Positions 1 through 64,000 of a stretch of DNA of 64,000 nucleotides are shown here, piece after piece. Below the pieces are notes generated by a model that was not told the DNA's origin, made no database searches, and worked only from the letters and a program-made list of their open reading frames with translations. Within the stretch, counting starts at the first letter, position 1; each line of letters begins with the position of its first letter. The translations under genes were made by a program, and so were the position numbers. This stretch comes from Alphaproteobacteria bacterium. GTDB taxonomy: Bacteria > Pseudomonadota > Alphaproteobacteria > SMXP01. Location of the stretch: assembly GCA_028285305.1 (NCBI GenBank), contig JANQPV010000004.1, forward strand, positions 152,605 to 216,604, in the 5' to 3' direction.

Positions 1-446
1 AGGGCTCTCATAACTTCGGGGCGCTTATCGATCCGGGGACCGAAATACGACACGACTGCCAAACATCCATTCTTTCCGATAACTGGAAAAGAAAGCCCTC
101 CAGTCAGGCCAAAGTCCTTGGACTCCTTGAGCACGCGAGAAGCGTTTGAGCCTTCGCTCACAGATGACTCCACCTCTAACCAAGAGATTGGTGAAGCCGA
201 CGACTTCTGCGCTGCGCGCAGTATGGGATCGTCAAGCGCATACTCTTGTTTGGTATAGTGCGCCCACCATTCGCTGGGCTGCCCGATGAGAACGCAAGAG
301 ACTTCCGCAGAGGGACATTCGACAACAGCGGCCCAATCTACGCCGTACGGCTTCAGGATCTCATGTACGTAATTCGACAGGTCATCGCAGCTGTGTTGAC
401 GCTCTATACCCTTGACGATGTTGAAGATATCGCGGTTCAGGGACAT
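1..446 (-). CDS. LuxR-family regulator, autoinducer-binding N-terminal domain (partial; 3' end beyond window edge)
   Basis: My own translation of the minus strand from ATG 444-446 (AAGGAG 8 nt upstream) stays open to position 1: MSLNRDIFNIVKG...QPSEWWAHYTKQEYALDDPILRAA...SPISW...FGLTGGLSFPVIGKNGCLAVVSYFG. The W-x2-Y...DP...W...G-x-G pattern is typical of LuxR/TraR ligand-binding domains. It is absent from the ORF track because there is no stop in the window. Confidence 0.6.
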   Translation of the reverse strand, partial: MSLNRDIFNIVKGIERQHSCDDLSNYVHEILKPYGVDWAAVVECPSAEVSCVLIGQPSEWWAHYTKQEYALDDPILRAAQKSSASPISWLEVESSVSEGSNASRVLKESKDFGLTGGLSFPVIGKNGCLAVVSYFGPRIDKRPEVMRA

Positions 447-543
447 GTTTCGATCTCCTTGTGAGACGAATGCGAGAGTTCAGCATGGCAGACAAGTGCA
501 CGGATCTCAACGAAACGAATTGCATTGGTAGGATTGAGCGCAC

Positions 544-1566
544 CTACTCAAACAGCACCACCTCATCGTACCGGGGCAGGGTCTCGAACGTCAGGTCCGG
601 GTGCGCGGCTTCTTTAGCCTTCAGAAAAGGCAATGTGTTCTCTTCGCCGCCGGAGAGAACGCCCAAGACCACGGACTGACCTTTGAAGGGGCCTTCAATG
701 GGCCCGGTGAGACTGTCGTAATGGATGGGGATCACCCGCGCGGCCCCAACCGTTTCCACCGTCTCCCGCCAATACTCTTCCCGGTAGTCTGCCGTTTGTC
801 CGCCGAGCCCGCCAATGCCGAGAAAGATCGCATCCGCCTCGTAGCCGTCGAGGCCACCCTCTTCATAGCCGGCGCTCCCCACAATGACGAATGAGCCTTT
901 TGGGTGGTCCACGTGCAGCACATAGGCCTTGCCGAGACGGTAGTCGAAGGCGCCCACCGGCGGAACGAGGGGCTCTTTGATTTCGGGATTCCCCAGCGCC
1001 CGCTCTCTCACCTGAGGGTCAGGGAACTGAAAGTGTTTCGACTCGATTGGTGTGACTGTAAATGCGCCGAGGCTCACCGGCGTGCGATCGTCAAAAACTT
1101 CGATTTGCGCTTCATCGAGCCCCCAGCCGCGTCCGATATTGGCGGTTGATTCCGAGCCCATTAGGAGCGCGCCCGTCCGCTTTGCGACTTCGGGCGCATC
1201 CATGGCGTGATCATAGTGGGAATGAACCGGAATAACGGCGGCCAGGCTCTCGACTTCGTTGGCCGCGAGTCCGTTCGTGATGGCATCCATATCTGGCCCA
1301 ATTTTGCCGACCACCAATTGCAACGCACTCGGCCGGCTAAACCATCCGTCCACCATCCAATCGGTTTCCCCGTCGCTAAACAGCAATGTGGAGGTCCCGG
1401 TAAACCGCACCGTGACGGGTCCCGGAGGCGCTGTCTCCGACGCCTCAAGCGCCCATGCCGGATCGACGGTGGGATCCGCGTAACGGTTAAGAATGATCGC
1501 GCCTAATGCAACGACTGCCACGACCACAACTAAAACGCTGATCAGTATCGCTCTCAAAATCCCCAC
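544..1566 (-). CDS. Membrane-anchored metallo-beta-lactamase-fold hydrolase
   Basis: 340-aa ORF with an N-terminal TM helix (ILISVLVVVVAVVALGAIIL) and the HSHYDH (H-x-H-x-D-H) metal-binding motif of the MBL fold. Confidence 0.8.
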   Translation of the reverse strand: MGILRAILISVLVVVVAVVALGAIILNRYADPTVDPAWALEASETAPPGPVTVRFTGTSTLLFSDGETDWMVDGWFSRPSALQLVVGKIGPDMDAITNGLAANEVESLAAVIPVHSHYDHAMDAPEVAKRTGALLMGSESTANIGRGWGLDEAQIEVFDDRTPVSLGAFTVTPIESKHFQFPDPQVRERALGNPEIKEPLVPPVGAFDYRLGKAYVLHVDHPKGSFVIVGSAGYEEGGLDGYEADAIFLGIGGLGGQTADYREEYWRETVETVGAARVIPIHYDSLTGPIEGPFKGQSVVLGVLSGGEENTLPFLKAKEAAHPDLTFETLPRYDEVVLFE

Positions 1567-1609
1567 TCCTCCCAGCTAAGGAACAAGACCGTGTGATGAC
1601 CGGGTGCCC

Positions 1610-2017
1610 TTAAGCCCCCTTCGGCTTCTTCTCCGCCACCGGCCCGCCGGCCTCTTTCCACGCAGTGAAGCCTCCGCCGATATGGGCAACGGGCGATAGA
1701 CCCATATCTTGAACGGTCTTTGTGGAGAGTGCAGAGCGCCAACCCGACGCGCAGTAAAAGACGTACCTCTTATCTTCCGCGAACACTGGCTTGTGATACT
1801 TACTCTCCGGGTGGACCCAGAACTCCAGCATGCCCCGCGGACAGTGATAGGCGCCCGGGATCATGCCGTCGCGCTCCAACTCGCGGATGTCGCGTAGATC
1901 GACGATCATGACCCCCGTGTCCTCGGTCAGCTTTAGCGCGTCTTTCGCATCGATCGTTTCGATCTCTGCATTGGCTTTCGCCAGCATGTCGTCGAAACCG
2001 ACTTTCATTTCCGCCAT
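1610..2017 (-). CDS. Rhodanese-domain sulfurtransferase
   Basis: 135 aa, the size of a single rhodanese domain, with active-site Cys loop CASGWRSA. ATG at 2015-2017. Confidence 0.85.
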   Translation of the reverse strand: MAEMKVGFDDMLAKANAEIETIDAKDALKLTEDTGVMIVDLRDIRELERDGMIPGAYHCPRGMLEFWVHPESKYHKPVFAEDKRYVFYCASGWRSALSTKTVQDMGLSPVAHIGGGFTAWKEAGGPVAEKKPKGA

Positions 2018-2377
2018 GGGATCCTCCCTAACAAATCGAAATCCGAAGCGTCATGCTTCGCGATCGGTCTTTCAACCTTTGTCTACCAAGCGAGTGATGC
2101 GGACAACCCCCTCGAAACGAAAAGCTAGGCCCTTCGGCTGGCGTTCTGGCAACTTCTACGCGTCATTTCTCCGGCAAGCGAGCAAGGCGAGCGCTGACCG
2201 GGGATCCAGCTTCGAGTGATGGACCCCCGCTCGGCGGACCTTTGGCCCACAGGGGGGGTATGCCTATAGTTTGGAGAGGCAGATGGAGTTGGGCGAGCGG
2301 GCGCGATCGCGGCGCAAGCTCTTGCCCCGATGAGCCACGTTTGCCAACATAAGCGGAAGAGCAGAGGAGGAAAAACC

Positions 2378-3226
2378 ATGGACTGCAAATCGGGCGAAGT
2401 CGCCTTCATAACAGGAGGCGCCAGCGGCATCGGCCTGGGAACAGCGAAAATCTTGGCGGCAGAGGGCATGTCCATCGCACTGGCGGATATCGAAGAAGGG
2501 GCGCTCCAACGGGCCGTCGAAGAAATAACATCCGCGGGCGGAACGGCCGCGCCTTTTGTCGTCGACGTCAAGGACCGCCAAGCTATGGCCGCCGCCAAGG
2601 ACGCCGTTTTGGGCCAATTCGGCAAGGTCAATCTGATCTTCAACAATGCCGGAGTGAACGCCATGGCGCCCATCGACGAGCTGACCTATGACGACTGGGA
2701 TTGGGTCATGGGTGTCAACTTGGACGGTGTAATCAACGGTGTGATGGCCTTTGTCCATGAACTCAAGAAACACGGCACCGACGCCCATATCGTCAGCACG
2801 GCCTCGGTCGGAGGTCTCGTGGGCATGCCGAACCTTGCCATCTACAACACCACCAAGTTCGGTGTCGTCGGCCTGTCCGAGGCCTTGCGGGCCGACCTAC
2901 GCGAATCGGGCGTGGGCGTCTCTGTTCTCTGTCCGGGTTTGGTGAAAACAAATCTCGCCACGTCCGAGCGCAACCGGCCCGGCAACGAAGGCAAGGACTT
3001 CGAAATGCCGGGCGATGATCCCATGTCTGCGATGGGAATGGATCCTCAGGAAATTGGCAAAGCCGTACTGGACGCAGTGCGCGGGCGCGACTTCTTCATC
3101 TGCACCCATCCCGAATTCAAAGATGTGATCAAACAGCGCAACGCGGCGCTCGAGGCGGCGTTCAAAGGCGAGGCCCCCCAGGACGTCGTCGACGTCATGA
3201 GGGCGATGGTTTGGACGTTCGACTGA
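2378..3226 (+). CDS. Short-chain dehydrogenase/reductase (SDR)
   Basis: TGGASGIGLG Rossmann motif, NNAG, and catalytic YNTTK (Y-x3-K). ORF-track frame trimmed to ATG 2378, preceded by GAGGAGG. Confidence 0.9.
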   Translation: MDCKSGEVAFITGGASGIGLGTAKILAAEGMSIALADIEEGALQRAVEEITSAGGTAAPFVVDVKDRQAMAAAKDAVLGQFGKVNLIFNNAGVNAMAPIDELTYDDWDWVMGVNLDGVINGVMAFVHELKKHGTDAHIVSTASVGGLVGMPNLAIYNTTKFGVVGLSEALRADLRESGVGVSVLCPGLVKTNLATSERNRPGNEGKDFEMPGDDPMSAMGMDPQEIGKAVLDAVRGRDFFICTHPEFKDVIKQRNAALEAAFKGEAPQDVVDVMRAMVWTFD

Positions 3227-3314
3227 CGTTGCAGCGAATTTGCGGTGGCGAAAAGTTGAAACTCCGGCTACCGTAAAACAAACAGAACTGACCGTTATTG
3301 AAAGGGCAAATGCG

Positions 3315-4601
3315 ATGAGTGAAACGCTAGCAGGCCAACATTCCGAAATCCGGTTGTTCGACCCGGAAACCCTGGTGAACCCCTACCCAGCCTACAAGCA
3401 GATGCGCGATACGGCACCGGTCTATTATTTGCCGGAAATGAACCTTCATGTGGTCACCCGGTACGATTTACTGCGCCAGGCGATCGTGGACACGGAGACG
3501 TTTTCCAGTCGCTATGACAGCTTTTTACAGCAGTCCCAAAAGATAATGTTCGAAAGCGCATCCCCCGAAGTTCAAGCCGAACTCTTGGACTTGGCGGGAC
3601 AGATGGTCGAGGTTCCGCCCACAATGCTCACTCTGGATGAGCCGGACCACACCAAATATCGTTCGCTCGTTAATCAGCTCTTCACCGTGTCCCGCATTCG
3701 CGCCGCGGAACCCGCTGTCCAAGCCGTCATCGATAAAACCATTGAGGGCTTTGGCGAGGAGACCGAAATCGAGTTTGTTGAGCGGTTCGCCTTTCCGGTG
3801 CCTCTGACAATCATTGCGGAGCGCCTGGGTATTCCCGAAGCCGACAGAGAGTTCTTTGACGATGCGGCAACGGCGGCGGCAGCCGCCCTGCGCCTAACGC
3901 CTTTGAGCGGGGAGGAAATGGTGCGCCGCGCCAAGCTCGGTCTGGATTTGCAGAAGTTGCTGATTGGCCTTGTTGAGGCACGGCGGGAGGATCCCCAGGA
4001 CGACATGATAACGATCCTGGCAACATCAAAGCTGCAGCCAGAGGATCGCTACCTGACCCACGGTGAAACGCTCGGTATACTGAATCAGTTCTTAGTTGCG
4101 GGCCACGAAACGACAGCAAGCACATTCGCGTGGGGCATGTTGATTATGTGTCAAAACCCGGGTCTTGAAGATGAGCTGCGCGCCGAACCAAAGCTTATGA
4201 AGACCTTCATCGAGGAGGCATTGCGGCTCGAGTCGCCGGTTCAGGGTCTGCCGCGCTTGGTCACGAAAGATACTGAACTTGACGGTTATCCCCTCAAAGC
4301 CGGCGACATGATCATGTTGAGGTATGGGGCCGCCAATCGCGATGAACGCAAATTCGAAGATCCCGACGTGTGCGATCTGCACAGGTCCAAGGCGGGGGCG
4401 CAGATGGCCTTCGGGTCGGGCGTTCATGCGTGCATTGGAGCCCCCCTCGCGCGTCAGGAACTCTCTCTTGGCTTTCCGGCCCTGTTAAGGCACGCAAAGA
4501 ATTATCGTCTTGATCCGAGCAAGCCGCAGCCAGAAGCCGAGGCAAGCTTCATTCTTCGGAACTTGCCGTATCTCCACATTCAGTTTGACCGCTTGAGCTA
4601 A
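3315..4601 (+). CDS. Cytochrome P450
   Basis: I-helix AGHETTAS, ExxR (EEALRLESP), heme loop FGSGVHACIGAPLA. ATG 3315 lies in the ORF-track frame. Confidence 0.9.
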   Translation: MSETLAGQHSEIRLFDPETLVNPYPAYKQMRDTAPVYYLPEMNLHVVTRYDLLRQAIVDTETFSSRYDSFLQQSQKIMFESASPEVQAELLDLAGQMVEVPPTMLTLDEPDHTKYRSLVNQLFTVSRIRAAEPAVQAVIDKTIEGFGEETEIEFVERFAFPVPLTIIAERLGIPEADREFFDDAATAAAAALRLTPLSGEEMVRRAKLGLDLQKLLIGLVEARREDPQDDMITILATSKLQPEDRYLTHGETLGILNQFLVAGHETTASTFAWGMLIMCQNPGLEDELRAEPKLMKTFIEEALRLESPVQGLPRLVTKDTELDGYPLKAGDMIMLRYGAANRDERKFEDPDVCDLHRSKAGAQMAFGSGVHACIGAPLARQELSLGFPALLRHAKNYRLDPSKPQPEAEASFILRNLPYLHIQFDRLS

Positions 4602-4612
4602 GCGAGAGCCGG

Positions 4613-5122
4613 CTACGCTTGTTGTGAGGCGCCGGCTTCCGTTGCTTGTTGTTCCGCGTGCTGCCGGAACAGCGCCGCGAAGTCGATAGGATCAAGCATC
4701 AGGGGCGGAAAGCCGCCGTCCCGGGTTGCGTCCGCTAGGATGCGCCGTGCGAAGGGAAACAGCATCCGCGGGCACTCAATGAGCACAACCGGTTGAACTT
4801 GTTCTTGGGGAATGTTGATCAATTTAAAGACGCCGCCATAAACCAGTTCAACGATGAACGCCGGCCCGTCCTCGCGATCGGCCGTCACGCTAATCTTGAG
4901 ATCGCTTTCGAATTCATCGTCCGTGCGCCGCTTGGCTTGCACATCGACCGAAACATTGATCTGCGGGTTCGGCTGATTGCTGGCAAGACTATCGGGAGCC
5001 TTGGGGTTTTCAAACGAGAAGTCTTTCATAAATTGGGCTAGGATGCGCAGTTGTGGCGCTTCCGCGTTTTGTGCTTCCGTTGCGCCGTTAGACGGGCCGG
5101 AAGAAGTATCGGTATTGGACAT
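4613..5122 (-). CDS. secB: Protein-export chaperone SecB
   Basis: LRILAQFMKDFSFENPKAP and LIECPRMLFPFARRILADATRDGGFPPLMLDPIDF are classic SecB segments. Trimmed to ATG 5120-5122 (MSNTDTSS...). Confidence 0.9.
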   Translation of the reverse strand: MSNTDTSSGPSNGATEAQNAEAPQLRILAQFMKDFSFENPKAPDSLASNQPNPQINVSVDVQAKRRTDDEFESDLKISVTADREDGPAFIVELVYGGVFKLINIPQEQVQPVVLIECPRMLFPFARRILADATRDGGFPPLMLDPIDFAALFRQHAEQQATEAGASQQA

Positions 5123-5489
5123 GATGGGATTTTGCCTCTGTTTTTGAGTGCACCGCTTCGCTAACACTTTCGTAATAAGCGTACAAGCGCACAAAGATGG
5201 CCCCATATTTGGATAATGACGGGTTAATGTCTTAATCCGGTCCAAAAGATGAGGGCACTATACGGAGAGTTCAGACTTTTTTGAAAGTGTTAGCCAGTCG
5301 ATCACGGTGGACCGTGGGCCCATAGGCATATATGGTGTGGCAACCAACTGAGCCGAGATGGGACATTATCCGCGAGAGTCGCTTGCATCTCGAATACCGT
5401 TCGGTTTGACTAGGAATACTGTAATTTTCGTCGCAATTGATCTTTAAGGCAGCTGGCAGTCGTAGGGTCCCGCGTAAAAGAGCAACAAA

Positions 5490-6215
5490 ATGGAAAACTC
5501 GAATTCTTTCATCGATATCATTATCCTGGCCGTCGTCACCGGGCTCTTGATTTGGCGTCTCAGGAGTGCTCTTGGCCGGCGCACCGGAAATGAGCGTCAA
5601 CACCCGCTAGGACAGCCCAGGCAAGGCGATGTGAACTCTGCCCAAGGAAACGATAATGTGATTTCCTTGCCGGGACGCACGCAAGAAGATTTTCAAGAAG
5701 ATGCCGAACAGCAAAAGGCGACCATGGCGCAATTCGCTCCCGAAGGTTCCGAATTATCCGAAAAGCTCTTGGAGCTTCAATCCGTCGATAGATCTTTCAC
5801 GGCCGGAGAGTTCCTGTCGGGAGCAAAAATGGCGTACGAGATGATCGTGACGTCGTTTGCATCGAACGATCGCGAAACGTTGCGCCCGCTCTTGGCCGCG
5901 GATGTGTTTGAAAAATTCGATCAAGTCATGACGGAGCGGGAAGAGAAAGACATGACCGTTGAGACCGAGTTTGTTGGCGTTCAGTCAGCGGACTTTGTGA
6001 AGGCGAGTCTGCGGGACCGGATATCCGAAGTCACCGTCAAATTCATCAGCGAATTGGTTTCGGTGACCAAGAACGCGGATGGTGCGGTCATCGAGGGCGA
6101 TCCCACGAGAATTAAAAAGGTGACCGATGTTTGGACCTTCATGCGCGATGTCACAAACCCCGACCCCAATTGGAAATTGATCCGCACCGAAGCGGAAGCA
6201 AAACCGGTAGCCTAA
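5490..6215 (+). CDS. Tim44-like domain membrane protein
   Basis: N-terminal TM helix, then a C-terminal region of about 150 aa (FTAGEFLSGAKMAYEMIV...VWTFMRD) resembling the Tim44-like domain. It occupies the position between secB and mltA that is conserved in alphaproteobacteria. Confidence 0.8.
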   Translation: MENSNSFIDIIILAVVTGLLIWRLRSALGRRTGNERQHPLGQPRQGDVNSAQGNDNVISLPGRTQEDFQEDAEQQKATMAQFAPEGSELSEKLLELQSVDRSFTAGEFLSGAKMAYEMIVTSFASNDRETLRPLLAADVFEKFDQVMTEREEKDMTVETEFVGVQSADFVKASLRDRISEVTVKFISELVSVTKNADGAVIEGDPTRIKKVTDVWTFMRDVTNPDPNWKLIRTEAEAKPVA

Positions 6216-6246
6216 CCCCCCACCTAACGCCCATAGTGGAATTTGG

Positions 6247-7470
6247 TTGAGACCCTTTTGGCAATCTCCTTACGCACCTGCTCTCTTGGTCGCACTGCTG
6301 TTCGCAGTTGCCTTGATTGGACCATTGTTTTGGAAGGGACCTGGTCAAGACCAGCTTGCCCTGTCTGCGCACGCCGTTGCGAACCTCAATGGGTGGAAAC
6401 AAGACGATAAAGCCGGTGCTTTTGCCGCCTTTGTGCGCTCATGTGAGAGGCACAGCCGAAAGCCAAAGGACCAGCCTCTTTCCGAGCGCATACAATCAGC
6501 CGCTTTGCAAGCGCTCTACGGCACATGGGAAGATTGGCAGCCTCTGTGCAGTCAAGCAAGCGCGATGGGGGAGGCGAGCCCCGAAAGTATCGCCGCTTTC
6601 TTCGAACAAAACTTCATGGCAGTACAGATTAAATCGGACGGCGAGAGCACGGGCCTGTTCACCGGCTATCACGAATACTATTTGCGCGGCGCAAGAGAGC
6701 AAAGTGAGAAATACGCAACGCCCTTACTGCGCCGGCCGGATGATTTGGTCACGGTCAACCTGGGCTCGTTTCGTCCCGAACTAAGGGGCGAGAACTTGGC
6801 CGGCCGTCTGGCGGACGGCAGACTTGTGCCCTACGCCACCCGGGCAGAGATCGGCGCGGAGTTTGATGCGGACAATGTCCTGTTGTGGGCGGCCGATCCG
6901 GTGGATGCGTTCTTCCTGCAAATCCAAGGAAGCGGCCGGGCAGAACTACCGGACGGGACTTTCGTCATGCTCAACTATGCCGCCCAAAACGGTCACCCCT
7001 ATACGTCGATCGGCCGGGTCCTGATCGATGAAGGCGCGTTACAGCGGGAAGACGTGACCGCCGACTCTATTAAAGACTGGCTACGGAACAATCCGGCGGA
7101 CGCCGAGCGGATTATGCATGAAAACGCCTCCTATGTGTTCTTTCGCATTTTAGAGGACGTGGACCCTGATCTTGGCCCTCCCGGCGCCCAAGACGTACCG
7201 CTTTCTCCTGAACGGAGTTTGGCGATTGATCTGCGCTATCATGCGCTCGGGGTGCCCATTTGGCTTGAAACCGATGTGCCGGGCGACGGCGATGCCCACT
7301 TGAAGCGCCTTATGGTCAGTCAAGACACGGGCGGCGCCATCCGAGGCCCCATCCGAGGCGACGTCTTTTGGGGATTCGGACCGCGCGCCGAAGCCATGGC
7401 TGGAGACATGAAGCATCAAGGAAGAATTTACGTCTTGGTCCCCAAACATCTGGCGGCTAGTCTCGACTAG
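6247..7470 (+). CDS. mltA: Membrane-bound lytic murein transglycosylase A
   Basis: N-terminal anchor, a central MltA-type region, and a C-terminal 3D-domain-like DTGGAIRGPIRGDVFWG. The TTG start at 6247 is uncertain. Confidence 0.8.
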   Translation: MRPFWQSPYAPALLVALLFAVALIGPLFWKGPGQDQLALSAHAVANLNGWKQDDKAGAFAAFVRSCERHSRKPKDQPLSERIQSAALQALYGTWEDWQPLCSQASAMGEASPESIAAFFEQNFMAVQIKSDGESTGLFTGYHEYYLRGAREQSEKYATPLLRRPDDLVTVNLGSFRPELRGENLAGRLADGRLVPYATRAEIGAEFDADNVLLWAADPVDAFFLQIQGSGRAELPDGTFVMLNYAAQNGHPYTSIGRVLIDEGALQREDVTADSIKDWLRNNPADAERIMHENASYVFFRILEDVDPDLGPPGAQDVPLSPERSLAIDLRYHALGVPIWLETDVPGDGDAHLKRLMVSQDTGGAIRGPIRGDVFWGFGPRAEAMAGDMKHQGRIYVLVPKHLAASLD

Positions 7471-7482
7471 GCGGATGTCCCG

Positions 7483-8055
7483 ATGTCCAAGAAGCGCAAA
7501 CTCTCTCCCGAAGAAGAAGCCCTGTGGGCGCATGTCACAAAGTCTGTTGAGCCTCTTCAACCGGCAGAGCGTGAGGTACAGCGTTCGCAGTCCGCACTGA
7601 ACCAGTCCCTGAAACGTGACACCGCACCCAAAGCGGTTGCGCCCAAGGCACCGGTTCAGCCCGCCTCGCCGGCGAAACGAACCTCCCGCCCGAAACACAC
7701 GAACCATCCGCCCATTGATCATCGCGCCTTGCGCAAGCTGCGCCGTGGCAGGACCCAGGTCGATGCGTCCCTCGACTTGCATGGCCTAACCCAAGCGCAG
7801 GCCCACACCGCTTTGCGGGGCTTCATCACCAGCTGCCGGCAACGGGGTCTCAAGAACGTGATCATCGTCACCGGCAAGGGGGGCCCGTCAACCGGTAAGT
7901 GGCTAGGAGCCGAAGAGCGCGGCGTCCTCCGCCGTCAAGTGCCCCATTGGCTTGCAACACCGCCCCTTGTCCACGAAGTCGTGGGCTTCAACCCTGCCGG
8001 CCCCCGCCATGGCGGCGACGGTGCGATCTATGTGGTGCTGAAAGGGAAGGGGTGA
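7483..8055 (+). CDS. Smr-domain protein
   Basis: C-terminal Smr domain: LDLHGLTQAQAHTALRGFI...VIIVTGKG. Confidence 0.85.
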   Translation: MSKKRKLSPEEEALWAHVTKSVEPLQPAEREVQRSQSALNQSLKRDTAPKAVAPKAPVQPASPAKRTSRPKHTNHPPIDHRALRKLRRGRTQVDASLDLHGLTQAQAHTALRGFITSCRQRGLKNVIIVTGKGGPSTGKWLGAEERGVLRRQVPHWLATPPLVHEVVGFNPAGPRHGGDGAIYVVLKGKG

Positions 8056-8076
8056 ACCCCCGCGGACGAGAATGGA

Positions 8077-8919
8077 TTAAGGTGTTCCGCCTAGTTCAAG
8101 ATCGCCAAATCCGCCCAATACCGTTCGCTCGCCGCGAAACCAACGAAACGTATCATAAGCATCGAACAGGTTGGAAATCCCGATTACAATGAAATAGGCC
8201 AGAGTATACTCGTAAAGAAACTCATGCGCCTTAAGTGAAGCCGGCTGGAACAGGAGCAACCATCCGGAGAACGCCTGGAGAGGAACCCATGGAATGAGAT
8301 GAGGCAAAGAGGTCAGTTTGGAGATACCGCGCTCATGCGTCACCAGAGCCAAATTTGAAACGAGCACAAATCCAAATCCAATCGCCGCGGCGGCAGGAAA
8401 AAGGTGTCGTGTTTCGACGAAGAACACAACGGACGCGAGATTGATTGGAGCAAGGAACAACCAAACCCAAGCTTGCACCCATAAAGGTGCGGCGCGAAGA
8501 GATCGGAAGGCCTCTGAAAGGCGTCCGAAAAAACCGTAGCCGACCTGCAAGAACCATAGCCCCAGCCCCAAGAACAAGACCGTTTCAAAGGGCAAGAGAA
8601 AATGAATTGTCTTGAGCTCTGCATTGTCCGCCAAATACGCCCAGAGCCGCATGATGCCCAACAGCAAAAAGGCGAGGCCCGCCCCGCTGACCGCAGCCTC
8701 GCCAGGTTCACCGAGGGATTGGAGAACTCGACCCTGGGCATAAGCCAAGCCTAGGGCAATACAGCCTCCAGTCGCCGCGAGATAGTAAGCAATCCCATTG
8801 AGCTGGAGGTCGCCAATGGAAGTCGGCGCAAAGTTCGTCAGATAAAAACCAAACGAAGCAAAAAGCACCATCCCGATGCTGGCGAAAAATACTCCGCTAA
8901 GAATAAGCATTTTGCGCAT
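8077..8919 (-). CDS. Polytopic membrane protein, unknown family
   Basis: ORF-track frame trimmed to ATG 8917-8919 (MRKMLILSGVFFASIGMVLF...). It has about 8-9 hydrophobic helices and no motif I recognise. Divergent from the MmyB-like regulator. Confidence 0.5.
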   Translation of the reverse strand: MRKMLILSGVFFASIGMVLFASFGFYLTNFAPTSIGDLQLNGIAYYLAATGGCIALGLAYAQGRVLQSLGEPGEAAVSGAGLAFLLLGIMRLWAYLADNAELKTIHFLLPFETVLFLGLGLWFLQVGYGFFGRLSEAFRSLRAAPLWVQAWVWLFLAPINLASVVFFVETRHLFPAAAAIGFGFVLVSNLALVTHERGISKLTSLPHLIPWVPLQAFSGWLLLFQPASLKAHEFLYEYTLAYFIVIGISNLFDAYDTFRWFRGERTVLGGFGDLELGGTP

Positions 8920-9025
8920 GGATTGATCTCCATTCTCGAATGCTGTTGGGAGTAGATCGAAAGATGGCCGAAATCCATTCCTTGCCAGGGAATGGATCGC
9001 ATTTGCGCATTTGTTAGAATGAGAA

Positions 9026-9841
9026 GTGACTGAGAAATCAACCAGCCTAGACTTTGGATCCCTTCTTCGATCTTGGCGGCGCAAGCGGCGCTTTTCCCAA
9101 GAAGCACTGGCGGGAGCGATCGAGACCACCACGCGCCACTTGAGTTTTATGGAGAACGGGCGATCACGACCATCAAGGCAGATGATCGTTCGTTTGTCGA
9201 CGGCGCTAGATCTGCCTTACCGGGAACGCAATGTCCTCTTGAGGGCCGCCGGGTTTGCGGGCCTTTACAAGCAAAGTGAATTGGAAAGCGAGGATATCGG
9301 CCTCGCCCTCAGAGCTTTTCGGCGCCTGATGGAGAGGCATAATCCGTATCCCACTTTTTTGCTCGACCGCTCTTGGCGAATCCTCGAGGTCAACGAGAGT
9401 GGCAGCGTTTTCCTATCTTTCTGTCAGACGGACGTGCCGCAACACGACGGATTAACAGTGTTCGATTTGTTTTTTGACCCTGCCCAACTTAGGCCCTTGA
9501 TCGCTAATTGGAGCGAGTGCGCGCGCCACTCCATTCAGCGTCTCCATAGAGAATCGCTCGAACTGTCCGATGCCGAAGCCATAATGCAACGATTGCGCAG
9601 ATTTCCGGATGTGCCGGAAGATTGGTGGGCGTATGACGGATCCTATGCCGTCCGCCCAGTTGTCCCTGTGCAGTTTCGCGTTGGAACAAGTGAATTGAGC
9701 GTCTTCTCGCTCGTCACCAGTTTAGGAACGCCTACGGATGTGACATCGCAGGAATTGAGACTGGAGACACTATTTCCCGCCGATAAAGAAACAGAAAGAA
9801 CACTTAAAGAATTCAGCTTAAAGAATAAAAAGCCAGGGTAG
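9026..9841 (+). CDS. XRE-type HTH regulator with MmyB-like C-terminal domain
   Basis: GTG start. HTH segment LRSWRRKRRFSQEALAGAIETTTRHLSFMENGRSRPSRQMIVRLSTAL is followed by an MmyB-like region (YPTFLLDRSWRILEVN...). Confidence 0.75.
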   Translation: MTEKSTSLDFGSLLRSWRRKRRFSQEALAGAIETTTRHLSFMENGRSRPSRQMIVRLSTALDLPYRERNVLLRAAGFAGLYKQSELESEDIGLALRAFRRLMERHNPYPTFLLDRSWRILEVNESGSVFLSFCQTDVPQHDGLTVFDLFFDPAQLRPLIANWSECARHSIQRLHRESLELSDAEAIMQRLRRFPDVPEDWWAYDGSYAVRPVVPVQFRVGTSELSVFSLVTSLGTPTDVTSQELRLETLFPADKETERTLKEFSLKNKKPG

Positions 9842-9931
9842 AGTTAGTGGAACGGAGCGAGTCCGCCTCATGTCGATAAAGCATCAGCAGGAAGAGCAAA
9901 AGTCTGGCTGAGAGACGTCACAACCGCATAT

Positions 9932-10498
9932 TCAAGAAGCAGACAAAAAGATCCGTTCGACCTGTTCGACCGTGGGTTTTGGGCCTTGGCCGGTTGCATA
10001 CAAGAGCGCTATGCCGTCCAACAGTCCCATGGAAGTAACTACTTGTTCCTCTGTACACTCATCAGAGATCAGCTTGAGGAAAAACTCGATCGGCTGCCGG
10101 GCGGCGGCAGAGAGCTGGTCTGCAATCAATTTGAGCTCGTCGCTCCGGGACCCAGCGAGCGTCAGTTCCAGCCTGGCCAGAAGCAGCTCACGCTTTTCAT
10201 CGGCATAGGCGACCAGGTCGTTGGCCACATAAGCGATGGCCTCGTCCTTCTTTCCGTCGGCGATCAACTGCGCAAAGGCGCGCTGCACGTCGGCGCAGTC
10301 TTCGTCAAGCAACTCCGCCAGATGAATTGCCGCGGCTTCGATCAAGGCGGTTTTCTTCGAGAAATAGTAGGAAGTCGAGCCCGGAGAAAGGCCGGCCGTC
10401 TTATCGACGGCGCGGTGCGTGACGCTCGCCAAGCCTTCCTTGGCCAACAGCTCTAAGCACGCGTTCAATATCTGTTTCTTGCGATCTCGTGCAGTCAC
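9932..10498 (-). CDS. TetR-family transcriptional regulator
   Basis: N-terminal TetR HTH (ILNACLELLAKEGLASVTHRAVDKTAGLSPGSTSYYF). GTG start at 10496-10498. Confidence 0.85.
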   Translation of the reverse strand: MTARDRKKQILNACLELLAKEGLASVTHRAVDKTAGLSPGSTSYYFSKKTALIEAAAIHLAELLDEDCADVQRAFAQLIADGKKDEAIAYVANDLVAYADEKRELLLARLELTLAGSRSDELKLIADQLSAAARQPIEFFLKLISDECTEEQVVTSMGLLDGIALLYATGQGPKPTVEQVERIFLSAS

Positions 10499-10522
10499 GA
10501 AACGTCACCATTTGACATCGAT

Positions 10523-10540
10523 ACTCTACATTTGTAGAGT
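10523..10540. promoter_or_regulatory. Perfect palindrome ACTCTACA-TT-TGTAGAGT, candidate TetR operator
   Basis: Perfect 8+8 inverted repeat in the 66-bp divergent intergenic region between the TetR gene (10498) and the RidA gene (10565). Confidence 0.5.
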
Positions 10541-10564
10541 TTTTCTTTTCATCAGGAGAGTATC

Positions 10565-10966
10565 ATGCCTAATCAAGTTACGAAAGTGAATCCGCCAACG
10601 CTGCCCGATGCGCCATCTATGGGGTACTCGCAAATATCCGTGTGCAAACCCGGCAAACTGGTCTTTATCTCGGGGCAAGTTGCCTGGCGGCCCAGCGGTG
10701 AGCCGGTGCCGGAGAGTCTCCCTGAACAAGCCGACATTGCGATGGCAAATGTGGTTCATGCGCTAGAAGCCGTGAAAGCGAGCGTTGAAAACGTGACGTC
10801 CATGCGAATGTACTTGGTAAATCCGTCACAAGAGGATTTCACGGCAGTCGTGCCGGCACTACAAAAGTACTTCGGCGACGTCATACCAACATTTACCGCC
10901 TTAGGCGTTACGGCTTTAGGCGGAGAAGGGCTGAAGATTGAACTTGAAGCAACAGCTGTGGTGTGA
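10565..10966 (+). CDS. RidA/YjgF-family protein
   Basis: 133 aa. The GYSQ...FISGQVA...EATAVV pattern fits the RidA family. AGGAGAG lies upstream of the ATG. Confidence 0.85.
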   Translation: MPNQVTKVNPPTLPDAPSMGYSQISVCKPGKLVFISGQVAWRPSGEPVPESLPEQADIAMANVVHALEAVKASVENVTSMRMYLVNPSQEDFTAVVPALQKYFGDVIPTFTALGVTALGGEGLKIELEATAVV

Positions 10967-11036
10967 AAGGGCTCATTGGCCAGACGCATGTGACAACCTA
11001 CCAGCCAAAAACGCGCCATAAAGGTTTTGGGTGGGA

Positions 11037-11483
11037 TCAGGTCTCCTCTGACCTTGCGGCATCGGTACGCCACGGCGCATCGATGATGAAGGCAAGGGCC
11101 GCAGCCGCTAATGCGGTGGCGTTGCCGTACCACGGCGTCGCGGCGGACGTGGCCCACAAAACGTTGAGCGTCGCCAACAGAGTCGGTACATAAAAGCAAA
11201 AAATCGCAAGGGGAATGAGATATCTGGACCAGACTTCTCCTTTGCGGAACGGCCAGGCGAGGAGGCCGATGGTCAGCAAGCCCAGTGTGATCCACCCGGC
11301 GCCGGCGACATCCATCAAAGCGAGATATAGCGTCTGCGAGGCGCCGTCGATCTCAGCCCATTCCAGGCCCACCGCTTGTCCGTGATAGGGCATAAACGAG
11401 CCGCGAAAGACGTAGGTGCTCCCTAGTCCCAGGCTGATGAGCGCGATAATCAGATAGAGGCCACCTGCCGATGCTGTTCTCAC
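11037..11483 (-). CDS. Small membrane protein, unknown family
   Basis: 148-aa ORF with about 4 hydrophobic helices and coherent composition. No family recognised. Confidence 0.4.
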   Translation of the reverse strand: MRTASAGGLYLIIALISLGLGSTYVFRGSFMPYHGQAVGLEWAEIDGASQTLYLALMDVAGAGWITLGLLTIGLLAWPFRKGEVWSRYLIPLAIFCFYVPTLLATLNVLWATSAATPWYGNATALAAAALAFIIDAPWRTDAARSEET

Positions 11484-11566
11484 AGTTTCTCTGCCTTCCT
11501 GGTCGATGGATATCTAGACAGTGTCTAGATGCGTCCACGCTTAAGTAATGTACCAAGTTGACGTTG

Positions 11567-12787
11567 TCAAGATGCTGGAGGAGCCTGAGCGCTGGCGAAT
11601 CTTACGCGCCTGTATAGCGCGATAGCGCCCATCACCATCGCCGCGGCGATTCCGGTGAGCAGCCACAGACCGGCGGAAAAGCCGGCGCCCGGATCATAGA
11701 GAAGACCCAGGGTGAGGGGGCCGAGGACGCCGCCCACTTCGGCGGCGGAGAAAAAGAGCCCGCTGGCCACGCCCGCATAGCGCTCGCCGATTTCGGGCAG
11801 CTCGACAAGGGTGAGGATCAAAACGGTCATCAGAGCCGATCGCGCGATCCCTTGGAGGAGGAGACCCGACAGCAGGCTGCTGGGTTCGGCAAAGCGCAGC
11901 AAAAGACTCGCCAGAAACGCAAGGACGCTAAGAGCGATCAAAATGTGAAAGCGCCGCTCCGGCGTCGCCAGCCGAGGAATGATGAGCGAACCGGCAATGC
12001 CGATAACGGTTGGGATGGCCGCCCAATACCCCGCGTTCACCGCAGACAGCCCGTGGGACTGCAACAATTCCGGAAGCCAATTGTTCAAACCGTGATTGAA
12101 CATGAACACAAAGATGCTCATGAACAGGACGATGATGACAGCAGGTTTGGTGATCAGCTCCCGGATGACTTGGACCTGAGAGACCTTTTCGCGCGCTTCA
12201 CTCCCGTTCCCCGATGCCCGCACAAAGCTAGCGAGCGCAAACCAAATCACCGCTGCGCCCAGCGCGACACCGCTCCACAAGCCCATAACGGCCCGCCAGG
12301 ATTGATCGAACAGCGGCAGCAGAAGGGAATGGGTCGCGGTGAGAGAGATGATCCCGCCAATCGCCGGACCCGTCATGTAGATCCCCATGGCGAGCCCTCG
12401 CGAAGACCCGGTAAACGTTGACACCACTACCTTCGGCGCCCCAGCGGAGATGATGGGTCCCCCCAACCCGAACAGCATCACGCCCAGAATGAGGGTCCAT
12501 CCGTCGACCGCATAGACACGCGCCAAGGCGGAAAGACACATGATCAGACCACCAATGGAAAGGGCGATGCGGGGCTCCAGTCGGTCAAGTAATATGCCTG
12601 CCGGAACAGCGGCAAAGATATAGACCAGCTGCCAGCCACCCATGGCCAGTCCCATACCGCCATGGGACATGGCGAGATCTTCGATGATCAGTGACGCCAG
12701 AGGCGCCAGGCTCGTCACGATCAAACCGAACGACGCATAGAGAAGCCACACGCCGAACAGCAGAAGCCATTTGCCGTTTTGCTCCAA
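11567..12787 (-). CDS. MFS transporter
   Basis: 406 aa, about 12 hydrophobic helices, MFS-type loop after TM2 (LLDRLEPRIAL). Confidence 0.8.
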   Translation of the reverse strand: MEQNGKWLLLFGVWLLYASFGLIVTSLAPLASLIIEDLAMSHGGMGLAMGGWQLVYIFAAVPAGILLDRLEPRIALSIGGLIMCLSALARVYAVDGWTLILGVMLFGLGGPIISAGAPKVVVSTFTGSSRGLAMGIYMTGPAIGGIISLTATHSLLLPLFDQSWRAVMGLWSGVALGAAVIWFALASFVRASGNGSEAREKVSQVQVIRELITKPAVIIVLFMSIFVFMFNHGLNNWLPELLQSHGLSAVNAGYWAAIPTVIGIAGSLIIPRLATPERRFHILIALSVLAFLASLLLRFAEPSSLLSGLLLQGIARSALMTVLILTLVELPEIGERYAGVASGLFFSAAEVGGVLGPLTLGLLYDPGAGFSAGLWLLTGIAAAMVMGAIALYRRVRFASAQAPPAS

Positions 12788-12958
12788 CCTGTTCTCCTCC
12801 GGCCGCCAAAAGCGGCGACCCTACACGGGATCACTAGAAAGCCAAAGGCTCTGGTAGTTTGCAGGATAACCGTTGCTTGAAGCGACCATTTCTTGCCAAG
12901 CCTTGCCAACCCCTGCGAGGCACCCTAGGCTTGCGCTCTCAGCAAGGGAGGAACGCTG

Positions 12959-14200
12959 ATGGCTCAAGCACACGTAGTAGATGACGATCTGTCGACCTTG
13001 AATGTGGCCGATGCGGAGCACTGGGAAGCGGGCACGTATGCGCCTCTCTTTGACCGCCTGCGTGCCGAAGACCCGGTGCACTATTGCGCCGATAGCGCCT
13101 ATGGTCCCTACTGGTCCGTGACCAAGTACGACGACATCATGGCGGTCGACACCAACCACCAGATTTTTTCATCGGCGTCGAAGTATGGTGGCATCATGAT
13201 GGACGACGACATCGTGGCCGGCACCGGCGAGCAGGCCCCGATCGAAAGTTTCATCACGACCGACCCGCCGCGCCACGGCCCCCAGCGCAAAGCGGTGAAC
13301 GGCATCGTTAACCGGCCCAACCTTCAACATTTTGAAAAAGTAATCCGGGAGCGGACGGCTAGCATTTTGGACGGATTGCCCATCGGTGAAGAATTCGATT
13401 GGGTACCCAGCGTGTCCATCGAGCTCACGACGATGATGCTCGCAACCTTGTTCGACTTTCCGTTCAAAGACCGACACAAACTCACTTGGTGGTCGGATCT
13501 GACGACGACAGAGCCGGGCATGGGGCTTGTCGAAACCCAAGAAGAGCGCATGGCCGGACTCCTCGAGTGCCTGGACTACTTCAACGAACTCTGGAAGCAA
13601 CGCGAGAACAAGGACGGCGGCTTCGATCTCGTCTCCATGTTGTCCCAGAGTCCCGATACAAAAGACATGGAGCCCATGAACTATCTCGGCAATCTCCTCC
13701 TTTTGATTGTCGGCGGCAATGACACGACCCGCAATTCCATGTCCGGTGGCGTTTGGGCCTTCCATAATTTCCCGGAGCAGTTGGACAAGCTGAAGGCCGA
13801 ACCCAGTCTTATGTCCAACTTGAACTCTGAGATCATCCGGTGGCAAACGCCCCTCTCCCATATGCGCCGCACCGCCGTAGCCGATATCGAATTGGGCGGC
13901 AAACAGATCAAGTCCGGAGATAAAGTCGTCATGTGGTACTATTCGGGCAATCGCGATGAGGACAAATTCATCGACGGCCACCAGGTGGATTTGGCAAGAC
14001 CCAACGCCAACGCCCATATGTCTTTTGGCTTCGGCATTCACCGCTGCATGGGCCTGCGCTTGGCCGATCTACAACTCAAGATCATCTGGGAGGAGATCTT
14101 AAAGCGGTGGGATCGCATCGAAGTTGTGGGCGAACCCAAGCGGGTGAAATCCAACTTTGTCCACGGATTTACGTCGTTGCCCGTCAAGATCCACGCGTAA
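12959..14200 (+). CDS. Cytochrome P450, CYP153-like
   Basis: I-helix LLLIVGGNDTTRNS, ExxR (EIIRWQTP), heme loop HMSFGFGIHRCMGLRLA and LQLKIIWEEILKRW closely resemble soluble CYP153 terminal hydroxylases. The P450 call is firm. The subfamily call is from memory. Confidence 0.85.
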   Translation: MAQAHVVDDDLSTLNVADAEHWEAGTYAPLFDRLRAEDPVHYCADSAYGPYWSVTKYDDIMAVDTNHQIFSSASKYGGIMMDDDIVAGTGEQAPIESFITTDPPRHGPQRKAVNGIVNRPNLQHFEKVIRERTASILDGLPIGEEFDWVPSVSIELTTMMLATLFDFPFKDRHKLTWWSDLTTTEPGMGLVETQEERMAGLLECLDYFNELWKQRENKDGGFDLVSMLSQSPDTKDMEPMNYLGNLLLLIVGGNDTTRNSMSGGVWAFHNFPEQLDKLKAEPSLMSNLNSEIIRWQTPLSHMRRTAVADIELGGKQIKSGDKVVMWYYSGNRDEDKFIDGHQVDLARPNANAHMSFGFGIHRCMGLRLADLQLKIIWEEILKRWDRIEVVGEPKRVKSNFVHGFTSLPVKIHA

Positions 14201-14316
14201 GGGCCCGGCCAGAGCCAAGTACGCATTAGCGCAATGGCGTGGCGCTATCTCGAGTCTGAGCTCGGCCTCGTTGTCGCTCGGCCGCCCTTGCGCTACTATG
14301 TCTTTCGGGAAATGAG

Positions 14317-14841
14317 ATGCTGGGGGCGGCGAAAGAAGTGGTCTGGCGATTGGCATTGGCACTCTTGGCTTTAGGTGCGCTAACCATATCGCTTGCCTCG
14401 TTGGGGCGCACACTGATTGACGAGCATGCCGTTTTGTTGGCATCCGCCAAGAGTTGGCAGGGCTTTTGGTCGCAGTTCACCGCGGCTGATTGGCCCCGGG
14501 GCCTCATCCCCCCGACCCAGGCGCTCATCGATTTAGGCACGTTTGTCGCCGGCGCCATGATGTTGACGGCGTCTCTCTTTCGGCGGAATGAGTTTTTGGT
14601 CTCCGGCATTCTGTTTTTTGCAGCCGCCCTTCTCATCGGCTCTGAACCCGCAAGTCTCCACAACAACTACACAAGCTATCTTGTATTCGCGTACGAATTC
14701 GTGGCTGTATCGTTCATCGTGGTTTCCATCGCGCTGGCCTTTCTTCTTCGCGGCCCCCAGGCCAGTTTCTGGCCCTTTCTGACCCTCATCGCGCTTCTCG
14801 TTGCTGGGTGGCTCGTCTCTTCCTCAAACGCCGTTGCTTGA
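14317..14841 (+). CDS. Hypothetical membrane protein
   Basis: 174-aa ORF with 4-5 hydrophobic helices. It lies between two P450 genes, and its end overlaps only the unused upstream part of the next ORF-track frame. Weak support. Confidence 0.35.
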   Translation: MLGAAKEVVWRLALALLALGALTISLASLGRTLIDEHAVLLASAKSWQGFWSQFTAADWPRGLIPPTQALIDLGTFVAGAMMLTASLFRRNEFLVSGILFFAAALLIGSEPASLHNNYTSYLVFAYEFVAVSFIVVSIALAFLLRGPQASFWPFLTLIALLVAGWLVSSSNAVA

Positions 14842-14962
14842 GATCGATCACCGTGAGCGGAAAACATTGACTTCGGAGTTGATGACCAACCGCCCGCGCC
14901 GCTTGCCAGACCCGGTGATCGTTTCTATTCTCAGTCACAGCCCACCCAAAGGAGGCACCGCA

Positions 14963-16186
14963 ATGGCCGATTCTCCTGATGCTCCCAGCTTTTCCATGCT
15001 TGGCGTGTCAACCCTCGACCCCGAAACCCGCAAAGATCCCCACCCTAAGCTGGGCGCCATGCGTGAGGCGTGTCCGGCCTATTGGGATGCGGATACAAGG
15101 ACCTGGATGCTCACCCGCTATGAAGACGTCAAGACTTTCGCCAACGACCGCACCATGTTGCGTCATCCTTCGAATGCGGAGGAGGGGGCCTTGGTCCGCC
15201 AGAGTCTCAACGATGCGGAAGACGTGGCCCGCCGGCCCAGCATCCTGTTTATGGACGATCCCGACCATACCCGGGTGCGCCAACCCATTGCCAAAGCCTT
15301 CTACGCGCGCATTAATCATATGAAGGATCAAATCGAAGGGGTGATCGACGGAGTGCTAGACGGCGTCCCCAAAAGCGGGCGCTTTGATCTTATTGCGGAC
15401 CTTGCGATCCCAGTGCCTATTTTGGTCATTGCCCGGATCTTAGGGGTGGAACGCGAGCGCGTGGGCGAATTCCGAGAATGGTCGGAAGCCTCGATTCTCT
15501 CTCTTAATCCATTCCGCGGCGAGGACGAGACCAAGCGGATGCACTGGGGCCGCAACCAACTGAACGCTTATTTTACGGAAAGTTTGGAGAAGCGTCGCAA
15601 GGAGCCCCAAGACGATCTGATCACGGATATGGCTGAGGCGCTGGCGAGCGGCTTGGATCTGACGGAAGAAGAGGTGCTGATCAATCTCCAGGGCCTGCTT
15701 GTCGGCGGCAACTTAACGACAACGGATCTCATCGGCAACGGCGTTTGGCTTCTCCTCTCAAATCCGACCGAACGCGCCAAGCTTAAGGCGGATCCGGGTC
15801 TTGCCGGTGCCACAGTAGAAGAAGTCTTGCGCTTTGAGTCCCCCGTTGCCGCAACCGCCCGCGTTTTACCGGACGAACGCGAAGTGGGCGGCTGTCCGAT
15901 GCAGGCCCGTCAATCGGTCTGGCTTTCTCTTCACTCGGCCAACCGCGACGCGGACCTCTTCGACGACCCGGACCAATTCAACATCACTCGGGAGCATGTG
16001 GCTCATGTGGCCTTCGGCGGCGGTACACACATTTGCATCGGCGCGCCGCTCGCCCGAATCGAAGCCCGCAAAGTCTTCGCCAGCCTCTTCGAGCGCTTTC
16101 CCAATATGAGGCTTGCGGAGCAAGAGATCACATGGCGGAACTTACCGTTCTTCCGCGGCGTGGAGGAACTCTGGGTGGAGGTCTAG
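14963..16186 (+). CDS. Cytochrome P450
   Basis: I-helix LLVGGNLTTTD, ExxR (EEVLRFESP), heme loop HVAFGGGTHICIGAPLA. ATG 14963 preceded by AAAGGAGG. Confidence 0.9.
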   Translation: MADSPDAPSFSMLGVSTLDPETRKDPHPKLGAMREACPAYWDADTRTWMLTRYEDVKTFANDRTMLRHPSNAEEGALVRQSLNDAEDVARRPSILFMDDPDHTRVRQPIAKAFYARINHMKDQIEGVIDGVLDGVPKSGRFDLIADLAIPVPILVIARILGVERERVGEFREWSEASILSLNPFRGEDETKRMHWGRNQLNAYFTESLEKRRKEPQDDLITDMAEALASGLDLTEEEVLINLQGLLVGGNLTTTDLIGNGVWLLLSNPTERAKLKADPGLAGATVEEVLRFESPVAATARVLPDEREVGGCPMQARQSVWLSLHSANRDADLFDDPDQFNITREHVAHVAFGGGTHICIGAPLARIEARKVFASLFERFPNMRLAEQEITWRNLPFFRGVEELWVEV

Positions 16187-16268
16187 CTGACCCGCACCAG
16201 TACGCACCTGCTCACAGTTCGGGCCGTCTTACTTCCCTTGCGCCGTTGAATCGGGGATTTCGCTGCCG

Positions 16269-17126
16269 TCAAGAAGCGGGACGAAACGCAGTCGTTTTGC
16301 CGAAAAAGAAGATCCCATATTGATCTGCCCGCATCCGACGGGGCTGAGCGCACGCTTCGGCGTCGTCCCTGTAGAGTGTCACCAGGGATTTCTTCGAAAG
16401 ATTTGTCGTATGCGCATAGGTTTGGTGGATCGTGAAGCCGGCGCATTGTGCGTTATCTCCGCATGCAGCTTTCGCTTCCGACCACGTGTATTGACCTTGG
16501 CTGAGTTTCGGACAATTTGGGATGGTGTAGTCCTTGCGCACAAAGTCCGCAGACGTATAAATAGGTTGATATTCGGCAGCGTACGCGTCCGCCGTCCAGC
16601 AAAAGAACTTATGCTCTTCCGAACATTGGGCGTGTTCATGGTGAGTGACGCCGCGCGCTCCGGTAGTCGCATTCTTCGGAATGATCGTATGCGCACACTT
16701 CCACGGACCGTTCCGGCTTTGCACAACGACGCTCGGCCGCGTGTGCCAATGACGATAGGCGGGACCTGGGGCGGCCGAATCGACACTCATCCATTGTCCA
16801 TAGGGCCGAAACTTCCCCGTCCACACGGACGTTTCGAGAGTGCTTTGCTTCGAGAGCATGGATTTAACGAGCCGGTCGGCGTGAATGCTATCCAACGCGA
16901 ACATCGCCGTCCCATACTGAGCCCGGCAATACGCATTCGCCTCAAGAAACGTTTTTCGCTTGTCGACGAAGACGAAGCTCTCTTCTTTAAGGGACGGAGG
17001 GGGCGGACCGGCCGCAGGATCGTGCGCGAACGCGCTCGACGTTAAGCACAAGGCCAGGATGCTCCCGGCGATGGTGCCCACTATTTTGCGCACGATCTTA
17101 GTTGCGTGTTGACCTAGCCGAACCAT
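16269..17126 (-). CDS. Secreted protein with C-type-lectin-like domain and Cys-rich PAN/Apple-like C-terminal domain
   Basis: Signal peptide MVRLGQHATKIVRKIVGTIAGSILALCLTSSAFA. The spacing of CTLD-like Cys and Trp residues fits (FLEANAYCRAQYGTAMFALDS...VWTG...WKCAHTI...AQCSEEHKFFCW). The tail reads CPKLSQGQYTWSEAKAACGDNAQCAGFTI. Fold assignment is by eye only. Confidence 0.5.
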   Translation of the reverse strand: MVRLGQHATKIVRKIVGTIAGSILALCLTSSAFAHDPAAGPPPPSLKEESFVFVDKRKTFLEANAYCRAQYGTAMFALDSIHADRLVKSMLSKQSTLETSVWTGKFRPYGQWMSVDSAAPGPAYRHWHTRPSVVVQSRNGPWKCAHTIIPKNATTGARGVTHHEHAQCSEEHKFFCWTADAYAAEYQPIYTSADFVRKDYTIPNCPKLSQGQYTWSEAKAACGDNAQCAGFTIHQTYAHTTNLSKKSLVTLYRDDAEACAQPRRMRADQYGIFFFGKTTAFRPAS

Positions 17127-17460
17127 TGTTCCCCTTTGGATCTCTTGTGTGGAGTGCGTCTGCGCCCATACCGGTCTTATTCGGAATACGCCCGGGCTGA
17201 CGTCACGGACCATAGCCTAGAATTTCCAGTCCACCAAAGAAAACAAAACGAAAAATAGTTCAAACACGGATGGGTTGAGGTGACGCGATCGGAACTCGCC
17301 TACTCGTGCTATGCAAGAGAGCGCCTGAGTTCGCCTGATTGACGCGGGTCGCGTCGCCTTCTGCGGCAAGGCAGCGGGTCTGCACCGGGCGATTGCAACA
17401 TCGGGGGCAGATGCTACTATCGCGGCAATACAAAAAGGGTAAAAAAACTGAGAGAATGCC

Positions 17461-18315
17461 ATGGCTGAAACGGCCTTACACTACGACGCCGCCTTTACGA
17501 CATTTGACCTAACGCCCTCCATTGGGACGGAAGTGCACGATATTGATCTAGGGGCAGATCTTGACGAGGACACGATCGCCGCCCTTTCGGACTTGCTCGT
17601 CGAGCGCAAGGTGCTGTTCTTTCGCGATCAACATATCTCCAAGAGAGCCCACATCGCTTTCGCCGCCCGCTTCGGTGAACTGGAAGTCCATCCGTTCACA
17701 GATAACGATCCGGAGTACGCTGAGATCATTCATCTCATCAACGACAAAGACCGCCCGCCCTTTATCAATGTCTGGCACTCAGATGTAACGTGGCGCGCCG
17801 AGCCCTCCCTGGGCTCAATTCTCCGGGCCCGTCTCGTGCCTGAGGTCGGCGGGGACACCCTCTTTGCCAATATGGAGGCCGCCTATGACGCCCTTGATGA
17901 CAAAACGAAAGAGCGGATCGACGACCTGACCGCCGTTCACGACAATGAAGGGTTTCTCGCCGGTATGAAGATGAAAGGCGCCGGCGACGAGGAGGTTGAC
18001 GCCATGCGAGAGAAATATCCGCCCTCAGAACACCCGGTCGTGCGCACCCATCCGGTGAGCGGACGCAGATCCCTTTACGTCAACCGCGCCTTCACGCGCT
18101 ATATCCGTGATATGGAACGGGAAGAATCGGACACGCTCCTCCAGAAACTCTTTTTGCAAGCCTGGATCCCGGAGGTTCAGTGCCGCTTCCGCTGGCAGAC
18201 GGACAGCTTCGCCTTTTGGGACAACAGAGGGGCCCAGCACTACGCCGCCGCCGACTATTACCCAGAGCGCCGCAAAATGGAGCGGGTGACAATCATCGGC
18301 GACCGGCCCTACTAG
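17461..18315 (+). CDS. TauD/TfdA-family Fe(II)/2-oxoglutarate dioxygenase
   Basis: 284 aa. WHSDVTWRAEPSLGSILRA (H-x-D iron ligands) and the overall TauD pattern. Confidence 0.85.
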   Translation: MAETALHYDAAFTTFDLTPSIGTEVHDIDLGADLDEDTIAALSDLLVERKVLFFRDQHISKRAHIAFAARFGELEVHPFTDNDPEYAEIIHLINDKDRPPFINVWHSDVTWRAEPSLGSILRARLVPEVGGDTLFANMEAAYDALDDKTKERIDDLTAVHDNEGFLAGMKMKGAGDEEVDAMREKYPPSEHPVVRTHPVSGRRSLYVNRAFTRYIRDMEREESDTLLQKLFLQAWIPEVQCRFRWQTDSFAFWDNRGAQHYAAADYYPERRKMERVTIIGDRPY

Positions 18316-19007
18316 GGGCAGGCGTTCTTGAGAACCAACAACCAAACGTCCGCCCCGGCTTCACGATAGTACGGGCGCGCGGTCTCTAAAACCAATCCTG
18401 CGTCATCCCACATGCGGGAAAACGACGTTATCGGCGCTTCCGGCCGCCGATCATACACGGCGCCATCAATTTCCACGGCCGTCTTCCACGGCTCCACTTC
18501 AGAAATCATCAAGACCGCGTCCTCAGACAAAAATGAGCTTACTTGATCATAAAAGCCTGCATGAACGCGCCAACCCGGGTCATTCGGACGCAAATCACCG
18601 TTCATCTCCGGAAACTGAACGGCGAAGTAGTTCGGCGGATTGGCCACGACCAGGTCAAAGCCGCCCGCTGGCCGTTCCACGTCCGCCAAATTGTCGCTCA
18701 CGAATCGAGCGACCCGCGGATCCGTACTCAGCTGACAAGAAGCCTTCACAGCGTACGGATTGATATCCGCTAAAGTAAGGCGCTGAATGAGCCCAAAATC
18801 CAATAAGCTCAAACCGATCTCGCCCAAACCGGCGCACCATTCAAAACCATGCCGAAACTCTTGCGGATAGGCCGAGATGGCGGCCACAAAACTCTGCTTG
18901 AGAAATGACCCGCCGCCGTCGAGGCCATTGGAGATGCCGCCCGCGCGCCCAAACGGCGACTGCAGGTCACTCCGGGGCAACGTCATTCTGCGATCTTTGT
19001 TGAGCAT
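18312..19007 (-). CDS. Class I SAM-dependent methyltransferase (NPP-x-Y motif IV)
   Basis: EWCAGLGEIGLSLL (motif I-like) and DLVVANPPNYF. The start is ambiguous: ATG 19007, ATG 18986, or the ORF-track start at 19133. Its stop shares the CTAG at 18312-18315 with the convergent tauD-like gene. Confidence 0.6.
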   Translation of the reverse strand: MLNKDRRMTLPRSDLQSPFGRAGGISNGLDGGGSFLKQSFVAAISAYPQEFRHGFEWCAGLGEIGLSLLDFGLIQRLTLADINPYAVKASCQLSTDPRVARFVSDNLADVERPAGGFDLVVANPPNYFAVQFPEMNGDLRPNDPGWRVHAGFYDQVSSFLSEDAVLMISEVEPWKTAVEIDGAVYDRRPEAPITSFSRMWDDAGLVLETARPYYREAGADVWLLVLKNACP

Positions 19008-19554
19008 GTGTCTTTTGGAATCTCTGTGTGGATTGATTGACAAGGCCTGCCTTCTCAGATGGTCCCAACTGTGAGGCGGACACGAGACGCTCTCGTGTGC
19101 CACTAAAGCAATTCCGCAGACGGGCCAGACCAAATAATCCGTTTCAACCTTGCCGGACAGATCGCAATACTAGCTTATCGGGCGCGATCTGACCATAAAC
19201 ATCTGTATAGGAATTGTCCAAGTATAGGGAAATCTCAGTATACCTACTCGCGCGGCGGTAAATTCAAATCTGACAACCGTGGCGCCCGGCACATGCGACG
19301 GCAGACGATAGCCCCTCATGCGGTGATGGGGAGCCAGCGAGCATTATAGGCGACTGGCGGCATTGAGTTAAAGGATGACTTCGGCTCGCCGTTGAGGCTT
19401 CAGAGCCGGGCGCGGTTGTAATTGAATGCTGCTTAAGTCGCTCCAACGCGCTAATGGGTCGAAAATGTGGTTTGTCGCTGCTATAAGACGCAAGGCGAGA
19501 TTCAGCGGTTTGCACAAAGCCATGGTGAACCGCAACTTCCGGGGGAATGGGAAC

Positions 19555-20103
19555 ATGGCGGAACAACGAGCACAACAACGTCAAGGGGGCGTCGACTACA
19601 GCATCGCTGTACGCACGGCCATTGCGAATTTAGCCTATGCGGCCATCGCGTCCTTCTTATTCTTGGCTGTATTCTCGGGTTTGGCAAATCTCTCTTTCAC
19701 GTTGATCAGCAATGTTTTCATCTGCCTCAATCTGGTGTTCAGCGCCGGTTTGGCCTTGGTCTTGATGTCGAACAGTGTCCGCGCCTTTCAATTTGGTCGG
19801 TTTGGACAGGCAGGCATTTTCCTTTTTTCCGTACTCGCCACGTTTTTGGGAACGATAGCGGCTCTCGCCGGCCACACGCTTTACGAACGCGTTTACATTG
19901 ATATGACCTCTGTGGAGGGCAGGTACATCGTTGGTGAGTACAGAGAGGCTCTCGCTCAGTTCCTTGTCGCGTCCGGCCCAACTGGAGAATCGGTCATTAA
20001 AATGGTGCAGGGCATTCAAGTGACGGAACTTATCGGCGCGGTTCTCGCGCCGATCCTGCTGAATCTGTTTTTAATCCCGTTTCGCACGCGCGGCGCCCGA
20101 TGA
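19555..20103 (+). CDS. Hypothetical membrane protein
   Basis: ORF-track frame trimmed to ATG 19555 (MAEQRAQQ...). About 5 hydrophobic helices, no family recognised. Confidence 0.45.
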   Translation: MAEQRAQQRQGGVDYSIAVRTAIANLAYAAIASFLFLAVFSGLANLSFTLISNVFICLNLVFSAGLALVLMSNSVRAFQFGRFGQAGIFLFSVLATFLGTIAALAGHTLYERVYIDMTSVEGRYIVGEYREALAQFLVASGPTGESVIKMVQGIQVTELIGAVLAPILLNLFLIPFRTRGAR

Positions 20104-20208
20104 GCGGTGGCTAGAAAGGACGTATACAGAAAGTCTTGTCGCAACAGACTGCGACCTTTGCCCGAAGGTGAACGCGGCGCGGTGGACGAGTGTATTCGCC
20201 AGCTAACC

Positions 20209-20320
20209 TCACCCCACCGTTTCATTCACACTCTTGTTCGGCATATCGAGAGCCCCCTCGAACGGTCCAAAGAGAAGAGTCTCGTTGGGGCTGGCAGGTA
20301 TCGTAAGGCGCTGATAGTTG
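20209..20320 (-). pseudogene. Orphan 3'-terminal fragment of a Rieske-oxygenase gene (echo of 23782-23873)
   Basis: Conceptual minus-strand translation ends ...NETLLFGPFEGALDMPNKSVNETVG-stop. The intact gene ends ...NEDLLFGRFEGALDTLNQCVNEMVG-stop. That is 18 of 25 residues identical with aligned stop codons. My hand nucleotide alignment gives 63/87 identities. Confidence 0.7.
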
Positions 20321-20324
20321 AGGG

Positions 20325-22442
20325 TTATTCGTTGCCGCGTGGCTTCAACGGATAGAATTGAACGAAATTAATAAGTGAGGCGAAACATCCTGAGCAGTTT
20401 CCGATGACAGAACTTCCCCCTGATTGGTGCGAGTCGGATGACTCGGTTTTTGAGATCGCAACACCAAACAATAGATTCCGCAAATGCTTCGCCGGCACGA
20501 AATTTTGGCCCATCGCACGCTGGTAGTATGCTAAAGCGCTTGCCTCCTCCTTCTGAATCGAACCAAACCCGAAATGATATAGGAGGCCCATCAAGGTCAG
20601 TGCGCCTGGATCGTTAGCCATGGATGCTTGTTGAAGCAGCCTTACAATTTCCTGTTCAACATCGTCCACATCGTCCACATCAACCCAGTACCTGGCATCC
20701 CCTAACCGCAAAAAATGCTCCAGGTAGAATGATGCCAATAGGGATTGGGCACGAGGGTTCCCATCGTGAGCGAGCACCTTCGTCTGCTGACTTATCAACA
20801 TGAGCGATTCACGAGTGAACGGGGCTCTTTCAGCGCCATGCAAATGGCCCAAATCAATGACGCTTCGGGCTTCTTTCAGCAATTGACTGCCCCAGTACGT
20901 GACCGAGCTATTGGGGCGGACGAGTCCGGGCAAGCCGATAGCAAAGGAATAATTTACCAAAGTCTGTGCACGTACATTGCCAGCATAGGCTCCGATGATC
21001 AGCAGGTCTTCTTTCCCCAGAGACCAAACCTGGAGATCACGCAAAACATCTTCCACCTGCTTATTGATCCATTCATAATCGCGGATGGAGTTTAAGTCTG
21101 ACATCAGTTCGCGAAGCTCGCTCATATTCCGCTTCGCATGGTCCAGGTCTTCGAAACGCGTAAGGGAATACATTCTAAAGTACAAGTCATCTGAAAGATA
21201 TCCAGTGGGAACAAAACCGAAGATGGTTTGATATTCAATCAGTGCACTAATATAGTCCAGGGTGACGAATTCGGTTGCGCTTGCTTCCATCAGCCCAAGG
21301 TCTCGCAACGCCAAGATTGTGGTGCCAATCTTTTCTTCTGATAAGTCTTCCAGAGAGCCGAAAACGAAACCCACAGCCGCCGCAGGATCTTCATTGACCA
21401 GGGGTTGGAAAGGCTTGCTAAACGCAATGTCGATGCGATCTACAAACTCAGCATTCACCCATGTGTCGGGCGGCAAGCTCGACTCCGCCGTGAGTTGAGC
21501 AAGCGCGCGAACCAGTCCGTCATCAAACACACCGTCCACCGGACCTTCGAAATAGCCCAAGGTTATCAGCTGTCCTTCTAGTCGGCTCACATAGCCCTCG
21601 ACAAACCTTCGAAGCCCGTCCAGAACAATACGGTAATAGACGATCCGGTTTTGGATGGCCTGTGGAGATCCTCTGCGGAGTTCCTCCATGTCGTCCTGAT
21701 GCAAAAAATCTAGGGCCGACCGGGTCGACAACTCTAACTTTTGAAGTGGTTGGTCTCGAAAATCAGAGTCTTCCGGACTCCAAGAGCCTACTTCTACCAG
21801 GTCATCCACGACAGTCTGAGACCTGGAAGCGAATCGGGCGTAATAAAATTCGCCTTCTGGAAAGAAGGAAAAAACATAGTCGCCGATGCAATTTGTGGCC
21901 CTTTGGACTTGATCGGAATCGGGAAAGTTTTTCAGATAGCGGATTGCTTGGAGCGCTCCCTGCTCCGAAAGTTCGTGACAGCCGTATTCCGTCCAGACTA
22001 ATTCATGAGTCTTGAGCAGGTTTTCTTGGGACTGAATTGCGATGTATCCAACCAACAGCAATGTTGTCAAAAGAAGGCCGGTGACAAGTCCCATAGGCGA
22101 GATATTAAGGTGCTCGCTAAACTCATCGACAGGGGAGACCGCTCTCTTGGTGATTGAGGCGACATAACCTGACATGTCATCATCCAAATCACTAAGCCTT
22201 AAAACCCTTCCGGAGATTGCTCTCAAAAAAAGTAAGGGTTTAAGGGCAATGGCGGTTGCTAGGTGCAAGAGAGCAAGTTGGACAATAAGCGGGGCAGCTT
22301 GGAATACGAAAATCCGCCCCATGTCCGTCGGAATAGCAAGCAAAGCGCCAATTAGTGCAACGATAGCGCCCGCTATTGCCGAAAGAATAACAGTATGCAG
22401 AACGATCCGTATAACGGAAGTCTTGCGATAATAAGAGATCAC
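20325..22442 (-). CDS. Membrane protein with two peptidoglycan-binding-like modules and C-terminal Sel1-like repeats (third gene of TIR operon)
   Basis: 705 aa. Three N-terminal hydrophobic helices. QLITLGYFEGPVDGVFDDGLVRALAQL and ILALRDLGLM...ALIEYQTIFGFVPTGYLSDDLYFRM resemble PG_binding_1. Sel1-like repeats are present (GNPRAQSLLASFYLEH; NDPGALTLMGLLYHFGFGSIQKEEASALAYYQRA). The GTG start overlaps the upstream stop (GTGA). Confidence 0.65.
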   Translation of the reverse strand: MISYYRKTSVIRIVLHTVILSAIAGAIVALIGALLAIPTDMGRIFVFQAAPLIVQLALLHLATAIALKPLLFLRAISGRVLRLSDLDDDMSGYVASITKRAVSPVDEFSEHLNISPMGLVTGLLLTTLLLVGYIAIQSQENLLKTHELVWTEYGCHELSEQGALQAIRYLKNFPDSDQVQRATNCIGDYVFSFFPEGEFYYARFASRSQTVVDDLVEVGSWSPEDSDFRDQPLQKLELSTRSALDFLHQDDMEELRRGSPQAIQNRIVYYRIVLDGLRRFVEGYVSRLEGQLITLGYFEGPVDGVFDDGLVRALAQLTAESSLPPDTWVNAEFVDRIDIAFSKPFQPLVNEDPAAAVGFVFGSLEDLSEEKIGTTILALRDLGLMEASATEFVTLDYISALIEYQTIFGFVPTGYLSDDLYFRMYSLTRFEDLDHAKRNMSELRELMSDLNSIRDYEWINKQVEDVLRDLQVWSLGKEDLLIIGAYAGNVRAQTLVNYSFAIGLPGLVRPNSSVTYWGSQLLKEARSVIDLGHLHGAERAPFTRESLMLISQQTKVLAHDGNPRAQSLLASFYLEHFLRLGDARYWVDVDDVDDVEQEIVRLLQQASMANDPGALTLMGLLYHFGFGSIQKEEASALAYYQRAMGQNFVPAKHLRNLLFGVAISKTESSDSHQSGGSSVIGNCSGCFASLINFVQFYPLKPRGNE

Positions 22443-22681
22443 TTAAGGGTTTCCGATATACGGCGAAGGGCTTTCGAGATCGTACTGAACTCGGATAGGA
22501 TGGCGATTATGAACAAGCCAACAACGATAACGGAAAAACAAGCGACTCCTGCGCCGGCAAAACCCTCCAGGTTTTCGGGAAACAAATCCAGTCCGAGGGC
22601 AAACTGAATGAAAACAAAACACCAAAATAGAACATAGAGTATGATGGCTCTGATAGCGATTTGGGAGTAGTCAATCTTCAT
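22439..22681 (-). CDS. 80-aa two-TM protein (second gene of TIR operon)
   Basis: Two hydrophobic helices (AIILYVLFWCFVFIQFALGL; VACFSVIVVGLFIIAIL). Its ATG overlaps the TIR gene stop (ATGA at 22678-22681), and its own stop overlaps the next gene's start. Confidence 0.55.
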   Translation of the reverse strand: MKIDYSQIAIRAIILYVLFWCFVFIQFALGLDLFPENLEGFAGAGVACFSVIVVGLFIIAILSEFSTISKALRRISETLK

Positions 22682-23361
22682 TGCTTTGCCTTTTGATCAT
22701 TCTGGCGAGAAAAAAACAATCTGCCAACGGAGTATATTCTCCAAAAGATAACCAGAGTCAGAGCGGTCATTGCGCCCACAACCAGCTGACTTTCGGAAAT
22801 CAAGGGAGAGCCGCCCTCTCCGGGAGATCCAGTCATGTCTAAGGCATCTCGAATGATTTGCGAGGTGTCACTTCCCGCAGCGACCGCAATTCCCACCAGA
22901 AGGAACAAACTCAAGGAAATGACCGCCGATTCAAAGAAGAGGCGCTCAAAAATCGAGTGTGATCGCTGAGTTCGTTCGACAGGGACATCTATTTTCTGAA
23001 TGAAGTGTCCCAGTGCGGAGCTCAGACCCTCCCAATCCCCCCACCTTAACGCGTTAAGACTGCGAAACCCCAATGGGAGATCGTTTGGCGACAGATCTTT
23101 GGCCAGGACCTGAATCAATTTCTCGTTTTCCATCGCCAGCTCGGCTTCGTCGCGTACAAAAGAGCTTTGGATGGAGCTGGAAGTCCAAATTACAATCGCT
23201 GCTTTCGACTGATTCAGTTGAGCTGCAATTTCATCTCGAAAATCCCGAGGCCCGATGTGGTCATCCCACCAGACAGTGAGCCCGGCCCGTTCTAAGAAAG
23301 CGACAAGTTGTTGCAAATAGATTTGATCAGAACGCGTGTAGCTTACAAATACATCTGCCAC
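22678..23361 (-). CDS. TIR-domain protein with C-terminal double TM anchor (first gene of operon)
   Basis: DVFVSYTRSDQIYLQQLVAFLERAGLTVWWDDHIGPRDFRDEIAAQLNQSKAAIVIWTSSSIQSSFVRDEAELAME follows the bacterial TIR_2 pattern, including a Glu at the usual catalytic position. Two C-terminal helices (AVISLSLFLLVGIAVAAG; LVVGAMTALTLVIFWRIY). The likely start is GTG 23361 (GAGGG 4 nt upstream). The ORF-track start is TTG 23382. Confidence 0.8.
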   Translation of the reverse strand: MADVFVSYTRSDQIYLQQLVAFLERAGLTVWWDDHIGPRDFRDEIAAQLNQSKAAIVIWTSSSIQSSFVRDEAELAMENEKLIQVLAKDLSPNDLPLGFRSLNALRWGDWEGLSSALGHFIQKIDVPVERTQRSHSIFERLFFESAVISLSLFLLVGIAVAAGSDTSQIIRDALDMTGSPGEGGSPLISESQLVVGAMTALTLVIFWRIYSVGRLFFSRQNDQKAKQ

Positions 23362-23781
23362 TTTACCCTCTTTGGGAACCAATCAATCTTGGATTCTTCG
23401 ATGACGCTTTTACCCTATTTCACAATTCAGTGCGTTAGAAGGGTGCCTGGGTCGAGGGATTCTCATCTCCAATTAAGTGATCAAATTGCAAGTTCTAATA
23501 GAAGCCGGCAAAGCTCAACACTTGATGTGAATTGGCGAGTAAAATGCGAAAACAATATGGTTTCGGTGCAACATCCTCCCATTGAGCGCTTTGGGCCGAA
23601 AAATGGGGCACCTCGCTTGGTGGGAAAGGAGATGCTCGAAGTCTTCTTCCGAACCGCTTCAGCTGGAAAATAGCACGCAAACCGTGACGCTCGACTTGCA
23701 AGCTTGGTTTTGGCATCCCGAAATAAGGGAATCAGACTCTCTCGTTTCTCTCTCAAACTGCTGCTGCGCGAGCCAACCCAT

Positions 23782-24924
23782 TCACCCCACCATCTCATTC
23801 ACACATTGGTTGAGCGTATCGAGCGCCCCTTCAAATCGGCCGAAAAGGAGGTCCTCATTGGCGCCGGACGTCAGGCCTGATTGAATGGACTCACCGATCT
23901 CGAAATCTTCCCGAAGCGTATTCATGGTAATCCGATGATTGCGTTTCCAGTGAGTGTCGTCTTTACCCTCCGCCAGCGGACCATCTGTCGGCACCAGCGT
24001 CGCGAGCCGCAATTGTGTTTCGCCCGGCTCAATGGGTTCAATGGCAATCATGATCAGATGATCTTGCTGCACCAGCATCTGGAACGTCGGAAAGAGCGTG
24101 TAGATCACATTCGCCCGGTCGAGCAGCCGCCAGTCCGCTTGCGGCATCTCCTTGAAGCCCGCCATGCTGGACCGCGGCAGGACCGAGCGCAGATGCGGCC
24201 CGAACTCTTGATAGCTCGAGAGATTGTCCTCGAAGTGGGGGCCGATGGTCGCCCGGTGCGCGATCTTGAAGTGATAGGCCTCAATTCCCCCCTCCATCAG
24301 GATCTTCCAGTTGGCCTTGCAGAGGAGGGTGTCTTCGGCGGCAATCTTCATACGGTCGATCTGGAGTGCCGCGATCTCCGGCCCGAGGCCCTCTAGATAG
24401 GTGTCCAAGTCCGTCGGCGTCTCTGCGTCCGCTTCTACCCAAATGAAGCCAAAGCGCTCCTGGCACGCCAGTTCCTTTAGATTCAAAGACGACTTATCCA
24501 GATCGGGAAACCCCTCCGCCAGATGGGGCGCTGCTAAGAGCCGACCGTCGCTGCCGTAGGTCCAGGCGTGATAGGGGCAGGAAAACCGGTGGGCGCATCC
24601 AGATGCGTCGTCGACCAGCCGGGTCCCTCGGTGCCGGCACACATTGAGGAATGCGTGTACGGCGCCGTCCTTGTCTCGGGTGAGAAGAAGAGGCTGGCCC
24701 GCAAAGTCCTTGCGCACGAAGTCACCCGGCTCCGCCAACTCACTCGCATGACACATAATTTTCGGTAGCTTACGGAAGATCTTGTCCCGCTCTTCGGCGA
24801 AGCGCTCCTCGCTGGTATAGTGCCATGTGGGATTGCGCGTCACCGCGTCATCGAGATAGGCCGAGCCGGCCGCTTTCAAACCCAGAAGTTCTTCGATCAG
24901 TCCAATTTCCGTTTGTTTGTCCAT
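23782..24924 (-). CDS. Rieske [2Fe-2S] aromatic-ring-hydroxylating oxygenase, alpha subunit
   Basis: CRHRGTRLV...CPYHAW Rieske motif, plus the catalytic-domain His pair EAYHFKIAH. Confidence 0.9.
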   Translation of the reverse strand: MDKQTEIGLIEELLGLKAAGSAYLDDAVTRNPTWHYTSEERFAEERDKIFRKLPKIMCHASELAEPGDFVRKDFAGQPLLLTRDKDGAVHAFLNVCRHRGTRLVDDASGCAHRFSCPYHAWTYGSDGRLLAAPHLAEGFPDLDKSSLNLKELACQERFGFIWVEADAETPTDLDTYLEGLGPEIAALQIDRMKIAAEDTLLCKANWKILMEGGIEAYHFKIAHRATIGPHFEDNLSSYQEFGPHLRSVLPRSSMAGFKEMPQADWRLLDRANVIYTLFPTFQMLVQQDHLIMIAIEPIEPGETQLRLATLVPTDGPLAEGKDDTHWKRNHRITMNTLREDFEIGESIQSGLTSGANEDLLFGRFEGALDTLNQCVNEMVG

Positions 24925-24935
24925 GATCCCTCTCC

Positions 24936-25820
24936 TCAGCCGAGTTCGCTGCGCTTGCGCGGATGTTCGGCCACGGGCGCCTGACTATAATCGTTGAACG
25001 GACCGTCCCGCTTGATCACCGCCGCCTTCACGCCTTCGCTTGCGGCCAGCCGCACAAAGTCGCGGCCTTCCGGCGTATTGCGCATAATCCCGTCGAGGAT
25101 GGGACCCAGAGTTTGCGTACTTTGGAGCCCCATATTGTCATAGGTCTGATTAACGATAAGCTTCATGGACGTGAGTTGGGTGAGCGGTATGCTTGCCAAT
25201 TTCTCCGCCTCCGTCTGCACGCGGGCGTCCAGATCCTCCAAGGGGACGGCGAAGTTGATGAGCTCGATGTCGGCGGCTTCTTTGCCGCTCACCCATTCCC
25301 CGGTCAGCGCGTAGTATTTCGCTTTGGCAAGGCCAAGCCGGTAAACCCACATGCCGGTCAGGTGACAGCCCCAGACCCGGGAGTAGGGGGTGCCAAGCCG
25401 CGCGTCTTCAGACGCGATGACAATATCCCCGCACAGCGCCAGTTCCGAGCCGCCACCCACGCAATAGCCATGCACTTTAGTGATGACGGGCTTGAGCCCG
25501 CGCCACAATCCCATGAACACGTTAATGTAAGAGGTATACGGATTAGCTACGCCATAGACGTCCATGCCGGGGTCGTAGCCTTCTTCTTTGATGTTGCCGT
25601 AATGCTCGAGACCGTCGGAGAAGTCGAACCCGCCGCAGAAGCTGTCACCGGCGCCTTCCAGAATGATAACTTTGATCTCTTTGTCCCGGTTGGCGTCCCG
25701 GAGCGCCGCATCCAGTCCCTGAATGACTTCATACCTCAGCGTGTTGTACTTCTCAGGACGGTTCAGCGTGATGGTGGCGATGGCGCCCTCTTTTGCGTAT
25801 TTCACTTCGGTCTCGGTCAT
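24936..25820 (-). CDS. Enoyl-CoA hydratase/isomerase (crotonase) family protein
   Basis: ITLNRPEKYN, GAGDSFCGGFDF oxyanion-hole region. Trimmed to ATG 25818-25820. Lies 11 nt upstream of the Rieske gene, so they probably form an operon. Confidence 0.85.
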   Translation of the reverse strand: MTETEVKYAKEGAIATITLNRPEKYNTLRYEVIQGLDAALRDANRDKEIKVIILEGAGDSFCGGFDFSDGLEHYGNIKEEGYDPGMDVYGVANPYTSYINVFMGLWRGLKPVITKVHGYCVGGGSELALCGDIVIASEDARLGTPYSRVWGCHLTGMWVYRLGLAKAKYYALTGEWVSGKEAADIELINFAVPLEDLDARVQTEAEKLASIPLTQLTSMKLIVNQTYDNMGLQSTQTLGPILDGIMRNTPEGRDFVRLAASEGVKAAVIKRDGPFNDYSQAPVAEHPRKRSELG

Positions 25821-25860
25821 GGCCTGTTCCTCCAATTGGTTGACACTGGTCTCGATACGT

Positions 25861-25900
25861 CTTACCGATTGGTAAGACTGTATACTTACCGATCGGTAAG
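25861..25900. promoter_or_regulatory. Two tandem 16-bp palindromes CTTACCGAT(T/C)GGTAAG, candidate TetR operators
   Basis: 25861-25876 and 25885-25900, separated by ACTGTATA. They lie in the 106-bp divergent region between the crotonase-Rieske operon and the TetR gene. Confidence 0.6.
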
Positions 25901-25926
25901 GTGTCAACAGACAAAGGGACCTGACA

Positions 25927-26529
25927 TTGAGCGAAACCCGGGAACAGTTTTTGGATGCCGCCGAAGCGCTATTCGCCGACAAGGGCTTTTACGGGGTCAG
26001 CATTGCTAACATCGCCGACGAGCTCGGCCTGACGAAGCAGGCGCTTCTCCACCACTTTACCAGCAAAGAAAAGCTCTACGGCGAGGTGCTCAAGCGGATC
26101 TCGGACCATTTTGACCAGTTGGTCGACGAGGCGCGCGCTTCGGCCGCGGAACCGGCGGATCAACTCAAACGTTTTCTCTTGAGTTTATGCGCCCGTCCGC
26201 CGGGCGACACCGCCGGCACACGCTTACTCATGCGCGAGCTTTTGGATAATAAACGCCGCGCCGATACGGCGGGAACGTGGTATTTGAAGCCTTTCTTGGA
26301 GGCACTCACCGACATGGTCAAAGCCGTACCGGGCTGGGAGCGGGCGTCACCGGCCGAGGCTTTAGCCCTTGGCTATCAGTTGTTGGGAGCGATCACCTAC
26401 TTTGCGGTTTCGGGCCCGACGCTTAAGGGTATCTATGGCGCCAGCGACTATGAGGCGCTGGCGGAGGCGTTTCCTGACCAGTTGCAATACGTCATTGATG
26501 CGGCCCTTACCAGCCCTCGATCGAGATAA
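25927..26529 (+). CDS. TetR-family transcriptional regulator
   Basis: TetR HTH (FLDAAEALFADKGFYGVSIANIADELGLTKQALLHHF). TTG start. Confidence 0.85.
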   Translation: MSETREQFLDAAEALFADKGFYGVSIANIADELGLTKQALLHHFTSKEKLYGEVLKRISDHFDQLVDEARASAAEPADQLKRFLLSLCARPPGDTAGTRLLMRELLDNKRRADTAGTWYLKPFLEALTDMVKAVPGWERASPAEALALGYQLLGAITYFAVSGPTLKGIYGASDYEALAEAFPDQLQYVIDAALTSPRSR

Positions 26530-26627
26530 AGCCAGCCGCTTTAGGGCCTAATAAGGGGTCAGAACTCTTTACGCGCAAAAAATGCTGCCCTAGAGTGAAG
26601 GCGAGTCGGCTCACCAGGAATTACCCC

Positions 26628-27323
26628 ATGCCGCGCAAGCCTCGTTTCTTTATCCCAGGTATCCCGCTCCAAGTGGTCCAGCGGGGGCACAATCGCGCTC
26701 AAGTCTTCTTCGAGGACGAGGAGTACGAGACCTATCTTGCCTTCCTGGCCGAGGCGACCGAACGGTACGGCTGCGCCGTTCATGCTTATGTCTTGATGCC
26801 CCATCACATTCACCTCTTGGTGACGGCGCGCAAAGAGGGGGCGGTGAGCCGCATGATGCAGCATGTTGGATTGAAGTTCGTGCCTTACATAAACCGTGTG
26901 CGGGAAACGAGCGGAACCTTGTGGGAAGGCCGCTATCGCTCAAGTCTCGTGGACGATGCTTATCTTTTGAGCTGCATGCAGTACATCGAACTTGATCCCG
27001 TCCGGTCAAAAGTCGTGCGTACACCCACACAGTACAAATGGTCGAGTTACAGGGCCAATGCCCAAGGCCGCTCGGATCCTTTGGTAACGCCCCATGTAAT
27101 TTACGAGGGGCTGGGCCGCTCCGCGCCCGCGCGCCGGACCGCCTACAGAGCCCGCTTAAGAGACCGCCTAACGCCCGCGCAGCTCGACGAAATCACCGCT
27201 GCTTGGCAGACTGGAACGCCGCTGGGAGCTAGGAGTTTTCTGGACAAGGTCGAGCGCAAGCTCAAGCAAAAGGTGGGCTATGCCAAGCGCGGCCGTCCGC
27301 CGAAACGGACTGAAGTTCAATAA
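26628..27323 (+). mobile_element. REP-associated tyrosine transposase (RAYT; IS200/IS605-like Y1 transposase)
   Basis: HUH motif (MPHHIHLLV), catalytic-Tyr region LLSCMQYIELDPVRSKVV, and YKWSSYRAN, all typical of RAYT proteins. ATG 26628. Confidence 0.8.
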
Positions 27324-27512
27324 GCGAAAGAAAGACGGCGAGTCGATCTAGGGGAGACGTGCAGAGGTGTTTCTAGAATGCGCGCGAACATCTACTCAAT
27401 TCAGAAATAGCGAAACTTTCGTACGATTTGCTCGTCAGCCGAGGTGAAACCCCTCTTAACAAAGTATGAACCGCGCTCTGATAATGTGGTCACAAAGAAA
27501 GGAAGGCCGAAC

Positions 27513-27776
27513 ATGACCAATTTTCTTATTTCCGACGACAACCCGCAAGGGTACAAGCTGGAAGATATCCTGACCTCGATTCGAAACGACATTCTCTTTC
27601 GCGCGACAAAAATCATGGAAGATCGCCGGCCCGAAGCCGTGGCTGTGCTGAATAACAATATAAAGATTCTAGAGCACATGGCCGAATGCATCGCTTTGGC
27701 GGAGAGGAACACAAACCTCTTAGACAAGAGTTTTGGTCCTCCGCAGGCAGATCAGCCGCGAATCGGTGTGCTCTAG
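27513..27776 (+). CDS. Small conserved-looking hypothetical protein (87 aa)
   Basis: ATG 27513 preceded by AAAGGAAGG. Soluble, helical-looking sequence MTNFLISDDNPQGYKLEDILTSIRNDIL.... I cannot name a function. Confidence 0.5.
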   Translation: MTNFLISDDNPQGYKLEDILTSIRNDILFRATKIMEDRRPEAVAVLNNNIKILEHMAECIALAERNTNLLDKSFGPPQADQPRIGVL

Positions 27777-27825
27777 CTCCAGGATTTAGAACGACCCGGT
27801 CCACCGTCACTCATTGGGATGCGTC

Positions 27826-28041
27826 ATGAAGGTCCTGATCCTCGCGCTCTTCTTGCCGCTGGTTACACTCCACCTGTGGCTCATCTGTGCGAATTTTGTC
27901 GCGCCTACTGCAAAAAGCGGAAGTCTTTTGGACAACGCTATCCACAATTACGTCGCAGCTCCGGACCAAATAAAGGCGTTGTTCTGGCTGACCAGCGCCG
28001 GTGTTTTGATGCTCGCGGCCGCACTGCAATTAACGGTTTGA
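27826..28041 (+). CDS. Small two-TM hypothetical protein
   Basis: MKVLILALFLPLVTLHLWLI... plus a second helix ALFWLTSAGVLMLAAAL. Support comes only from hydrophobicity and position in the same-strand run. Confidence 0.3.
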   Translation: MKVLILALFLPLVTLHLWLICANFVAPTAKSGSLLDNAIHNYVAAPDQIKALFWLTSAGVLMLAAALQLTV

Positions 28042-28236
28042 GCTGACCGCCGGAGCCAATCCAACTGCCGCGGCGCAGCCTCTCACTCCCAATTCATCCA
28101 CATTGCGGCGCAATACCCTTCTTCAAAATTGAAGACTCGCGATTTCCCTCGCCCAGTGGGATAATGACGCCCAACCGCGGCGCTGAGACGTGCGCCCGGT
28201 CTGACGGTGTTCAAGAGGTTGGTTGGGAGAAATGCA

Positions 28237-29001
28237 ATGAATTGGAAAGCGCTAATGTATCTGGTCGTCCTCGCCGGTGCTTTTCTGGGCGGATTGGCAA
28301 TGGGCCGGGAAACGGATGGAACCTTTCAGATGGTGGAGGGGTTTTATGGGGTTTGGATTGCAGCAATGAGCTTGCTCGCCGTTTCGATGCTGCTGACATA
28401 CCGGTCGGTGGTGGTTGGGCCTCGAGGCGGTATCAGTGAGCGAAAGGTGCAGAAGCTCGAACTCAAAGCCGCCAAGCTGCGCAAGGCGAGCCTCAATCCA
28501 GTCTCACAAATCCGCTTACATTGGATCGGACGCCGCGCAAAGAATTTGGCCAAGCGCATAAATCCGGAATCTGAAGCGGATTTGATGCTGGTAAGGCGCC
28601 GGGTCCTGAGCGTCCGTCTGTTCTGGCAGATCTTCCTCTTGTTTGCGGGGTTTTGGGCGTTCGCTTATTTTGCAGCGCACACAGATGGTCAGCAAGCCTA
28701 TTATGATGGAGACTCGCAAGTAAGTGTCATGAAAGCGGGTCTCTTCTCCGTTGATCAACTCTTGCGGGGGGTGGTGTTTGATCTGTTTGAGACGCTCGAT
28801 TGGAGCCTCTCGGGCCTCGATCACAATTCCGAAAATTCCTTGTTCGTCACCCTCATCGTGGCGTTCAGAGCCCTGGTCGGCAGCGTCATCCTCGCGGCAA
28901 TTCTCATCTGGTTCGGCATGAACGACATGTGGAGCCGCAGAGCGCTCATCTCGTCGCGCAAGGAACTCAAAGACCGCCTGAGCGGGATATCGGGGGCATA
29001 G
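28237..29001 (+). CDS. Hypothetical membrane protein (about 5 TM with a basic coiled segment)
   Basis: ATG 28237. Hydrophobic helices flank a Lys/Arg-rich segment (KVQKLELKAAKLRKASL). No family recognised. Confidence 0.5.
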   Translation: MNWKALMYLVVLAGAFLGGLAMGRETDGTFQMVEGFYGVWIAAMSLLAVSMLLTYRSVVVGPRGGISERKVQKLELKAAKLRKASLNPVSQIRLHWIGRRAKNLAKRINPESEADLMLVRRRVLSVRLFWQIFLLFAGFWAFAYFAAHTDGQQAYYDGDSQVSVMKAGLFSVDQLLRGVVFDLFETLDWSLSGLDHNSENSLFVTLIVAFRALVGSVILAAILIWFGMNDMWSRRALISSRKELKDRLSGISGA

Positions 29002-29040
29002 AACAAATAACGCAGACGGACCGCGTTTTCTGAGGGACGG

Positions 29041-29409
29041 CTAAGACGACCAGGCTTGATAGGTGACAATGGCCAGCGGGATTAGCCCCGTCGTGTCGAC
29101 AAGCGCGATAGGCCTCAGAGGGCCTTCTGGAAAACCCGCCAGTCCGTAAACGGCCAAATAACCGATCATGCTGATCCCGACCACAACGCTGGCCGCCTTG
29201 CGGGCACTTGGATCGAAGGCCGCCAACACGGCAACGGCGAGCACGGCAAAGAACAACGCGCCCCGGTGTACGAGGAGGACACCCAGATCGCCGGACGCCT
29301 CAATCCCGTACAGGCGTTCAATCAGCTTCGGGGCAAAAAGCACGGCCGCCGGCGCTCCGTGCACGACGAAAGCGAGAATGAGCCAAGAGGTCTTGGTTGT
29401 GAGTTCCAT
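29041..29409 (-). CDS. Small membrane protein
   Basis: Trimmed to ATG 29407-29409 (MELTTKTSWLILAFVVHG...). Four hydrophobic helices. Confidence 0.45.
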   Translation of the reverse strand: MELTTKTSWLILAFVVHGAPAAVLFAPKLIERLYGIEASGDLGVLLVHRGALFFAVLAVAVLAAFDPSARKAASVVVGISMIGYLAVYGLAGFPEGPLRPIALVDTTGLIPLAIVTYQAWSS

Positions 29410-29783
29410 GACAACAGTCCAACGAACAATGAAGATGATAGCCTTGCGGGTATCCACAAATCCGTCATTCACGTGCCAGAATCAATTACCCGAGGGGTAA
29501 TGAAATGTCGTCTTGACACGTGATTGCGAGCGCACCGAAGCGGTCCAAGGGCGTGGAAACTTGGACCAATTCCAAGTACAGCCGTACTGGCTTGGACTTT
29601 CGGCTTCGAAGTTATACGGCGGATCATGTGTAGATCCGGCCCATGGAAGCGACTCGAATCCGACACCGCCACCTGAAGCGGCAGAAGTCCATGAACGATC
29701 GACCCTGGATCGCCGCGCCGACTGCAGGGGCTCGTGATGATGACCTGCTCTGCTGGCGAAGACGAGAAGAAGACTGGGACTTC

Positions 29784-30857
29784 TCACCCGCCCAATTGAT
29801 ACCCGGGCGTCGACAGAGACAGCGCTTGCTCCTCGGCGTCCATATCGGCCTCAATGCCCTCAAACAAGGGCGAAGAAAGATACCGCTCGCCCGTATCAGG
29901 CAGCATACAGAGGATCACGGAGCCCGGTTCGGCCTTCTCCGCCACTTGATGGGCGACCCCGAACGTGGCGCCGCCGGACACACCGGTGAAAATGCCTTCT
30001 TGCTGAGCGAGCTTCTTCGACCAGTCCATCGCGACCGGGCCGGCGATCGGGATCAGTTCATCGAAATACTTCTGATCGATCGATTCCTGCAAGACCAGCG
30101 GAATGAAATCCGGCGTCCATCCCTGAATGGGGTGGGGCTCAAACGCCGGGTGGCTATGGGCGGGCGAACCATCCGTATCTCGGCCTTGGGCATCGCCGCT
30201 GTCGACGAGCGCTGCATTAGCCGGCTCGGTCAAAATGATCCGTGTATCTGGACGTTCCCGGCGCAAGACGCGTCCCACACCTGTCAGTGTGCCGCCCGTT
30301 CCGTAGCCCGTGACGAAGGCGTCCAGCCGTTCGCCGGCGAAATCGGCAAGAATTTCCCGCGCCGTTGTGTTCTCGTGGATAAGGGCGTTGGCGGTCGTCT
30401 CAAACTGATGGGCGAGAAACCAACCGTTCGCTTTGGCCAGCTCAACCGCCTTTTTGTACATGCCAAACCCCTTTTGCTCTTTGGGCGTCAGCACCACTTT
30501 GGCGCCCAGAAAGCGCATCAGCTTGCGCCGTTCGATGGAAAAGCTTTCCGCCATCGTGACGACAAGCGGATAGCCTTTGGCGGCACACACCATGGCCAGA
30601 CCAATGCCCGTATTGCCGCTTGTCGCCTCCACGACCGTCTGGCCGGGCTTCAGCGAGCCGTCTCGCTCGGCTTCTTCGATGATGCTCACCGCCAGCCGGT
30701 CCTTAACCGAAGCAAGCGGATTGAAATACTCCGCCTTCGCATAAAGCCTCACATGATCCGGCGCCAACCGGTTGATGCGAATGCAGGGCGTATTGCCCAT
30801 CGTGTCGAGCACGTTGTTATAGAGGCGGCCGAGGCCGTCGGTGGTTCTGGCGGGCAT
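29784..30857 (-). CDS. cysK: Cysteine synthase A-type PLP enzyme
   Basis: PLP-lysine context NPLASVKDRLA, and TSGNTGIGLA. Confidence 0.85.
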   Translation of the reverse strand: MPARTTDGLGRLYNNVLDTMGNTPCIRINRLAPDHVRLYAKAEYFNPLASVKDRLAVSIIEEAERDGSLKPGQTVVEATSGNTGIGLAMVCAAKGYPLVVTMAESFSIERRKLMRFLGAKVVLTPKEQKGFGMYKKAVELAKANGWFLAHQFETTANALIHENTTAREILADFAGERLDAFVTGYGTGGTLTGVGRVLRRERPDTRIILTEPANAALVDSGDAQGRDTDGSPAHSHPAFEPHPIQGWTPDFIPLVLQESIDQKYFDELIPIAGPVAMDWSKKLAQQEGIFTGVSGGATFGVAHQVAEKAEPGSVILCMLPDTGERYLSSPLFEGIEADMDAEEQALSLSTPGYQLGG

Positions 30858-30947
30858 GTTTGGTCTCCTTTGAAGCTTGATCTCAGTGGCGCACTGCCGG
30901 AGAAATCCGAGGCGAGAGGACTATACCAAGGCGCCGCACGTTTTCCA

Positions 30948-31868
30948 TCACGCGTTCACCATTTCTTCTAGAATGCCCACATGCTCGCGAAACCGCGTGA
31001 CAGGATTGAGCAAGAGGTGACTGGCACCGGCATCGGCGATCTCGCACAGTTGGGAAAGAACTTGTTCAGGTGTTCCGTAGACGCCGCCTTCATCGGTAAT
31101 CTGCGGCGTCTCATAAACCTCGGCAAACCAACGATGGAGTTCCTCTCTGGCAATGCCGGGATCCTCATGAATGGATATGAAAACTCGCTTTGAGATCTTG
31201 AAGTCATCTGTTGAGCGGCCCGCGTCGGCCAAGGCTTGGCTTAGGTCTTTGACGTTTTGCCTAAAGAGATCCGTACCCGCACCGCCGGCTCCCATCCACC
31301 CGTCCGCCAAGTCGGCGGCGCGCCTCACCGCCTTGGGCGCATGTCCCCCCATCCAAATGGGCGGGTGCGGTTGCTGCACGGGCCTTGGAGACACCACCGC
31401 ATCTTGAACCTGATAGAATTCACCGTGAAAGGTGACAGGAGACTCAGTCCAAAGAGCTTTCATCAGCGCCAACTGTTCCTTGAACCGCCCCACGCGGCGC
31501 TCTACCGGCACTTGAAAGTCCTCATAGTAACTGGGCCGGCCCAAGCCGATGCCGAGAACGGTCCGTCCTTCGCTGAGAAAATCGAGGCTGGCAACTTGAT
31601 GCGCCACATGAATGGGATGGTAGTGGGGGAGGATCAGGACAGAGACGCCGAGCCGGATCCTGCTCGTAAAGCCTGCCAAGAAACTCAGTTCCGTGAGAGA
31701 ATCGAGACAGGTGGCTTTCCGGTCGACCGTATTGTTCGTCACCCAGAGGTCTTCGAAACCGATCGCCTCCGCGCGCAACGCGACATCGCGTATCTCGGCG
31801 ACGCTCAGGTCATCAAGGGACCTGTGTGGGACCGACAAGCCAAGCGAAATAGACTCTATCAAGGACAT
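30948..31868 (-). CDS. LLM-class (luciferase-like) flavin/F420-dependent oxidoreductase
   Basis: 306 aa. GRTVLGIGLGRP, PPIWMGGHAPKAVRRAADLADGW, typical of the LLM family. Confidence 0.8.
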   Translation of the reverse strand: MSLIESISLGLSVPHRSLDDLSVAEIRDVALRAEAIGFEDLWVTNNTVDRKATCLDSLTELSFLAGFTSRIRLGVSVLILPHYHPIHVAHQVASLDFLSEGRTVLGIGLGRPSYYEDFQVPVERRVGRFKEQLALMKALWTESPVTFHGEFYQVQDAVVSPRPVQQPHPPIWMGGHAPKAVRRAADLADGWMGAGGAGTDLFRQNVKDLSQALADAGRSTDDFKISKRVFISIHEDPGIAREELHRWFAEVYETPQITDEGGVYGTPEQVLSQLCEIADAGASHLLLNPVTRFREHVGILEEMVNA

Positions 31869-31995
31869 ATCTGGGTTCCGGTCTTTGGAATGGATATGCG
31901 GAATGCTCTCACGATAGCGGGAATGGGGAGGAGAGGGAATGGATCGTACAGCCTCTTGACTTGTTGAGTATTACTTTATAAAGCGTCACTCAACA

Positions 31996-32610
31996 ATGGA
32001 ACAGACACTCACAGAACCGAGACACGCGCCCGCCTATCGGCGCGCCCCGGAAAAGAAACGCGAGAAGATCCTGGCCGCCGCGCGCGATCTCTTTTCGGCC
32101 CAAGGCTATGATGCCACCTCCACGGTGCAGATCGCGGACAAGGCCGGCGTGTCCGAAGGCATTTTGTTTCATCACTTCGGCTCGAAGCGCGGGCTTCTTG
32201 CTCAGCTGGCGGAGCAATATACCCGGGACGCGGCGTCTGCGACCATGCCCAACGATCCGACCCTTGTGACCGAGGAGTTTGTGGTTCGCAGCGCCTTCGA
32301 TTTTTCCGACAGGGATCCCGGGCTTTATCGCCTATTCGAAGAGGCGGGACGCAAACTCGACGGCTTTGACGTCATCCGGCAAAGCGGCTTCATTGTCTCC
32401 GTCATCGAAGCCAATCTGAGGCGGGGCATGGCGGACGGCACGGTGAGAAGGGGCGACGCCCGCGTGATGGCGGAGCTTCACTTCGCTGTGGTAGACGGCG
32501 CTTATCGCGCCTGGCGCAAAACCGGCGATGCCTCACGCCGGGAAGTTTACATATTAGAGGCAATCAAAGCGATAAAAGCGATGCTAGCGCCCATTGCGGA
32601 GAAGAGTTAG
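31996..32610 (+). CDS. TetR-family transcriptional regulator
   Basis: TetR HTH (ILAAARDLFSAQGYDATSTVQIADKAGVSEGILFHHF). A 9-bp inverted repeat, TTGTTGAGT (31961-31969) and ACTCAACAA (31988-31996), lies just upstream and overlaps the ATG. Confidence 0.85.
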   Translation: MEQTLTEPRHAPAYRRAPEKKREKILAAARDLFSAQGYDATSTVQIADKAGVSEGILFHHFGSKRGLLAQLAEQYTRDAASATMPNDPTLVTEEFVVRSAFDFSDRDPGLYRLFEEAGRKLDGFDVIRQSGFIVSVIEANLRRGMADGTVRRGDARVMAELHFAVVDGAYRAWRKTGDASRREVYILEAIKAIKAMLAPIAEKS

Positions 32611-32654
32611 GGTAAAATCAACCGTCCGAAAACGGACAATCAAGGGAGAGACGC

Positions 32655-33983
32655 ATGAATGAACAACCGCAAATGAAAGTCGAAGACCGCTTCTGGTTGA
32701 AGGGAAATTTCGCGCCGGTGCATGAAGAGATCACCGAGACCAAGCTTGAGGTAACGGGCGCTATTCCCCCGGAGCTGAACGGTCGGTACTTCCGCAATGG
32801 CGCCAATCCTCCGTCCGGCGATACGCCCCACTGGTTCTTCGGCCACGGCATGATCCACGGAGTCGAGTTAAACGGTGGCAAAGCCAACTGGTATCGGAAC
32901 AGATACGTCCGCACACCCCTTTTAAATGCAGAAGATCAAGCGGTTGACGAAACGATGGAAGATTTGACCAAGTCCATCGCCAACACCCACATCATCGGCC
33001 ACGCTGGAAAGATTCTGGCGTTAGAAGAAGGCCACTGGCCCTATGAATTGTCGCCCGAACTCGACACGGTCGGCCCGTACAATTACGGCGGCAAGCTCAA
33101 GACCGGCATGACGGCGCACCCAAAGGTGTGCGGCGAAACCGGCGAGCTACTCTTCTTTGGGTATGGCCTCACGCCGCCATACTTGACCTATCACCGGGCT
33201 TCCGCAGACGGAGAATTGCTCCAAAGCGAAGTGATTGAGGTGAAGGGCGCCACCATGGTCCATGACTTCAACATCACGCGGAACCATGTAATCTTCATGG
33301 ATCTGCCGCTCATTTGGGATTTCGCCGCCGCCGAGAAATACGGCATGCCCATCCGCTGGTCCGACGACTACGGCGCCAGGCTAGGTGTGATGCCGAGAAA
33401 CGGCAAGAACGAAGACGTGGTCTGGTATGATATTGATCCGTGCTATGTCTATCATCCTCTTAACGCTTACGAGGACGGCGACACCATCGTCATCGATGTC
33501 TGCCGCATGGCCCATTCCATGAAAGAAGGCATGCCCGATGTTCCGCCGGTCCTTTATCAGTGGACGATCGACCTCAAGGCCGGCAAGGTCTCCGAGCGGC
33601 AGCTGGATGACCGGGCGGTGGATTTCCCCCGCGTCCCGGACCGCCTGGTGGGTCAGCCCTATCGCTATGGCTATACGGCCGAGTTCGGCGGTCTGCCGGC
33701 GGCCGCCGCCTTCCGCAAATACGACATGAAGACAGGCACGTCGACGGCGCATATCCTGAAGAACGGCCGCGCGGGCGGCGAGCCTGTGTTTGCCCCGGCC
33801 GCCGGCGCCAGCGCCGAGGATGACGGCTATCTTCTCAGCTTTGTCCACGACCCGGCGGAGAACAAGAGCGAGCTCGTCATTCTGGACGCCAGCAATGTGG
33901 AGGCCGACCCCGTGGCCCGCGTGCACTTGCCCGTGCGCGTGCCCGCCGGCTTCCACGGCAGCTGGATCCCGGACGCAGTTTAG
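32655..33983 (+). CDS. Carotenoid/stilbene-cleavage oxygenase (RPE65/CCD family)
   Basis: NFAPV near the N-terminus and four His contexts (TAHPK, VHDFN, YHPLNAY, FHGSW). AAGGGAGAG before the ATG. Confidence 0.85.
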   Translation: MNEQPQMKVEDRFWLKGNFAPVHEEITETKLEVTGAIPPELNGRYFRNGANPPSGDTPHWFFGHGMIHGVELNGGKANWYRNRYVRTPLLNAEDQAVDETMEDLTKSIANTHIIGHAGKILALEEGHWPYELSPELDTVGPYNYGGKLKTGMTAHPKVCGETGELLFFGYGLTPPYLTYHRASADGELLQSEVIEVKGATMVHDFNITRNHVIFMDLPLIWDFAAAEKYGMPIRWSDDYGARLGVMPRNGKNEDVVWYDIDPCYVYHPLNAYEDGDTIVIDVCRMAHSMKEGMPDVPPVLYQWTIDLKAGKVSERQLDDRAVDFPRVPDRLVGQPYRYGYTAEFGGLPAAAAFRKYDMKTGTSTAHILKNGRAGGEPVFAPAAGASAEDDGYLLSFVHDPAENKSELVILDASNVEADPVARVHLPVRVPAGFHGSWIPDAV

Positions 33984-34014
33984 TCCGCACACCCGACTAA
34001 CAGTATCCCAGAGG

Positions 34015-34040
34015 TTGGGCCGCCCTGAGGCGGCCCAATT
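34015..34040 (+). terminator. Stem-loop after the CCD gene
   Basis: TTGGGCCGCC-CTGA-GGCGGCCCAA followed by TT. Perfect 10-bp stem, 32 nt after the stop. The T-tail is short. Confidence 0.45.
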
Positions 34041-34591
34041 GCGGCTCGGCTCAGTACAACCCGATCTTGCGGACGGCTCTTGTCCCTGATCGTAAGGAAG
34101 TCTGACGTTCTTCCCACCAACTCAATCTCGCAGTGCAAAAACACACAAGTTTTCTTCGAGCAACGAGAATGGCAAAATCTCGCCGACATTGGCGGCCACA
34201 CACCAAGGGTCCGGTTCGTGCTTTCCAACACACCGTCCCGAACACACGCCGAACGAGCAAGCGTTCTCGTTCGGCGGCAACTTTCCTCCAAGCGAAAAGG
34301 CATGCTATAAGTTGGGCGCCCAAAGACGGACGCAGCGGATGCTTAATTTTTCGCTGAAGTAACGCAGGCGGAACATATTTCGGGCAGTGGACCAAAATCT
34401 TGGTGCTGGCCAGAAGATGGAGCTCTTCGACGTGTCGCCTTGGTGTGCGCATCTCAGAGGTCAGCGAGCAATTCCGGTACTGCAATGAAGTCAAAAGTCC
34501 TCGTCCGAAAACCGTTCCTGTTTGGCTGCACGCGGTAGCGGTGCAAAAGTTGAAGGCATGCTGCGGACCCCGACGACTTAGGAGTAAGACA

Positions 34592-35668
34592 ATGAAAACT
34601 CAGGCTGCCATAGCTTTTTCAGCTGACGAAGAATTGAAAATAGAAGAAGTCGATCTCGCCGACCCTGGTCCCGGTGAAGTGCGCGTCATGGTCGAAGCTT
34701 GTGGTGTATGCCGCAGCGATCTGAGTGCGCTGGAGGGCAAAGAGACAGTCCAGTTTCCAGTTGTCTTGGGACACGAAGGCGCCGGAATTGTTGAAGCCAT
34801 TGGCCAAGGAGTTCAGTCCCTGAAAGAAGGCGATCGCGTCATTCTTTCCTGGACGCCGGCATGCGGCGTCTGTTCGGGATGCCTGCGGGGCGAAGTCCAT
34901 CTTTGCGACGCCGTCAACATGACGACAGAAGGACGCGGACCGTTGACGTTGGGGCGCCAACCGCTCGATCGTTTCATGGCCCTTGGCGCTTTCTCACAGC
35001 ATGTGGTGGTCCCCGAAGCTATGGCCGTCGCCGTCAATTCATCATTGAATGCGGTCCATAGCTGTCTCATCGGGTGCGGCGTCACGACTGGCTTCGGCGC
35101 GGCCGTGAACACGGCGGCAATACGGTGGGGCGAGCGGGTCGCGATTTTTGGATGCGGCGGTGTGGGCCTCGCTGCGATACAGGGCGCACGGGTTGCGGGA
35201 GCCGCCCAGATCATTGCGGTCGATCCCATTCCTCAGCGTCGTGACGCCGCTTTGGAGTTAGGCGCCACATCGGCCCTCGAGCCCGCGCTTGCTGTGAAAA
35301 CAATCCTGGGTGACACCCAAGGGGGTGTTGATGCGGCGATCGAATGTGTCGGCAACCCCGAGGTTATGGCCGACGCATTCAACGTCATTCGGCCGGGCGG
35401 GCGGTGCGTCGTCGTGGGCTTACCCGCTTACACCGAAATGCTGACGATTCCCGCAATCATGCTGCTGCAGGAAAAATCGATTACGGGCTCCATATACGGA
35501 TCGGCCAATCCAGCCGTCGATTTTCAGAAGATCGCGTCGCTTGGTGACAACAAGCAACTGTTGTTCGAGCCGCTCGTGGACAAAATTCGTCCCTTCACTG
35601 AAATCAACGAGGGATTTGCGGAGATGCGCGAAGGCTCTCTCGTGCGGGTTGTACTGACCTTTTCCTGA
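34592..35668 (+). CDS. Zinc-dependent alcohol dehydrogenase
   Basis: GVCRSDL, GHEGAGIVEAIG, GCGGVGLAAIQGA. ATG 34592 preceded by GGAG. Confidence 0.9.
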   Translation: MKTQAAIAFSADEELKIEEVDLADPGPGEVRVMVEACGVCRSDLSALEGKETVQFPVVLGHEGAGIVEAIGQGVQSLKEGDRVILSWTPACGVCSGCLRGEVHLCDAVNMTTEGRGPLTLGRQPLDRFMALGAFSQHVVVPEAMAVAVNSSLNAVHSCLIGCGVTTGFGAAVNTAAIRWGERVAIFGCGGVGLAAIQGARVAGAAQIIAVDPIPQRRDAALELGATSALEPALAVKTILGDTQGGVDAAIECVGNPEVMADAFNVIRPGGRCVVVGLPAYTEMLTIPAIMLLQEKSITGSIYGSANPAVDFQKIASLGDNKQLLFEPLVDKIRPFTEINEGFAEMREGSLVRVVLTFS

Positions 35669-36061
35669 ACAGCGGAGGGACGGCGTTCCGCTGTGCGTGC
35701 GGGCATCTGATTTGATATCCCATCCTTTTTGCTTGCCTGTTAGCGGCTTCTGCGGATCCGTGTTTGGTCTTTCGGGTGAAGCGCATTTGGTGATCAACAG
35801 ACATGGGAGATCCAATGGTGGCAACGTAGACGGACGTTTGGCTTATCTAGGCGAAGGCTTCAGCAGAACAAGCCATCACTTTTTTCCGTCTTGTCGTTAT
35901 TCGTCAACGCACATTGCCAATGAGGTGTGCCTCGTTCCGTGTTGGGCCGAATTCGCATGACAATCCGCGCAGATATGCTGAACACAAACTGAAGCAGCTG
36001 CATTGCGGCCAAAAACTTCTGACCTATCACCGCGGTCAGTGAAAAACACGCCGCTACCCCC

Positions 36062-36230
36062 TTACGAATTAAACTTGCTGAGGTCCGGGTTCTTGGCGTA
36101 GGCCGCCCACAACGTCCCGCATATGGGCTTCGTCCGCGCCTCCGGCGGTCATCTCTGTGAGTGATCGCCTCTGCACTGTTTGAAGACGATTTGCCCGATA
36201 AGATCGATCTCGCGTCCATGCCTGTATCAT
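36062..36230 (-). pseudogene. Degraded 3'-terminal fragment of hslU
   Basis: Minus-strand frames read ...ANRLQTVQRRSLTEMTAGGADEAHMRDVVGGL and then, after a 1-nt frameshift, AKNPDLSKFNS-stop. The intact HslU reads ...[17 protein letters not shown]...[25 protein letters not shown]-stop. At nucleotide level AAACTTGCTGAGGTCCGGGTTCTTGGC aligns with AAACTTGCTCAGATCCGCGTTCTTGGC at 39693-39719. Confidence 0.75.
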
Positions 36231-36608
36231 TATAGGGTCTGACCCCTCTATAAGCCATCTGCGTATCCCGACCTGCGCGCCGCGGGCGGAGAGATGGTTC
36301 AACCCCCTCCGATATGTTCTGCCAAACCTTTCTTGATTTTCGATTGGAAAATCCTATCGGCCGGTCCCTCACCTAAGACTTCTCGTAAAGGAGCTCGAAT
36401 GCTAGCGAGTGTACTACTACAAAGCGATAGTCTGATAAGCAAAACCCCGTTGGAGACTCGCGCGGAACAGGACCCTCGTTGAACATCGGCTGAAGCGCTT
36501 CGTGAATTTCGGGCTGGTCGATTGGTCGCCGCCACACAACAGCTCGCACCAAGAATGCGAGCAAGAAAAGAACACAACATAAGAAAACGAGGAGGGAGGG
36601 CGTGGCCC

Positions 36609-38054
36609 ATGGAGGAGGATCCGAAACTTGGTGCGGGAGCGAACGCCGCCACCGCTGGAGGCGTGAACACAACTCCTAAGGAATCCGCCGCCCAGGCGGT
36701 CGGTGCCACCACCGGTGCAGCGCAGTCCACGCAAAAGCTCGACGCCTCAGGAGCAGCGGCCGCTTATCCCAGCCATACCAGTTTGTTCGGGTTTCGTGTC
36801 ACTTACCGCGCCTATGTGCTCTTCCTGCTGACAGCGGTCTACCTTATCAATTTCGTCGACCGGCAGATCATTTCGATCCTGCTGCCGTTTATTAAGGAGG
36901 AGTTTCAGGTCAGCGACACCTGGCTTGGCCTCTTAAGCGGCTTGGCGTTCGGTCTCTTCTACGCCACCCTTGGCATTCCTATCGCCCGCCTTGCCGACCG
37001 GCACAGCCGCAAACACATCATCTCGGCCTCTCTCGCCCTGTTTTCGTTTATGACGGTGGTATGCGGAATGGCCACGCAGTTTTGGCATCTGTTCCTGGCG
37101 CGCATGGGCGTGGGCGTCGGCGAAGCGGGAACAAGCCCGCCGTCCCATTCCATCATCGCGGATCTCTACAAACCGGAGGAGCGCGCGACGGCCATGGGCA
37201 TCTTTGCCCTGGGCGTGCCCCTTGGCATTATGGTCGGGTTCTTTGCGGGCGGCCAAATCGCGGCGGCCTTCGACTGGCGCGTCGCGTTCATCGCGGCCGG
37301 CCTGCCCGGCTTGGTGCTTGCCGTCATTGTTCATTTCAGCTTGAAAGATCCGCCCCGCGGCTTTGCAGACAACCGCCACCACGAAACACCGGAGCAACCA
37401 CCTCTCGGTGAAGTCGTGCGCATTCTCATTTCAAGGGGCGCTTTTGTCCATATTTGCTTTGGCTCGGCCCTCAGCGCCCTCGTTGGCTATGGCGTCGCCC
37501 AGTGGGTGCCCTCATATCTCGTCCGGACCCATCAGATGGACATCGGCACGGTCGGGCTTGTCCTTGCCTTGATCTTCGGTGTGTGCGGGGGAATTGGGAC
37601 GTTCTTCGGCGGATATCTCGCTGACCGCCTGGCGCGCCGGGATGTCCGTTGGACCATGTGGCTGCCGGCTTTAGGGGTGACGATCTCGACGCCCTTCGCG
37701 CTCTTCTTCTATCTCTCCGACTCGGTCGTCATCGGCATCCTTGCGTTCTTGCTGCCGGCGACGTTAGGCGCGATCTTCTTAGCGCCGGCGCTGTCCATCT
37801 GCCAGTCCCTTGTCCCGACGGCCATGCGGGCCACCACGTCGGCGGTGTTTTTGTTCATCACCAACATCGTCGGTCTGGGCCTTGGACCGCTCGCGATCGG
37901 TATGCTGAGCGATATGCTGCTGCCGGCGGCGGGCGACGCAAGTACGGCGCTGCGCTGGTCGCTGGCGCTCGTCTCCCTGATCGGACTTTGGGCCGCCCTT
38001 CATATGTACTTGGCCTCGCGCTCGTTGAGGGACGATTTGGCCAAGGCGGAGTGA
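36609..38054 (+). CDS. MFS transporter (Spinster-like), paralogue of 43286-44650
   Basis: FVDRQIISILLPFIKEEF, IARLADRHSRK and FLARMGVGVGEAG motifs are shared with the second copy. The start is uncertain (ATG 36609 or the ORF-track start at 36522). Confidence 0.8.
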   Translation: MEEDPKLGAGANAATAGGVNTTPKESAAQAVGATTGAAQSTQKLDASGAAAAYPSHTSLFGFRVTYRAYVLFLLTAVYLINFVDRQIISILLPFIKEEFQVSDTWLGLLSGLAFGLFYATLGIPIARLADRHSRKHIISASLALFSFMTVVCGMATQFWHLFLARMGVGVGEAGTSPPSHSIIADLYKPEERATAMGIFALGVPLGIMVGFFAGGQIAAAFDWRVAFIAAGLPGLVLAVIVHFSLKDPPRGFADNRHHETPEQPPLGEVVRILISRGAFVHICFGSALSALVGYGVAQWVPSYLVRTHQMDIGTVGLVLALIFGVCGGIGTFFGGYLADRLARRDVRWTMWLPALGVTISTPFALFFYLSDSVVIGILAFLLPATLGAIFLAPALSICQSLVPTAMRATTSAVFLFITNIVGLGLGPLAIGMLSDMLLPAAGDASTALRWSLALVSLIGLWAALHMYLASRSLRDDLAKAE

Positions 38055-38132
38055 GTGCACTTCGGTGCAGAGCGCACTCACGCAATTCTAGTTCCGGGTG
38101 AAAGGGATCAGAGCCAATAAGGGCCTGAACCT

Positions 38133-38522
38133 TTAAGCCGCCGCTTGCAGCACCGGGCGGCTGTAAACGTCTTTCTCTGCAATACGACCATCGCGAAACG
38201 TATAGCGCTCCACGCCGATACGCTCGAAAGGCTCACCGCTCGCAATGTCCGTTCCGGTCACCCGGTAGGTCATGAAGGTCGCATCGGGGGCGTGGTGAAA
38301 AACAACGTCCTCGAACCGGACATCCTTTTGAAGGCCCCGCCGCTCCTCAAAAAACGCCGCCACTTGGTCACGCGACGTCATTTGCCGGGGCGTGTCGCCC
38401 ACCAAGATGGAGTAGGCGAAATCTTCCGTCACCACTTGGTACATGGCGTCCAGGTCCTGCTTAAAGAAAGCGCGGCCAAACGCCTTGAACAACGCATCGC
38501 GTTCTTCTGCGGTTGGGGTCAT
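38133..38522 (-). CDS. NTF2/SnoaL-like small protein
   Basis: 129 aa after trimming to ATG 38520-38522. The size and alternating pattern fit SnoaL-like folds (weak, by eye). Confidence 0.45.
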   Translation of the reverse strand: MTPTAEERDALFKAFGRAFFKQDLDAMYQVVTEDFAYSILVGDTPRQMTSRDQVAAFFEERRGLQKDVRFEDVVFHHAPDATFMTYRVTGTDIASGEPFERIGVERYTFRDGRIAEKDVYSRPVLQAAA

Positions 38523-38689
38523 GATTTCGGCTCCTTGGGTACGGTTTCTATTGGGTTTTATCAGGCAGGCGAAAAGTTGGAAAGCGATAGGAGATCTAAT
38601 CACAGGGTGAGTTTCGTTCAAAACGTACCGCCGGAACAGTGAGATGCTTTGACCCCTTACAAGGTCATAGGGACTATGCTTATACGTGG

Positions 38690-39520
38690 TTACGCGCCGG
38701 CAACCAAACCGAATGTCGTTTCATCGGTACCATCAGTACCAAAACCTTCCGTAAACTCAATATTTCCGAATCCGGCCTGCTTGAGTTCATTATGGATTTC
38801 GTCCCGCGAAAAATACGTCAACCAGTTGTAGACGTCCCATGTACGATCCTTTTCGATGATCGTGAAGCGATCGAGAGACACGGCTTCATCTTCATATCGG
38901 AACGTGTGCTGGAAAGCGAAATAGTCATGCGCAGACCAAAACCCGTTCATGAGATTTCGCTCAAAAGAGACCCCCTCGTCTACGTTCTTAAAAGCGCTCG
39001 TTGAATAAACGTCGAATATGAACGTTCCGCTGGGCGTCAGTGATTTAAGAATCTTGACCAACAGCGTTTGGCGTTGGGGGGGCGAGAGGGCACACAAGTC
39101 GCAATAGATCAGCGTGACCAAGTCCTGTTGTGCGGGGAGCGGGTCCTTAAGATAATCGGCGACTTGGTATGTCGGTCTGGCGTGTAACGGGGCCTGCGTT
39201 TTCGCATAGTCGATTGAGTTGCGCGAAAAGTCCAAACCATGGACGATTGCGCCACGCTGTGCATATCGGTTTGCGTAAAGTCCGGGGCCACACCCAAGAT
39301 CGCAAATGGATTTACCCTCCAATCCGAAGGACCGGTCGATCCAGTCAACGACGCGATCGACGGCTTCAACTGAACGAGACGCAAGCTCGGTATCTTGGCT
39401 CAAATGAGTTTCGAGCATCTGGTTTGCCAGATGTGGATCGGTCCAGAGGGTGTCAGCCGTGTAGACGGAAAAGATTTCGGGACGTTCAGCGAGTTTCGCT
39501 AATTCAGTGTACGTCGTCAT
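38690..39520 (-). CDS. Class I SAM-dependent methyltransferase
   Basis: Motif I ICDLGCGPGLYANRYAQRGAIVHGLDFS. Confidence 0.8.
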   Translation of the reverse strand: MTTYTELAKLAERPEIFSVYTADTLWTDPHLANQMLETHLSQDTELASRSVEAVDRVVDWIDRSFGLEGKSICDLGCGPGLYANRYAQRGAIVHGLDFSRNSIDYAKTQAPLHARPTYQVADYLKDPLPAQQDLVTLIYCDLCALSPPQRQTLLVKILKSLTPSGTFIFDVYSTSAFKNVDEGVSFERNLMNGFWSAHDYFAFQHTFRYEDEAVSLDRFTIIEKDRTWDVYNWLTYFSRDEIHNELKQAGFGNIEFTEGFGTDGTDETTFGLVAGA

Positions 39521-39684
39521 CGTCTAGGGACCAGAGAGTCTGTCTAACATTGGACCAAGCCGTTCGGACACGCAAGCACCCCTTTGGTCGATGCCGGACC
39601 TCCGCCCAATCAGCTCAAGCGAACTCTGAGAGAATTCACGGCGGGCAACTAAGTCCGTCACTACCTTGAAGGCAGGGAGCTGCC

Positions 39685-40992
39685 CTACAAAATAAACTTG
39701 CTCAGATCCGCGTTCTTGGCCAGATCGCCCACATTTTCCCGGACATAGGCTTCGTCGACGACTTGGGTTTCGCCGGGCCGGTCGGCGGCCGTGAAGCTCA
39801 CCTCGTCGAGGACCCGCTCAAGAACCGTCTGCAGGCGACGGGCACCGATATTTTCAACCGTCGCATTTACCTCCGCGGCAATGTCGGCGATCGCTTCGAT
39901 TCCCCCATCGGTGAACTCGAGAACAAAATCCTCCGTCTGCATCAAGGCCACATATTGCTTGATAAGGCTGGCCTCCGGTTCCGTCAGGATACGTTTGAAG
40001 TCTTCGCGGGTCAGCGCATCCAGCTCCACCCGGATGGGCAAACGCCCCTGCAGCTCCGGCAAGAGGTCTGACGGCTTGGCAATATGAAACGCGCCGGACG
40101 CGATGAAGAGAATATGGTCGGTTTTTACGGGGCCGTATTTGGTGCTCACTGTCGTCCCTTCGATCAGCGGCAACAGGTCCCGCTGGACGCCCTCCCGGCT
40201 GACATCGCCCCCCATCCGGTCCGACCGGGCCGTGATCTTGTCCACTTCGTCGAGAAACACGATGCCGTCGTTTTCCACCACGTTCATGGCCTCATGCACC
40301 ACTTGGTCTTCATCAAGAAGTTTATCGGACTCTTCCATAATCAGAACTTCGTAGGTCTCCTGCACCTTCATTTTCTTTTGCTTCATGCGCGGGCCCACGG
40401 CCTTACCGAACAAATCGTTGAGGTTCAGCATGCCCATCTGGGCGCCGGGCATGCCGGGGATCTCAAAGCTGGGCATCGCATTGCTGGTGTCGGCCACTTC
40501 GATGTCGACATAACTGTCGTCGAGCTCATTCCGCCGCAACCTTTGCCGAAACGTCTCACGCGTCGACGGACTGGCACCGGGTCCCACAAGCGCATCCAGC
40601 ACCCGCTCCTCGGCTTTCATATGGGCTTCGGCTTCCACTTCCTTGCGCTTGCGCTCACGCACAATGCCGATCCCGATCTCGACCAGGTCCCGAACGATTT
40701 GTTCCACATCCCGGCCCACATAGCCCACCTCGGTGAACTTCGTTGCTTCGACCTTGAGGAAGGGCGCTCCGGCCAGTTTCGCGAGCCGCCGCGAGATCTC
40801 GGTCTTGCCCACGCCCGTCGGCCCGATCATTAAGATGTTCTTGGGCAGGACTTCTTCTTTGAGCATTTCGTCCAGTTGCTGCCGCCGCCAGCGGTTACGC
40901 AGCGCAATGGCAACAGATCTCTTCGCGTCTTGTTGGCCGATAATGTAGCGGTCCAGTTCCGAAACGATTTCACGGGGTGAAAATGAAGACAT
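39685..40992 (-). CDS. hslU: ATP-dependent protease ATPase subunit HslU
   Basis: [15 protein letters not shown], Walker [12 protein letters not shown]-terminal DLSKFIL. Confidence 0.95.
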
Positions 40993-41008
40993 ACGTTCTT
41001 CCCAAGGA

Positions 41009-41566
41009 CTAAGTGGTCGAGGCGAGTTTCTCGATCGTCAGGTTCGAGTTGGTGTAAATACAGATATCGGCGGCAATAGCCATGGCCTTTTTGGCAATTT
41101 CCTCCGCGCTCAGATCAGAATCGTAGAGCGCTTGAGCCGCCGCCAAGGCGTAATTGCCGCCGGAACCGATGCCGACCACGCCTTCTTCCGGTTCAAGGAC
41201 GTCGCCGGTCCCCACCAGGGTTAAGGTCACATCCGTATCGGCAACGATCATCATCGCTTCCAGCCGCCGCAAATAGCGATCCGTGCGCCAATCCTTCGCC
41301 AATTCCACACAGGCGCGCGTCAATTGTTTGGGATATTGCTCCAATTTGCCTTCAAGCCGCTCGGCAAGAGCCAGAGCATCAGCGGTGGCGCCTGCAAATC
41401 CGGCAATGACATCCCCTTTGGCGAGCGGGCGTACCTTGCGGGCGTTGCCTTTCATCACGGTATCGCCGGCGCTCACTTGTCCGTCTCCGACGATCACCAC
41501 TTCATTTCCCTTTCGCACGGACAAGATCGTTGTCCCGTGCCACGCTTCAAATCGTGCGGCTGTCAC
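41009..41566 (-). CDS. hslV: ATP-dependent protease subunit HslV
   Basis: [23 protein letters not shown] (N-terminal Thr nucleophile context). The likely start is GTG 41564-41566 with GAGGA upstream. The ORF-track TTG start at 41656 is probably too long. Confidence 0.9.
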
Positions 41567-41730
41567 AAATCCTCGCTGCGTTGAAAAGAGCCGGCTTAAT
41601 CCGGCATTGATCTTGTTTATATTTACTCTAGATAGCTCTTGGTGATTAAGTGGCAATTTATGGCGCGCGAATCAAGTGCGTCGGTTTTTGGCCGAATTCT
41701 AGGAAAAATGCGGCCGGGAAAGGTGGAAAA

Positions 41731-42342
41731 ATGCGCACGGCAACAGTCGAACGCAAAACCAAAGAGACGGATATTTTCGTCTCGGTCAACTTGGACGGCA
41801 ATGGTGAGTACGATGTGGATACTGGCATCGGCTTTCTCGATCACATGCTGGAATCCTTTTCCAAGCACTCGCTTATTGACTTGAAGGTGCGCGCCGACGG
41901 CGATCTACACATCGATATGCACCACACCACCGAAGACACCGGCATCGTGATCGGTCAGGCGGTGGCGAAGGCCTTGGGCGATTTCAAAGGCATCCGCCGC
42001 TTCGGCACAGCCATGATTCCCATGGATGAAACCTGCACACGGGCCTCCGTAGATGTTTCAAATCGCCCCTATTTGATTTGGAAGGTGGAGTTCAAACGCC
42101 CGAAAGTCGGCGACATGGATACGGAACTTTTCAAAGAATGGTTCCAAGCTTTTGCCCAGAACGGCGGCATCACGCTCCACATGGAGAATCTCTACGGCGA
42201 GAACTCCCACCATATTGTGGAGTCCTGTTACAAGGCGCTGGCCAATGCCCTGCGCCACGCCATTGAAATCGATCCCAGACGTGCCGACGAGGTTCCGTCC
42301 ACCAAAGGCGTTTTGGGCATTGATGACGATGTTGACATTTGA
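41731..42342 (+). CDS. hisB: Imidazoleglycerol-phosphate dehydratase
   Basis: [33 protein letters not shown] 41731. Confidence 0.95.
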
Positions 42343-42355
42343 CGGCCCTTAGGCC

Positions 42356-42384
42356 GTCATCCCCGACTTGATCGGGGATCTAGG
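42356..42384. repeat. REP-like hairpin GTCAT-CCCCGACTTGATCGGGG-ATCTAGG
   Basis: Lies directly after the hisB stop and its own small hairpin (42341-42358). It has the same architecture as one half of the elements at 59376-59455 and 60100-60183. Confidence 0.5.
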
Positions 42385-42460
42385 AACCTTATGAATTTGA
42401 AATTGATTAGTGCGCGACACTGGAATACTGGAGTCCCGATCTACGCGGACGTGCGGTCCG

Positions 42461-42566
42461 CTAGGGCGTTTCCAGGTGAAGTGGAATCCGGTTCACCGTC
42501 AGGAAACGCGCAAAACAAAGAATCTGGAGCCGTTTTGTGTTTCCGTCAAAACCAAAACGGCTCTAG
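42461..42566. repeat. 106-bp CTAG-bounded MITE-like palindromic element
   Basis: Ends are CTAGGGCGTTTCC... and ...AAACGGCTCTAG, which are imperfect inverted repeats. Internal hairpins GTTTCC..GGAAAC and CCGTTTTG..CAAAACGG. It resembles short intergenic repeats common in Rhizobiales-type genomes (from memory). Confidence 0.45.
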
Positions 42567-43195
42567 TTCTTCAGACATGAGATGAAGTCGCAGCTCGGTC
42601 ATCATGATTGGTACTGCTAAATCATCTGACTTGAAGAAGGTTAGCTGACAATCCTACCGCTACAAACTCACTTTGCGATGCAAACGAACCAATTAAGGAT
42701 GCGCCTCAGTACCACCAAGAGGAAAACCACCCTACCTCACTACACCACCACTTTCTAACAGCACGCTCCCGGGGTCACAGTACGCATCGACGTGAAGCGA
42801 AACTCCTGTTGAAAGTCGGCATCACACCCCGATATTGAGTAAGCACGTGCAAAACGGTGTTTAGCAGACCGGGCTTCGCGAACTGGCACCGGCGCGCTGA
42901 CGGACAACAAAAAACAGAGCAAGCACGCCTGTTGAGGTTCAAACACTACCTATCGCTTTCCAGGGGTTCCGCCGAACCATTTCGGTCGCAGACGAGACCC
43001 TTCGAATGAATAGAAATCGGGTCCCTCTTCCATGATGACACCCGTCGCTACGCGGCACCGATTAGGCGCTGCTTCACCAGCATCGCGCGTTTCCCGAACC
43101 GCCACCAAGTCGAACGGCTGTCTAGTCCACCTCTTAGACGGACACGCTGGCAGCAACAACGAAAGCGCATCCGATGCGGCGACTCATCAATCCAC

Positions 43196-43224
43196 TTGGA
43201 AATTAAGTAAACACTGTTTAGTAT
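43196..43224 (+). promoter_or_regulatory. Putative sigma70-type promoter with embedded palindrome TAAACA-C-TGTTTA
   Basis: TTGGAA, then 17 nt, then TAGTAT. The 17-nt spacer contains GTAAACACTGTTTA (43207-43220). About 65 nt upstream of the MFS ATG at 43286. Confidence 0.4.
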
Positions 43225-43285
43225 CGAGCAACAAGGGAAATGTCGGCGCTTGTTCCCCGACGCTCAGAAAGCGGAACCAAAGGTC

Positions 43286-44650
43286 ATGCAGAAGACGACA
43301 CATCAAAGCGACACCGTCGAAACACCGCCCAATACCAATCCCCCTACTGACTGGTACGCTTGGTACGCCGTTCTAATTCTGACTCTGGCATCAATCATCT
43401 CATATGTGGACCGCCAGATCCTCGCCTTGATGATCGGGCCCATCAGACGCGATCTCGGCATTAGTGATACCCAGGTCAGCCTTCTCATCGGCGCTGCGTT
43501 TGCTCTTTTCTATACGGCTCTCACACTTCCCATTGCCCGTCTTGCAGACCGGCATCCGCGCCGACTCATCATCGGCATTGGTGTCGCGTTTTGGAGCATC
43601 ATGACCTTCGTTTGCGGACTGGCAAACAAATACTCCGTCTTATTCCTGGCACGCATGGGCGTCGGCGTCGGTGAAGCATCGCTGCAACCGGCTGCCTATT
43701 CCATGCTCTCCGATCTATTTCACAAAGACAGGCTGCCGTTTGCCGTGGGGCTCTTTCAAAGCGCGACATTTGTAGGGGCGGGCATCGCTTACATATTGGG
43801 CGGCGTCCTGATCGAGTATTTGGAAAACATGCCCGAACTTGTACTACCGATCATTGGTCCGATCCGGTCCTGGCAAGCGGCATTCTTTGTCGTCAGCTTA
43901 CCCGGCCTTCTCTTGGCCGTCGTGGTTTTCATGATGCGCGAACCACCCCGAACGGGAAGGCTAAATGAAGACGAAATAAAACCAGTTCCGTTCAAAGACA
44001 TTATGCAGTTTATGCTTGAACGGCGGCTGTTGTTTTTCTCTCTGTTCGCCGGCTTTCTGCTTATGGCGACACAAGGTTTTGCCCTTTTCGCCTGGGGTGC
44101 GGAATTCTTAATCCGTGTACATGGGCTCGATCGATCGGAAGCAGGCTTGGCCTTTGGCGCAAGCGCGCTCGTGTTTGGAATTGCAGGCAGTATCACCGGT
44201 GGCTACGTCTCTTCTCGCTTGATGCGAAAAGGAGTTTCCGACGGCACAATGCGCGTCGCGGTGTTCAAATGCGTGGCGATTATACCTTTTGGCGGAGCCA
44301 TAGGCTTCATATCCGATACAACAACGGTCTTATTGCTTTTGCCGGTCGTGATATTTCTCATGTCACTTACGCCAGGCTTGGGAGCTGCCATCGTGCAGTC
44401 AGTAACACCCAACGAGTTCAGAGCACAAATGGTTGCTATCTACGGAATTGCAGTGAGTTTTCTATCTTACCTCCTGGCACCGCTCATCATTGCGCTCCTC
44501 ACCCAATACGTCTTTATGCGGGATGATGCAGTGGGTTACTCTCTGGGGACAACAGCGCTGATAACATACCCACTTGCCGCGTTGGTGCTCGCTATAGGAC
44601 TTAAACCCTACCGAAAGGCGCTCTCTGTATCCGTGGATTGGGAGAAATAG
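43286..44650 (+). CDS. MFS transporter (Spinster-like)
   Basis: YVDRQILALMIGPIRRDL, IARLADRHPRR, FLARMGVGVGEAS. About 12 helices. Start is ATG 43286 or TTG 43250. Confidence 0.8.
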   Translation: MQKTTHQSDTVETPPNTNPPTDWYAWYAVLILTLASIISYVDRQILALMIGPIRRDLGISDTQVSLLIGAAFALFYTALTLPIARLADRHPRRLIIGIGVAFWSIMTFVCGLANKYSVLFLARMGVGVGEASLQPAAYSMLSDLFHKDRLPFAVGLFQSATFVGAGIAYILGGVLIEYLENMPELVLPIIGPIRSWQAAFFVVSLPGLLLAVVVFMMREPPRTGRLNEDEIKPVPFKDIMQFMLERRLLFFSLFAGFLLMATQGFALFAWGAEFLIRVHGLDRSEAGLAFGASALVFGIAGSITGGYVSSRLMRKGVSDGTMRVAVFKCVAIIPFGGAIGFISDTTTVLLLLPVVIFLMSLTPGLGAAIVQSVTPNEFRAQMVAIYGIAVSFLSYLLAPLIIALLTQYVFMRDDAVGYSLGTTALITYPLAALVLAIGLKPYRKALSVSVDWEK

Positions 44651-44777
44651 TTTTCTCATTTGTATACGGATTTTAGATATATATAGGATTCTCGAGATTG
44701 CATAGCATGTTCCTCTTTTAAGCTTGCGTTCGAACTATTGGCGCATTCAGTTGGCAGATAACAAAGGCGAATCTCAC

Positions 44778-45734
44778 ATGTTATCATTTGGCATGGCACT
44801 TAGCGCAACTTCAACCAGTTGGGATGAGATCCTGAAGTGTACGGCAACTTTGGAAAAAGGACAGTGGGCAAGCGCTTGGATCGCTGATCACTTTATTCCA
44901 GCGCTTCCCGGCTTTGACTCAGAGCTTGATTGCCTTGAAGGTCTTTCGTTGCTCGCAGGTCTTGCAGCAGTGACAAAAAGACTCCAGCTAGGGATATTCG
45001 TCGCAGGCGTCACTTATCGGAACCCTGCGTTACTCGCGAAAATAGCGGCAACCATCGATCACATGAGTAGGGGTCGTTTCTGCCTCGGGATTGGAGCAGC
45101 ACATGTCGAGCGCGAACACGACGCGTATTTTGGGGGCTTACCCCCCATGCGTGAAAGGTCCGACAGATTAGAAGAAGCAGCGAAACTGATCAGAATGCTG
45201 TTCACATCGAACGACGCTGTAAGCTTCAAAGGCAAATACTATTCATTAGTCGACGCACCCTTCTCGCCAAAGTGCTATCGAAAGCCTCATCTCCCGATTT
45301 TGATTGGCGGCGCCGGAGAAAAGCGAACGCTGCGTACACTTGCAATGTATGGCGATGTCATGAACGTCAGCGGTCCACTGCCGAAAGTGAAGCGCAAAAT
45401 CGAAGCACTTTATCGTCACTGCGATGCTGTTGGCCGGGATCCAGATCAAATTCGAAAAACCGTGCACCACCCGGTCATGTTGTTGGATGACGAACAAAAG
45501 ATTGAACGATTTCGCCGGCGGGTTGGAACAGGGTATGCTGGTGGGGCCAATTTCAATCTAACCGAGTCCGAAGACCAGGAGCGCTATTTGGCTATCGGGC
45601 CCGCCGAGCACATCGCACGCGTTTTTAAAGACTTCGAAGAAATTGGAATCGATGAAGTGATCTTCTTGAACACGCCAAACAATCCCGATCTGTATGAAGA
45701 CCTAAACGAGAAACTCCTCAGTGGTTACAGCTGA
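44778..45734 (+). CDS. LLM-class F420/flavin-dependent oxidoreductase
   Basis: GRFCLGIGAAH, PHLPILIGGAGEKRTLRTLAMYGD. ATG 44778. Confidence 0.8.
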   Translation: MLSFGMALSATSTSWDEILKCTATLEKGQWASAWIADHFIPALPGFDSELDCLEGLSLLAGLAAVTKRLQLGIFVAGVTYRNPALLAKIAATIDHMSRGRFCLGIGAAHVEREHDAYFGGLPPMRERSDRLEEAAKLIRMLFTSNDAVSFKGKYYSLVDAPFSPKCYRKPHLPILIGGAGEKRTLRTLAMYGDVMNVSGPLPKVKRKIEALYRHCDAVGRDPDQIRKTVHHPVMLLDDEQKIERFRRRVGTGYAGGANFNLTESEDQERYLAIGPAEHIARVFKDFEEIGIDEVIFLNTPNNPDLYEDLNEKLLSGYS

Positions 45735-45995
45735 TATGCTGGCAAGGTCCCATCACAACCTGCAGGTTATTGATGTATACTCCTGATGTCCGAGTGCTGT
45801 GCAATTATCTTGCGATGAACTTGGCATCGCATACGGCGACCCAAGGAGCCGAATAGCAACCGGCGCCCCCCACTTTAGAAGACCGGGAATCAACTCTACC
45901 ATCCACGCTATTGTGACCGGTACAGAGAAAACTCATCAAGAGAGCACGAAGGTCCGCCGGCCCTGCCTGCATGTTGGTGTCTACGGCTTCAAGTG

Positions 45996-46027
45996 AAAAA
46001 ACGGTTGCAACAGAGTTGCAACCGTTT
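45996..46027 (-). terminator. Rho-independent terminator of the TonB-dependent receptor gene
   Basis: Perfect 11-bp stem ACGGTTGCAAC / GTTGCAACCGT (46001-46011 / 46015-46025) with a 3-nt loop. On the minus strand a T-run follows (A-run 45996-46000 on plus). Lies 65 nt after the receptor stop. Confidence 0.7.
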
Positions 46028-46091
46028 AGTCATGACCCAATACGGAAATTCGGAAGGGTATTTCGCGTGCTAGATCAAAATATCATTCCAT

Positions 46092-48461
46092 CTAGTTGAA
46101 TAACTCCGCGGGGCGTACTCTGAATTGGAAGATCAATTCTCGTCCGCGTTCCGCAAACAGATTGAGGGAGTCCGCATTGACGGCCCCGGGGGTTCCAGTG
46201 CCTGATCCCGACAATGGAACGTTTTGACCAACCGTCCGAAGAATCTCATTGTTCAAGTTTCGTCCGATAAATGACAACTCCCACGCACCGTCGGCATCGT
46301 ACAAGCTAACCGAGGTGTTTGCTTTATAGTAGCTGGGCTGACGGGTTCCGGGCGAACGCTGTTGCTGCGTATCGTATGAGTCGCTGTATTGTCCATCAGC
46401 GGATAACCCAAGAATGAAGTTGTTTCCCAGAGGCATCTGATAGTTTACGCCCAGCGACGCCGTGTATTCCGGCGCACGTTGAATTTCGACGCCTGAAAGA
46501 TCCAGCCCTTCGAAAGCACCACCAGGAATAACATCGACATTGCACCCTTGATCCGGCCGCTGACCAGTGAAGCAGTTGGATATGAATTGCTTGTACTTGG
46601 CATCCAAAACAGACCCAGCACCTCTGATCGAAAGCCCCTCAATCATCGGCACCTGGTACATGAAATCCATCTCTAGTCCGTCCACGTCGGCGCCAGCCGC
46701 ATTTACCGTTGTGACAACGATGGCAACCGAGTCGAATGAAGTGACCTGAAGATTGGAATAGTCATATGAGAAAGCATTTGCATTAACTTGCAAGGACCCA
46801 TCAAACAAAGTCGCCTTCACACCTATCTCATAACCTTCCACGTCTTCATCATCGTAAGTCGCCGCTTCATTCAACAGGACAGCATTCAATGCACCTTCAT
46901 CGAACCCTCCTGATTTGTAGCCTTGTTTGTATGCGGCATAAATCAAGAAGTCGTCCGTCGGACTGTAGGAGAGCGATACTTCGGGTGAAAGATTGTTGAA
47001 GCTGATTTCATCAGCACCAGGAACTGTAAACGTCTGACGAACGTAATTCCGGAACACATCGACACTCTTTTCTTCATGAGTATACCGCGCACCCATCGAA
47101 AGCTCGACTTGATCTGTGATGTCCCACACCGCCTGACCAAAGAGCGAATAAGCGCTCTGCTCTTGCTCGTTTGTGCCGTTGATTCTGCCGATTGCAGGAA
47201 TCCGGCTAACGGTACTGGTCGTTCGATGTTCATACAGTCCACCGAACATAAAGTTTAAAGGAAAGTCCCAATCAGAACTAATTCGCAGCTCTTCCGTAAT
47301 GATATTCGTCTTGTAAGAAGTCGATGTGGGAAGTGCCGAAGTTGGCAACGCAGACTGTTCCTGATTGACGTCATCATCGACATTATAGACGCCGGTAATC
47401 GACGTGAGTGTCAGCCCGTTATCCCAGGCGTAGTTACCTTCGATCGACCCTAATATGATCTTGGCTCTGCGGAAGCCATCTGCATCCGCCTCTGCGATGT
47501 CGAAAGCTGCAAGAGCTGCCGCTGATTGGTCCCCGGTGTAAATATTGCGATCAAATTTACAGTCATCAATATCAATCTGCGGAGCGACGATAGACAACGG
47601 AGTACCGAGAAAATTGGGTGAACCCAAGGGGCAGAACGAACGTTGCCAGCCGATGGGATATGAATCGATATCCCTGTCTGAAAACGTGAACTTTGCTCTC
47701 AAATCCAACGCGTCAACGGGATTTGCCGTCAGAGTGCCGCGAACAAAGATATCGGACGCATCTGGCAGACTATCGGCGCTTGACGGTAGAGCCGGCCCCA
47801 AACCGGATACCACCGGTGCATCGATATCGGTAACATTATAGAAGCCTTCTTGATCCGCATACCGTGCAAATACACGCGCTCCCACTCTGTCGCCTAGAGG
47901 CCCTGACAGAATGATCGAACCATACTTTTCTTCGGCTTCAATTTCGTATCCGCTTGAAAGCTCCAGTTCGAATTCATCGCCCGGATCTCTCGATTTGAAA
48001 CCAACCACCCCTCCCGGACTGTTTTTACCGAAGAAAAGCACTTGGGGACCGCGCAGAACTTCCAGAGTTTCTACATCGTACTGTCCCGAGAACATGAGAC
48101 TTGCCTGTGCAATCGAAACTCCGTCAAGATTGATTGCCACCGACTGATCGATCAATCCATTTCCGGTTGCAGATCCCACACCTCGCAAGTAGATCGCTCC
48201 GCCTGCTGACAGCTGAGACTGACCAGATATGAAATTGGGTACGATGGAACCAAGGTCTTCTATTGAATTTACCGCATTCTGTCGAAGAAAGTTCCCTGTG
48301 AACGCACTGATCGCAACAGGCACATCTTGTACGCTTTCTTCCCGCTTCCTTGCTGTCACCACAATTTCATCAATCTGGGCATTCACCGCAGTTGATACTA
48401 CCAAGTCCCCCGCACAGATCATCAGTGAGCTAAGTAGCAGTGATTTTTTCACTCTACGCAT
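46092..48461 (-). CDS. TonB-dependent receptor
   Basis: Signal peptide, plug region (IDEIVVTARKREESVQDVPVAISAF), and a 789-aa beta-barrel-type composition rich in Y/G/S/D/N. Confidence 0.9.
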   Translation of the reverse strand: MRRVKKSLLLSSLMICAGDLVVSTAVNAQIDEIVVTARKREESVQDVPVAISAFTGNFLRQNAVNSIEDLGSIVPNFISGQSQLSAGGAIYLRGVGSATGNGLIDQSVAINLDGVSIAQASLMFSGQYDVETLEVLRGPQVLFFGKNSPGGVVGFKSRDPGDEFELELSSGYEIEAEEKYGSIILSGPLGDRVGARVFARYADQEGFYNVTDIDAPVVSGLGPALPSSADSLPDASDIFVRGTLTANPVDALDLRAKFTFSDRDIDSYPIGWQRSFCPLGSPNFLGTPLSIVAPQIDIDDCKFDRNIYTGDQSAAALAAFDIAEADADGFRRAKIILGSIEGNYAWDNGLTLTSITGVYNVDDDVNQEQSALPTSALPTSTSYKTNIITEELRISSDWDFPLNFMFGGLYEHRTTSTVSRIPAIGRINGTNEQEQSAYSLFGQAVWDITDQVELSMGARYTHEEKSVDVFRNYVRQTFTVPGADEISFNNLSPEVSLSYSPTDDFLIYAAYKQGYKSGGFDEGALNAVLLNEAATYDDEDVEGYEIGVKATLFDGSLQVNANAFSYDYSNLQVTSFDSVAIVVTTVNAAGADVDGLEMDFMYQVPMIEGLSIRGAGSVLDAKYKQFISNCFTGQRPDQGCNVDVIPGGAFEGLDLSGVEIQRAPEYTASLGVNYQMPLGNNFILGLSADGQYSDSYDTQQQRSPGTRQPSYYKANTSVSLYDADGAWELSFIGRNLNNEILRTVGQNVPLSGSGTGTPGAVNADSLNLFAERGRELIFQFRVRPAELFN

Positions 48462-48556
48462 TGTTGCCGTCCCTCCCTTTTGCTCGTCTTCATCGTCATT
48501 TGGTCGACGCAGCGCTCGCGCACCCGCCCCTTACAAGCGAGAAACCTCGACCATTT

Positions 48557-48613
48557 GACTGACGAGTCAGTCTACAATAAGGGTGCACCCTGTCAATATG
48601 TAAACACTGTTTA
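48557..48613 (-). promoter_or_regulatory. Putative receptor promoter flanked by two palindromes
   Basis: On the minus strand: TAAACAGTGTTTAC (48600-48613), then TTGACA (48591-48596), 16 nt, TAGACT (48569-48574). GACTGAC-NN-GTCAGTC (48557-48572) overlaps the -10. About 100-150 nt upstream of the ATG at 48461. Confidence 0.4.
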
Positions 48614-49536
48614 TTTGGCCACCGCATCCGTTGCGATAAGCCTGTGCTTGGAATGTCACACCGTGAGTCTCGGGCCATTGAGACACGCTTGTCCGGCGCT
48701 GAACCTTGCCTCTTCCGAAATCTGGGATAAGCCCAACTCCGACTCTTCCGTAACAATTCCCTCTAGTTCACTGAGGGTGAGAAGAGAATGGATTGAGATG
48801 AGCACCGAGTTTAAGAAGGGCCGCGGACGAATCGCAAGGTCACACGGGCACGCTTTCTTCTTGCGCAGAAAACACCAAACCCAGACCAATCGACGCCAAA
48901 AGCCATTCTCCGCATCCGACTTTGGCGATGGTGCTTACTCTTTTTGGAAATCAGAAGTCTTTTTGTTAACATTGTTTACAGCCGAATGGTGGTCGAATTG
49001 ACCCTCCAGTTTTCGGAATGATCAACGCCTTGGGCGAGAGCGAAAACCTGTTTATCTGAACAAAGCGATATAGAGAGCGAGACTACGAGTGTTTTGCTCA
49101 GCTCAGAACTCCGGTCTGAAGTTGGCTTGTAAAGCGTTCATACAGAGCAATTTGAATCGCGCCGTTGGTCATGACTTTGTTCAGCTTAACCGTGACCTGG
49201 CCCTACATTTGCGTCCAGACCTTATGTAACTCCGAGGTTTTGGCTTTGAAAAGCCTGCTTGAACGGTAGAGTCAGGGCCCAGTGTACCAGATACCTATGT
49301 GCACGGATTGTATTGCAGTGAATTCGTCAATCTTTAATCAGGACTGATAACTCCGAGAGGGAGCAAACGATTTCTCCGTTCGGTAGTTGACTCTCAGCCT
49401 ACTGTCGAAGCTTTCGCTGTAACCTCCTTGGGGAGATCGACTCGCGATCGATGTCCAATCCTCAGAAGTTCCGGGGTGATCCTGGTTCGATGAAGAGAGC
49501 CGTCAGACCCGCACATCTTAGACATCCTTGTTGGTC

Positions 49537-49718
49537 TGAAGTGCCCCCGAAATAGTGGTCCACAATAGCGTTAGTTTTCTGGTGCGTTTTTCCAAATGAA
49601 GGAGCAAGCCATGAAACGGAAACGATATTCAGTCGAACAGATTATCGGCGTATTGAAGCAAGCCGAGATGGGCATGCCGGTCTCAGACCTGATCCCGCAG
49701 CGGCCTCAAAAATACTGA
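49537..49718 (+). mobile_element. IS3-family insertion sequence remnant (left end plus truncated orfA)
   Basis: TGAAGTGCCCCCGAAATAGTGGTCCACA resembles an IS3-family terminal repeat (TG... start). It is followed by GGAG and ATG 49611 encoding MKRKRYSVEQIIGVLKQAEMGMPVSDLI, a typical IS3 OrfA N-terminus. Similarity is lost after about 28 codons and a stop falls at 49716. Confidence 0.65.
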
Positions 49719-49992
49719 CGAGTGCCGTTCGCATTGGTAATTGAGGTTATAAGCTCACAATTCCAACCCCTCCGCCTTTCCCAGAAAGTCGTAGTGCACC
49801 CTCGGGTGAGCTAAAACTGTGCTAATTGGCGAGTCTGCGGAGCCAAGAAGTCAAGGAGGTCAACCCCGTAGGCTCGACTGGGCTAGCTGTTACGACTTAC
49901 CAAGATTAATGAAAGCGCAACAGCCTCTCGCTCAGCTCGAGGCATCCTCGCCTCACTTCGATCCTCGATCGAAGGCCCGCCGGTGGCTCGGA

Positions 49993-50067
49993 TGGTGGGC
50001 GCGGGCAGGATTGAACTGCCGACCCCTACGATGTCAACGTAGTGCTCTCCCACTGAGCTACGCGCCC
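49993..50067 (-). tRNA. tRNA-Val (anticodon GAC)
   Basis: The reverse complement folds as a cloverleaf: acceptor GGGCGCG/CGCGCCC, D-stem GCTC/GAGC, anticodon stem CTACG/CGTAG with loop TTGACAT, T-stem GGCAG/CTGCC with loop TTCAATC, then discriminator A and an encoded CCA. Confidence 0.9.
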
Positions 50068-50160
50068 CGCGCGATGCATCGCGGAAGCGAGGGTCTCTAA
50101 CGGCAATTTCCGGGGCTTGCAAGCCTCGCAAGGGCGCGCGCCAAGGCGCGCCGCGATGGC

Positions 50161-50520
50161 TCAGGCGGCGATCACGCGATCGACCTCCTGCACGAGGTCT
50201 TTGAGGTGGAACGGCTTTGACAGCACCTTGGCGTCTTCCGGCGCCTGGTTGGCCGCGTTGAGGGCGACGGCGGCGAAGCCGGTGATGAACATGATCTTCA
50301 TTTCCGGATCGATTTCCGCGGCCCGGCGCGCCAGTTCGATGCCGTCCATGACGGGCATGACGATGTCGGTCAGGAGGAGATCAAACTCGCGCAACTGAAG
50401 CTCGGTCAGGGCCTCGTCCCCCTGGCCTGCGTCGATCACGGCGTGGCCTGCCCGTTCCAGCGCTTTTTTGAGAAAGCGCCGCATCGATTCATCGTCTTCC
50501 GCCAGCAAAATCGCCGCCAT
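50161..50520 (-). CDS. cpdR: Single-domain response regulator CpdR
   Basis: ILLAEDDESMRRFLKKALERAGH...DLLLTDIVMPVMDGIELARRA...IMFITGFAAVALN...KVLSKPFHLKDLVQEV closely matches Caulobacter-type CpdR as I remember it. ATG 50518-50520. Confidence 0.75.
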   Translation of the reverse strand: MAAILLAEDDESMRRFLKKALERAGHAVIDAGQGDEALTELQLREFDLLLTDIVMPVMDGIELARRAAEIDPEMKIMFITGFAAVALNAANQAPEDAKVLSKPFHLKDLVQEVDRVIAA

Positions 50521-50729
50521 AATACTCGCCTTTACGCTGCCGCCCGGTGTCGTCGTTAAGACAATAACCGTGTTCGGGATGTGGACGCCAACCGGCGGTC
50601 CTGACAAATTCGCGAGACCCCTTGCAATTGCCGCTCCAATTCAGCCTGATTGCGCCAAAGGTCTTAACGAACGCCCCAAAGCGGCGCTAACATGCCGCAA
50701 GTCGGCTCATTTTCAAGATCGGAACATTC

Positions 50730-51650
50730 ATGTCCCAGGCGGGCGATCAAAAAGGCGCCAGCGAAGGCGGAAAATGCGACCGGCGCGCGGCGGTGGAAGT
50801 GCTGGCGCCGGCGTCGCTGACATCGCCGGTTATCTTCGCCTCGCCCCATTCCGGGCGCGACTATCCGGCCTCGCTGCTGAAAAACGCCCGCCTCGACCGC
50901 CACGGCCTGCGCCAGTCCGAGGACAGCTATGTGGACCTCCTGTTCGAGACGGCGCCGCGCTATGGCGCGCCGCTCCTCCGGGCGCTGTTCCCCCGGGCCT
51001 ATGTGGACGTCAACCGGTCCCGGGCCGAGCTCGATCCGCGCATGTTCGCCGACGAGCTGCCGGCTGAGGCCGACACCCGCTCCAACCGCGTCATTGCCGG
51101 GCTCGGGGTTATTCCCCGCATCGTCGCCGACGGCCAGGACATCTATGCGCGCAAATTGCGTCTCGCCGACGCCGAACGCCGCCTCGCCTCCTGCTACGAT
51201 CCCTATCATACGGCGCTCGGACGGCTCATTGACGAGGCCGTCCGCGCCTTCGGCTGCGCCGTGGTCGTCGACTGCCATTCCATGCCGTCGGCGGGGGGCG
51301 CGCCGATGCGCCCTGGCGAGCGGCCCATCGATTTCGTCCTCGGCGACCGCTTCGGCGCGTCCTGCGCGCCCGCCGTGACCGAAGCGGCCGATGCGACCCT
51401 CGCGGGGCTAGGCTATGAGACGGCCCGGAACGCGCCCTATGCCGGCGGCTATGTGGCGGCCTCCTATGGCCGGCCCGCAAGCGGCGTTCACGTCCTGCAG
51501 ATCGAGATCAACCGGGCGCTTTACCTCGATGAAAAACGCATCACCCGGACCGAAACCTTCGAAGCCTTGCGCGCATCCATGATCGCCCTCATCAAACGCA
51601 TGACCGGCCTCGACCGCGACGCCTTGTGGATGACGCAGGCCGCAGAATAA
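50730..51650 (+). CDS. N-formylglutamate amidohydrolase family protein
   Basis: VIFASPHSGRDYP, SEDSYVD, VVVDCHSMPS are FGase-family patterns. Confidence 0.75.
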   Translation: MSQAGDQKGASEGGKCDRRAAVEVLAPASLTSPVIFASPHSGRDYPASLLKNARLDRHGLRQSEDSYVDLLFETAPRYGAPLLRALFPRAYVDVNRSRAELDPRMFADELPAEADTRSNRVIAGLGVIPRIVADGQDIYARKLRLADAERRLASCYDPYHTALGRLIDEAVRAFGCAVVVDCHSMPSAGGAPMRPGERPIDFVLGDRFGASCAPAVTEAADATLAGLGYETARNAPYAGGYVAASYGRPASGVHVLQIEINRALYLDEKRITRTETFEALRASMIALIKRMTGLDRDALWMTQAAE

Positions 51651-51668
51651 AAACGCCTGTTGCGGCGC

Positions 51669-51700
51669 AAAAAAAAGACCGCAGACATTTAAGTCTGCGG
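51669..51700 (-). terminator. Orphan minus-strand rho-independent terminator
   Basis: Stem CCGCAGAC / GTCTGCGG (51679-51686 / 51693-51700) with a 6-nt loop. On the minus strand it is followed by T8 (A-run 51669-51676 on plus). There is no annotated minus-strand gene upstream of it. Confidence 0.6.
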
Positions 51701-51899
51701 CCAAGTCATAGGGAGGAAACGCCCGTAGAGGGCGGCAACGGCAGGACCGTTGCAGAAAAACAATAGAAAAAGTTTTATTGCGACGCAATATATTTTTTGC
51801 AATGCAACAAAATAGTGACAATTACAGCCGGTTTATATTACGCCGCCCGTCGCGACATAAAATTACAGAAAACCCGCGCGTAAACAGGTAAATACCCTC

Positions 51900-53078
51900 A
51901 TGAGCGAAATTACCGACGACCCGGCGCCGCCGCGCAAGAAGGGGCCCCTGCGACGACTTGGCTCGGGCGTCGGACGCCTGACGCGGGCGAAAGCCCGGTT
52001 CGACATGCCGAACTCCGAAGGCGGGTTGAAGATCGTCATCGCCACCGACGCCTGGAAACCACAACTGAACGGCGTCGTCCGAACCCTCGACACGCTGGGA
52101 CAGATCCTGACCGGTCTCGGCAATGAGGTGGTGTACATCACGCCCAATGACTTCAAGTCGGTGCCCCTGCCGTCCTATCCGGAAATCCGGCTTTCCCTGA
52201 TGCCGAACCGCAAGGTCGCCAAGATCATTAACGACTTTCAGCCCGACGCCATCCACATCGCCACGGAAGGCCCGATCGGGCGGGCCGCGCGCCGCTTTTG
52301 CAAGCGTCGCGGCTATCCGTTCACTACGAGCTTTCACACCCGCTTCGCCGAATACGCCAATGAACGCTGGAAGGCGCCGGTTTCCTGGGGCTACGCGGTG
52401 CTCAAGGATTTTCACAAGGACGGCGAAACCATGATGGTGGCGACGCCCGGCCTCATTGAAGAACTGACCGAACGCGGCTTTTCAAAAATGAAACTGTGGA
52501 CCCGCGGCGTCGATCTCAAACAGTTTCAGCCCGGCGACCGATCGTTTCTCGATCAATACCCCCGCCCGATATTTCTCTATGTGGGCCGGCTCGCGGTTGA
52601 AAAGAGCATTGAGGATTTCATTGAGCTCGACCTGCCCGGCACCAAGCTGATTGTCGGCGAAGGCCCGCAGCGCGAAGAACTCGAAGAGAAATACAAAGAG
52701 GCGGTTTTCGTCGGGCCCAAATATAATGAGGAGCTGACGAAATATTATCAGGGTTCGGATGTTTTCGTCTTCCCGTCGCGCACCGACACCTTCGGACTGG
52801 TGAATGTGGAGGCGCTCGCCTGCGGCGTGCCGGTCGCGGCCTATCCGGTGCGCGGGCCGCTGGAAATCCTCGACGGCGCGCCCGAGGGTTGCGGGGCCAT
52901 GAGCGAGGATTTGCGCGCGGCCTGCATGGCGGCGTGGGAAAAGCGCGATCCGGAGGCGTGCCGCGAATGGGCCCAGCGCTTTTCCTGGGAGGCGGCGACG
53001 CGGCAATTCATCGCCAATCTCGAAACGCCGGGCTTTGACGAGGAGTTCTGGCTGCGATCGGCCAAGATGATCGACTGA
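51900..53078 (+). CDS. Glycosyltransferase, GT4/GT-B type
   Basis: N-terminal IATDAWKPQLNGVVRTL, and a C-terminal E-x7-E-like region (FVFPSRTDTFGLVNVEALACGVPV). Confidence 0.8.
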   Translation: MSEITDDPAPPRKKGPLRRLGSGVGRLTRAKARFDMPNSEGGLKIVIATDAWKPQLNGVVRTLDTLGQILTGLGNEVVYITPNDFKSVPLPSYPEIRLSLMPNRKVAKIINDFQPDAIHIATEGPIGRAARRFCKRRGYPFTTSFHTRFAEYANERWKAPVSWGYAVLKDFHKDGETMMVATPGLIEELTERGFSKMKLWTRGVDLKQFQPGDRSFLDQYPRPIFLYVGRLAVEKSIEDFIELDLPGTKLIVGEGPQREELEEKYKEAVFVGPKYNEELTKYYQGSDVFVFPSRTDTFGLVNVEALACGVPVAAYPVRGPLEILDGAPEGCGAMSEDLRAACMAAWEKRDPEACREWAQRFSWEAATRQFIANLETPGFDEEFWLRSAKMID

Positions 53079-53251
53079 TCGGACCCGGCCCCGCGCCTGA
53101 TCGGATTTTCGATAACCCCGCGTTAACCCTTAGAATACGCCATTTTCGGGCCCCCAGCCTCTTGATCGAACGGGCGAGAGGCCCAATATTCGCCGCCATG
53201 AGCGCCGACCCCCAGGGGCCGGCCATACGCTATTGAAAGGGTTTGAAGTCC

Positions 53252-54004
53252 ATGAACGAACCGCGCACGCAATTTGGCCGCTCCGCGACCACAACCGCGA
53301 CAGGCGCCGCCGTCGATCAGGGCCTCCGGCAATATATGCTGGGCGTTTACAATTATCTTGCGCTAGGTTTGGCCGTCAGCGGGATATTAGCCTTTACTGT
53401 GGCAAGCGTACCTGCCGTTCGCGACGCGCTTTTTGTTTATAGTGCGCAGGCGGGTGGATATGTGCCGACGGGGCTGGGGTCGATCGTCACCTGGTCCCCG
53501 GTTGTCATTCTATTGATAAACTACTTTGTTCCGATCGGCCGGACGCCACAGGGCGCACAAGTTTTTTACTGGACGATTGTCACATTGATTGGCGCATCGC
53601 TAGGCTCGATTGGTCTAAACTTCACCGGCGAAAGCATTGCACGTGTCTTCTTTATCACAGCGACAGCCTTTGGCGGATTGAGCCTGTGGGGGTATACGAC
53701 CAAGGTAGACATGACGCCACTTGGCACTTTTTTGCGCTTTGCAGTAATTGGTGTTTTTGCAGTCATGGCTATCAACGGATTTCTGTTCCAGGCCTCCGGC
53801 TTGCAAATGGTCTTGTCGCTGGTGTTCCTACTGCTGATGGGAGCAGCCATCGCCTTTAACACACAGGCGTTGAAATCCACCTACTTATCAACGAGTAATG
53901 AAGGCGTACTGAAGGTCGCAGCCGTACACGGCGCTTTGTCGCTCTACATCGCGATCATCAACATCTTCACAATTTTGATGAACCTGTTTGGCGCCCGCGA
54001 ATAG
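53252..54004 (+). CDS. Bax-inhibitor-1/YccA family membrane protein
   Basis: DQGLRQYMLGVYNYLALGLAVSG and seven hydrophobic helices. ATG 53252. Confidence 0.85.
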   Translation: MNEPRTQFGRSATTTATGAAVDQGLRQYMLGVYNYLALGLAVSGILAFTVASVPAVRDALFVYSAQAGGYVPTGLGSIVTWSPVVILLINYFVPIGRTPQGAQVFYWTIVTLIGASLGSIGLNFTGESIARVFFITATAFGGLSLWGYTTKVDMTPLGTFLRFAVIGVFAVMAINGFLFQASGLQMVLSLVFLLLMGAAIAFNTQALKSTYLSTSNEGVLKVAAVHGALSLYIAIINIFTILMNLFGARE

Positions 54005-54030
54005 CGCCGCCGTCAACCCGATATGGAGAG

Positions 54031-54063
54031 CCCCCGCCCTTGAAACGGCGGGGGTTTTCTTTT
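54031..54063 (+). terminator. Rho-independent terminator after the BI-1 gene
   Basis: CCCCCGCC-CTTGAAAC-GGCGGGGG followed by TTTTCTTTT. Confidence 0.75.
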
Positions 54064-54147
54064 GTCCCCGCCTTCCGTTGCAAATGTGATCATGGGTCAC
54101 GGCCTCGCGAATTGCGCATTGCCGCCGGTCTCCATAAGGTCCGCCGG

Positions 54148-55389
54148 ATGTCTCATGCGAGCGATCAATACGGCCTGCCCATCGCCGGCGCCGACGCGGC
54201 CGCGGCGGCGGGCTATAACGCCTATGTCGATGAGTTTCTGAGCTACGGCGCGGACCTTCGCGCGCTTTTCGACGTCGCCGACAAGACCCCGGGCGCGCCC
54301 CTGATCAACGCCCATGCGGCAGCGTTGCATCTCGCCTTTGAAGGGGCCGAAGGCTGGGCCGCGGCGCGAGCCTATCTCGACCGCATGGAGCGTCATATTG
54401 GCGATGCGACGGCGCGCGAGCGCCTCTTCTGCGACGCGGTCCGCGCCTGGGCGGCGCGCGATTTCGATGCCGCGCGCGCGGCTCTCGACGAACTCACCGT
54501 GCGCTGGCCGGGCGATCTCTGCGCCATCAAATGGGGGCAGTATCACGCCTTTAATCTCGGCGACGCGGGCGCCCTGTTGCGCTTCGGCGAACGCGCGCGC
54601 ATCGCCCATGAAAACCGTCCCTACGCCCACGGCATGATCGCCTTTGCGCTGGAACAGAACCATCGCCTCGACGAAGCGGAAGAAGAAGGCCTGCGCGCGA
54701 GCGAGATCGCCATTGACGACGCCTGGGCCCATCACGCCGTCGCCCATGTCATGGAGACCGCGGGCCGCGCCCGCGACGGCGCCCAGTGGCTCGATCATTG
54801 CGCCCATACCTGGGACCGCAAGGGCGTCTTCATTCGCGACCATAATTGGTGGCATGCGGCGCTCTTTCGCCTGGCGCTCGGCCTGAACGCCGAAGCGATT
54901 TCCATTTTTGACCGGCGGCTCTGGGGCGCGTGGCCGGAATTTCCGCAGGAACAGATCGGCGCGATTTCAATGCTGTGGCGGCTTGAACTGCGCGGCGCCG
55001 ATGTGGGCGCGCGCTGGGCGCCCATCGTCGAACAGGTCCGTATGCGGATGGACGATCACCTCCTGCCGTTTCACGACCTGCATTATCTTTACGCCCTCGC
55101 CCGGGCCGGAACCGGCGCCGAGGCCGACGCCTTTCTCGCCGGGATGCGCCGGCGCGCGGAAACAACGGAAGATACGACCGCCGCGGTCTGGGCCGATGTC
55201 GCCGCGCCCGCCGGGGAAGCGATCGTCTCCTTCCTGCGCGACGACCGCGACGCCGCGGCGAAAACTCTGCGCGCGATCGCGCCGTCGCTGCACCGCATCG
55301 GCGGCAGCCACGCACAGCGCCATGTTTTTGAAGAAACGATTGAGGCCTGCGGCGCCCCGTCCGGACTGGCGTCAGGTCGCGAGCTTTAG
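54148..55389 (+). CDS. Tetratricopeptide-repeat (TTC38-like) protein
   Basis: All-helical, Ala/Arg/Trp-rich repeats. ATG 54148 chosen because the ORF-track start (54040) lies inside the upstream terminator. The family call is tentative. Confidence 0.5.
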   Translation: MSHASDQYGLPIAGADAAAAAGYNAYVDEFLSYGADLRALFDVADKTPGAPLINAHAAALHLAFEGAEGWAAARAYLDRMERHIGDATARERLFCDAVRAWAARDFDAARAALDELTVRWPGDLCAIKWGQYHAFNLGDAGALLRFGERARIAHENRPYAHGMIAFALEQNHRLDEAEEEGLRASEIAIDDAWAHHAVAHVMETAGRARDGAQWLDHCAHTWDRKGVFIRDHNWWHAALFRLALGLNAEAISIFDRRLWGAWPEFPQEQIGAISMLWRLELRGADVGARWAPIVEQVRMRMDDHLLPFHDLHYLYALARAGTGAEADAFLAGMRRRAETTEDTTAAVWADVAAPAGEAIVSFLRDDRDAAAKTLRAIAPSLHRIGGSHAQRHVFEETIEACGAPSGLASGREL

Positions 55390-55776
55390 TTTCTGCCGGT
55401 CGAACAGCTTTAACACCTGGCTCAGATGATGGCCGCGTTTGAGGATGGCGCCGGTCATCGACACGATCATCCACTGGCCCTGACGGCGCGCCAGCGCCGG
55501 GCGCTTTTCGATCCGGTAGAGCGGCGTTTCGGACGCCTTGCGAAAGACCGAAAACACGGCCCGTTCCGACAGGCAGTCAATGGCGTAATCGCGCCACTCC
55601 CCGGCGGCGACGAAATGGCCGTAAACCCCCAGTATGCGGGTCAGTTCTGATCTCGTGAAGGCGACTTGCTCCGGCGCGCGCCCTCTCTTCGAGACGGGGC
55701 GCGCCTGACGCTGCGGTTCAATGCACTCGGGCGAACTCATCAGCGCCAGCATCGCCCGGGATTTCCCCAAGGGCAA
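55372..55776 (-). CDS. DUF2794-like small protein
   Basis: VAFTRSELTRILGVYGHFVAAGEWRDYAID...PLYRIEKRP matches my memory of DUF2794. Start uncertain. Confidence 0.55.
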   Translation of the reverse strand: MPLGKSRAMLALMSSPECIEPQRQARPVSKRGRAPEQVAFTRSELTRILGVYGHFVAAGEWRDYAIDCLSERAVFSVFRKASETPLYRIEKRPALARRQGQWMIVSMTGAILKRGHHLSQVLKLFDRQKLKLAT

Positions 55777-56058
55777 GGCCGCGACGGCGGTTTTCGGCCG
55801 CGAAAACCCTCATAACGTCCACGAAATGGCCATATTTGGTCCCTTCACCCGCCCCAATCGCCCGCCATCTTGGGGGCGTCGGACAGACGCCGGCGGCGGA
55901 AATTCCGGTTTTTAACCATCGCCCCCCAGCCCCCGGGAAATCCAAGGTTCATGGCGTCTGTCCGGCGCCTATTCCCGCAAAATTGACCCGCCTTGACCCC
56001 CAACTTGACCGGGCCGCGCGAACCCCGCGACAGACGGGGCGCCGTTTCCGGGGTCCCC

Positions 56059-56979
56059 ATGTCCGCCGTCCTCTCCGTTGCTCTACCCGTTTTTGCGATC
56101 ATCGCAGCCGGCTTCGCCGCGGCGCGCCTTTCCGCGCTCGAGCCTGACGACGTTCAGGCCCTCAACCGGTTTGTGTTTCGCCTCGCCATGCCGGTGGCGC
56201 TGTTCGGCCTCGCCGCCCGCGCCGACCCGCCGGGCCTCGCCGATCTCCGCATCGCCGGCGCCTACGCCGGCGCCGCCCTCGCCACGATGCTCGGCGGATA
56301 TTTCACCTCAAGGGCGCTGTTTCACCTCAAGGGCGCCGAAGCCGGCGCCCACGGGGTTTCGTCAACCCTCGGCAATGCGGTGTTCGTCGGCCTGCCCATC
56401 GCCATGCATATCGACGGCTGGACACGGCCCTTTATCGTCCTGATGCTGATCGAAAGCGCGGTCTTTATCGCCCTCGGGACCGCGCTGACGGCGCCGAGGG
56501 AAAAGAGCGCGAGCGTTCTTGCAAACCTCGCCGGCGCATTGCGCAACCCCCTCGTTGTCGGCATGGCGGCCGGGTTTGTTTATTCCGCGCTTGGCTTGCC
56601 GCTCACGGGACCGTTTGAAACCTTCTTCGATTATCTCGGGCGGGCCGCGGGGCCGGCGGCGCTTGTCTCGCTCGGCCTTTTTCTGGCGACGCACCCGTTC
56701 CCGGCCGCGGGCCAGGTCGCGGGGCGCGTGGCGCTGATCGCCGCAGCGAAGATGGCGCTCCTGCCGGCGCTCGCTATCGGGCTCGCCATGGCGCTGGGCG
56801 TCAGCGATCCGACCTATATGGGCGCGCTGGCGCTCTTTACCGTCGTGCCGACGGCGGTCCTCGCCTTCGTCATGGCGAACCAGTACGACGTTTACAAAAC
56901 AGAAGCCGCGGCGGGGGTGCTGACAACGACGCTGCTCTCCGTGCTGACGATTTCGGCGGTTCTGTTTTACTTTGCGTGA
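56059..56979 (+). CDS. AEC (auxin efflux carrier) family transporter
   Basis: MSAVLSVALPVFAIIAAGF... with about 10 helices in two halves. ATG 56059. Confidence 0.8.
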   Translation: MSAVLSVALPVFAIIAAGFAAARLSALEPDDVQALNRFVFRLAMPVALFGLAARADPPGLADLRIAGAYAGAALATMLGGYFTSRALFHLKGAEAGAHGVSSTLGNAVFVGLPIAMHIDGWTRPFIVLMLIESAVFIALGTALTAPREKSASVLANLAGALRNPLVVGMAAGFVYSALGLPLTGPFETFFDYLGRAAGPAALVSLGLFLATHPFPAAGQVAGRVALIAAAKMALLPALAIGLAMALGVSDPTYMGALALFTVVPTAVLAFVMANQYDVYKTEAAAGVLTTTLLSVLTISAVLFYFA

Positions 56980-58457
56980 CGCGCCAGCGTTTTCTTCACC
57001 GCATCAACAAGGTCGCCGCGTTTCACCGTGAACTGCGCCGGCTGGTCTTCGCGCCACGCCTTGTTGTCCTCGATGTCTTTGGAAAGCTCCGCGCCGAGGA
57101 CGAGATCCTTGATCGTCACCTCGCCTTTCTCGCGTTCATCTGAGCCCTGAATGATCGCGACGGGCGCAGCGCGCTTGTCAGCGTATTTCAATTGCTTGGC
57201 GAAGTTCGAGCCGCCGAGATAGACCTCGGCGCGCAGGCCAGCGGCGCGCAGCTCCCCCGCCATCGCGTGATAGTCGGCCATCCGGTCCTTTTCGAGCGCC
57301 AGCACGATCACGGGGCCCGAACCGGCTCTGAACGCATCTGTCTTAAACTCAAGTGCAGCAAGCAATCGCGACACGCCGACGGAGATCCCAACCGCCGGCA
57401 CTTCGACGCCCTTGAACCGTTTGACGAGACCATCATACCGCCCGCCTCCTCCAACGGAACCAAGTCTAATGGGACGACCATCTTGTTCTGGTTGCCAAAG
57501 TATATCCGCTTCGAAGACGGGGCCCGTATAATATTCAAGGCCACGGATGATCGACAGATCAATCTGTATACGGTCTTCCGCATAGCCTAAGGCTGCAGCC
57601 TGCGCGGCGATCGCGCCCATATCCTCAACGCCCGCCATGCCGATTTCGGAACTCGCGAAAAACGCGGCCAAGCGGGTGCACGTTTCCGCGTTGGTTTCGG
57701 CGGTCGACGTCACGAAGGTCATGACGCGATCGATCTGTTCGGGCACCAGTCCCGCGCCGTCGGTAAAGTCGCCGCTTTCGTCCTTGCGTCCCGGCCCGAG
57801 CAGCGCCCGAACGCCCGCTTCGCCCAGCCGGTCGAGCTTGTCGAGGGCGCGCAAGACCGTCAGCCGCTGCGCCGTCTCCGTCTCGCCTTCGCCGGCGAGC
57901 CCGGTGGTTTCGAGAAGCCCCGTCAACAGCCGCCGGTCGTTGACGCGAATGACATAGTCGCCGCGGGCGATGCCGGCGGCCTCCATGACGTCGGCGAAGA
58001 GCATCGCCATTTCCGCGTCCGCATGAGGGCTCGGCGCGCCCACCGTGTCGGCGTCGCACTGGGTGAACTGACGATAGCGTCCCGGTCCCGGCTTTTCATT
58101 GCGCCAAACGGGGCCGACGGCGTAGCGGCGAAAGGGTTTCGGCAGGGCGTCAAAGTTCTCCGCCACAAACCGGGCGAGCGGCGCGGTCAGATCATAGCGC
58201 AGGCTCATCCATTGTTCGTCGTCGTCCTGAAGCGAAAAGACGCCCGCATTGGGCCGGTCCACATCGGGCAGGAACTTGCCCAGCGCATCGGTGTACTCGA
58301 ACGCCGGCGTTTCCAGCGCGTCAAAACCGTGCGCTTCGTAAACGGCGGAAATTTTCGCCAGCATCGCCCGTTCCGCGGCGATTTCCGCGCCGAGCCGGTC
58401 GCGAAAGCCGCGGGGGATGCGCGCTTTGGGCCGAAATGTCTTCTGTTTTTTCGCCAT
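56967..58457 (-). CDS. hisS: Histidine--tRNA ligase
   Basis: PRGFRD N-terminal motif, class II core, GGGRYDGL signature. ATG 58455-58457. The 3' end overlaps the convergent AEC gene by 13 nt. Confidence 0.85.
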   Translation of the reverse strand: MAKKQKTFRPKARIPRGFRDRLGAEIAAERAMLAKISAVYEAHGFDALETPAFEYTDALGKFLPDVDRPNAGVFSLQDDDEQWMSLRYDLTAPLARFVAENFDALPKPFRRYAVGPVWRNEKPGPGRYRQFTQCDADTVGAPSPHADAEMAMLFADVMEAAGIARGDYVIRVNDRRLLTGLLETTGLAGEGETETAQRLTVLRALDKLDRLGEAGVRALLGPGRKDESGDFTDGAGLVPEQIDRVMTFVTSTAETNAETCTRLAAFFASSEIGMAGVEDMGAIAAQAAALGYAEDRIQIDLSIIRGLEYYTGPVFEADILWQPEQDGRPIRLGSVGGGGRYDGLVKRFKGVEVPAVGISVGVSRLLAALEFKTDAFRAGSGPVIVLALEKDRMADYHAMAGELRAAGLRAEVYLGGSNFAKQLKYADKRAAPVAIIQGSDEREKGEVTIKDLVLGAELSKDIEDNKAWREDQPAQFTVKRGDLVDAVKKTLARHAK

Positions 58458-58496
58458 GGTCCGCCGCGGGATAGCCGATGCCGGCCCGAGGGGCAA

Positions 58497-59270
58497 TCAA
58501 CGGGGGCGCGCGTTGAGGAAATCAATCGCCTCGCTGAATTCCTCAGCATCCGGCAGGCGGTGGGAAAGCCCCTTGATTTCAAAAAATTCGATATTTTCAA
58601 GCCCCGCCGCCTCGAAACTTTCAAACGCCGCCCGGGTGCGCGCCGCGCCTTGATCGTTGGCGCCCGTGACGAAGGCAAAGCGAAGGCGATTGATATAGGC
58701 GAGGTTCCGGTTCTCCGGGTCCCGCCAGTTGTCGGCGCCGCTGAAAAACAGATAGCCGTTAAAGAACTGCGGATAGTCCTGGGCAAAGAGGCTGGCGACG
58801 CGGGCCCCGCCGCCGAAACCGCCTAGATAATGGCGGCTGTGGTCAATTTTATAGTGATCGAGGGCGTAGGTGAGACTGCCATAGGCTTCAATCATCCGCT
58901 CCAGATCTTCGGTCCGGTCGCCGGAGTCGTTGACGCTGATCCAGATCAGGTTCTGTTCGCGGAGCGTCGCCTGCAGGCGGTCAGGCGGCTTGCCCCGGAT
59001 CACCGGACTGATGAAGACAAGGAGGCCCGGCGGATCGGCCGGGTCGTAGGCGGGCGGGGCGTACAGCTCGAAACTGATGTCCCGGACCGGCCCCGTGCCG
59101 TCGTCGCCGCCGGGATGGCCGCCGAACACAAGTTCCTGGGACTGAATGTCCGTAAAGGCGCCGGTGCGCTGGGCCTTCGCGCCGGCGAGGGTCGTGAGAA
59201 GCAAGAGGCCGGCAAGCACGCCGGAAACGGCGTTCAATTTTTTGATCCGTAGACGCATGAATTTATTCAA
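58497..59270 (-). CDS. Secreted alpha/beta-hydrolase-like protein (nucleophile position is Gly)
   Basis: Signal peptide (VLAGLLLLTTLAGAKA). Esterase-like order: YLGGFGGGARVAS where G-x-S-x-G is expected, then GANDQ, then GLSHRLP. Confidence 0.55.
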   Translation of the reverse strand: MNKFMRLRIKKLNAVSGVLAGLLLLTTLAGAKAQRTGAFTDIQSQELVFGGHPGGDDGTGPVRDISFELYAPPAYDPADPPGLLVFISPVIRGKPPDRLQATLREQNLIWISVNDSGDRTEDLERMIEAYGSLTYALDHYKIDHSRHYLGGFGGGARVASLFAQDYPQFFNGYLFFSGADNWRDPENRNLAYINRLRFAFVTGANDQGAARTRAAFESFEAAGLENIEFFEIKGLSHRLPDAEEFSEAIDFLNARPR

Positions 59271-59375
59271 CGTGCGGCGCTCCCCGCCATGGCGGCGAGC
59301 GCAACAATAGCTTGCAACGGTAAACGGGTCTGAAACGCTATCCGTTAAATTCGATCACACGACGTTCATCATCCC

Positions 59376-59455
59376 GTCCTTCCCGGCGAAAGCCGGGATC
59401 CAGGCCTCGCACGCCGCGCCTGGTTCACTGGACCCCGGCTTTCGCCGGGGAGGTC
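59376..59455. repeat. Nested-palindrome REP-like element (copy 1)
   Basis: GTCCTT-CCCGGCGAAAGCCGGG-ATCCAGG...CCTGG...CCCCGGCTTTCGCCGGGG-AGGTC. That is two terminal hairpins plus an internal CCAGG/CCTGG pair. Lies 20 nt downstream of the PPIase stop. Confidence 0.6.
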
Positions 59456-59475
59456 GGGGGTTGGGTCGAATCCGT

Positions 59476-60189
59476 CTACTCTGCGGGGGTCGCCTCAATA
59501 TCCCATTCAATGGGATCGACGCGGAGAATGATGATCGGCTCGACCGGGACTTCGGCGTCGAAGGGCCCGCCCTCGCCCGTCTCCACGGCGCCGATGGCGT
59601 CGGCGATGTCCATGCCCTCGACGACCCTGCCGAAGACGGCGTAGCCGTAAATGGGGCCGAGATCGGTGACGCGGTGATCGAGCTTTTCATTGTCGCGCAG
59701 ATTGATGAACCATTGCGCCTGCGCGGAGTCTTCGTCGAGGGTCCGCGCCATGGCGATGGTCCCGCGGACGTTTTTCAGCCCGTTGTCGCCTTCATAGGGA
59801 ATCGGATCGCGCGTCGGGCGCTCGTTGAAGTATTGCGAAAAGCCGCCGCCCTGAATGACATAGCCGCGCACGACGCGGTGAAAGATCGTGCGGTCGAAAT
59901 GCCCGGCCTCGGCGTACTCCAGAAAATTCGCAACCGTCGCCGGCGCCGCCTCGGCGGCGAGTTCAACAACGATGTTGCCTTTCGACGTCTGGATATTGGC
60001 GTGAGTCGTTGCGTCTTCGGCATGAGCGGCGAATGGCGACAGCAATAGGCCCGATAAAAATGCGATGACAACAACTAAGGCTGCAATGAAAGAGGTGGTG
60101 TCATTGCCGGACTTGTTCCGGCAATCCAGAAATCCAACGAATCCGAAAAGTCTCTGGATTGCCGGGATAAACCCGGCAATGACAGTCAT
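59476..60189 (-). CDS. Cyclophilin-type peptidyl-prolyl isomerase (secreted)
   Basis: FHRVVRGYVIQGGGF and a signal-like segment FIAALVVVIAFLSGLLLSPFAAHA. The start is uncertain because every in-frame ATG (60189, 60243) lies within or beyond the repeat at 60100-60183. Confidence 0.85.
   Translation of the reverse strand: MTVIAGFIPAIQRLFGFVGFLDCRNKSGNDTTSFIAALVVVIAFLSGLLLSPFAAHAEDATTHANIQTSKGNIVVELAAEAAPATVANFLEYAEAGHFDRTIFHRVVRGYVIQGGGFSQYFNERPTRDPIPYEGDNGLKNVRGTIAMARTLDEDSAQAQWFINLRDNEKLDHRVTDLGPIYGYAVFGRVVEGMDIADAIGAVETGEGGPFDAEVPVEPIIILRVDPIEWDIEATPAE
60100..60183. repeat. Nested-palindrome REP-like element (copy 2)
   Basis: GTCATTGCCGGACTTGTTCCGGCAATCCAGA...TCTGGATTGCCGGGATAAACCCGGCAATGAC. 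Two hairpins, an internal CCAGA/TCTGG pair, and terminal GTCAT/ATGAC. Confidence 0.65.
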
Positions 60190-60190
60190 T

Positions 60191-60496
60191 TTACATGGAA
60201 AGATCATCATACAAATCGCGCCAGCCGGGATTTTCTTTTTCAATCATATTCAATTTCCACTTTCGCGGCCATTTCTTTATTGTCTTTTCCCGCTGAATTG
60301 CGGCGGTTACGTCATCGAACGCTTCAAACCAGACAAGACGTTTCACGCCATACTTCTTTGAAAATCCCTCAAAAATTCCGGCCTTATGTTGCCATACGCG
60401 GCCGACAAGATCGCTCGTCACGCCGACATAGAGCGTGCCGTTTCGCTGACTCGCCAACAGGTAGACGCAATAGATTTTGCCGCCGACGACAGACAT
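60191..60496 (-). CDS. GIY-YIG (URI-domain) nuclease family protein
   Basis: KIYCVYLLASQRNGTLYVGVTSDLVGRVWQHK...REKTIKKW. 101 aa after trimming to ATG 60494-60496. The stop lies 7 nt from the repeat at 60100-60183. Confidence 0.85.
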   Translation of the reverse strand: MSVVGGKIYCVYLLASQRNGTLYVGVTSDLVGRVWQHKAGIFEGFSKKYGVKRLVWFEAFDDVTAAIQREKTIKKWPRKWKLNMIEKENPGWRDLYDDLSM

Positions 60497-60540
60497 TCCA
60501 AGAGAATGGTACAATTTTTGATCGCCGGAACAAGTCGGAC

Positions 60541-62211
60541 TTAGCGACCCGATCGCTGACCGCGCGCCTTGTTCACCCGGTCGATCAAACCGTTCGTGGA
60601 CGAATCGCGCGCCGTTGCGGGGGGCCGTGTTTCGCCGGGACCTCCAATCTCCGGCAGGATATCCTGCGCCAGTGCCTTGCCGAGTTCGACGCCCCACTGG
60701 TCGAAGGAATTGATCCCCCAGATGACGCCCTGACAGAAAATCTTGTGCTCATAAAGCGCAAGGAGCGCACCGAGGGTTTCCGGCGTCAGACGGTCCATGA
60801 GGATCGAACTGGTCGGCCGGTCGCCGGGAAACGCCTTATGGGGCGCAAGGCGGTCAATCTCCGCCGGCGCCAGCCCGGCGGCGGCGAGGTCGGCCCGCGC
60901 TTCCGCCTCCGTCCGGCCGCGCATCAGCGCTTCGGTCTGAGCGAGGAAATTCGCGAGCAGCAATTGGTGGTGATCGCCAAGCTCCGACGCCGCGGTCGCC
61001 GCGGCGATGAAGTCGGCCGAGACAATATCCGTGCCCTGATGAAGAAGCTGATAAAAGGCGTGCTGACCGTTGGTGCCGGGCTCGCCGAACAGGACCGGCC
61101 CGGTCTCATGGGCGACCGGCGCGCCGTCGAGACCGACGCGCTTGCCGTTCGATTCCATATCCGCCTGTTGCAGATAGGCCGGCAGGCGGTGGAGATGCTG
61201 GTCGTAGGGGAGCACGGCATGGGCGCGGATATCAAGGAAATTGCGGTTCCAGACGCCGACCAGCGCCAGCAGCGCGGGCATGTTTTCGCCAAGCGGCGCG
61301 GCGCGGAAATGGGCGTCCATGGCGCGGGCGCCGGCGAGCAGTTTTTCGAAGTTTTGAAATCCGACCTGCAACGCAATCGAAAGACCGATGGCGGACCACA
61401 GGGAATAGCGCCCGCCGACCCAGTCCCAGAAGCGGAACATATTCTCAGGATCGACGCCGAATGCCGTCACCGCCTCTTCGTTGGTGGAAAGGGCGGCGAA
61501 ATGTTTCGCAATGTCTTCTTCCCGGGCGCCGCTGTTCAGGAACCAGTCCTTCGCCGAGCGCGCATTGGCGAGGGTCTCCTGCGTCGTGAAAGTCTTCGAT
61601 GCAATGACGAACAGCGTCGTTTCCGGATCGAGTTCGCTGAGCGTGTCGGCGAGATGCCGGCCGTCCACATTCGAGACGAAATGGCTGCGCCGGCCCTTGA
61701 TCCAGTACGGCCGCAACGCCTCGACCGCCATCTGGGGCCCGAGATCGGACCCGCCAATGCCGATATTGACCACGTTGACAAGGGCCTTGCCGGTGCGGCC
61801 CCTGACCTTGCCGCCTTGAACGGCGTCCGCGAACCGCTTCATGCGGGCGAGCTCTTCGTTCACCAACGCCGAGACCGGCGCGCCGCCGGCGGCATAGGCC
61901 GCATCCGCGCCGGCCCGTAAAGCGACATGCAGGACGGGTCGGTCCTCCGTCTCGTTGATCTTGTCGCCGGCGAACATGGCGTCGCGGCGCGCTTCGAGCC
62001 CGCGGGCCTTCGCCAGCGCCAGCAAATTGTCTAAAATTTCGTCGGAAATCTTGTTCTTCGAAAAATCGAGAAACAGCCCGGCGGCGGACAGCGAATAGCG
62101 CCGAAACCGGTCCGGATCGCGCGCAAACAGATCGCGCATGGACGTTCCGGCAAGCGCTTCGGCGTTTTTCGTCAGCGCCCGCCATTCCGGCGCATCGACA
62201 ATGCTCGTCAT
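60541..62211 (-). CDS. pgi: Glucose-6-phosphate isomerase
   Basis: 556 aa. VVNIGIGGSDLGP, RFWDWVGGRYSLWSAIG, GINSFDQWGVELGK. Confidence 0.95.
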   Translation of the reverse strand: MTSIVDAPEWRALTKNAEALAGTSMRDLFARDPDRFRRYSLSAAGLFLDFSKNKISDEILDNLLALAKARGLEARRDAMFAGDKINETEDRPVLHVALRAGADAAYAAGGAPVSALVNEELARMKRFADAVQGGKVRGRTGKALVNVVNIGIGGSDLGPQMAVEALRPYWIKGRRSHFVSNVDGRHLADTLSELDPETTLFVIASKTFTTQETLANARSAKDWFLNSGAREEDIAKHFAALSTNEEAVTAFGVDPENMFRFWDWVGGRYSLWSAIGLSIALQVGFQNFEKLLAGARAMDAHFRAAPLGENMPALLALVGVWNRNFLDIRAHAVLPYDQHLHRLPAYLQQADMESNGKRVGLDGAPVAHETGPVLFGEPGTNGQHAFYQLLHQGTDIVSADFIAAATAASELGDHHQLLLANFLAQTEALMRGRTEAEARADLAAAGLAPAEIDRLAPHKAFPGDRPTSSILMDRLTPETLGALLALYEHKIFCQGVIWGINSFDQWGVELGKALAQDILPEIGGPGETRPPATARDSSTNGLIDRVNKARGQRSGR

Positions 62212-62491
62212 CCTGCCGCCTTCCCGATGGCGTTCAATAGGGAAAGCTTGATACGGATTTTATCTGTCATCCTCAATGGCCGTTAACGACGCCATGCTAA
62301 CCGGATTGTCATGAAGCTCACATTCACGCCGCGCCATCTCATCCGTATGTTCACTGACCTTGCCGCGATCACCGCTGTCTGCGTGATATTCGCCGTCGGG
62401 GCGACGAAGGCCGGCATCGGCGTCAATGCGGCCGACGTCCAACAGGCGCGCGTCGCGACCGCTCCCAAATAGTCCCTCTGGCGTTCGGTCG

Positions 62492-64000
62492 TTATTCCGA
62501 CACACGCCCGAATTGCGCGAGAACGTCCCGTTTTGAAATGGGCGGCGGCAGGGCCGTGACGGCGCCGTCGGGCCCGTAATAGGCGTAGAACGGCACGCCA
62601 AAGGCGCCGAGGCGTTCAAGCGCCGCGGTGATCGCCGGATCGCGCAGGGTCCAGTCCGCCACCATGACGACGCCGTTTTCCGCCGCAATCGCCTCTGCGA
62701 GGGCCTCGCTTGAAAACACGGTGAGTTTGTCGGCCTGGCAGGTGACGCACCAGGCGGCGGTGAAGATCGCGAAAACGGGCCGTCCCTCGGCGCCATAGGC
62801 GGCGATGGCGGCGGCGTCATAGGGTTCCACCGCAAGCGCCCCATAACGTTCAACGGCGGATGCGGACGCCGCCGCGGGGCGGGCGGAAAAGACCGGCGCC
62901 AGCGCCAGCACAATCGCCAGAGCCGACGCCGCGCGAATGATCAGCGCTGGGGCGCCGCCGCCCTTGCTGCGTTCGAATAGCCATGCAGCGAGCGCGAGGA
63001 GCACGAGACCGCCGAGCAGTCCCGCCAGCGATGCGTCGCCGGTCTGACGCGCAAACACCCAGACAAAATAGGCCGCCGCCGCAAATACGGGGAATGCGAG
63101 AGCCTGTTTAAAGACCTGCATCCAGGGCCCGGGTTTCGGCAGGGCGCGCGCCAGGCCCGGCGCGAAGGTGATCGCGACAAAGGGCACGGCAAGGCCCAGC
63201 GCCATGGCGACAAAGATCAGCATGCTGACAGGGGCCGGCTGCGTCAGCGCCGCGCCCATAGGCGCGGCGAGCAGCGGCCCGATGCATGGAGCGGCGACGG
63301 CAACGGCAAGAACGCCGGTGAAGAAGGCGCCGGCCGCGCCCGGTTTTTTTGCCAGATCGTCGCCAGCGCCCGCAACGCTTTCGCCCACGGCGAACACGCC
63401 GGCGAGGCTTAGGCCCACGGCAAAGAGGACATAGGCGGAAAGGCCGATCACCAGCGGCGATTGCAGATGGAAGCCCCAGCCGAGCTGTTCGCCGCCGGCG
63501 CGCAGGGCGATGAGGAGGGCGCCGATAGCGGCGAAACTCGCGACAACGCCGGCGCCATAGACGGCGCCATGGGCGCGGGTGACTTTCGGATCGTGCTGCG
63601 CGCTCGCCATGAGGCTCGCGGCCTTCACGAACAGGATCGGAAAGACGCAAGGCATGGCGTTGAGAATAAGCCCGCCGAAAAGGGCGAGGATCAGCATGGC
63701 GCCCACATTGCCTGCGGGCTGCATGAGGGCGGGCGCCGGCCTTGCGGGCGCGGCGGTTCCCGGCGCGACGCTTCCCTCAACCGCGTAGGCGCGGGCCTCC
63801 GCGCCGGCGCCCACGCGCAAGACCCCGCGCAGCGCGTCGCCCGCCGGCCCGTCAATCCAGCCCGGCTTCATGGCGACGACCAAGGCGCCGTCCGAAACGG
63901 CCGCGGTCTGCGCCGCCGCGGGCGTCGTCAGCCCCTCCTCCTCGGGAAAGAAGAAAACGTCGCTTGTCTCTTCATCCGGCCAGTCGTCGATGGCGAGCTC
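62492..64000 (-). CDS. DsbD/ScsB-family thiol:disulfide interchange protein (partial; 5' end beyond window)
   Basis: C-terminal thioredoxin-like domain with a CxxC motif (FTAAWCVTCQ) and a central DsbD-type TM core (NAMPCVFPILFVK...AAPCIGP). The frame stays open upstream of the ORF-track Met to position 64000. Confidence 0.75.
   Translation of the reverse strand, partial: ELAIDDWPDEETSDVFFFPEEEGLTTPAAAQTAAVSDGALVVAMKPGWIDGPAGDALRGVLRVGAGAEARAYAVEGSVAPGTAAPARPAPALMQPAGNVGAMLILALFGGLILNAMPCVFPILFVKAASLMASAQHDPKVTRAHGAVYGAGVVASFAAIGALLIALRAGGEQLGWGFHLQSPLVIGLSAYVLFAVGLSLAGVFAVGESVAGAGDDLAKKPGAAGAFFTGVLAVAVAAPCIGPLLAAPMGAALTQPAPVSMLIFVAMALGLAVPFVAITFAPGLARALPKPGPWMQVFKQALAFPVFAAAAYFVWVFARQTGDASLAGLLGGLVLLALAAWLFERSKGGGAPALIIRAASALAIVLALAPVFSARPAAASASAVERYGALAVEPYDAAAIAAYGAEGRPVFAIFTAAWCVTCQADKLTVFSSEALAEAIAAENGVVMVADWTLRDPAITAALERLGAFGVPFYAYYGPDGAVTALPPPISKRDVLAQFGRVSE

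Follow-up and report, generated by a model that had tools for sequence, protein, structure and literature searches.

The TIR-domain operon studied here is a discrete, compositionally foreign block of about 3.45 kb, lying between the intact 3′ end of a Rieske oxygenase gene and a second, decayed copy of that same 3′ end. With roughly even confidence, we conclude that this cassette was added by displacement recombination, driven by homology and independent of a recombinase, and not by a self-integrating element. Below, the window means the whole 64-kb stretch of DNA that was analysed.

A second copy of the Rieske gene tail

The repeat involves one intact gene and two copies of its end:

23782..24924, minus strand: intact gene for a Rieske ring-hydroxylating oxygenase alpha subunit, 380 aa (Pfam Rieske 1.2e-18, Ring_hydroxyl_A 2.1e-26)
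23767..23881, minus strand: repeat copy A, the live Rieske 3′ end, with ~33 codons, the stop and 15 nt downstream (alignments; GC 0.567)
20197..20318, minus strand: repeat copy B, the orphaned and decayed Rieske 3′ end, with ~35 codons, the stop and 12 nt downstream (alignments; HMM bits; conserved columns)

A direct repeat of 86 nt with 73% identity links 20209-20294 to 23782-23867 at a spacing of 3573 nt. Local alignment of 20150-20350 with 23730-23930 scored 43, against 8.9±1.2 for shuffled sequences (maximum 15, n=500), i.e. ~28 standard deviations above the shuffles. In a self-BLAST of the window, the pair (E=1.5e-10) was one of only six off-diagonal matches. The tail peptides, NETLLFGPFEGALDMPNKSVNETVG and NEDLLFGRFEGALDTLNQCVNEMVG, each followed by the stop, are identical at 18 of 25 positions, and their stops align. 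Past the stop, the similarity continues for another 12–15 nt with one 3-nt indel, out to 20197 and 23767. Upstream it stays in codon register, with in-frame indels of 3 and 6 nt (CTT ACG / CTG ACG, encoding LT), and reaches its limit at ~20311-20318 and 23881. The gapped homology therefore spans 20197-~20318 and 23767-~23881, or ~35 codons, the stop and 12–15 nt. The orphan tail, ~120 nt long, begins 7–14 nt past the TAA (20325-20327) of the neighbouring 705-aa gene.

A preliminary description had placed this repeat at 20209-20300 and 23782-23873, had counted 18 of 25 matching residues with aligned stops, had noticed ~12 nt of similarity past the stop and had proposed the shuffled control. All of this was borne out by the alignments.

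The window comes from a metagenome assembly, with no independent isolate genome, and the repeat could in principle reflect chance similarity or an assembly chimera of two strains. We regard this as extremely improbable. The alignment score stands far above the shuffles, no exact match between the copies exceeds 10 nt (two blocks of that length lie near the stop codon), and thus nothing was there for a de Bruijn or overlap assembler to mis-join on. Additionally, a Logan contig from run SRR20820731 is identical across 12,259 nt, and the orphan is a pseudogene, as described below, not a functional allele of a second strain.

State of the two tails

We compared both tails with 119 Rieske homologues, among which 14 C-terminal columns are at least 90% conserved. 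The live gene retains every family-conserved C-terminal residue except for one L in place of F, a variant also present in 2 of the 119 homologues. The orphan breaks 5 of the 14 conserved columns, whereas real homologues break 0–2. Five of its 11 amino-acid changes fall in such columns, close to the neutral share of 14/29. A C-terminal family HMM gave 28 bits for the orphan versus 78 bits for the live tail. The orphan is a displaced gene tail and, judging from these comparisons, now a decayed pseudogene.

Mismatches between the two copies are distributed over codon positions 1, 2 and 3 as 7/5/14, which is what neutral decay of the orphan together with synonymous drift in the live copy predicts. 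The pattern is alike in two other loci introduced below, L159 (6/4/13) and L036 (2/2/6). Since conserved columns are broken and the mismatches follow this pattern, the 27% divergence is no proof of two lineages. The preliminary description had taken a divergence of ~28% as a sign of different lineages; this reading is not supported, also in view of the rare features that the copies have in common. Both contain LLFG together with VNExVG-stop, a combination found in 0 of the 119 homologues inspected.

These common features would also fit another origin, in which the orphan is what survives of a tandem Rieske paralogue or of a small, local tail duplication, most of which was deleted or overwritten when the cassette arrived. 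The orphan is indeed nearer to the live copy (18/29 positions) than to any of the 119 homologues (maximum 17), and both copies have a host-like GC of 0.567. Still, by inspection of the hit lists by eye, no tandem Rieske duplicate was noticed in ~170 related loci, the tail orphans of L036 and L159 aside. Such an origin also needs two separate events at exactly one point, and its endpoint must fall just past the stop, here by 12–15 nt and again by 2 nt at the hslU gene described below. We therefore consider it quite unlikely. The nearest Rieske homologue among 5.8 billion proteins searched has 63% amino-acid identity, and its downstream neighbour genes differ.

Boundaries and content of the TIR cassette

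Between the two tails, and downstream of the orphan, the following features were found:

23362..23766, minus strand: non-coding leader of the cassette, low in GC and part of the inserted block (GC change-point ~23759)
22678..23361, minus strand: TIR-domain protein with two C-terminal hydrophobic helices (Pfam TIR_2, PF13676, 3.9e-17; Kyte-Doolittle scan)
22439..22681, minus strand: 80-aa protein with two hydrophobic helices (ORF list; Kyte-Doolittle scan)
20325..22442, minus strand: 705-aa orphan membrane protein (Pfam; about three N-terminal hydrophobic helices)
20104..20196, no strand: presumed native intergenic DNA, from the original Rieske stop to the convergent membrane-protein gene (outside the low-GC block)
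19510..20103, plus strand: convergent gene for a multi-helix membrane protein, the downstream neighbour (gene call; Kyte-Doolittle scan)

A maximum-likelihood GC fit with two breakpoints, which is independent of the repeat, delimited a low-GC block at 20312/20344-23759, with a GC of 0.489 inside versus 0.570 outside (log-likelihood ratio 37). The change-points coincide with the edges of the repeat. The three-gene operon and its ~400-nt leader are thus a discrete, foreign block, as the preliminary description had proposed. Its cargo limits of ~20300-23781 stand in that the repeat does bound the cargo, but the edges themselves had to be moved to ~20319-23766.

The TIR protein has 227 aa from its called start (234 aa in the longest ORF) and scores 63.3 bits for TIR_2, against a cut-off of 28. 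Its motif SSFVRDEAE, read by eye, includes a candidate catalytic glutamate. Only the TIR domain is shared with its homologues, at no more than 47% identity. The 80-aa gene overlaps each neighbouring gene by 4 nt; its product gave no family match at E≤0.01, the sole match being a chance-level PHROG of unknown function (E=0.065). In the 705-aa protein, Pfam recognized PG_binding_1 (residues 285-335) and a weak Sel1-like repeat (614-643). A word-indexed search returned no homologue of this protein, and an exhaustive HMMER search of 1.84 billion representative proteins returned domain or repeat matches but no full-length homologue. Its AlphaFold model was unusable (mean pLDDT 39.9). PADLOC yielded nothing for the 80-aa and 705-aa proteins, and the PADLOC and NCBIfam matches were confined to the TIR domain, far under the family cut-offs (17 bits versus 220 for the NCBIfam model ThcB4). 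The TIR protein is plausibly anchored in the membrane and may act with two membrane partners, one of them putatively peptidoglycan-binding, as an envelope-linked defence or stress module.

The leader gave no Rfam match, and its ORFs at 23481-23798 (minus strand) and 23308-23673 (plus strand) matched no protein family. It carries a weak terminator-like hairpin (23700-23676), and its fold is no better than that of shuffled sequences. No significant fold was found for 20104-20196, and the product of 19510-20103 matched no family.

Footprints at hslU and in other loci

The TIR operon is not alone in having such a footprint. A second one lies in the same window, at the 3′ end of hslU:

39683..39763, minus strand: live 3′ end of hslU (gene 39685-40992; Pfam AAA_2/AAA; hslV, Proteasome family, upstream)
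38690-39520, minus strand: methyltransferase in the hslU cargo (Pfam)
38133-38621, minus strand: SnoaL-like protein in the hslU cargo (Pfam)
36522-38054, plus strand: MFS transporter in the hslU cargo (Pfam)
36142..39682, no strand: 3.54-kb stretch between the tail copies, without a recombinase (Pfam; GC mixed, 0.51-0.61)
36060..36141, minus strand: orphaned hslU 3′ end (alignment; stops align; 1-nt indel)

The hslU tails are identical at 63 of 82 positions (77%), at a spacing of 3623 nt. Their alignment scores 42, against 10.2±1.3 for shuffles, with a self-BLAST E of 1.5e-10, and the homology ceases 2 nt past the stop. The two cargoes have no sequence in common, that of hslU being metabolic, and the Rieske and hslU pairs lack any common word of at least 8 nt. 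The presence of this footprint in the same window suggests ordinary recombination over a dedicated mobile element.

Three other loci show similar footprints. Two of them, L159 and L031, have double-fragment junctions: the order is A-X-B′ joined to A′-X′-B, so that 3′ fragments of both convergent flanking genes abut. An illegitimate end-join or a circularised fragment would be expected to leave such a joint, and an att site would not. In L036, an orphan of the Rieske tail follows a two-gene, recombinase-free cargo of 1.6 kb. Four repeat pairs measured across these loci are spaced 1.7–2.2 kb apart. In general, the order of intact gene, new DNA, 3′ orphan in the same orientation and presumed original downstream DNA was seen at the Rieske gene, at hslU and in L036. 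The footprint thus recurs at unrelated genes with no common site, independently of any motif.

Search for recombinases

According to the preliminary description, an element had integrated into the 3′ end of the Rieske gene. The results do not support such an account: the exact match is short, and searches of the three cargo proteins and two leader ORFs with Pfam, NCBIfam, PHROGs and PADLOC revealed no integrase or recombinase, just as a Pfam scan of ~66 large ORFs in the window revealed no recombinase. Additionally, tblastn with IntE, the integrase of prophage e14, found nothing in the window or in 166 loci, although the sensitivity of this search is low.

In its developed form, this account takes the cassette for the remnant of a site-specific integrative element, either like e14 or phage 21 at icd, or like a CIME, a decayed element that kept its att sites and lost its integrase. 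It would have targeted the Rieske 3′ end and brought a replacement tail, with the two copies as attL and attR. The topology is identical to that of icd-e14-icdC in E. coli K-12, and small cargo-bearing CIMEs that lack recombination genes are known at the 3′ ends of protein genes (PMC7563491). Identity between the copies also peaks in the last 24 nt including the stop (22/24, 92%, against ~66% in the remainder), which could hint at a recombination core, possibly of an att site, and to that extent counts against displacement. By our own calculation, allowing for multiple windows, such a peak has a chance probability of ~0.1.

Neither an integrase nor an excisionase was found in the cargo or in the scanned ORFs. 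The exact run is 10 nt, as against 29 nt in icd/icdC, and the identity is 73%, as against ~93%. Since the hslU and Rieske pairs have no word in common, two different lost integrases would be needed, and the joints in L159 and L031 are not att-like. Taken together, an integrative origin appears unlikely.

Proposed displacement of the resident gene end

The best reading, in our view with about an even chance of being right, is an additive event of a known kind, in which one-sided homologous recombination coupled with illegitimate recombination displaced the resident 3′ end. For the donor and the crossovers we infer the following course. The donor DNA would have come from a relative in which the cassette already lay close behind the Rieske gene. 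One of its ends would have paired with the resident gene, with a homologous crossover in or upstream of that gene; the opposite end, immediately past the 705-aa stop codon, would have been joined illegitimately ~35 codons before the resident stop codon. The same result might instead have come from homology-facilitated illegitimate recombination, or from a circularised fragment integrated by a Campbell-type single crossover. The product would consist of the gene body, a new tail, the 3.45-kb cargo, the old tail and the native downstream DNA. Freed from selection, the old tail would have decayed by ~0.2 substitutions per site, while the live tail would have changed mostly at synonymous sites. 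The end of homology 2–15 nt past the stop is where relatives that share the gene but differ downstream would be expected to diverge.

Published models explain series of 3′ orphans in T6SS and Rhs loci by the same mechanism (PMC5361080). Several points count against displacement. RecA-dependent pairing is inefficient at high divergence, so that the donor must then have had an identity well above 73%. A joint only 7–14 nt past the 705-aa stop codon is neater than a random end would suggest, and neither a donor nor an empty site nor an intermediate was observed. Homology-facilitated illegitimate recombination is also rare in experiments (PMC5361080).

Implications

With the orphan tail, a horizontally acquired TIR cassette without relatives in the searched databases can be delimited at the base-pair level. 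It indicates that a cassette of this kind needs no mobile-element machinery of its own to gain a place in a core chromosomal region. Displaced tails are readily detected by computation: the 64-kb window holds two, and unrelated loci hold more. Should they prove common, they could be used across whole genomes to find the position, limits and approximate age of small gene gains that escape island-finders relying on integrases or tRNAs.

It is a long shot that this lineage, perhaps Alphaproteobacteria generally, gains small cassettes, defence genes included, by recurrent recombinase-free displacement of gene tails, with a size perhaps capped by the DNA vehicle. Gene transfer agents of the RcGTA type package ~4 kb (PMC9662315), and all measured repeat spacings (3573 and 3623 nt here, 1.7–2.2 kb elsewhere) lie under that size. 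If this were true, gene transfer agents would add novel genes through one-ended recombination, beyond the swapping of alleles, and genomes would preserve, in their displaced gene tails, a record of such additions that could be counted. On its own, this finding is a modest advance, since icd/e14 and the Rhs and T6SS orphans already exhibit its topology.

Comparison with known systems

Like TIR antiphage systems (Thoeris ThsB, TIR-SAVED, TIR effectors), the cassette has TIR_2 in its first gene (63 bits). Unlike them, it has no ThsA, SIR2, SLOG, cyclase or Argonaute partner; its partners are two membrane proteins without relatives.

In E. coli K-12, with icd, the cryptic prophage e14 and icdC (and likewise with phage 21), the far end of the insert holds the displaced tail as a pseudogene (PMC13626634). 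As in that case, the gene is intact, its frame completed by a tail at the edge of the insert, and a direct repeat of the 3′ end, its stop aligned, lies at the far edge. However, e14 measures 15.2 kb and encodes IntE and XisE, whereas the 3.45-kb insert described here encodes no integrase or other recombinase. The MG1655 icd/icdC repeat covers 165 coding nt at ~93% identity, with almost only synonymous differences and the 29-nt exact run; here, the tails span ~115 nt at 73% with runs of at most 10 nt, and the orphan is broken at conserved residues.

Streptococcal CIMEs at the 3′ ends of fda, rpsI and rpmG, 1.2–13 kb long, carry cargo between flanking repeats and lack recombination and transfer genes (PMC7563491). 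The TIR cassette is likewise a small cargo block within 1–13 kb, with repeats at the 3′ end of a protein gene, and no recombination, conjugation or mobilisation genes were found in it. The marks of a CIME, however, are intact att repeats and a cognate ICE or IME that uses the same site; neither mark was noticed for the cassette.

As in Rhs, CDI and T6SS effector loci, new 3′ sequence and cargo follow a conserved 5′ part, and the old 3′ end persists as a downstream orphan. Those loci encode polymorphic toxins; a new tail there brings another toxin, and orphans can be put to use again. Here, in contrast, the gene is a metabolic oxygenase (and, in the second footprint, hslU), the function encoded by the new tail is unchanged, and the cargo bears no relation to the gene that it follows.

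A repeated gene tail on both sides of the TIR cassette

The three-gene TIR cassette lies between two copies of the 3′ end of a Rieske oxygenase gene, one of which belongs to the intact gene (the live copy) and the other to a fragment without the rest of the gene (the orphan).

Features of the Rieske tail repeat
23782-24924, minus strand, Rieske oxygenase gene (Pfam Rieske and Ring_hydroxyl_A domains)
23782-23867, last 86 nt of this gene, live copy
20209-20294, orphan copy

The copies form a direct repeat with 73% identity and a spacing of 3573 nt. Local alignment of the two 200-nt tail neighbourhoods gave a score of 43, against 8.9±1.2 (maximum 15) for 500 shuffles, and when all 64 kb of the window were compared with themselves by BLAST at sensitive settings, the pair was one of only six off-diagonal matches (E=1.5e-10). 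The preliminary description had placed the repeat at these positions and proposed just such a BLASTN and shuffle comparison, which bore it out. Its count of 18 identical positions out of 25 between the tail peptides NETLLFGPFEGALDMPNKSVNETVG and NEDLLFGRFEGALDTLNQCVNEMVG, with aligned stops, proved exact. The similarity of about 12 nt that it had seen past the stop was recovered as well (12-15 nt with one 3-nt indel, reaching 20197 and 23767). In the 5′ direction, the homology can be followed in codon register through in-frame indels up to about 20311-20318 and 23881. The orphan is about 120 nt long and starts 7-14 nt past the TAA (20325-20327) of the gene for a 705-aa cargo protein.

Across 12,259 nt, the window is matched without a difference by a Logan contig from run SRR20820731; this supports the assembly and adds no variant. 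That the repeat is an artefact seems extremely improbable.

The inserted block and its cargo

The GC content of the whole window is 0.571. A maximum-likelihood segmentation of the 12-32 kb range, fitted for one deviant segment and blind to the repeat, placed that segment at 20312/20344-23759 (0.489 inside vs 0.570 outside, log-likelihood ratio 37). Its edges coincide with the inner edges of the Rieske tail repeat, and the non-coding leader of about 400 nt is part of the low-GC block. Since the edges of the block match the repeat and the cargo has no close relatives, the conclusion that the cargo is a discrete foreign insertion of about 3.45 kb, at about 20319-23766, is well supported. The bounds proposed earlier (about 20300-23781, the operon plus a leader of about 400 bp) thus hold with a slight refinement.

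Proteins of the cargo
TIR_2 protein (E 3.9e-17), two C-terminal hydrophobic helices
80-aa protein, two hydrophobic helices
705-aa protein, 20325-22442, about three N-terminal helices, PG_binding_1 (285-335) and a weak Sel1-like repeat (about 590-660)

For the 705-aa protein, a word-indexed search of 5.8 billion clustered proteins returned no homologue and an exhaustive search of 1.84 billion representatives no full-length relative, the matches in the latter being limited to the PG_binding_1 and Sel1-like stretches. Its single-sequence AlphaFold model has a mean pLDDT of 39.9. The homologues of the TIR protein have the domain alone in common with it, with identities of at most 47%, and their gene contexts are unrelated. 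The cargo had no match in a plasmid collection, and no partner of known TIR systems was found in it with PADLOC and NCBIfam. Hydrophobic helices are present in all three proteins, one of which carries a TIR domain and another a peptidoglycan-binding domain. Judging by these domains, it is plausible that the cargo is an envelope-associated TIR defence or stress module.

At the cargo ends we found no terminal inverted repeats, REP elements or other repeats. There was no Rfam match across 15-30 kb, DNA folding downstream of both Rieske stop codons was not better than in shuffles, and promoter and terminator scans remained at background level. A weak terminator-like hairpin lies at 23676-23700 (minus strand), about 85 nt past the Rieske stop and within the low-GC leader. 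Should it be functional, the Rieske gene would take its terminator from the cassette.

State of the orphan tail

We anchored 119 Rieske homologues on the FG[RK][FY]E motif and compared 29 tail columns, 14 of which are at least 90% conserved. Among the homologues, 87 do not deviate at any conserved column, 24 deviate at one and 8 at two. The live copy deviates once (L for F, a variant also seen in 2 of the 119), the orphan five times (S to A, G to S, A to P, R to P and F to P). Of the 11 differences that separate the orphan from the live copy, five fall in conserved columns, which is near the neutral share of 14/29. Their nucleotide mismatches are distributed 7/5/14 over the three codon positions, and this third-position excess of about 2:1 is what would be expected if the orphan drifts everywhere and the live copy only at synonymous sites.

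The orphan is nearest to the live copy (18/29; the best of the 119 homologues reaches 17). Both copies have LLFG, VNExVG and the same stop position, a combination absent from all 119 inspected homologue tails. Because the orphan has five broken conserved columns, is nearest to the live copy and has these rare features in common with it, we conclude that it is a decayed pseudogene fragment from the Rieske gene's own close lineage. The divergence, 27% in our alignment, had been taken to mean that the copies come from different lineages. Given the decay of the orphan, this does not follow; the divergence is a measure of age (about 0.2 substitutions per site) and need not point to two lineages. 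The GC content of the tails (0.567 and 0.567) and their GC3 (0.63 and 0.67) do not tell which of them is native, and neither does setting a tree of the tail against one of the gene body, since all Rieske homologues are about equally distant.

The orphan might also be a truncated local duplicate, which we regard as improbable. A simple tandem duplication was rejected, since no part of the cargo is repeated past the orphan.

Relatives of the locus

In searches of genome contigs, metagenome contigs and the 5.8 billion proteins, the nearest Rieske homologue reached 63% identity. Relatives retain only a divergent TetR-Rieske pair, directly adjacent in all inspected relatives of 55-63% identity, and the genes right after the Rieske stop are unrelated. 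In the window, an enoyl-CoA hydratase gene (24936-25982) stands between the two, 12 nt from the Rieske start on the upstream side. Compared with the relatives this gene is extra, so the locus was remodelled on its upstream side too.

The same footprint at other genes

A second gene in the window, hslU, has a repeated tail: its final stretch of about 80 nt (39683-39763, stop included) recurs at 36060-36141 with 77% identity and a spacing of 3623 nt. The pair has 63 of 82 positions identical, a frameshifting 1-nt indel and aligned stops, and scores 42 vs 10.2±1.3 for shuffles. The DNA that the hslU tails enclose encodes a methyltransferase, a SnoaL-like protein and an MFS transporter; it has no recombinase gene. 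No words of 8 nt or longer are common to the hslU and Rieske repeat pairs. Of the other four off-diagonal matches, two are paralogue pairs and two are palindromes. Paralogues aside, the Rieske and hslU pairs are thus the only direct repeats of the window, and both consist of gene tails; tail orphans recur, with two in 64 kb.

The palindromes (59373-59458 and 60099-60184) are near-perfect and about 86 nt long, with 31-32-nt arms of 88-90% complementarity. They lie at the ends of a cyclophilin gene (59476-60243) and could be REP-like or terminator structures.

Similar footprints occur at three other loci (L036, L159 and L031, each in its own coordinates). In L036, the tail of a distant Rieske gene (11038-11165) has an orphan at 12737-12870, 1699 nt downstream and about 88% identical over about 130 nt. 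This orphan lies beyond two unrelated genes (for a 151-aa secreted protein and an OMP), just before a tRNA-Val gene (12971-13045). The L036 Rieske gene seems to carry a frameshift near 10950-10990, perhaps a sequencing error. In L159, the order is a full Rieske gene, a tryptophan-dioxygenase-like (TDO-like) gene, three tail fragments, a different gene and a full amidohydrolase gene.

Tail fragments in L159
10011-10122, TDO-like tail fragment, 91% identical to the gene's own tail
10161-10502 (342 nt), amidohydrolase tail fragment, 95% identical to the downstream gene
10506-10640 (136 nt), Rieske tail fragment, three nucleotides past the amidohydrolase fragment, 76% identical

The stretch 10011-10640 thus consists of three abutting gene-tail fragments flanked by full copies of the same genes. 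The 1699-nt spacing of L036 recurs in L159 and was taken as a coincidence, as the two loci have no common sequence.

L031 has the same arrangement as L159, with two convergent non-Rieske genes, A and B, in the order A-X-B′ followed by A′-X′-B, the fragments lying head to head between two different cassettes.

Genes and tail fragments in L031
13173-15605, plus strand, gene A
17100-17256, fragment B′
17263-17369, fragment A′
19265-20902, minus strand, gene B

The window, L036, L159 and L031 have no common element in their cargoes, which do not resemble one another in sequence.

Origin of the insertion and comparison with known systems

The preliminary description held that an element had integrated into the 3′ end of the Rieske gene. 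We found no integrase, excisionase, transposase or resolvase domains in the three cargo proteins and two leader ORFs (Pfam, PADLOC, NCBIfam and PHROGs), and a Pfam scan of about 66 large window ORFs revealed no recombinase, which speaks against this claim. The scanned ORFs are core chromosomal and catabolic (SecB, MltA, hslVU, hisB, hisS, pgi, P450s, TauD and TetR regulators). Two genes upstream of the Rieske gene, at 26595-27323, there is a RAYT-like Y1 (IS200-like) transposase gene (NCBIfam 66 bits vs a cut-off of 80), nearest to REP-associated tyrosine transposases. It seems unrelated to the cassette, as the cargo ends have no repeats and a search near the cassette gave none of REP-like type.

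The account that we favour, at roughly even odds, is additive displacement by recombination without a dedicated recombinase. Donor DNA would come from a relative that already carried the cassette downstream of its own Rieske gene, and would enter with one end recombining homologously and the other illegitimately; alternatively, a circular donor would integrate through a single crossover. The donor tail and the cargo would thereby be placed ahead of the resident tail, which keeps the earlier idea that a replacement 3′ end was supplied and the displaced original left as an orphan. Additive displacement would explain both the absence of a recombinase and the recurrence of the footprint at unrelated genes. 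Homology would end just past the stop because donor and resident genomes cease to be alike there. The double-fragment joints, in which the tails of both flanking genes are fused and which a site-specific recombinase does not produce, would arise if ends were joined illegitimately or if the donor fragment had been circularised.

The spacings of the two window pairs are nearly equal (3.57 and 3.62 kb), and all six measured in the window and the other loci are below about 4 kb. RcGTA-type particles have a capacity of about 4 kb (PMC9662315), and a link between the two is speculative.

The topology of the locus equals that of icd/e14/icdC in E. coli MG1655, where a prophage lies at the icd 3′ end. 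The cassette could thus be a remnant of this kind, such as a CIME, an element that retains its att sites but has no recombination genes (PMC7563491). We consider this unlikely, since there is no recombinase in the cargo or the scanned window ORFs and the longest exact run between the Rieske tails is 10 nt, as against 29 nt for icd and icdC. The icd tails cover 165 coding nt at about 93% identity, with nearly all differences synonymous, and the 15-kb e14 encodes IntE and XisE, whereas the TIR cassette is without such machinery. The two systems therefore have a topology in common, but not the defining machinery. The additive-displacement model has a precedent in T6SS and Rhs loci, where it was put forward to account for orphaned 3′ regions (PMC5361080). 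The tail-displacement footprint is of an already known type, and the Rieske/TIR case is a further example of it.

Follow-up and report, generated by a model that had tools for sequence, protein, structure and literature searches.

A membrane-anchored TIR cassette and a caspase locus share a conserved membrane protein pair: a candidate envelope-linked conflict module

A three-gene cassette of inner-membrane proteins

Three overlapping genes, here called g1, g2 and g3, lie on the minus strand of the 64,000-nucleotide stretch of alphaproteobacterial DNA that was analysed (the window). ORF calling places them at 22678-23382, 22439-22681 and 20325-22442, joined by 4-nt stop/start overlaps (ATGA at 22678-22681 between g1 and g2, GTGA at 22439-22442 between g2 and g3), just as an earlier reading made without database searches (the sequence-only reading) had described. 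The true start of g1 is probably the GTG at 23361, giving 227 aa, because a GAGGG site lies upstream and the public gene call agrees; the alternative TTG start at 23382 would give 234 aa. All three products are predicted inner-membrane proteins, with the TIR domain of g1 in the cytoplasm and the PGBD/Sel1 tail of g3 in the periplasm (Table 1). The transmembrane (TM) helices that had been proposed are all recovered: two at the C-terminus of g1, two in the 80-aa g2, and three near the N-terminus of the 705-aa g3 (at about 19-38, 45-70 and 114-136), followed there by the 569-aa tail.

Table 1. Features of the cassette and its borders (coordinates are those of the window)
Feature	Coordinates	Strand	Evidence or remark
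g1, TIR-2TM protein, 227 aa from GTG 23361	22678..23361	-	stop overlaps g2 start
g1 TIR domain, aa 1-125, predicted cytoplasmic; catalytic-position Glu is E72 in SSFVRDEA	22987..23361	-	TIR_2, AF2, Foldseek
g1 C-terminal 2TM hairpin, helices about 137-161 and 190-226, acidic loop of ~25 aa, K/R-rich tail	22681..22953	-	hydropathy, AF2
g2, 80 aa, two TM helices, N-in and C-in	22439..22681	-	hydrophobic helices; homologous to 78-aa protein at L165:3497-3733
g3, 705 aa, 3 TM helices and 569-aa periplasmic tail	20325..22442	-	ORF, Pfam, hydropathy, custom HMM
g3 N-terminal conserved 2TM hairpin, aa 1-77, motifs KTSVI, LAIPTDxGRIF, KPLLxLR	22212..22442	-	homologous to P0178
g3 third TM helix, aa 114-136, puts tail in periplasm	22035..22103	-	hydropathy and positive-inside count
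g3 PG_binding_1 domain, aa 284-340	21423..21593	-	Pfam, custom HMM, matches to multi-PGBD proteins
g3 degenerate second PGBD-like stretch, aa 378-426	21165..21311	-	i-E 0.078 with the custom HMM only
g3 degenerate Sel1-like repeats, aa 482-511 and 552-575	20718..20999	-	custom HMM i-E about 0.1
g3 solid Sel1 repeat, aa 596-649	20496..20657	-	custom HMM E=1.2e-16
Cassette leader, presumed promoter region	23362..23781	-	GC 0.48
Direct-repeat copy A, functional Rieske oxygenase 3' end (last 28 codons and stop)	23782..23867	-	
Direct-repeat copy B, decayed duplicate of Rieske 3' end, just downstream of g3 stop	20209..20294	-	73% nucleotide identity over 86 nt

The TIR_2-like domain claimed for g1 is borne out by Pfam TIR_2 (PF13676; E=3.9e-17, 63.3 bits versus a cut-off of 28, above the gathering threshold), by an AF2 model with pLDDT about 96 across residues 1-125, and by Foldseek matches of that model to the TIR domains of SPARTA, SARM1, AbTir and TLRs (E about 1e-6). 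E72 is invariant among 58 relatives and pairs in the alignment with the Glu of the AbTir WTNYEL segment, which we take to be the catalytic Glu E208. As aligned, the g1 TIR keeps the NADase catalytic-position Glu in an S..W/F.x.x.E segment, with enzyme activity predicted, and it most closely matches NADase TIRs of the effector type (PADLOC TIR-SAVED at 6.7e-12, and SPARTA, SARM1 and AbTir in Foldseek).

Among the 54 closest TIR relatives of g1, 39 are membrane-anchored, and 22 of these combine a single TM helix with a tail of 100 aa or more that bears TPR, FGE-sulfatase or MORN domains; judged from these sequences, a TIR of this clade is usually connected, via a TM helix, with a ligand-binding domain outside the cytoplasm. 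At about 40-49% identity, the closest TIR sequences belong to fused TIR-TM-(TPR / FGE-sulfatase) proteins of Alpha- and Gammaproteobacteria (L086-L164). Similar to the arrangement in the cassette, a cytoplasmic TIR is followed by TM helices and then an extracytoplasmic ligand-binding or solenoid domain, but these are single polypeptides. No homologue of g2 or g3 lies beside them, and PGBD and Sel1 are not among the 25 most frequent domains (45 families found) of the fused relatives.

For g3, two PGBDs and a series of Sel1-like repeats had been read from the sequence, and each claim stands in part. One PG_binding_1 domain is solid (Pfam PF01471 on residues 285-335, E=2e-7, 31.5 bits versus a cut-off of 23; custom HMM, E=3e-16), whereas the second is degenerate and shows no BLASTP similarity to the first copy; some of the matching tandem-PGBD proteins span residues 285-422. 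Likewise, one Sel1 repeat is solid by the custom HMM and also matches PDB Sel1 proteins (6ork) and multi-Sel1 proteins (E about 1e-12), but Pfam Sel1 (PF08238) falls below its gathering threshold (14.2 bits, E=0.07, versus 30.7 bits) and the two other repeats are degenerate; 6ork aligns over residues 481-524. As had been stated, g3 has no visible enzymatic domain in Pfam and NCBIfam profile searches; residues 137-283 or 427-480 may hide such a fold, because the AF2 model of g3 reaches a pLDDT of only 39.9. No full-length homologue of g3 was found among billions of proteins.

Together with a leader of about 399 nt, the trio forms a low-GC cassette of ~3.46 kb. Its GC content is 0.49, versus 0.585 in the adjacent Rieske oxygenase gene and 0.57-0.60 in the further flanks, close to the spot counts of the sequence-only reading (~45-50% versus ~58-62%). 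An 86-nt direct repeat, the duplicated 3' end of the Rieske gene, lies on both sides. Translated copy B ends in NETLLFGPFEGALDMPNKSVNETVG and the Rieske gene itself in NEDLLFGRFEGALDTLNQCVNEMVG, each followed by a stop; the C-terminus common to both copies is absent from the Rieske protein's nearest relatives. Copy B is the far edge of the insertion. Given that a 3.46-kb cassette with a GC of 0.49 sits between duplicated Rieske 3' ends, the trio is foreign DNA that was acquired horizontally as a unit. The leader contains no convincing ORF, Rfam match or sigma-70 consensus match, and no integrase or other mobility gene was found in the cassette or in the second locus described below. The flanking genes in the window are metabolic or housekeeping (Rieske, ECH, TetR, TauD, P450), no known defence gene lies within a few genes on either side, and nothing defence-related was found in the other window ORFs scanned; the window is not a defence island.

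A second locus with a caspase in place of the TIR

An unrelated metagenomic locus (L165/L166) carries, in this order, a caspase gene with a C-terminal 2TM hairpin, a gene for a 78-aa g2 homologue and one for another small protein, homologous to the g3 N-terminus (g3N), with intergenic gaps of 13 and 7 nt. The 78-aa protein aligns with g2 ungapped over its full length (BLASTP, E=5e-12), with a Smith-Waterman score of 108 versus 31.6+-5.7 in segment shuffles, and a protein search found no further g2 homologue. The N-terminal ~75-77 residues of g3 match P0178 with a library-wide E of 2.9e-4 (1.84 billion proteins); pairwise, the identity is 39% (E=4e-14) and the shuffle test gives 130 versus 28.5+-6.2. 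The caspase itself matches the PADLOC caspase model at 2e-16, and its 2TM hairpin has no detectable sequence similarity to that of g1.

We defined the g2/g3N pair as an ~80-aa 2TM protein followed by a protein starting with the KTSVI / LAIPTDxGRIF / KPLLxLR 2TM hairpin, both lying downstream of an effector that ends in a 2TM hairpin. Both the window and L165/L166 contain this pair; further scans found no other, giving two distinct loci in all. Unlike the window cassette, the second locus has candidate defence genes beside it: just upstream lie a Bro-N gene resembling PDC-S05 and a gene with a weak match to EACC1 (E=0.027, below threshold). Downstream are DUF4160 and DUF2442 genes, which we take to be a toxin-antitoxin-like pair.

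Homologues of g2 and g3N follow the caspase-2TM gene just as g2 and g3 follow g1; the effector has therefore been exchanged between the loci, TIR against caspase, while the membrane pair is conserved. The conserved unit is the membrane core, g2 plus the first two g3 TM helices, and the PGBD/Sel1 'sensor' is a lineage-specific add-on; this tail is absent from L165, and wall sensing is therefore not a conserved property. Two expectations of the sequence-only reading are narrowed as a result. Co-conservation of the trio holds for g2 and g3N behind an effector-2TM gene, but not for the whole of g3, which lacks a homologue, nor for its tail, and a caspase stands where the TIR was expected. A membrane module coupling a PGBD/Sel1 sensor to a TIR fits the predicted topology, but the PGBD/Sel1 part belongs to one lineage. 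Swaps of killing domains on a constant partner set are typical of conflict systems (PMC7159879), and the near-absence of g2 and g3 relatives fits fast-evolving conflict genes. As such, the two layouts, TIR versus caspase, suggest a rare, undescribed candidate module for envelope-linked cell suicide or immunity.

Comparison with named systems

The trio has no match to a named defence system in PADLOC, NCBIfam or Pfam, in agreement with the earlier claim that no described system has this set of partners. CBASS and Pycsar do not apply, as the cassette consists of g1-g3 only and has no CD-NTase, pyrimidine cyclase or other cyclase match; nor do SPARTA and short pAgo systems, as the cassette has no Ago and g1 is a TIR plus 2TM only, without APAZ. 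Zorya (ZorAB) sits in the inner membrane as a complex, binds peptidoglycan through its periplasmic part and passes an envelope event on to effectors in the cytoplasm, and the cassette likewise combines inner-membrane proteins, a peptidoglycan-binding periplasmic part and a cytoplasmic effector. However, neither g2 nor g3 has a PADLOC or Pfam match to the MotAB-like ZorA/ZorB pair, g3 carries PG_binding_1 where ZorB has an OmpA-like peptidoglycan-binding domain, and a TIR, not ZorC/D, is the effector.

In E. coli TIR-II type systems and BcTir/Tpr, a TIR is also paired with an alpha-solenoid repeat protein (TPR), either fused or as a separate gene (PMC11350192; bioRxiv 10.1101/2023.05.26.542521). 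Nothing found on these systems puts the TPR outside the cytoplasm, whereas the cassette repeats are predicted to follow TM helices into the periplasm, where a PGBD accompanies them. The EACC1-caspase 'System 4' (Kaur, Burroughs, Iyer and Aravind 2020, eLife; PMC7159879) is a membrane-associated conflict system with swappable partner domains, for which a small constant TM protein has been put forward as the membrane-level sensor that switches on the killing domain. L165 resembles it in that a weak EACC1-like gene precedes the caspase-2TM gene. Unlike 'System 4', the window cassette has neither a 5' EACC1 gene nor a caspase-X protein, its leader holding no credible ORF, and the constant g2/g3N pair is not described in PMC7159879 and is absent from Pfam.

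Candidate function and alternatives

Tentatively, and with a confidence just short of even, we read the trio as a horizontally acquired, self-contained inner-membrane conflict module (abortive infection or immunity) with a predicted TIR NADase output. The three proteins may form a physical complex, in which g2 and the first two g3 TM helices would make up the conserved membrane core, g1 would supply the output through a cytoplasmic TIR NADase that its own 2TM hairpin tethers to the membrane, and the periplasmic tail of g3 (PGBD plus Sel1 repeats) would tie the core to the cell wall as a lineage-specific extension. An envelope disturbance, for which peptidoglycan cleavage or membrane perturbation in phage entry or lysis are candidates, would alter hairpin packing; the membrane-tethered TIR domains would then cluster and hydrolyse NAD+, so that the cell is halted or killed. 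A bolder version, which we consider doubtful, casts the cassette as a split receptor of Toll-like-receptor topology, with g3 as ectodomain, the g1 tail, g2 and the g3 N-terminus as a three-hairpin core, and a cytoplasmic TIR; it would detect wall damage from phage attack, and the core would be a general adaptor driving a TIR or caspase executioner.

A non-immune envelope function, as a wall-anchored scaffold or signalling unit whose TIR would mediate protein contacts or act as a local regulator linked to NAD+, seems unlikely to us. Envelope organisers such as Caulobacter PodJ have periplasmic regions with PGBD and Sel1/TPR, and region types of this kind in an alphaproteobacterial host, flanking genes that are not defence genes, and many TIR relatives with TPR tails of unassigned role would all suit such a function. 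A foreign, patchy and essentially unique cassette is nevertheless unexpected for a core envelope function, the catalytic-position Glu is strictly kept, and the replacement of the TIR by a caspase, like the candidate defence genes next to that caspase in L165, speaks for a killing output.

We find it rather improbable that the trio is a toxin-immunity or addiction cassette, in which g1 would be a membrane-tethered NADase toxin held inactive by g2 and/or g3, stabilising the cassette without phage sensing. The 705-aa partner with its wall-binding modules exceeds the needs of an antitoxin and a mobility gene is present in neither locus, against which may be set a small, horizontally acquired cassette encoding no other function, a tiny partner gene translationally coupled to the effector, and the DUF4160 and DUF2442 genes of L165. 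This reading is compatible with that of a conflict module, abortive-infection systems often being so built.

Many newly described Thoeris types combine a TIR with small effectors that have several TM helices, among them ThsF/DUF2270 (3 TM) and the SLATT protein ThsH, and cell death in the membrane-effector types follows from NAD-derived chemistry (bioRxiv 10.64898/2025.12.03.692087). As in types II, V and VII (Yirmiya et al. 2025), the TIR gene of the cassette shares a short operon with genes for small multi-TM proteins, and g1 has weak ThsB-type matches. Signalling of this kind, in which infection would lead the g1 TIR to make a cADPR-type signal that g2 and/or g3 bind as membrane-disrupting effectors, is quite improbable here. 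The cassette TIR is itself membrane-anchored and its partners lack a signal-binding domain: no Thoeris effector domain (SLOG-SIR2, Macro-TM, caspase-like, DUF2270 or SLATT) was found in g2 or g3 by Pfam, PADLOC or NCBIfam, and their cytoplasmic parts are very small (12 and 18 aa in g2, 18 and about 37 aa in g3). Scores of g1 lie far under the cut-offs of the named Thoeris models (NCBIfam ThcB4, 17 bits versus 220), and Pfam ThsB_TIR reaches 18.5 versus 21.2. Moreover, the caspase in the place of the TIR in L165 makes no diffusible nucleotide signal, which makes nucleotide binding as a receptor an unlikely role for the g2/g3N pair.

A eukaryote-facing TIR/Sel1 effector pair, the alternative in the sequence-only reading (compare Brucella BtpA/TcpB or Legionella Sel1 proteins), is very improbable: the g1 TIR fold resembles BtpA/TcpB among many others in Foldseek and Sel1 proteins serve some intracellular pathogens, but all three products are polytopic inner-membrane proteins with the TIR predicted on the cytoplasmic side, there is no signal peptide and no secretion-system gene nearby, and the host looks like a free-living alphaproteobacterium of marine type with many P450 and Rieske genes.

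With two loci known and function inferred from sequence, the module may prove a rare curiosity. Should the trio turn out to serve defence, it would contribute a sensing core embedded in the membrane that works with either TIR or caspase output, and would show directly how effectors are exchanged between the two best-known death domains common to bacterial and animal immunity. The closest relatives of the g1 TIR are mostly membrane-anchored, many with extracytoplasmic repeat or lectin-like domains, a Toll-like-receptor-like topology whose TM-plus-repeat features had seemed absent from bacterial TIR systems in a survey of E. coli TIRs (PMC11350192). The cassette offers a compact three-gene case in which to study possible transmembrane activation of a bacterial TIR.

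Gene structure and insertion of the trio

The sequence-only reading had described an overlapping operon of three minus-strand genes, here g1 (a TIR-2TM protein), g2 (an 80-aa 2TM protein) and g3 (a 705-aa TM-PGBD-Sel1 protein). The ORF listing returned the same three reading frames, and both stop/start overlaps could be read in the sequence exactly where they had been placed. The most likely start of g1 is the GTG at 23361, which gives a protein of 227 aa. A GAGGG site precedes this GTG by a few bases, and a public gene call on the same contig also has g1 at 227 aa. The public record of the window's DNA consists of one assembly, the Logan assembly of SRR20820731.

Features of the window and of the loci compared with it
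Feature	Position	Strand	Description
g1	22678-23382	-	open reading frame
ATGA	22678-22681	-	stop/start overlap of g1 and g2
g2	22439-22681	-	open reading frame
GTGA	22439-22442	-	stop/start overlap of g2 and g3
g3	20325-22442	-	open reading frame
Repeat copy A	23782-23867		last 28 codons and stop of the Rieske oxygenase gene, which adjoins g1
Repeat copy B	20209-20294		~30 nt beyond the g3 stop; decayed in-frame duplicate of the Rieske 3' end
Membrane ORF	19426-20103	+	197-225 aa, convergent with g3
Methyltransferase	18312-19133	-	small, MTS domain
Cysteine-rich ORF	16269-17213	-	314 aa, hydrophobic N-terminal segment
IS200-like Y1 transposase gene	26595-27323	+	3 kb from the cassette
Low-GC stretch	44000-50067		6 kb at ~0.50 GC
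tRNA-Val	49993-50067		end of the low-GC stretch
TIR relatives	L086:5992-7362, L097:6001-8025, L139:684-3251		examples from the set L086-L164
Rhodomicrobium MAG locus	L091:372-10196		TIR-3TM gene and neighbors
TIR cluster	L004/L005:344-7032		GCA_000374205.1, KB893851.1
Caspase-2TM locus	L165:1945-5199 (also L166)		operon followed by a 282-aa predicted lipoprotein
L165 gene 1			354-aa caspase, Peptidase_C14 E=1e-18, C-terminal 2TM hairpin
L165 gene 2			78-aa 2TM protein, 13 nt after the caspase gene
L165 gene 3			P0178, 7 nt after the gene of the 78-aa protein

A repeat search found two copies of an 86-nt direct repeat (73% identity), separated by a 3.46-kb cassette made up of a 399-nt leader and g1-g3. 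Translated in frame, copy B reads ...NETLLFGPFEGALDMPNKSVNETVG before its stop, and the Rieske gene's own end (copy A) reads ...NEDLLFGRFEGALDTLNQCVNEMVG. The C-terminus VNExVG directly before the stop is common to both copies and absent from the seven nearest Rieske homologues. Both copies have a host-like GC content of 0.56-0.57, and copy B has substitutions at positions that are conserved elsewhere, FGRFEG having become FGPFEG in one case. The low GC noticed earlier for the trio is borne out, at 0.49 for the cassette versus 0.585 for the Rieske gene. The position of the leader and g1-g3 between copies of the Rieske 3' end and this compositional difference show that the three genes came in as a unit, at a site where a chromosomal gene ends. 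The nearest genomes, Marinicaulis-like MAGs whose Rieske and TetR are about 60% identical to those encoded here, have only the TetR-Rieske pair in common with the window and lack the trio. No integrase, transposase or recombinase gene lies within the cassette, and neither an Rfam family nor a sigma-70 consensus promoter was found in the leader. Possible routes of integration are an att-like duplication by a recombinase acting in trans, an originally larger island that has since decayed, or a tandem paralogue that was for the most part replaced.

Two neighboring genes were considered as members of the system and ruled out because both lie outside the direct repeat. One is the membrane ORF, which has a GC content of 0.53, between those of cassette and flanks, and no family match in any library; the other is the methyltransferase, which matches PHROG 35227 (unknown function) at 5e-14 and, weakly, PADLOC mad2. 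The cysteine-rich ORF has no Pfam, NCBIfam or PHROGs match, and no link was found between the Y1 transposase gene and the insertion of the cassette. The low-GC stretch encodes an MFS transporter, a luciferase-like monooxygenase and a TonB-dependent receptor; GC rises to 0.63 after its tRNA-Val, which may mark another island boundary. Elsewhere the window carries the genes of an ordinary alphaproteobacterial chromosome, among them those for SecB, a Tim44-like protein, HisB, HslV, a TonB receptor, P450s, TauD and MFS transporters; it is not a defence island.

A TIR domain from a mostly membrane-tied clade

The TIR_2-like domain proposed for g1 is confirmed by a Pfam TIR_2 match above the gathering score (E=3.9e-17). 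In an AF2 model built from 58 relatives, residues 1-125 have a pLDDT of about 96 and a C-terminal helical hairpin is predicted at 137-161 and 190-226. Foldseek matches in the PDB are exclusively TIR domains (E ~1e-6), including those of SPARTA TIR-APAZ, SARM1, AbTir, TLRs and MyD88. The Glu of SSFVRDEA, E72, is unchanged in the 58 relatives and aligns with the Glu in the WTNYEL segment of AbTir, the catalytic Glu of that protein. The top PADLOC match is the CBASS TIR-SAVED effector model (6.7e-12), with far weaker scores for the ThsB models; against the NCBIfam Thoeris type III model g1 scores 17 bits, with a cut-off of 220.

A GTDB scan with g1 as sole query gave no matches; when a small TIR alignment was the query, the GTDB species genomes yielded 79 loci, mainly in MAGs of Alpha- and Gammaproteobacteria, at 36-49% identity. 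Among 54 complete proteins, 22 have a single TM helix at about 145-230 and, beyond it, 100 aa or more of tail; 10 have a single TM helix and a short tail, and seven several TM helices; the other 15 are soluble. TPR repeats occur in 14 and FGE-sulfatase domains in five, and MORN and alpha/beta-hydrolase domains are also present. By these counts the clade is usually membrane-tied, and often the same chain carries an extracytoplasmic binding domain. A topology in the style of Toll-like receptors, in which one TM helix separates the cytoplasmic TIR from a long tail, is found among these alpha- and gammaproteobacterial relatives; the g1 and g3 pair looks like a split form of the same fused arrangement of TIR and extracytoplasmic domain.

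Gene contexts of the 79 loci are highly varied, and none of the neighbors is a homologue of g2, g3 or the membrane ORF. In the Rhodomicrobium MAG, the TIR-3TM gene is flanked by trypsin-FHA genes, one product of which also has TPR-S and a weak PGBD, and by a PP2C-FGE-sulfatase gene. This set of domains belongs to the vocabulary of conflict systems described from multicellular bacteria, among which the iSTAND systems position wall-associating Sel1, OmpA and PASTA domains after a TM segment (Kaur et al. 2020, PMC7159879). In L004/L005, three clustered TIR genes, one of them ThsB-like, are accompanied by QueC, an Ogg-HhH glycosylase and a TPR-S protein, with a resolvase nearby, and this cluster looks like a defence island.

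The membrane partners and a second locus with a caspase

Hydropathy and positive-inside counts were used to predict the topology of all three proteins. For g1 the TIR domain is predicted inside, followed by two TM helices around an outside loop that is acidic and about 25 aa long, with a K/R-rich tail back inside; g2 is predicted N-in, with two TM helices, a 12-aa acidic outside loop and a basic inside tail. The predicted g3 is also N-in: its first two TM helices span 19-38 and 45-70, about 37 aa of inside loop lead to a third helix at 114-136, and the 569 aa after that would lie outside. This predicted periplasmic site suits a peptidoglycan-binding domain.

g2 has no family match in any library searched, including Pfam, PADLOC and NCBIfam; being only 80 aa long and without a Pfam match, it shows no sign of a SLATT domain. 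For g3, Pfam places PG_binding_1 at 285-335 (E=2e-7) and leaves Sel1 below threshold (E=0.07). Custom HMMs were built from the repeats of multi-PGBD and multi-Sel1 proteins that g3 matches in a library of 1.84 billion proteins. Of the two PGBD modules originally proposed, the first stands (284-340, E=3e-16), but the second is degenerate (378-426, i-E 0.078) and was not demonstrated by internal BLASTP. The Sel1-like repeats likewise reduce to one strong copy at 596-649 (E=1.2e-16), also supported by a PDB sequence search (6ork), and two degenerate ones at 482-511 and 552-575. As in the sequence-only reading, no enzymatic domain was found in g3; about 200 tail residues (137-283 and 427-480) are without assignment, and an AF2 model from the single sequence has a pLDDT of 39.9.

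In a word-indexed search of 5.8 billion proteins, g2 and g3 each matched nothing but themselves. With g3 as query, an exhaustive phmmer search of 1.84 billion representatives gave 171 matches, and nearly all of the best 150 cover Sel1 or PGBD segments only. The one exception among the matches listed, P0178 (157 aa), aligns with g3 residues 2-75, its conserved N-terminal 2TM hairpin (g3N), at 39% identity and a library-wide E of 2.9e-4. P0178 was found in two metagenomic samples, JGI 3300000714 and SRR061012, each time in third place in a compact operon (L165/L166). The motifs GHG and DCCHSG of the caspase encoded first are read as its probable catalytic dyad.

The alignment of g2 with the second protein of this operon is gapless and runs from end to end, at 26% identity and 58% positives (pairwise E=5e-12). 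In a shuffle test that kept the composition of each TM and loop segment, g2 scored 108 against the 78-aa protein, versus 31.6±5.7 for 2000 shuffles, and g3N scored 130 against P0178, versus 28.5±6.2; in neither case did any of the 2000 shuffles reach the real score. The 2TM hairpins of g1 and the caspase are laid out alike, each with a short basic tail and a loop roughly 25-30 aa long, but have no detectable sequence similarity. Homology of the g2/g3N pair and the same gene order define a conserved unit: an effector-2TM protein, then a 2TM protein of about 80 aa, then a 2TM hairpin with the motifs KTSVI, LAIPTDxGRIF and KPLLxLR. The effector is exchanged between the loci, TIR in the window versus caspase in L165. 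The tail of the third protein differs as well: in L165 it is basic, cytoplasmic and about 80 aa long, and in the window it consists of a third TM helix with periplasmic PGBD/Sel1.

The L165 caspase matches the PADLOC caspase model at 2e-16. It is preceded by a gene whose resemblance to EACC1 is weak and below threshold (E=0.027), and just upstream is a Bro-N protein matching the PADLOC candidate PDC-S05 (1e-9). At the N-terminus of the 282-aa protein after the operon we read a signal peptide and an LSSC lipobox, and this protein might be a separate extracytoplasmic partner, substituting for the tail fused to g3; DUF4160 and DUF2442 genes are found downstream. Pattern scans for the g3N motif in JGI metagenomes, GTDB genomes and IMG/VR gave chance matches only, as checked with two-sequence HMMs, and tblastn searches of plasmids and phages with g3 and P0178 came back empty; no third locus emerged from these scans.

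A possible membrane conflict module

The sequence-only reading had offered the trio as an uncharacterised defence or envelope-surveillance system. The trio lacks the defining features of Thoeris, CBASS/Pycsar, SPARTA, Zorya and the EACC1-caspase system, so that, as first supposed, no named system fits; in its presumed working its nearest counterparts are the membrane-proximal conflict systems that Kaur et al. describe and the membrane variants of Thoeris. We tentatively favor a membrane conflict module, while giving it somewhat less than an even chance. That the trio instead has an envelope role outside immunity is unlikely, and that it pairs a toxin with its immunity protein is less likely still. 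A Thoeris-like system, in which the TIR domain would generate a signal, ranks lower again; the chief argument against it is that the replacement of TIR by a caspase points to an N-terminal domain that acts as executioner. A secreted effector directed at eukaryotes is very improbable.

As a membrane conflict module, the g2/g3N core would form a bundle of hairpins with that of the effector, and an envelope event would alter this bundle so that the tethered TIR domains cluster. Clustering is the activation route of TIR NADases such as SARM1, AbTir, SPARTA and TIR-SAVED. Loss of NAD+ would then stop the cell, and in the window's copy of the module the PGBD/Sel1 tail would provide a tie to the wall.

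Neither of the constant parts, g2 and g3N, matches a family in Pfam, NCBIfam, PADLOC or PHROGs, and no published description of either was found. Only two loci are known and we infer every functional step, which weighs against the interest of the module; what makes it noteworthy is the swap of effector on a constant membrane core, together with a predicted topology in the style of Toll-like receptors.
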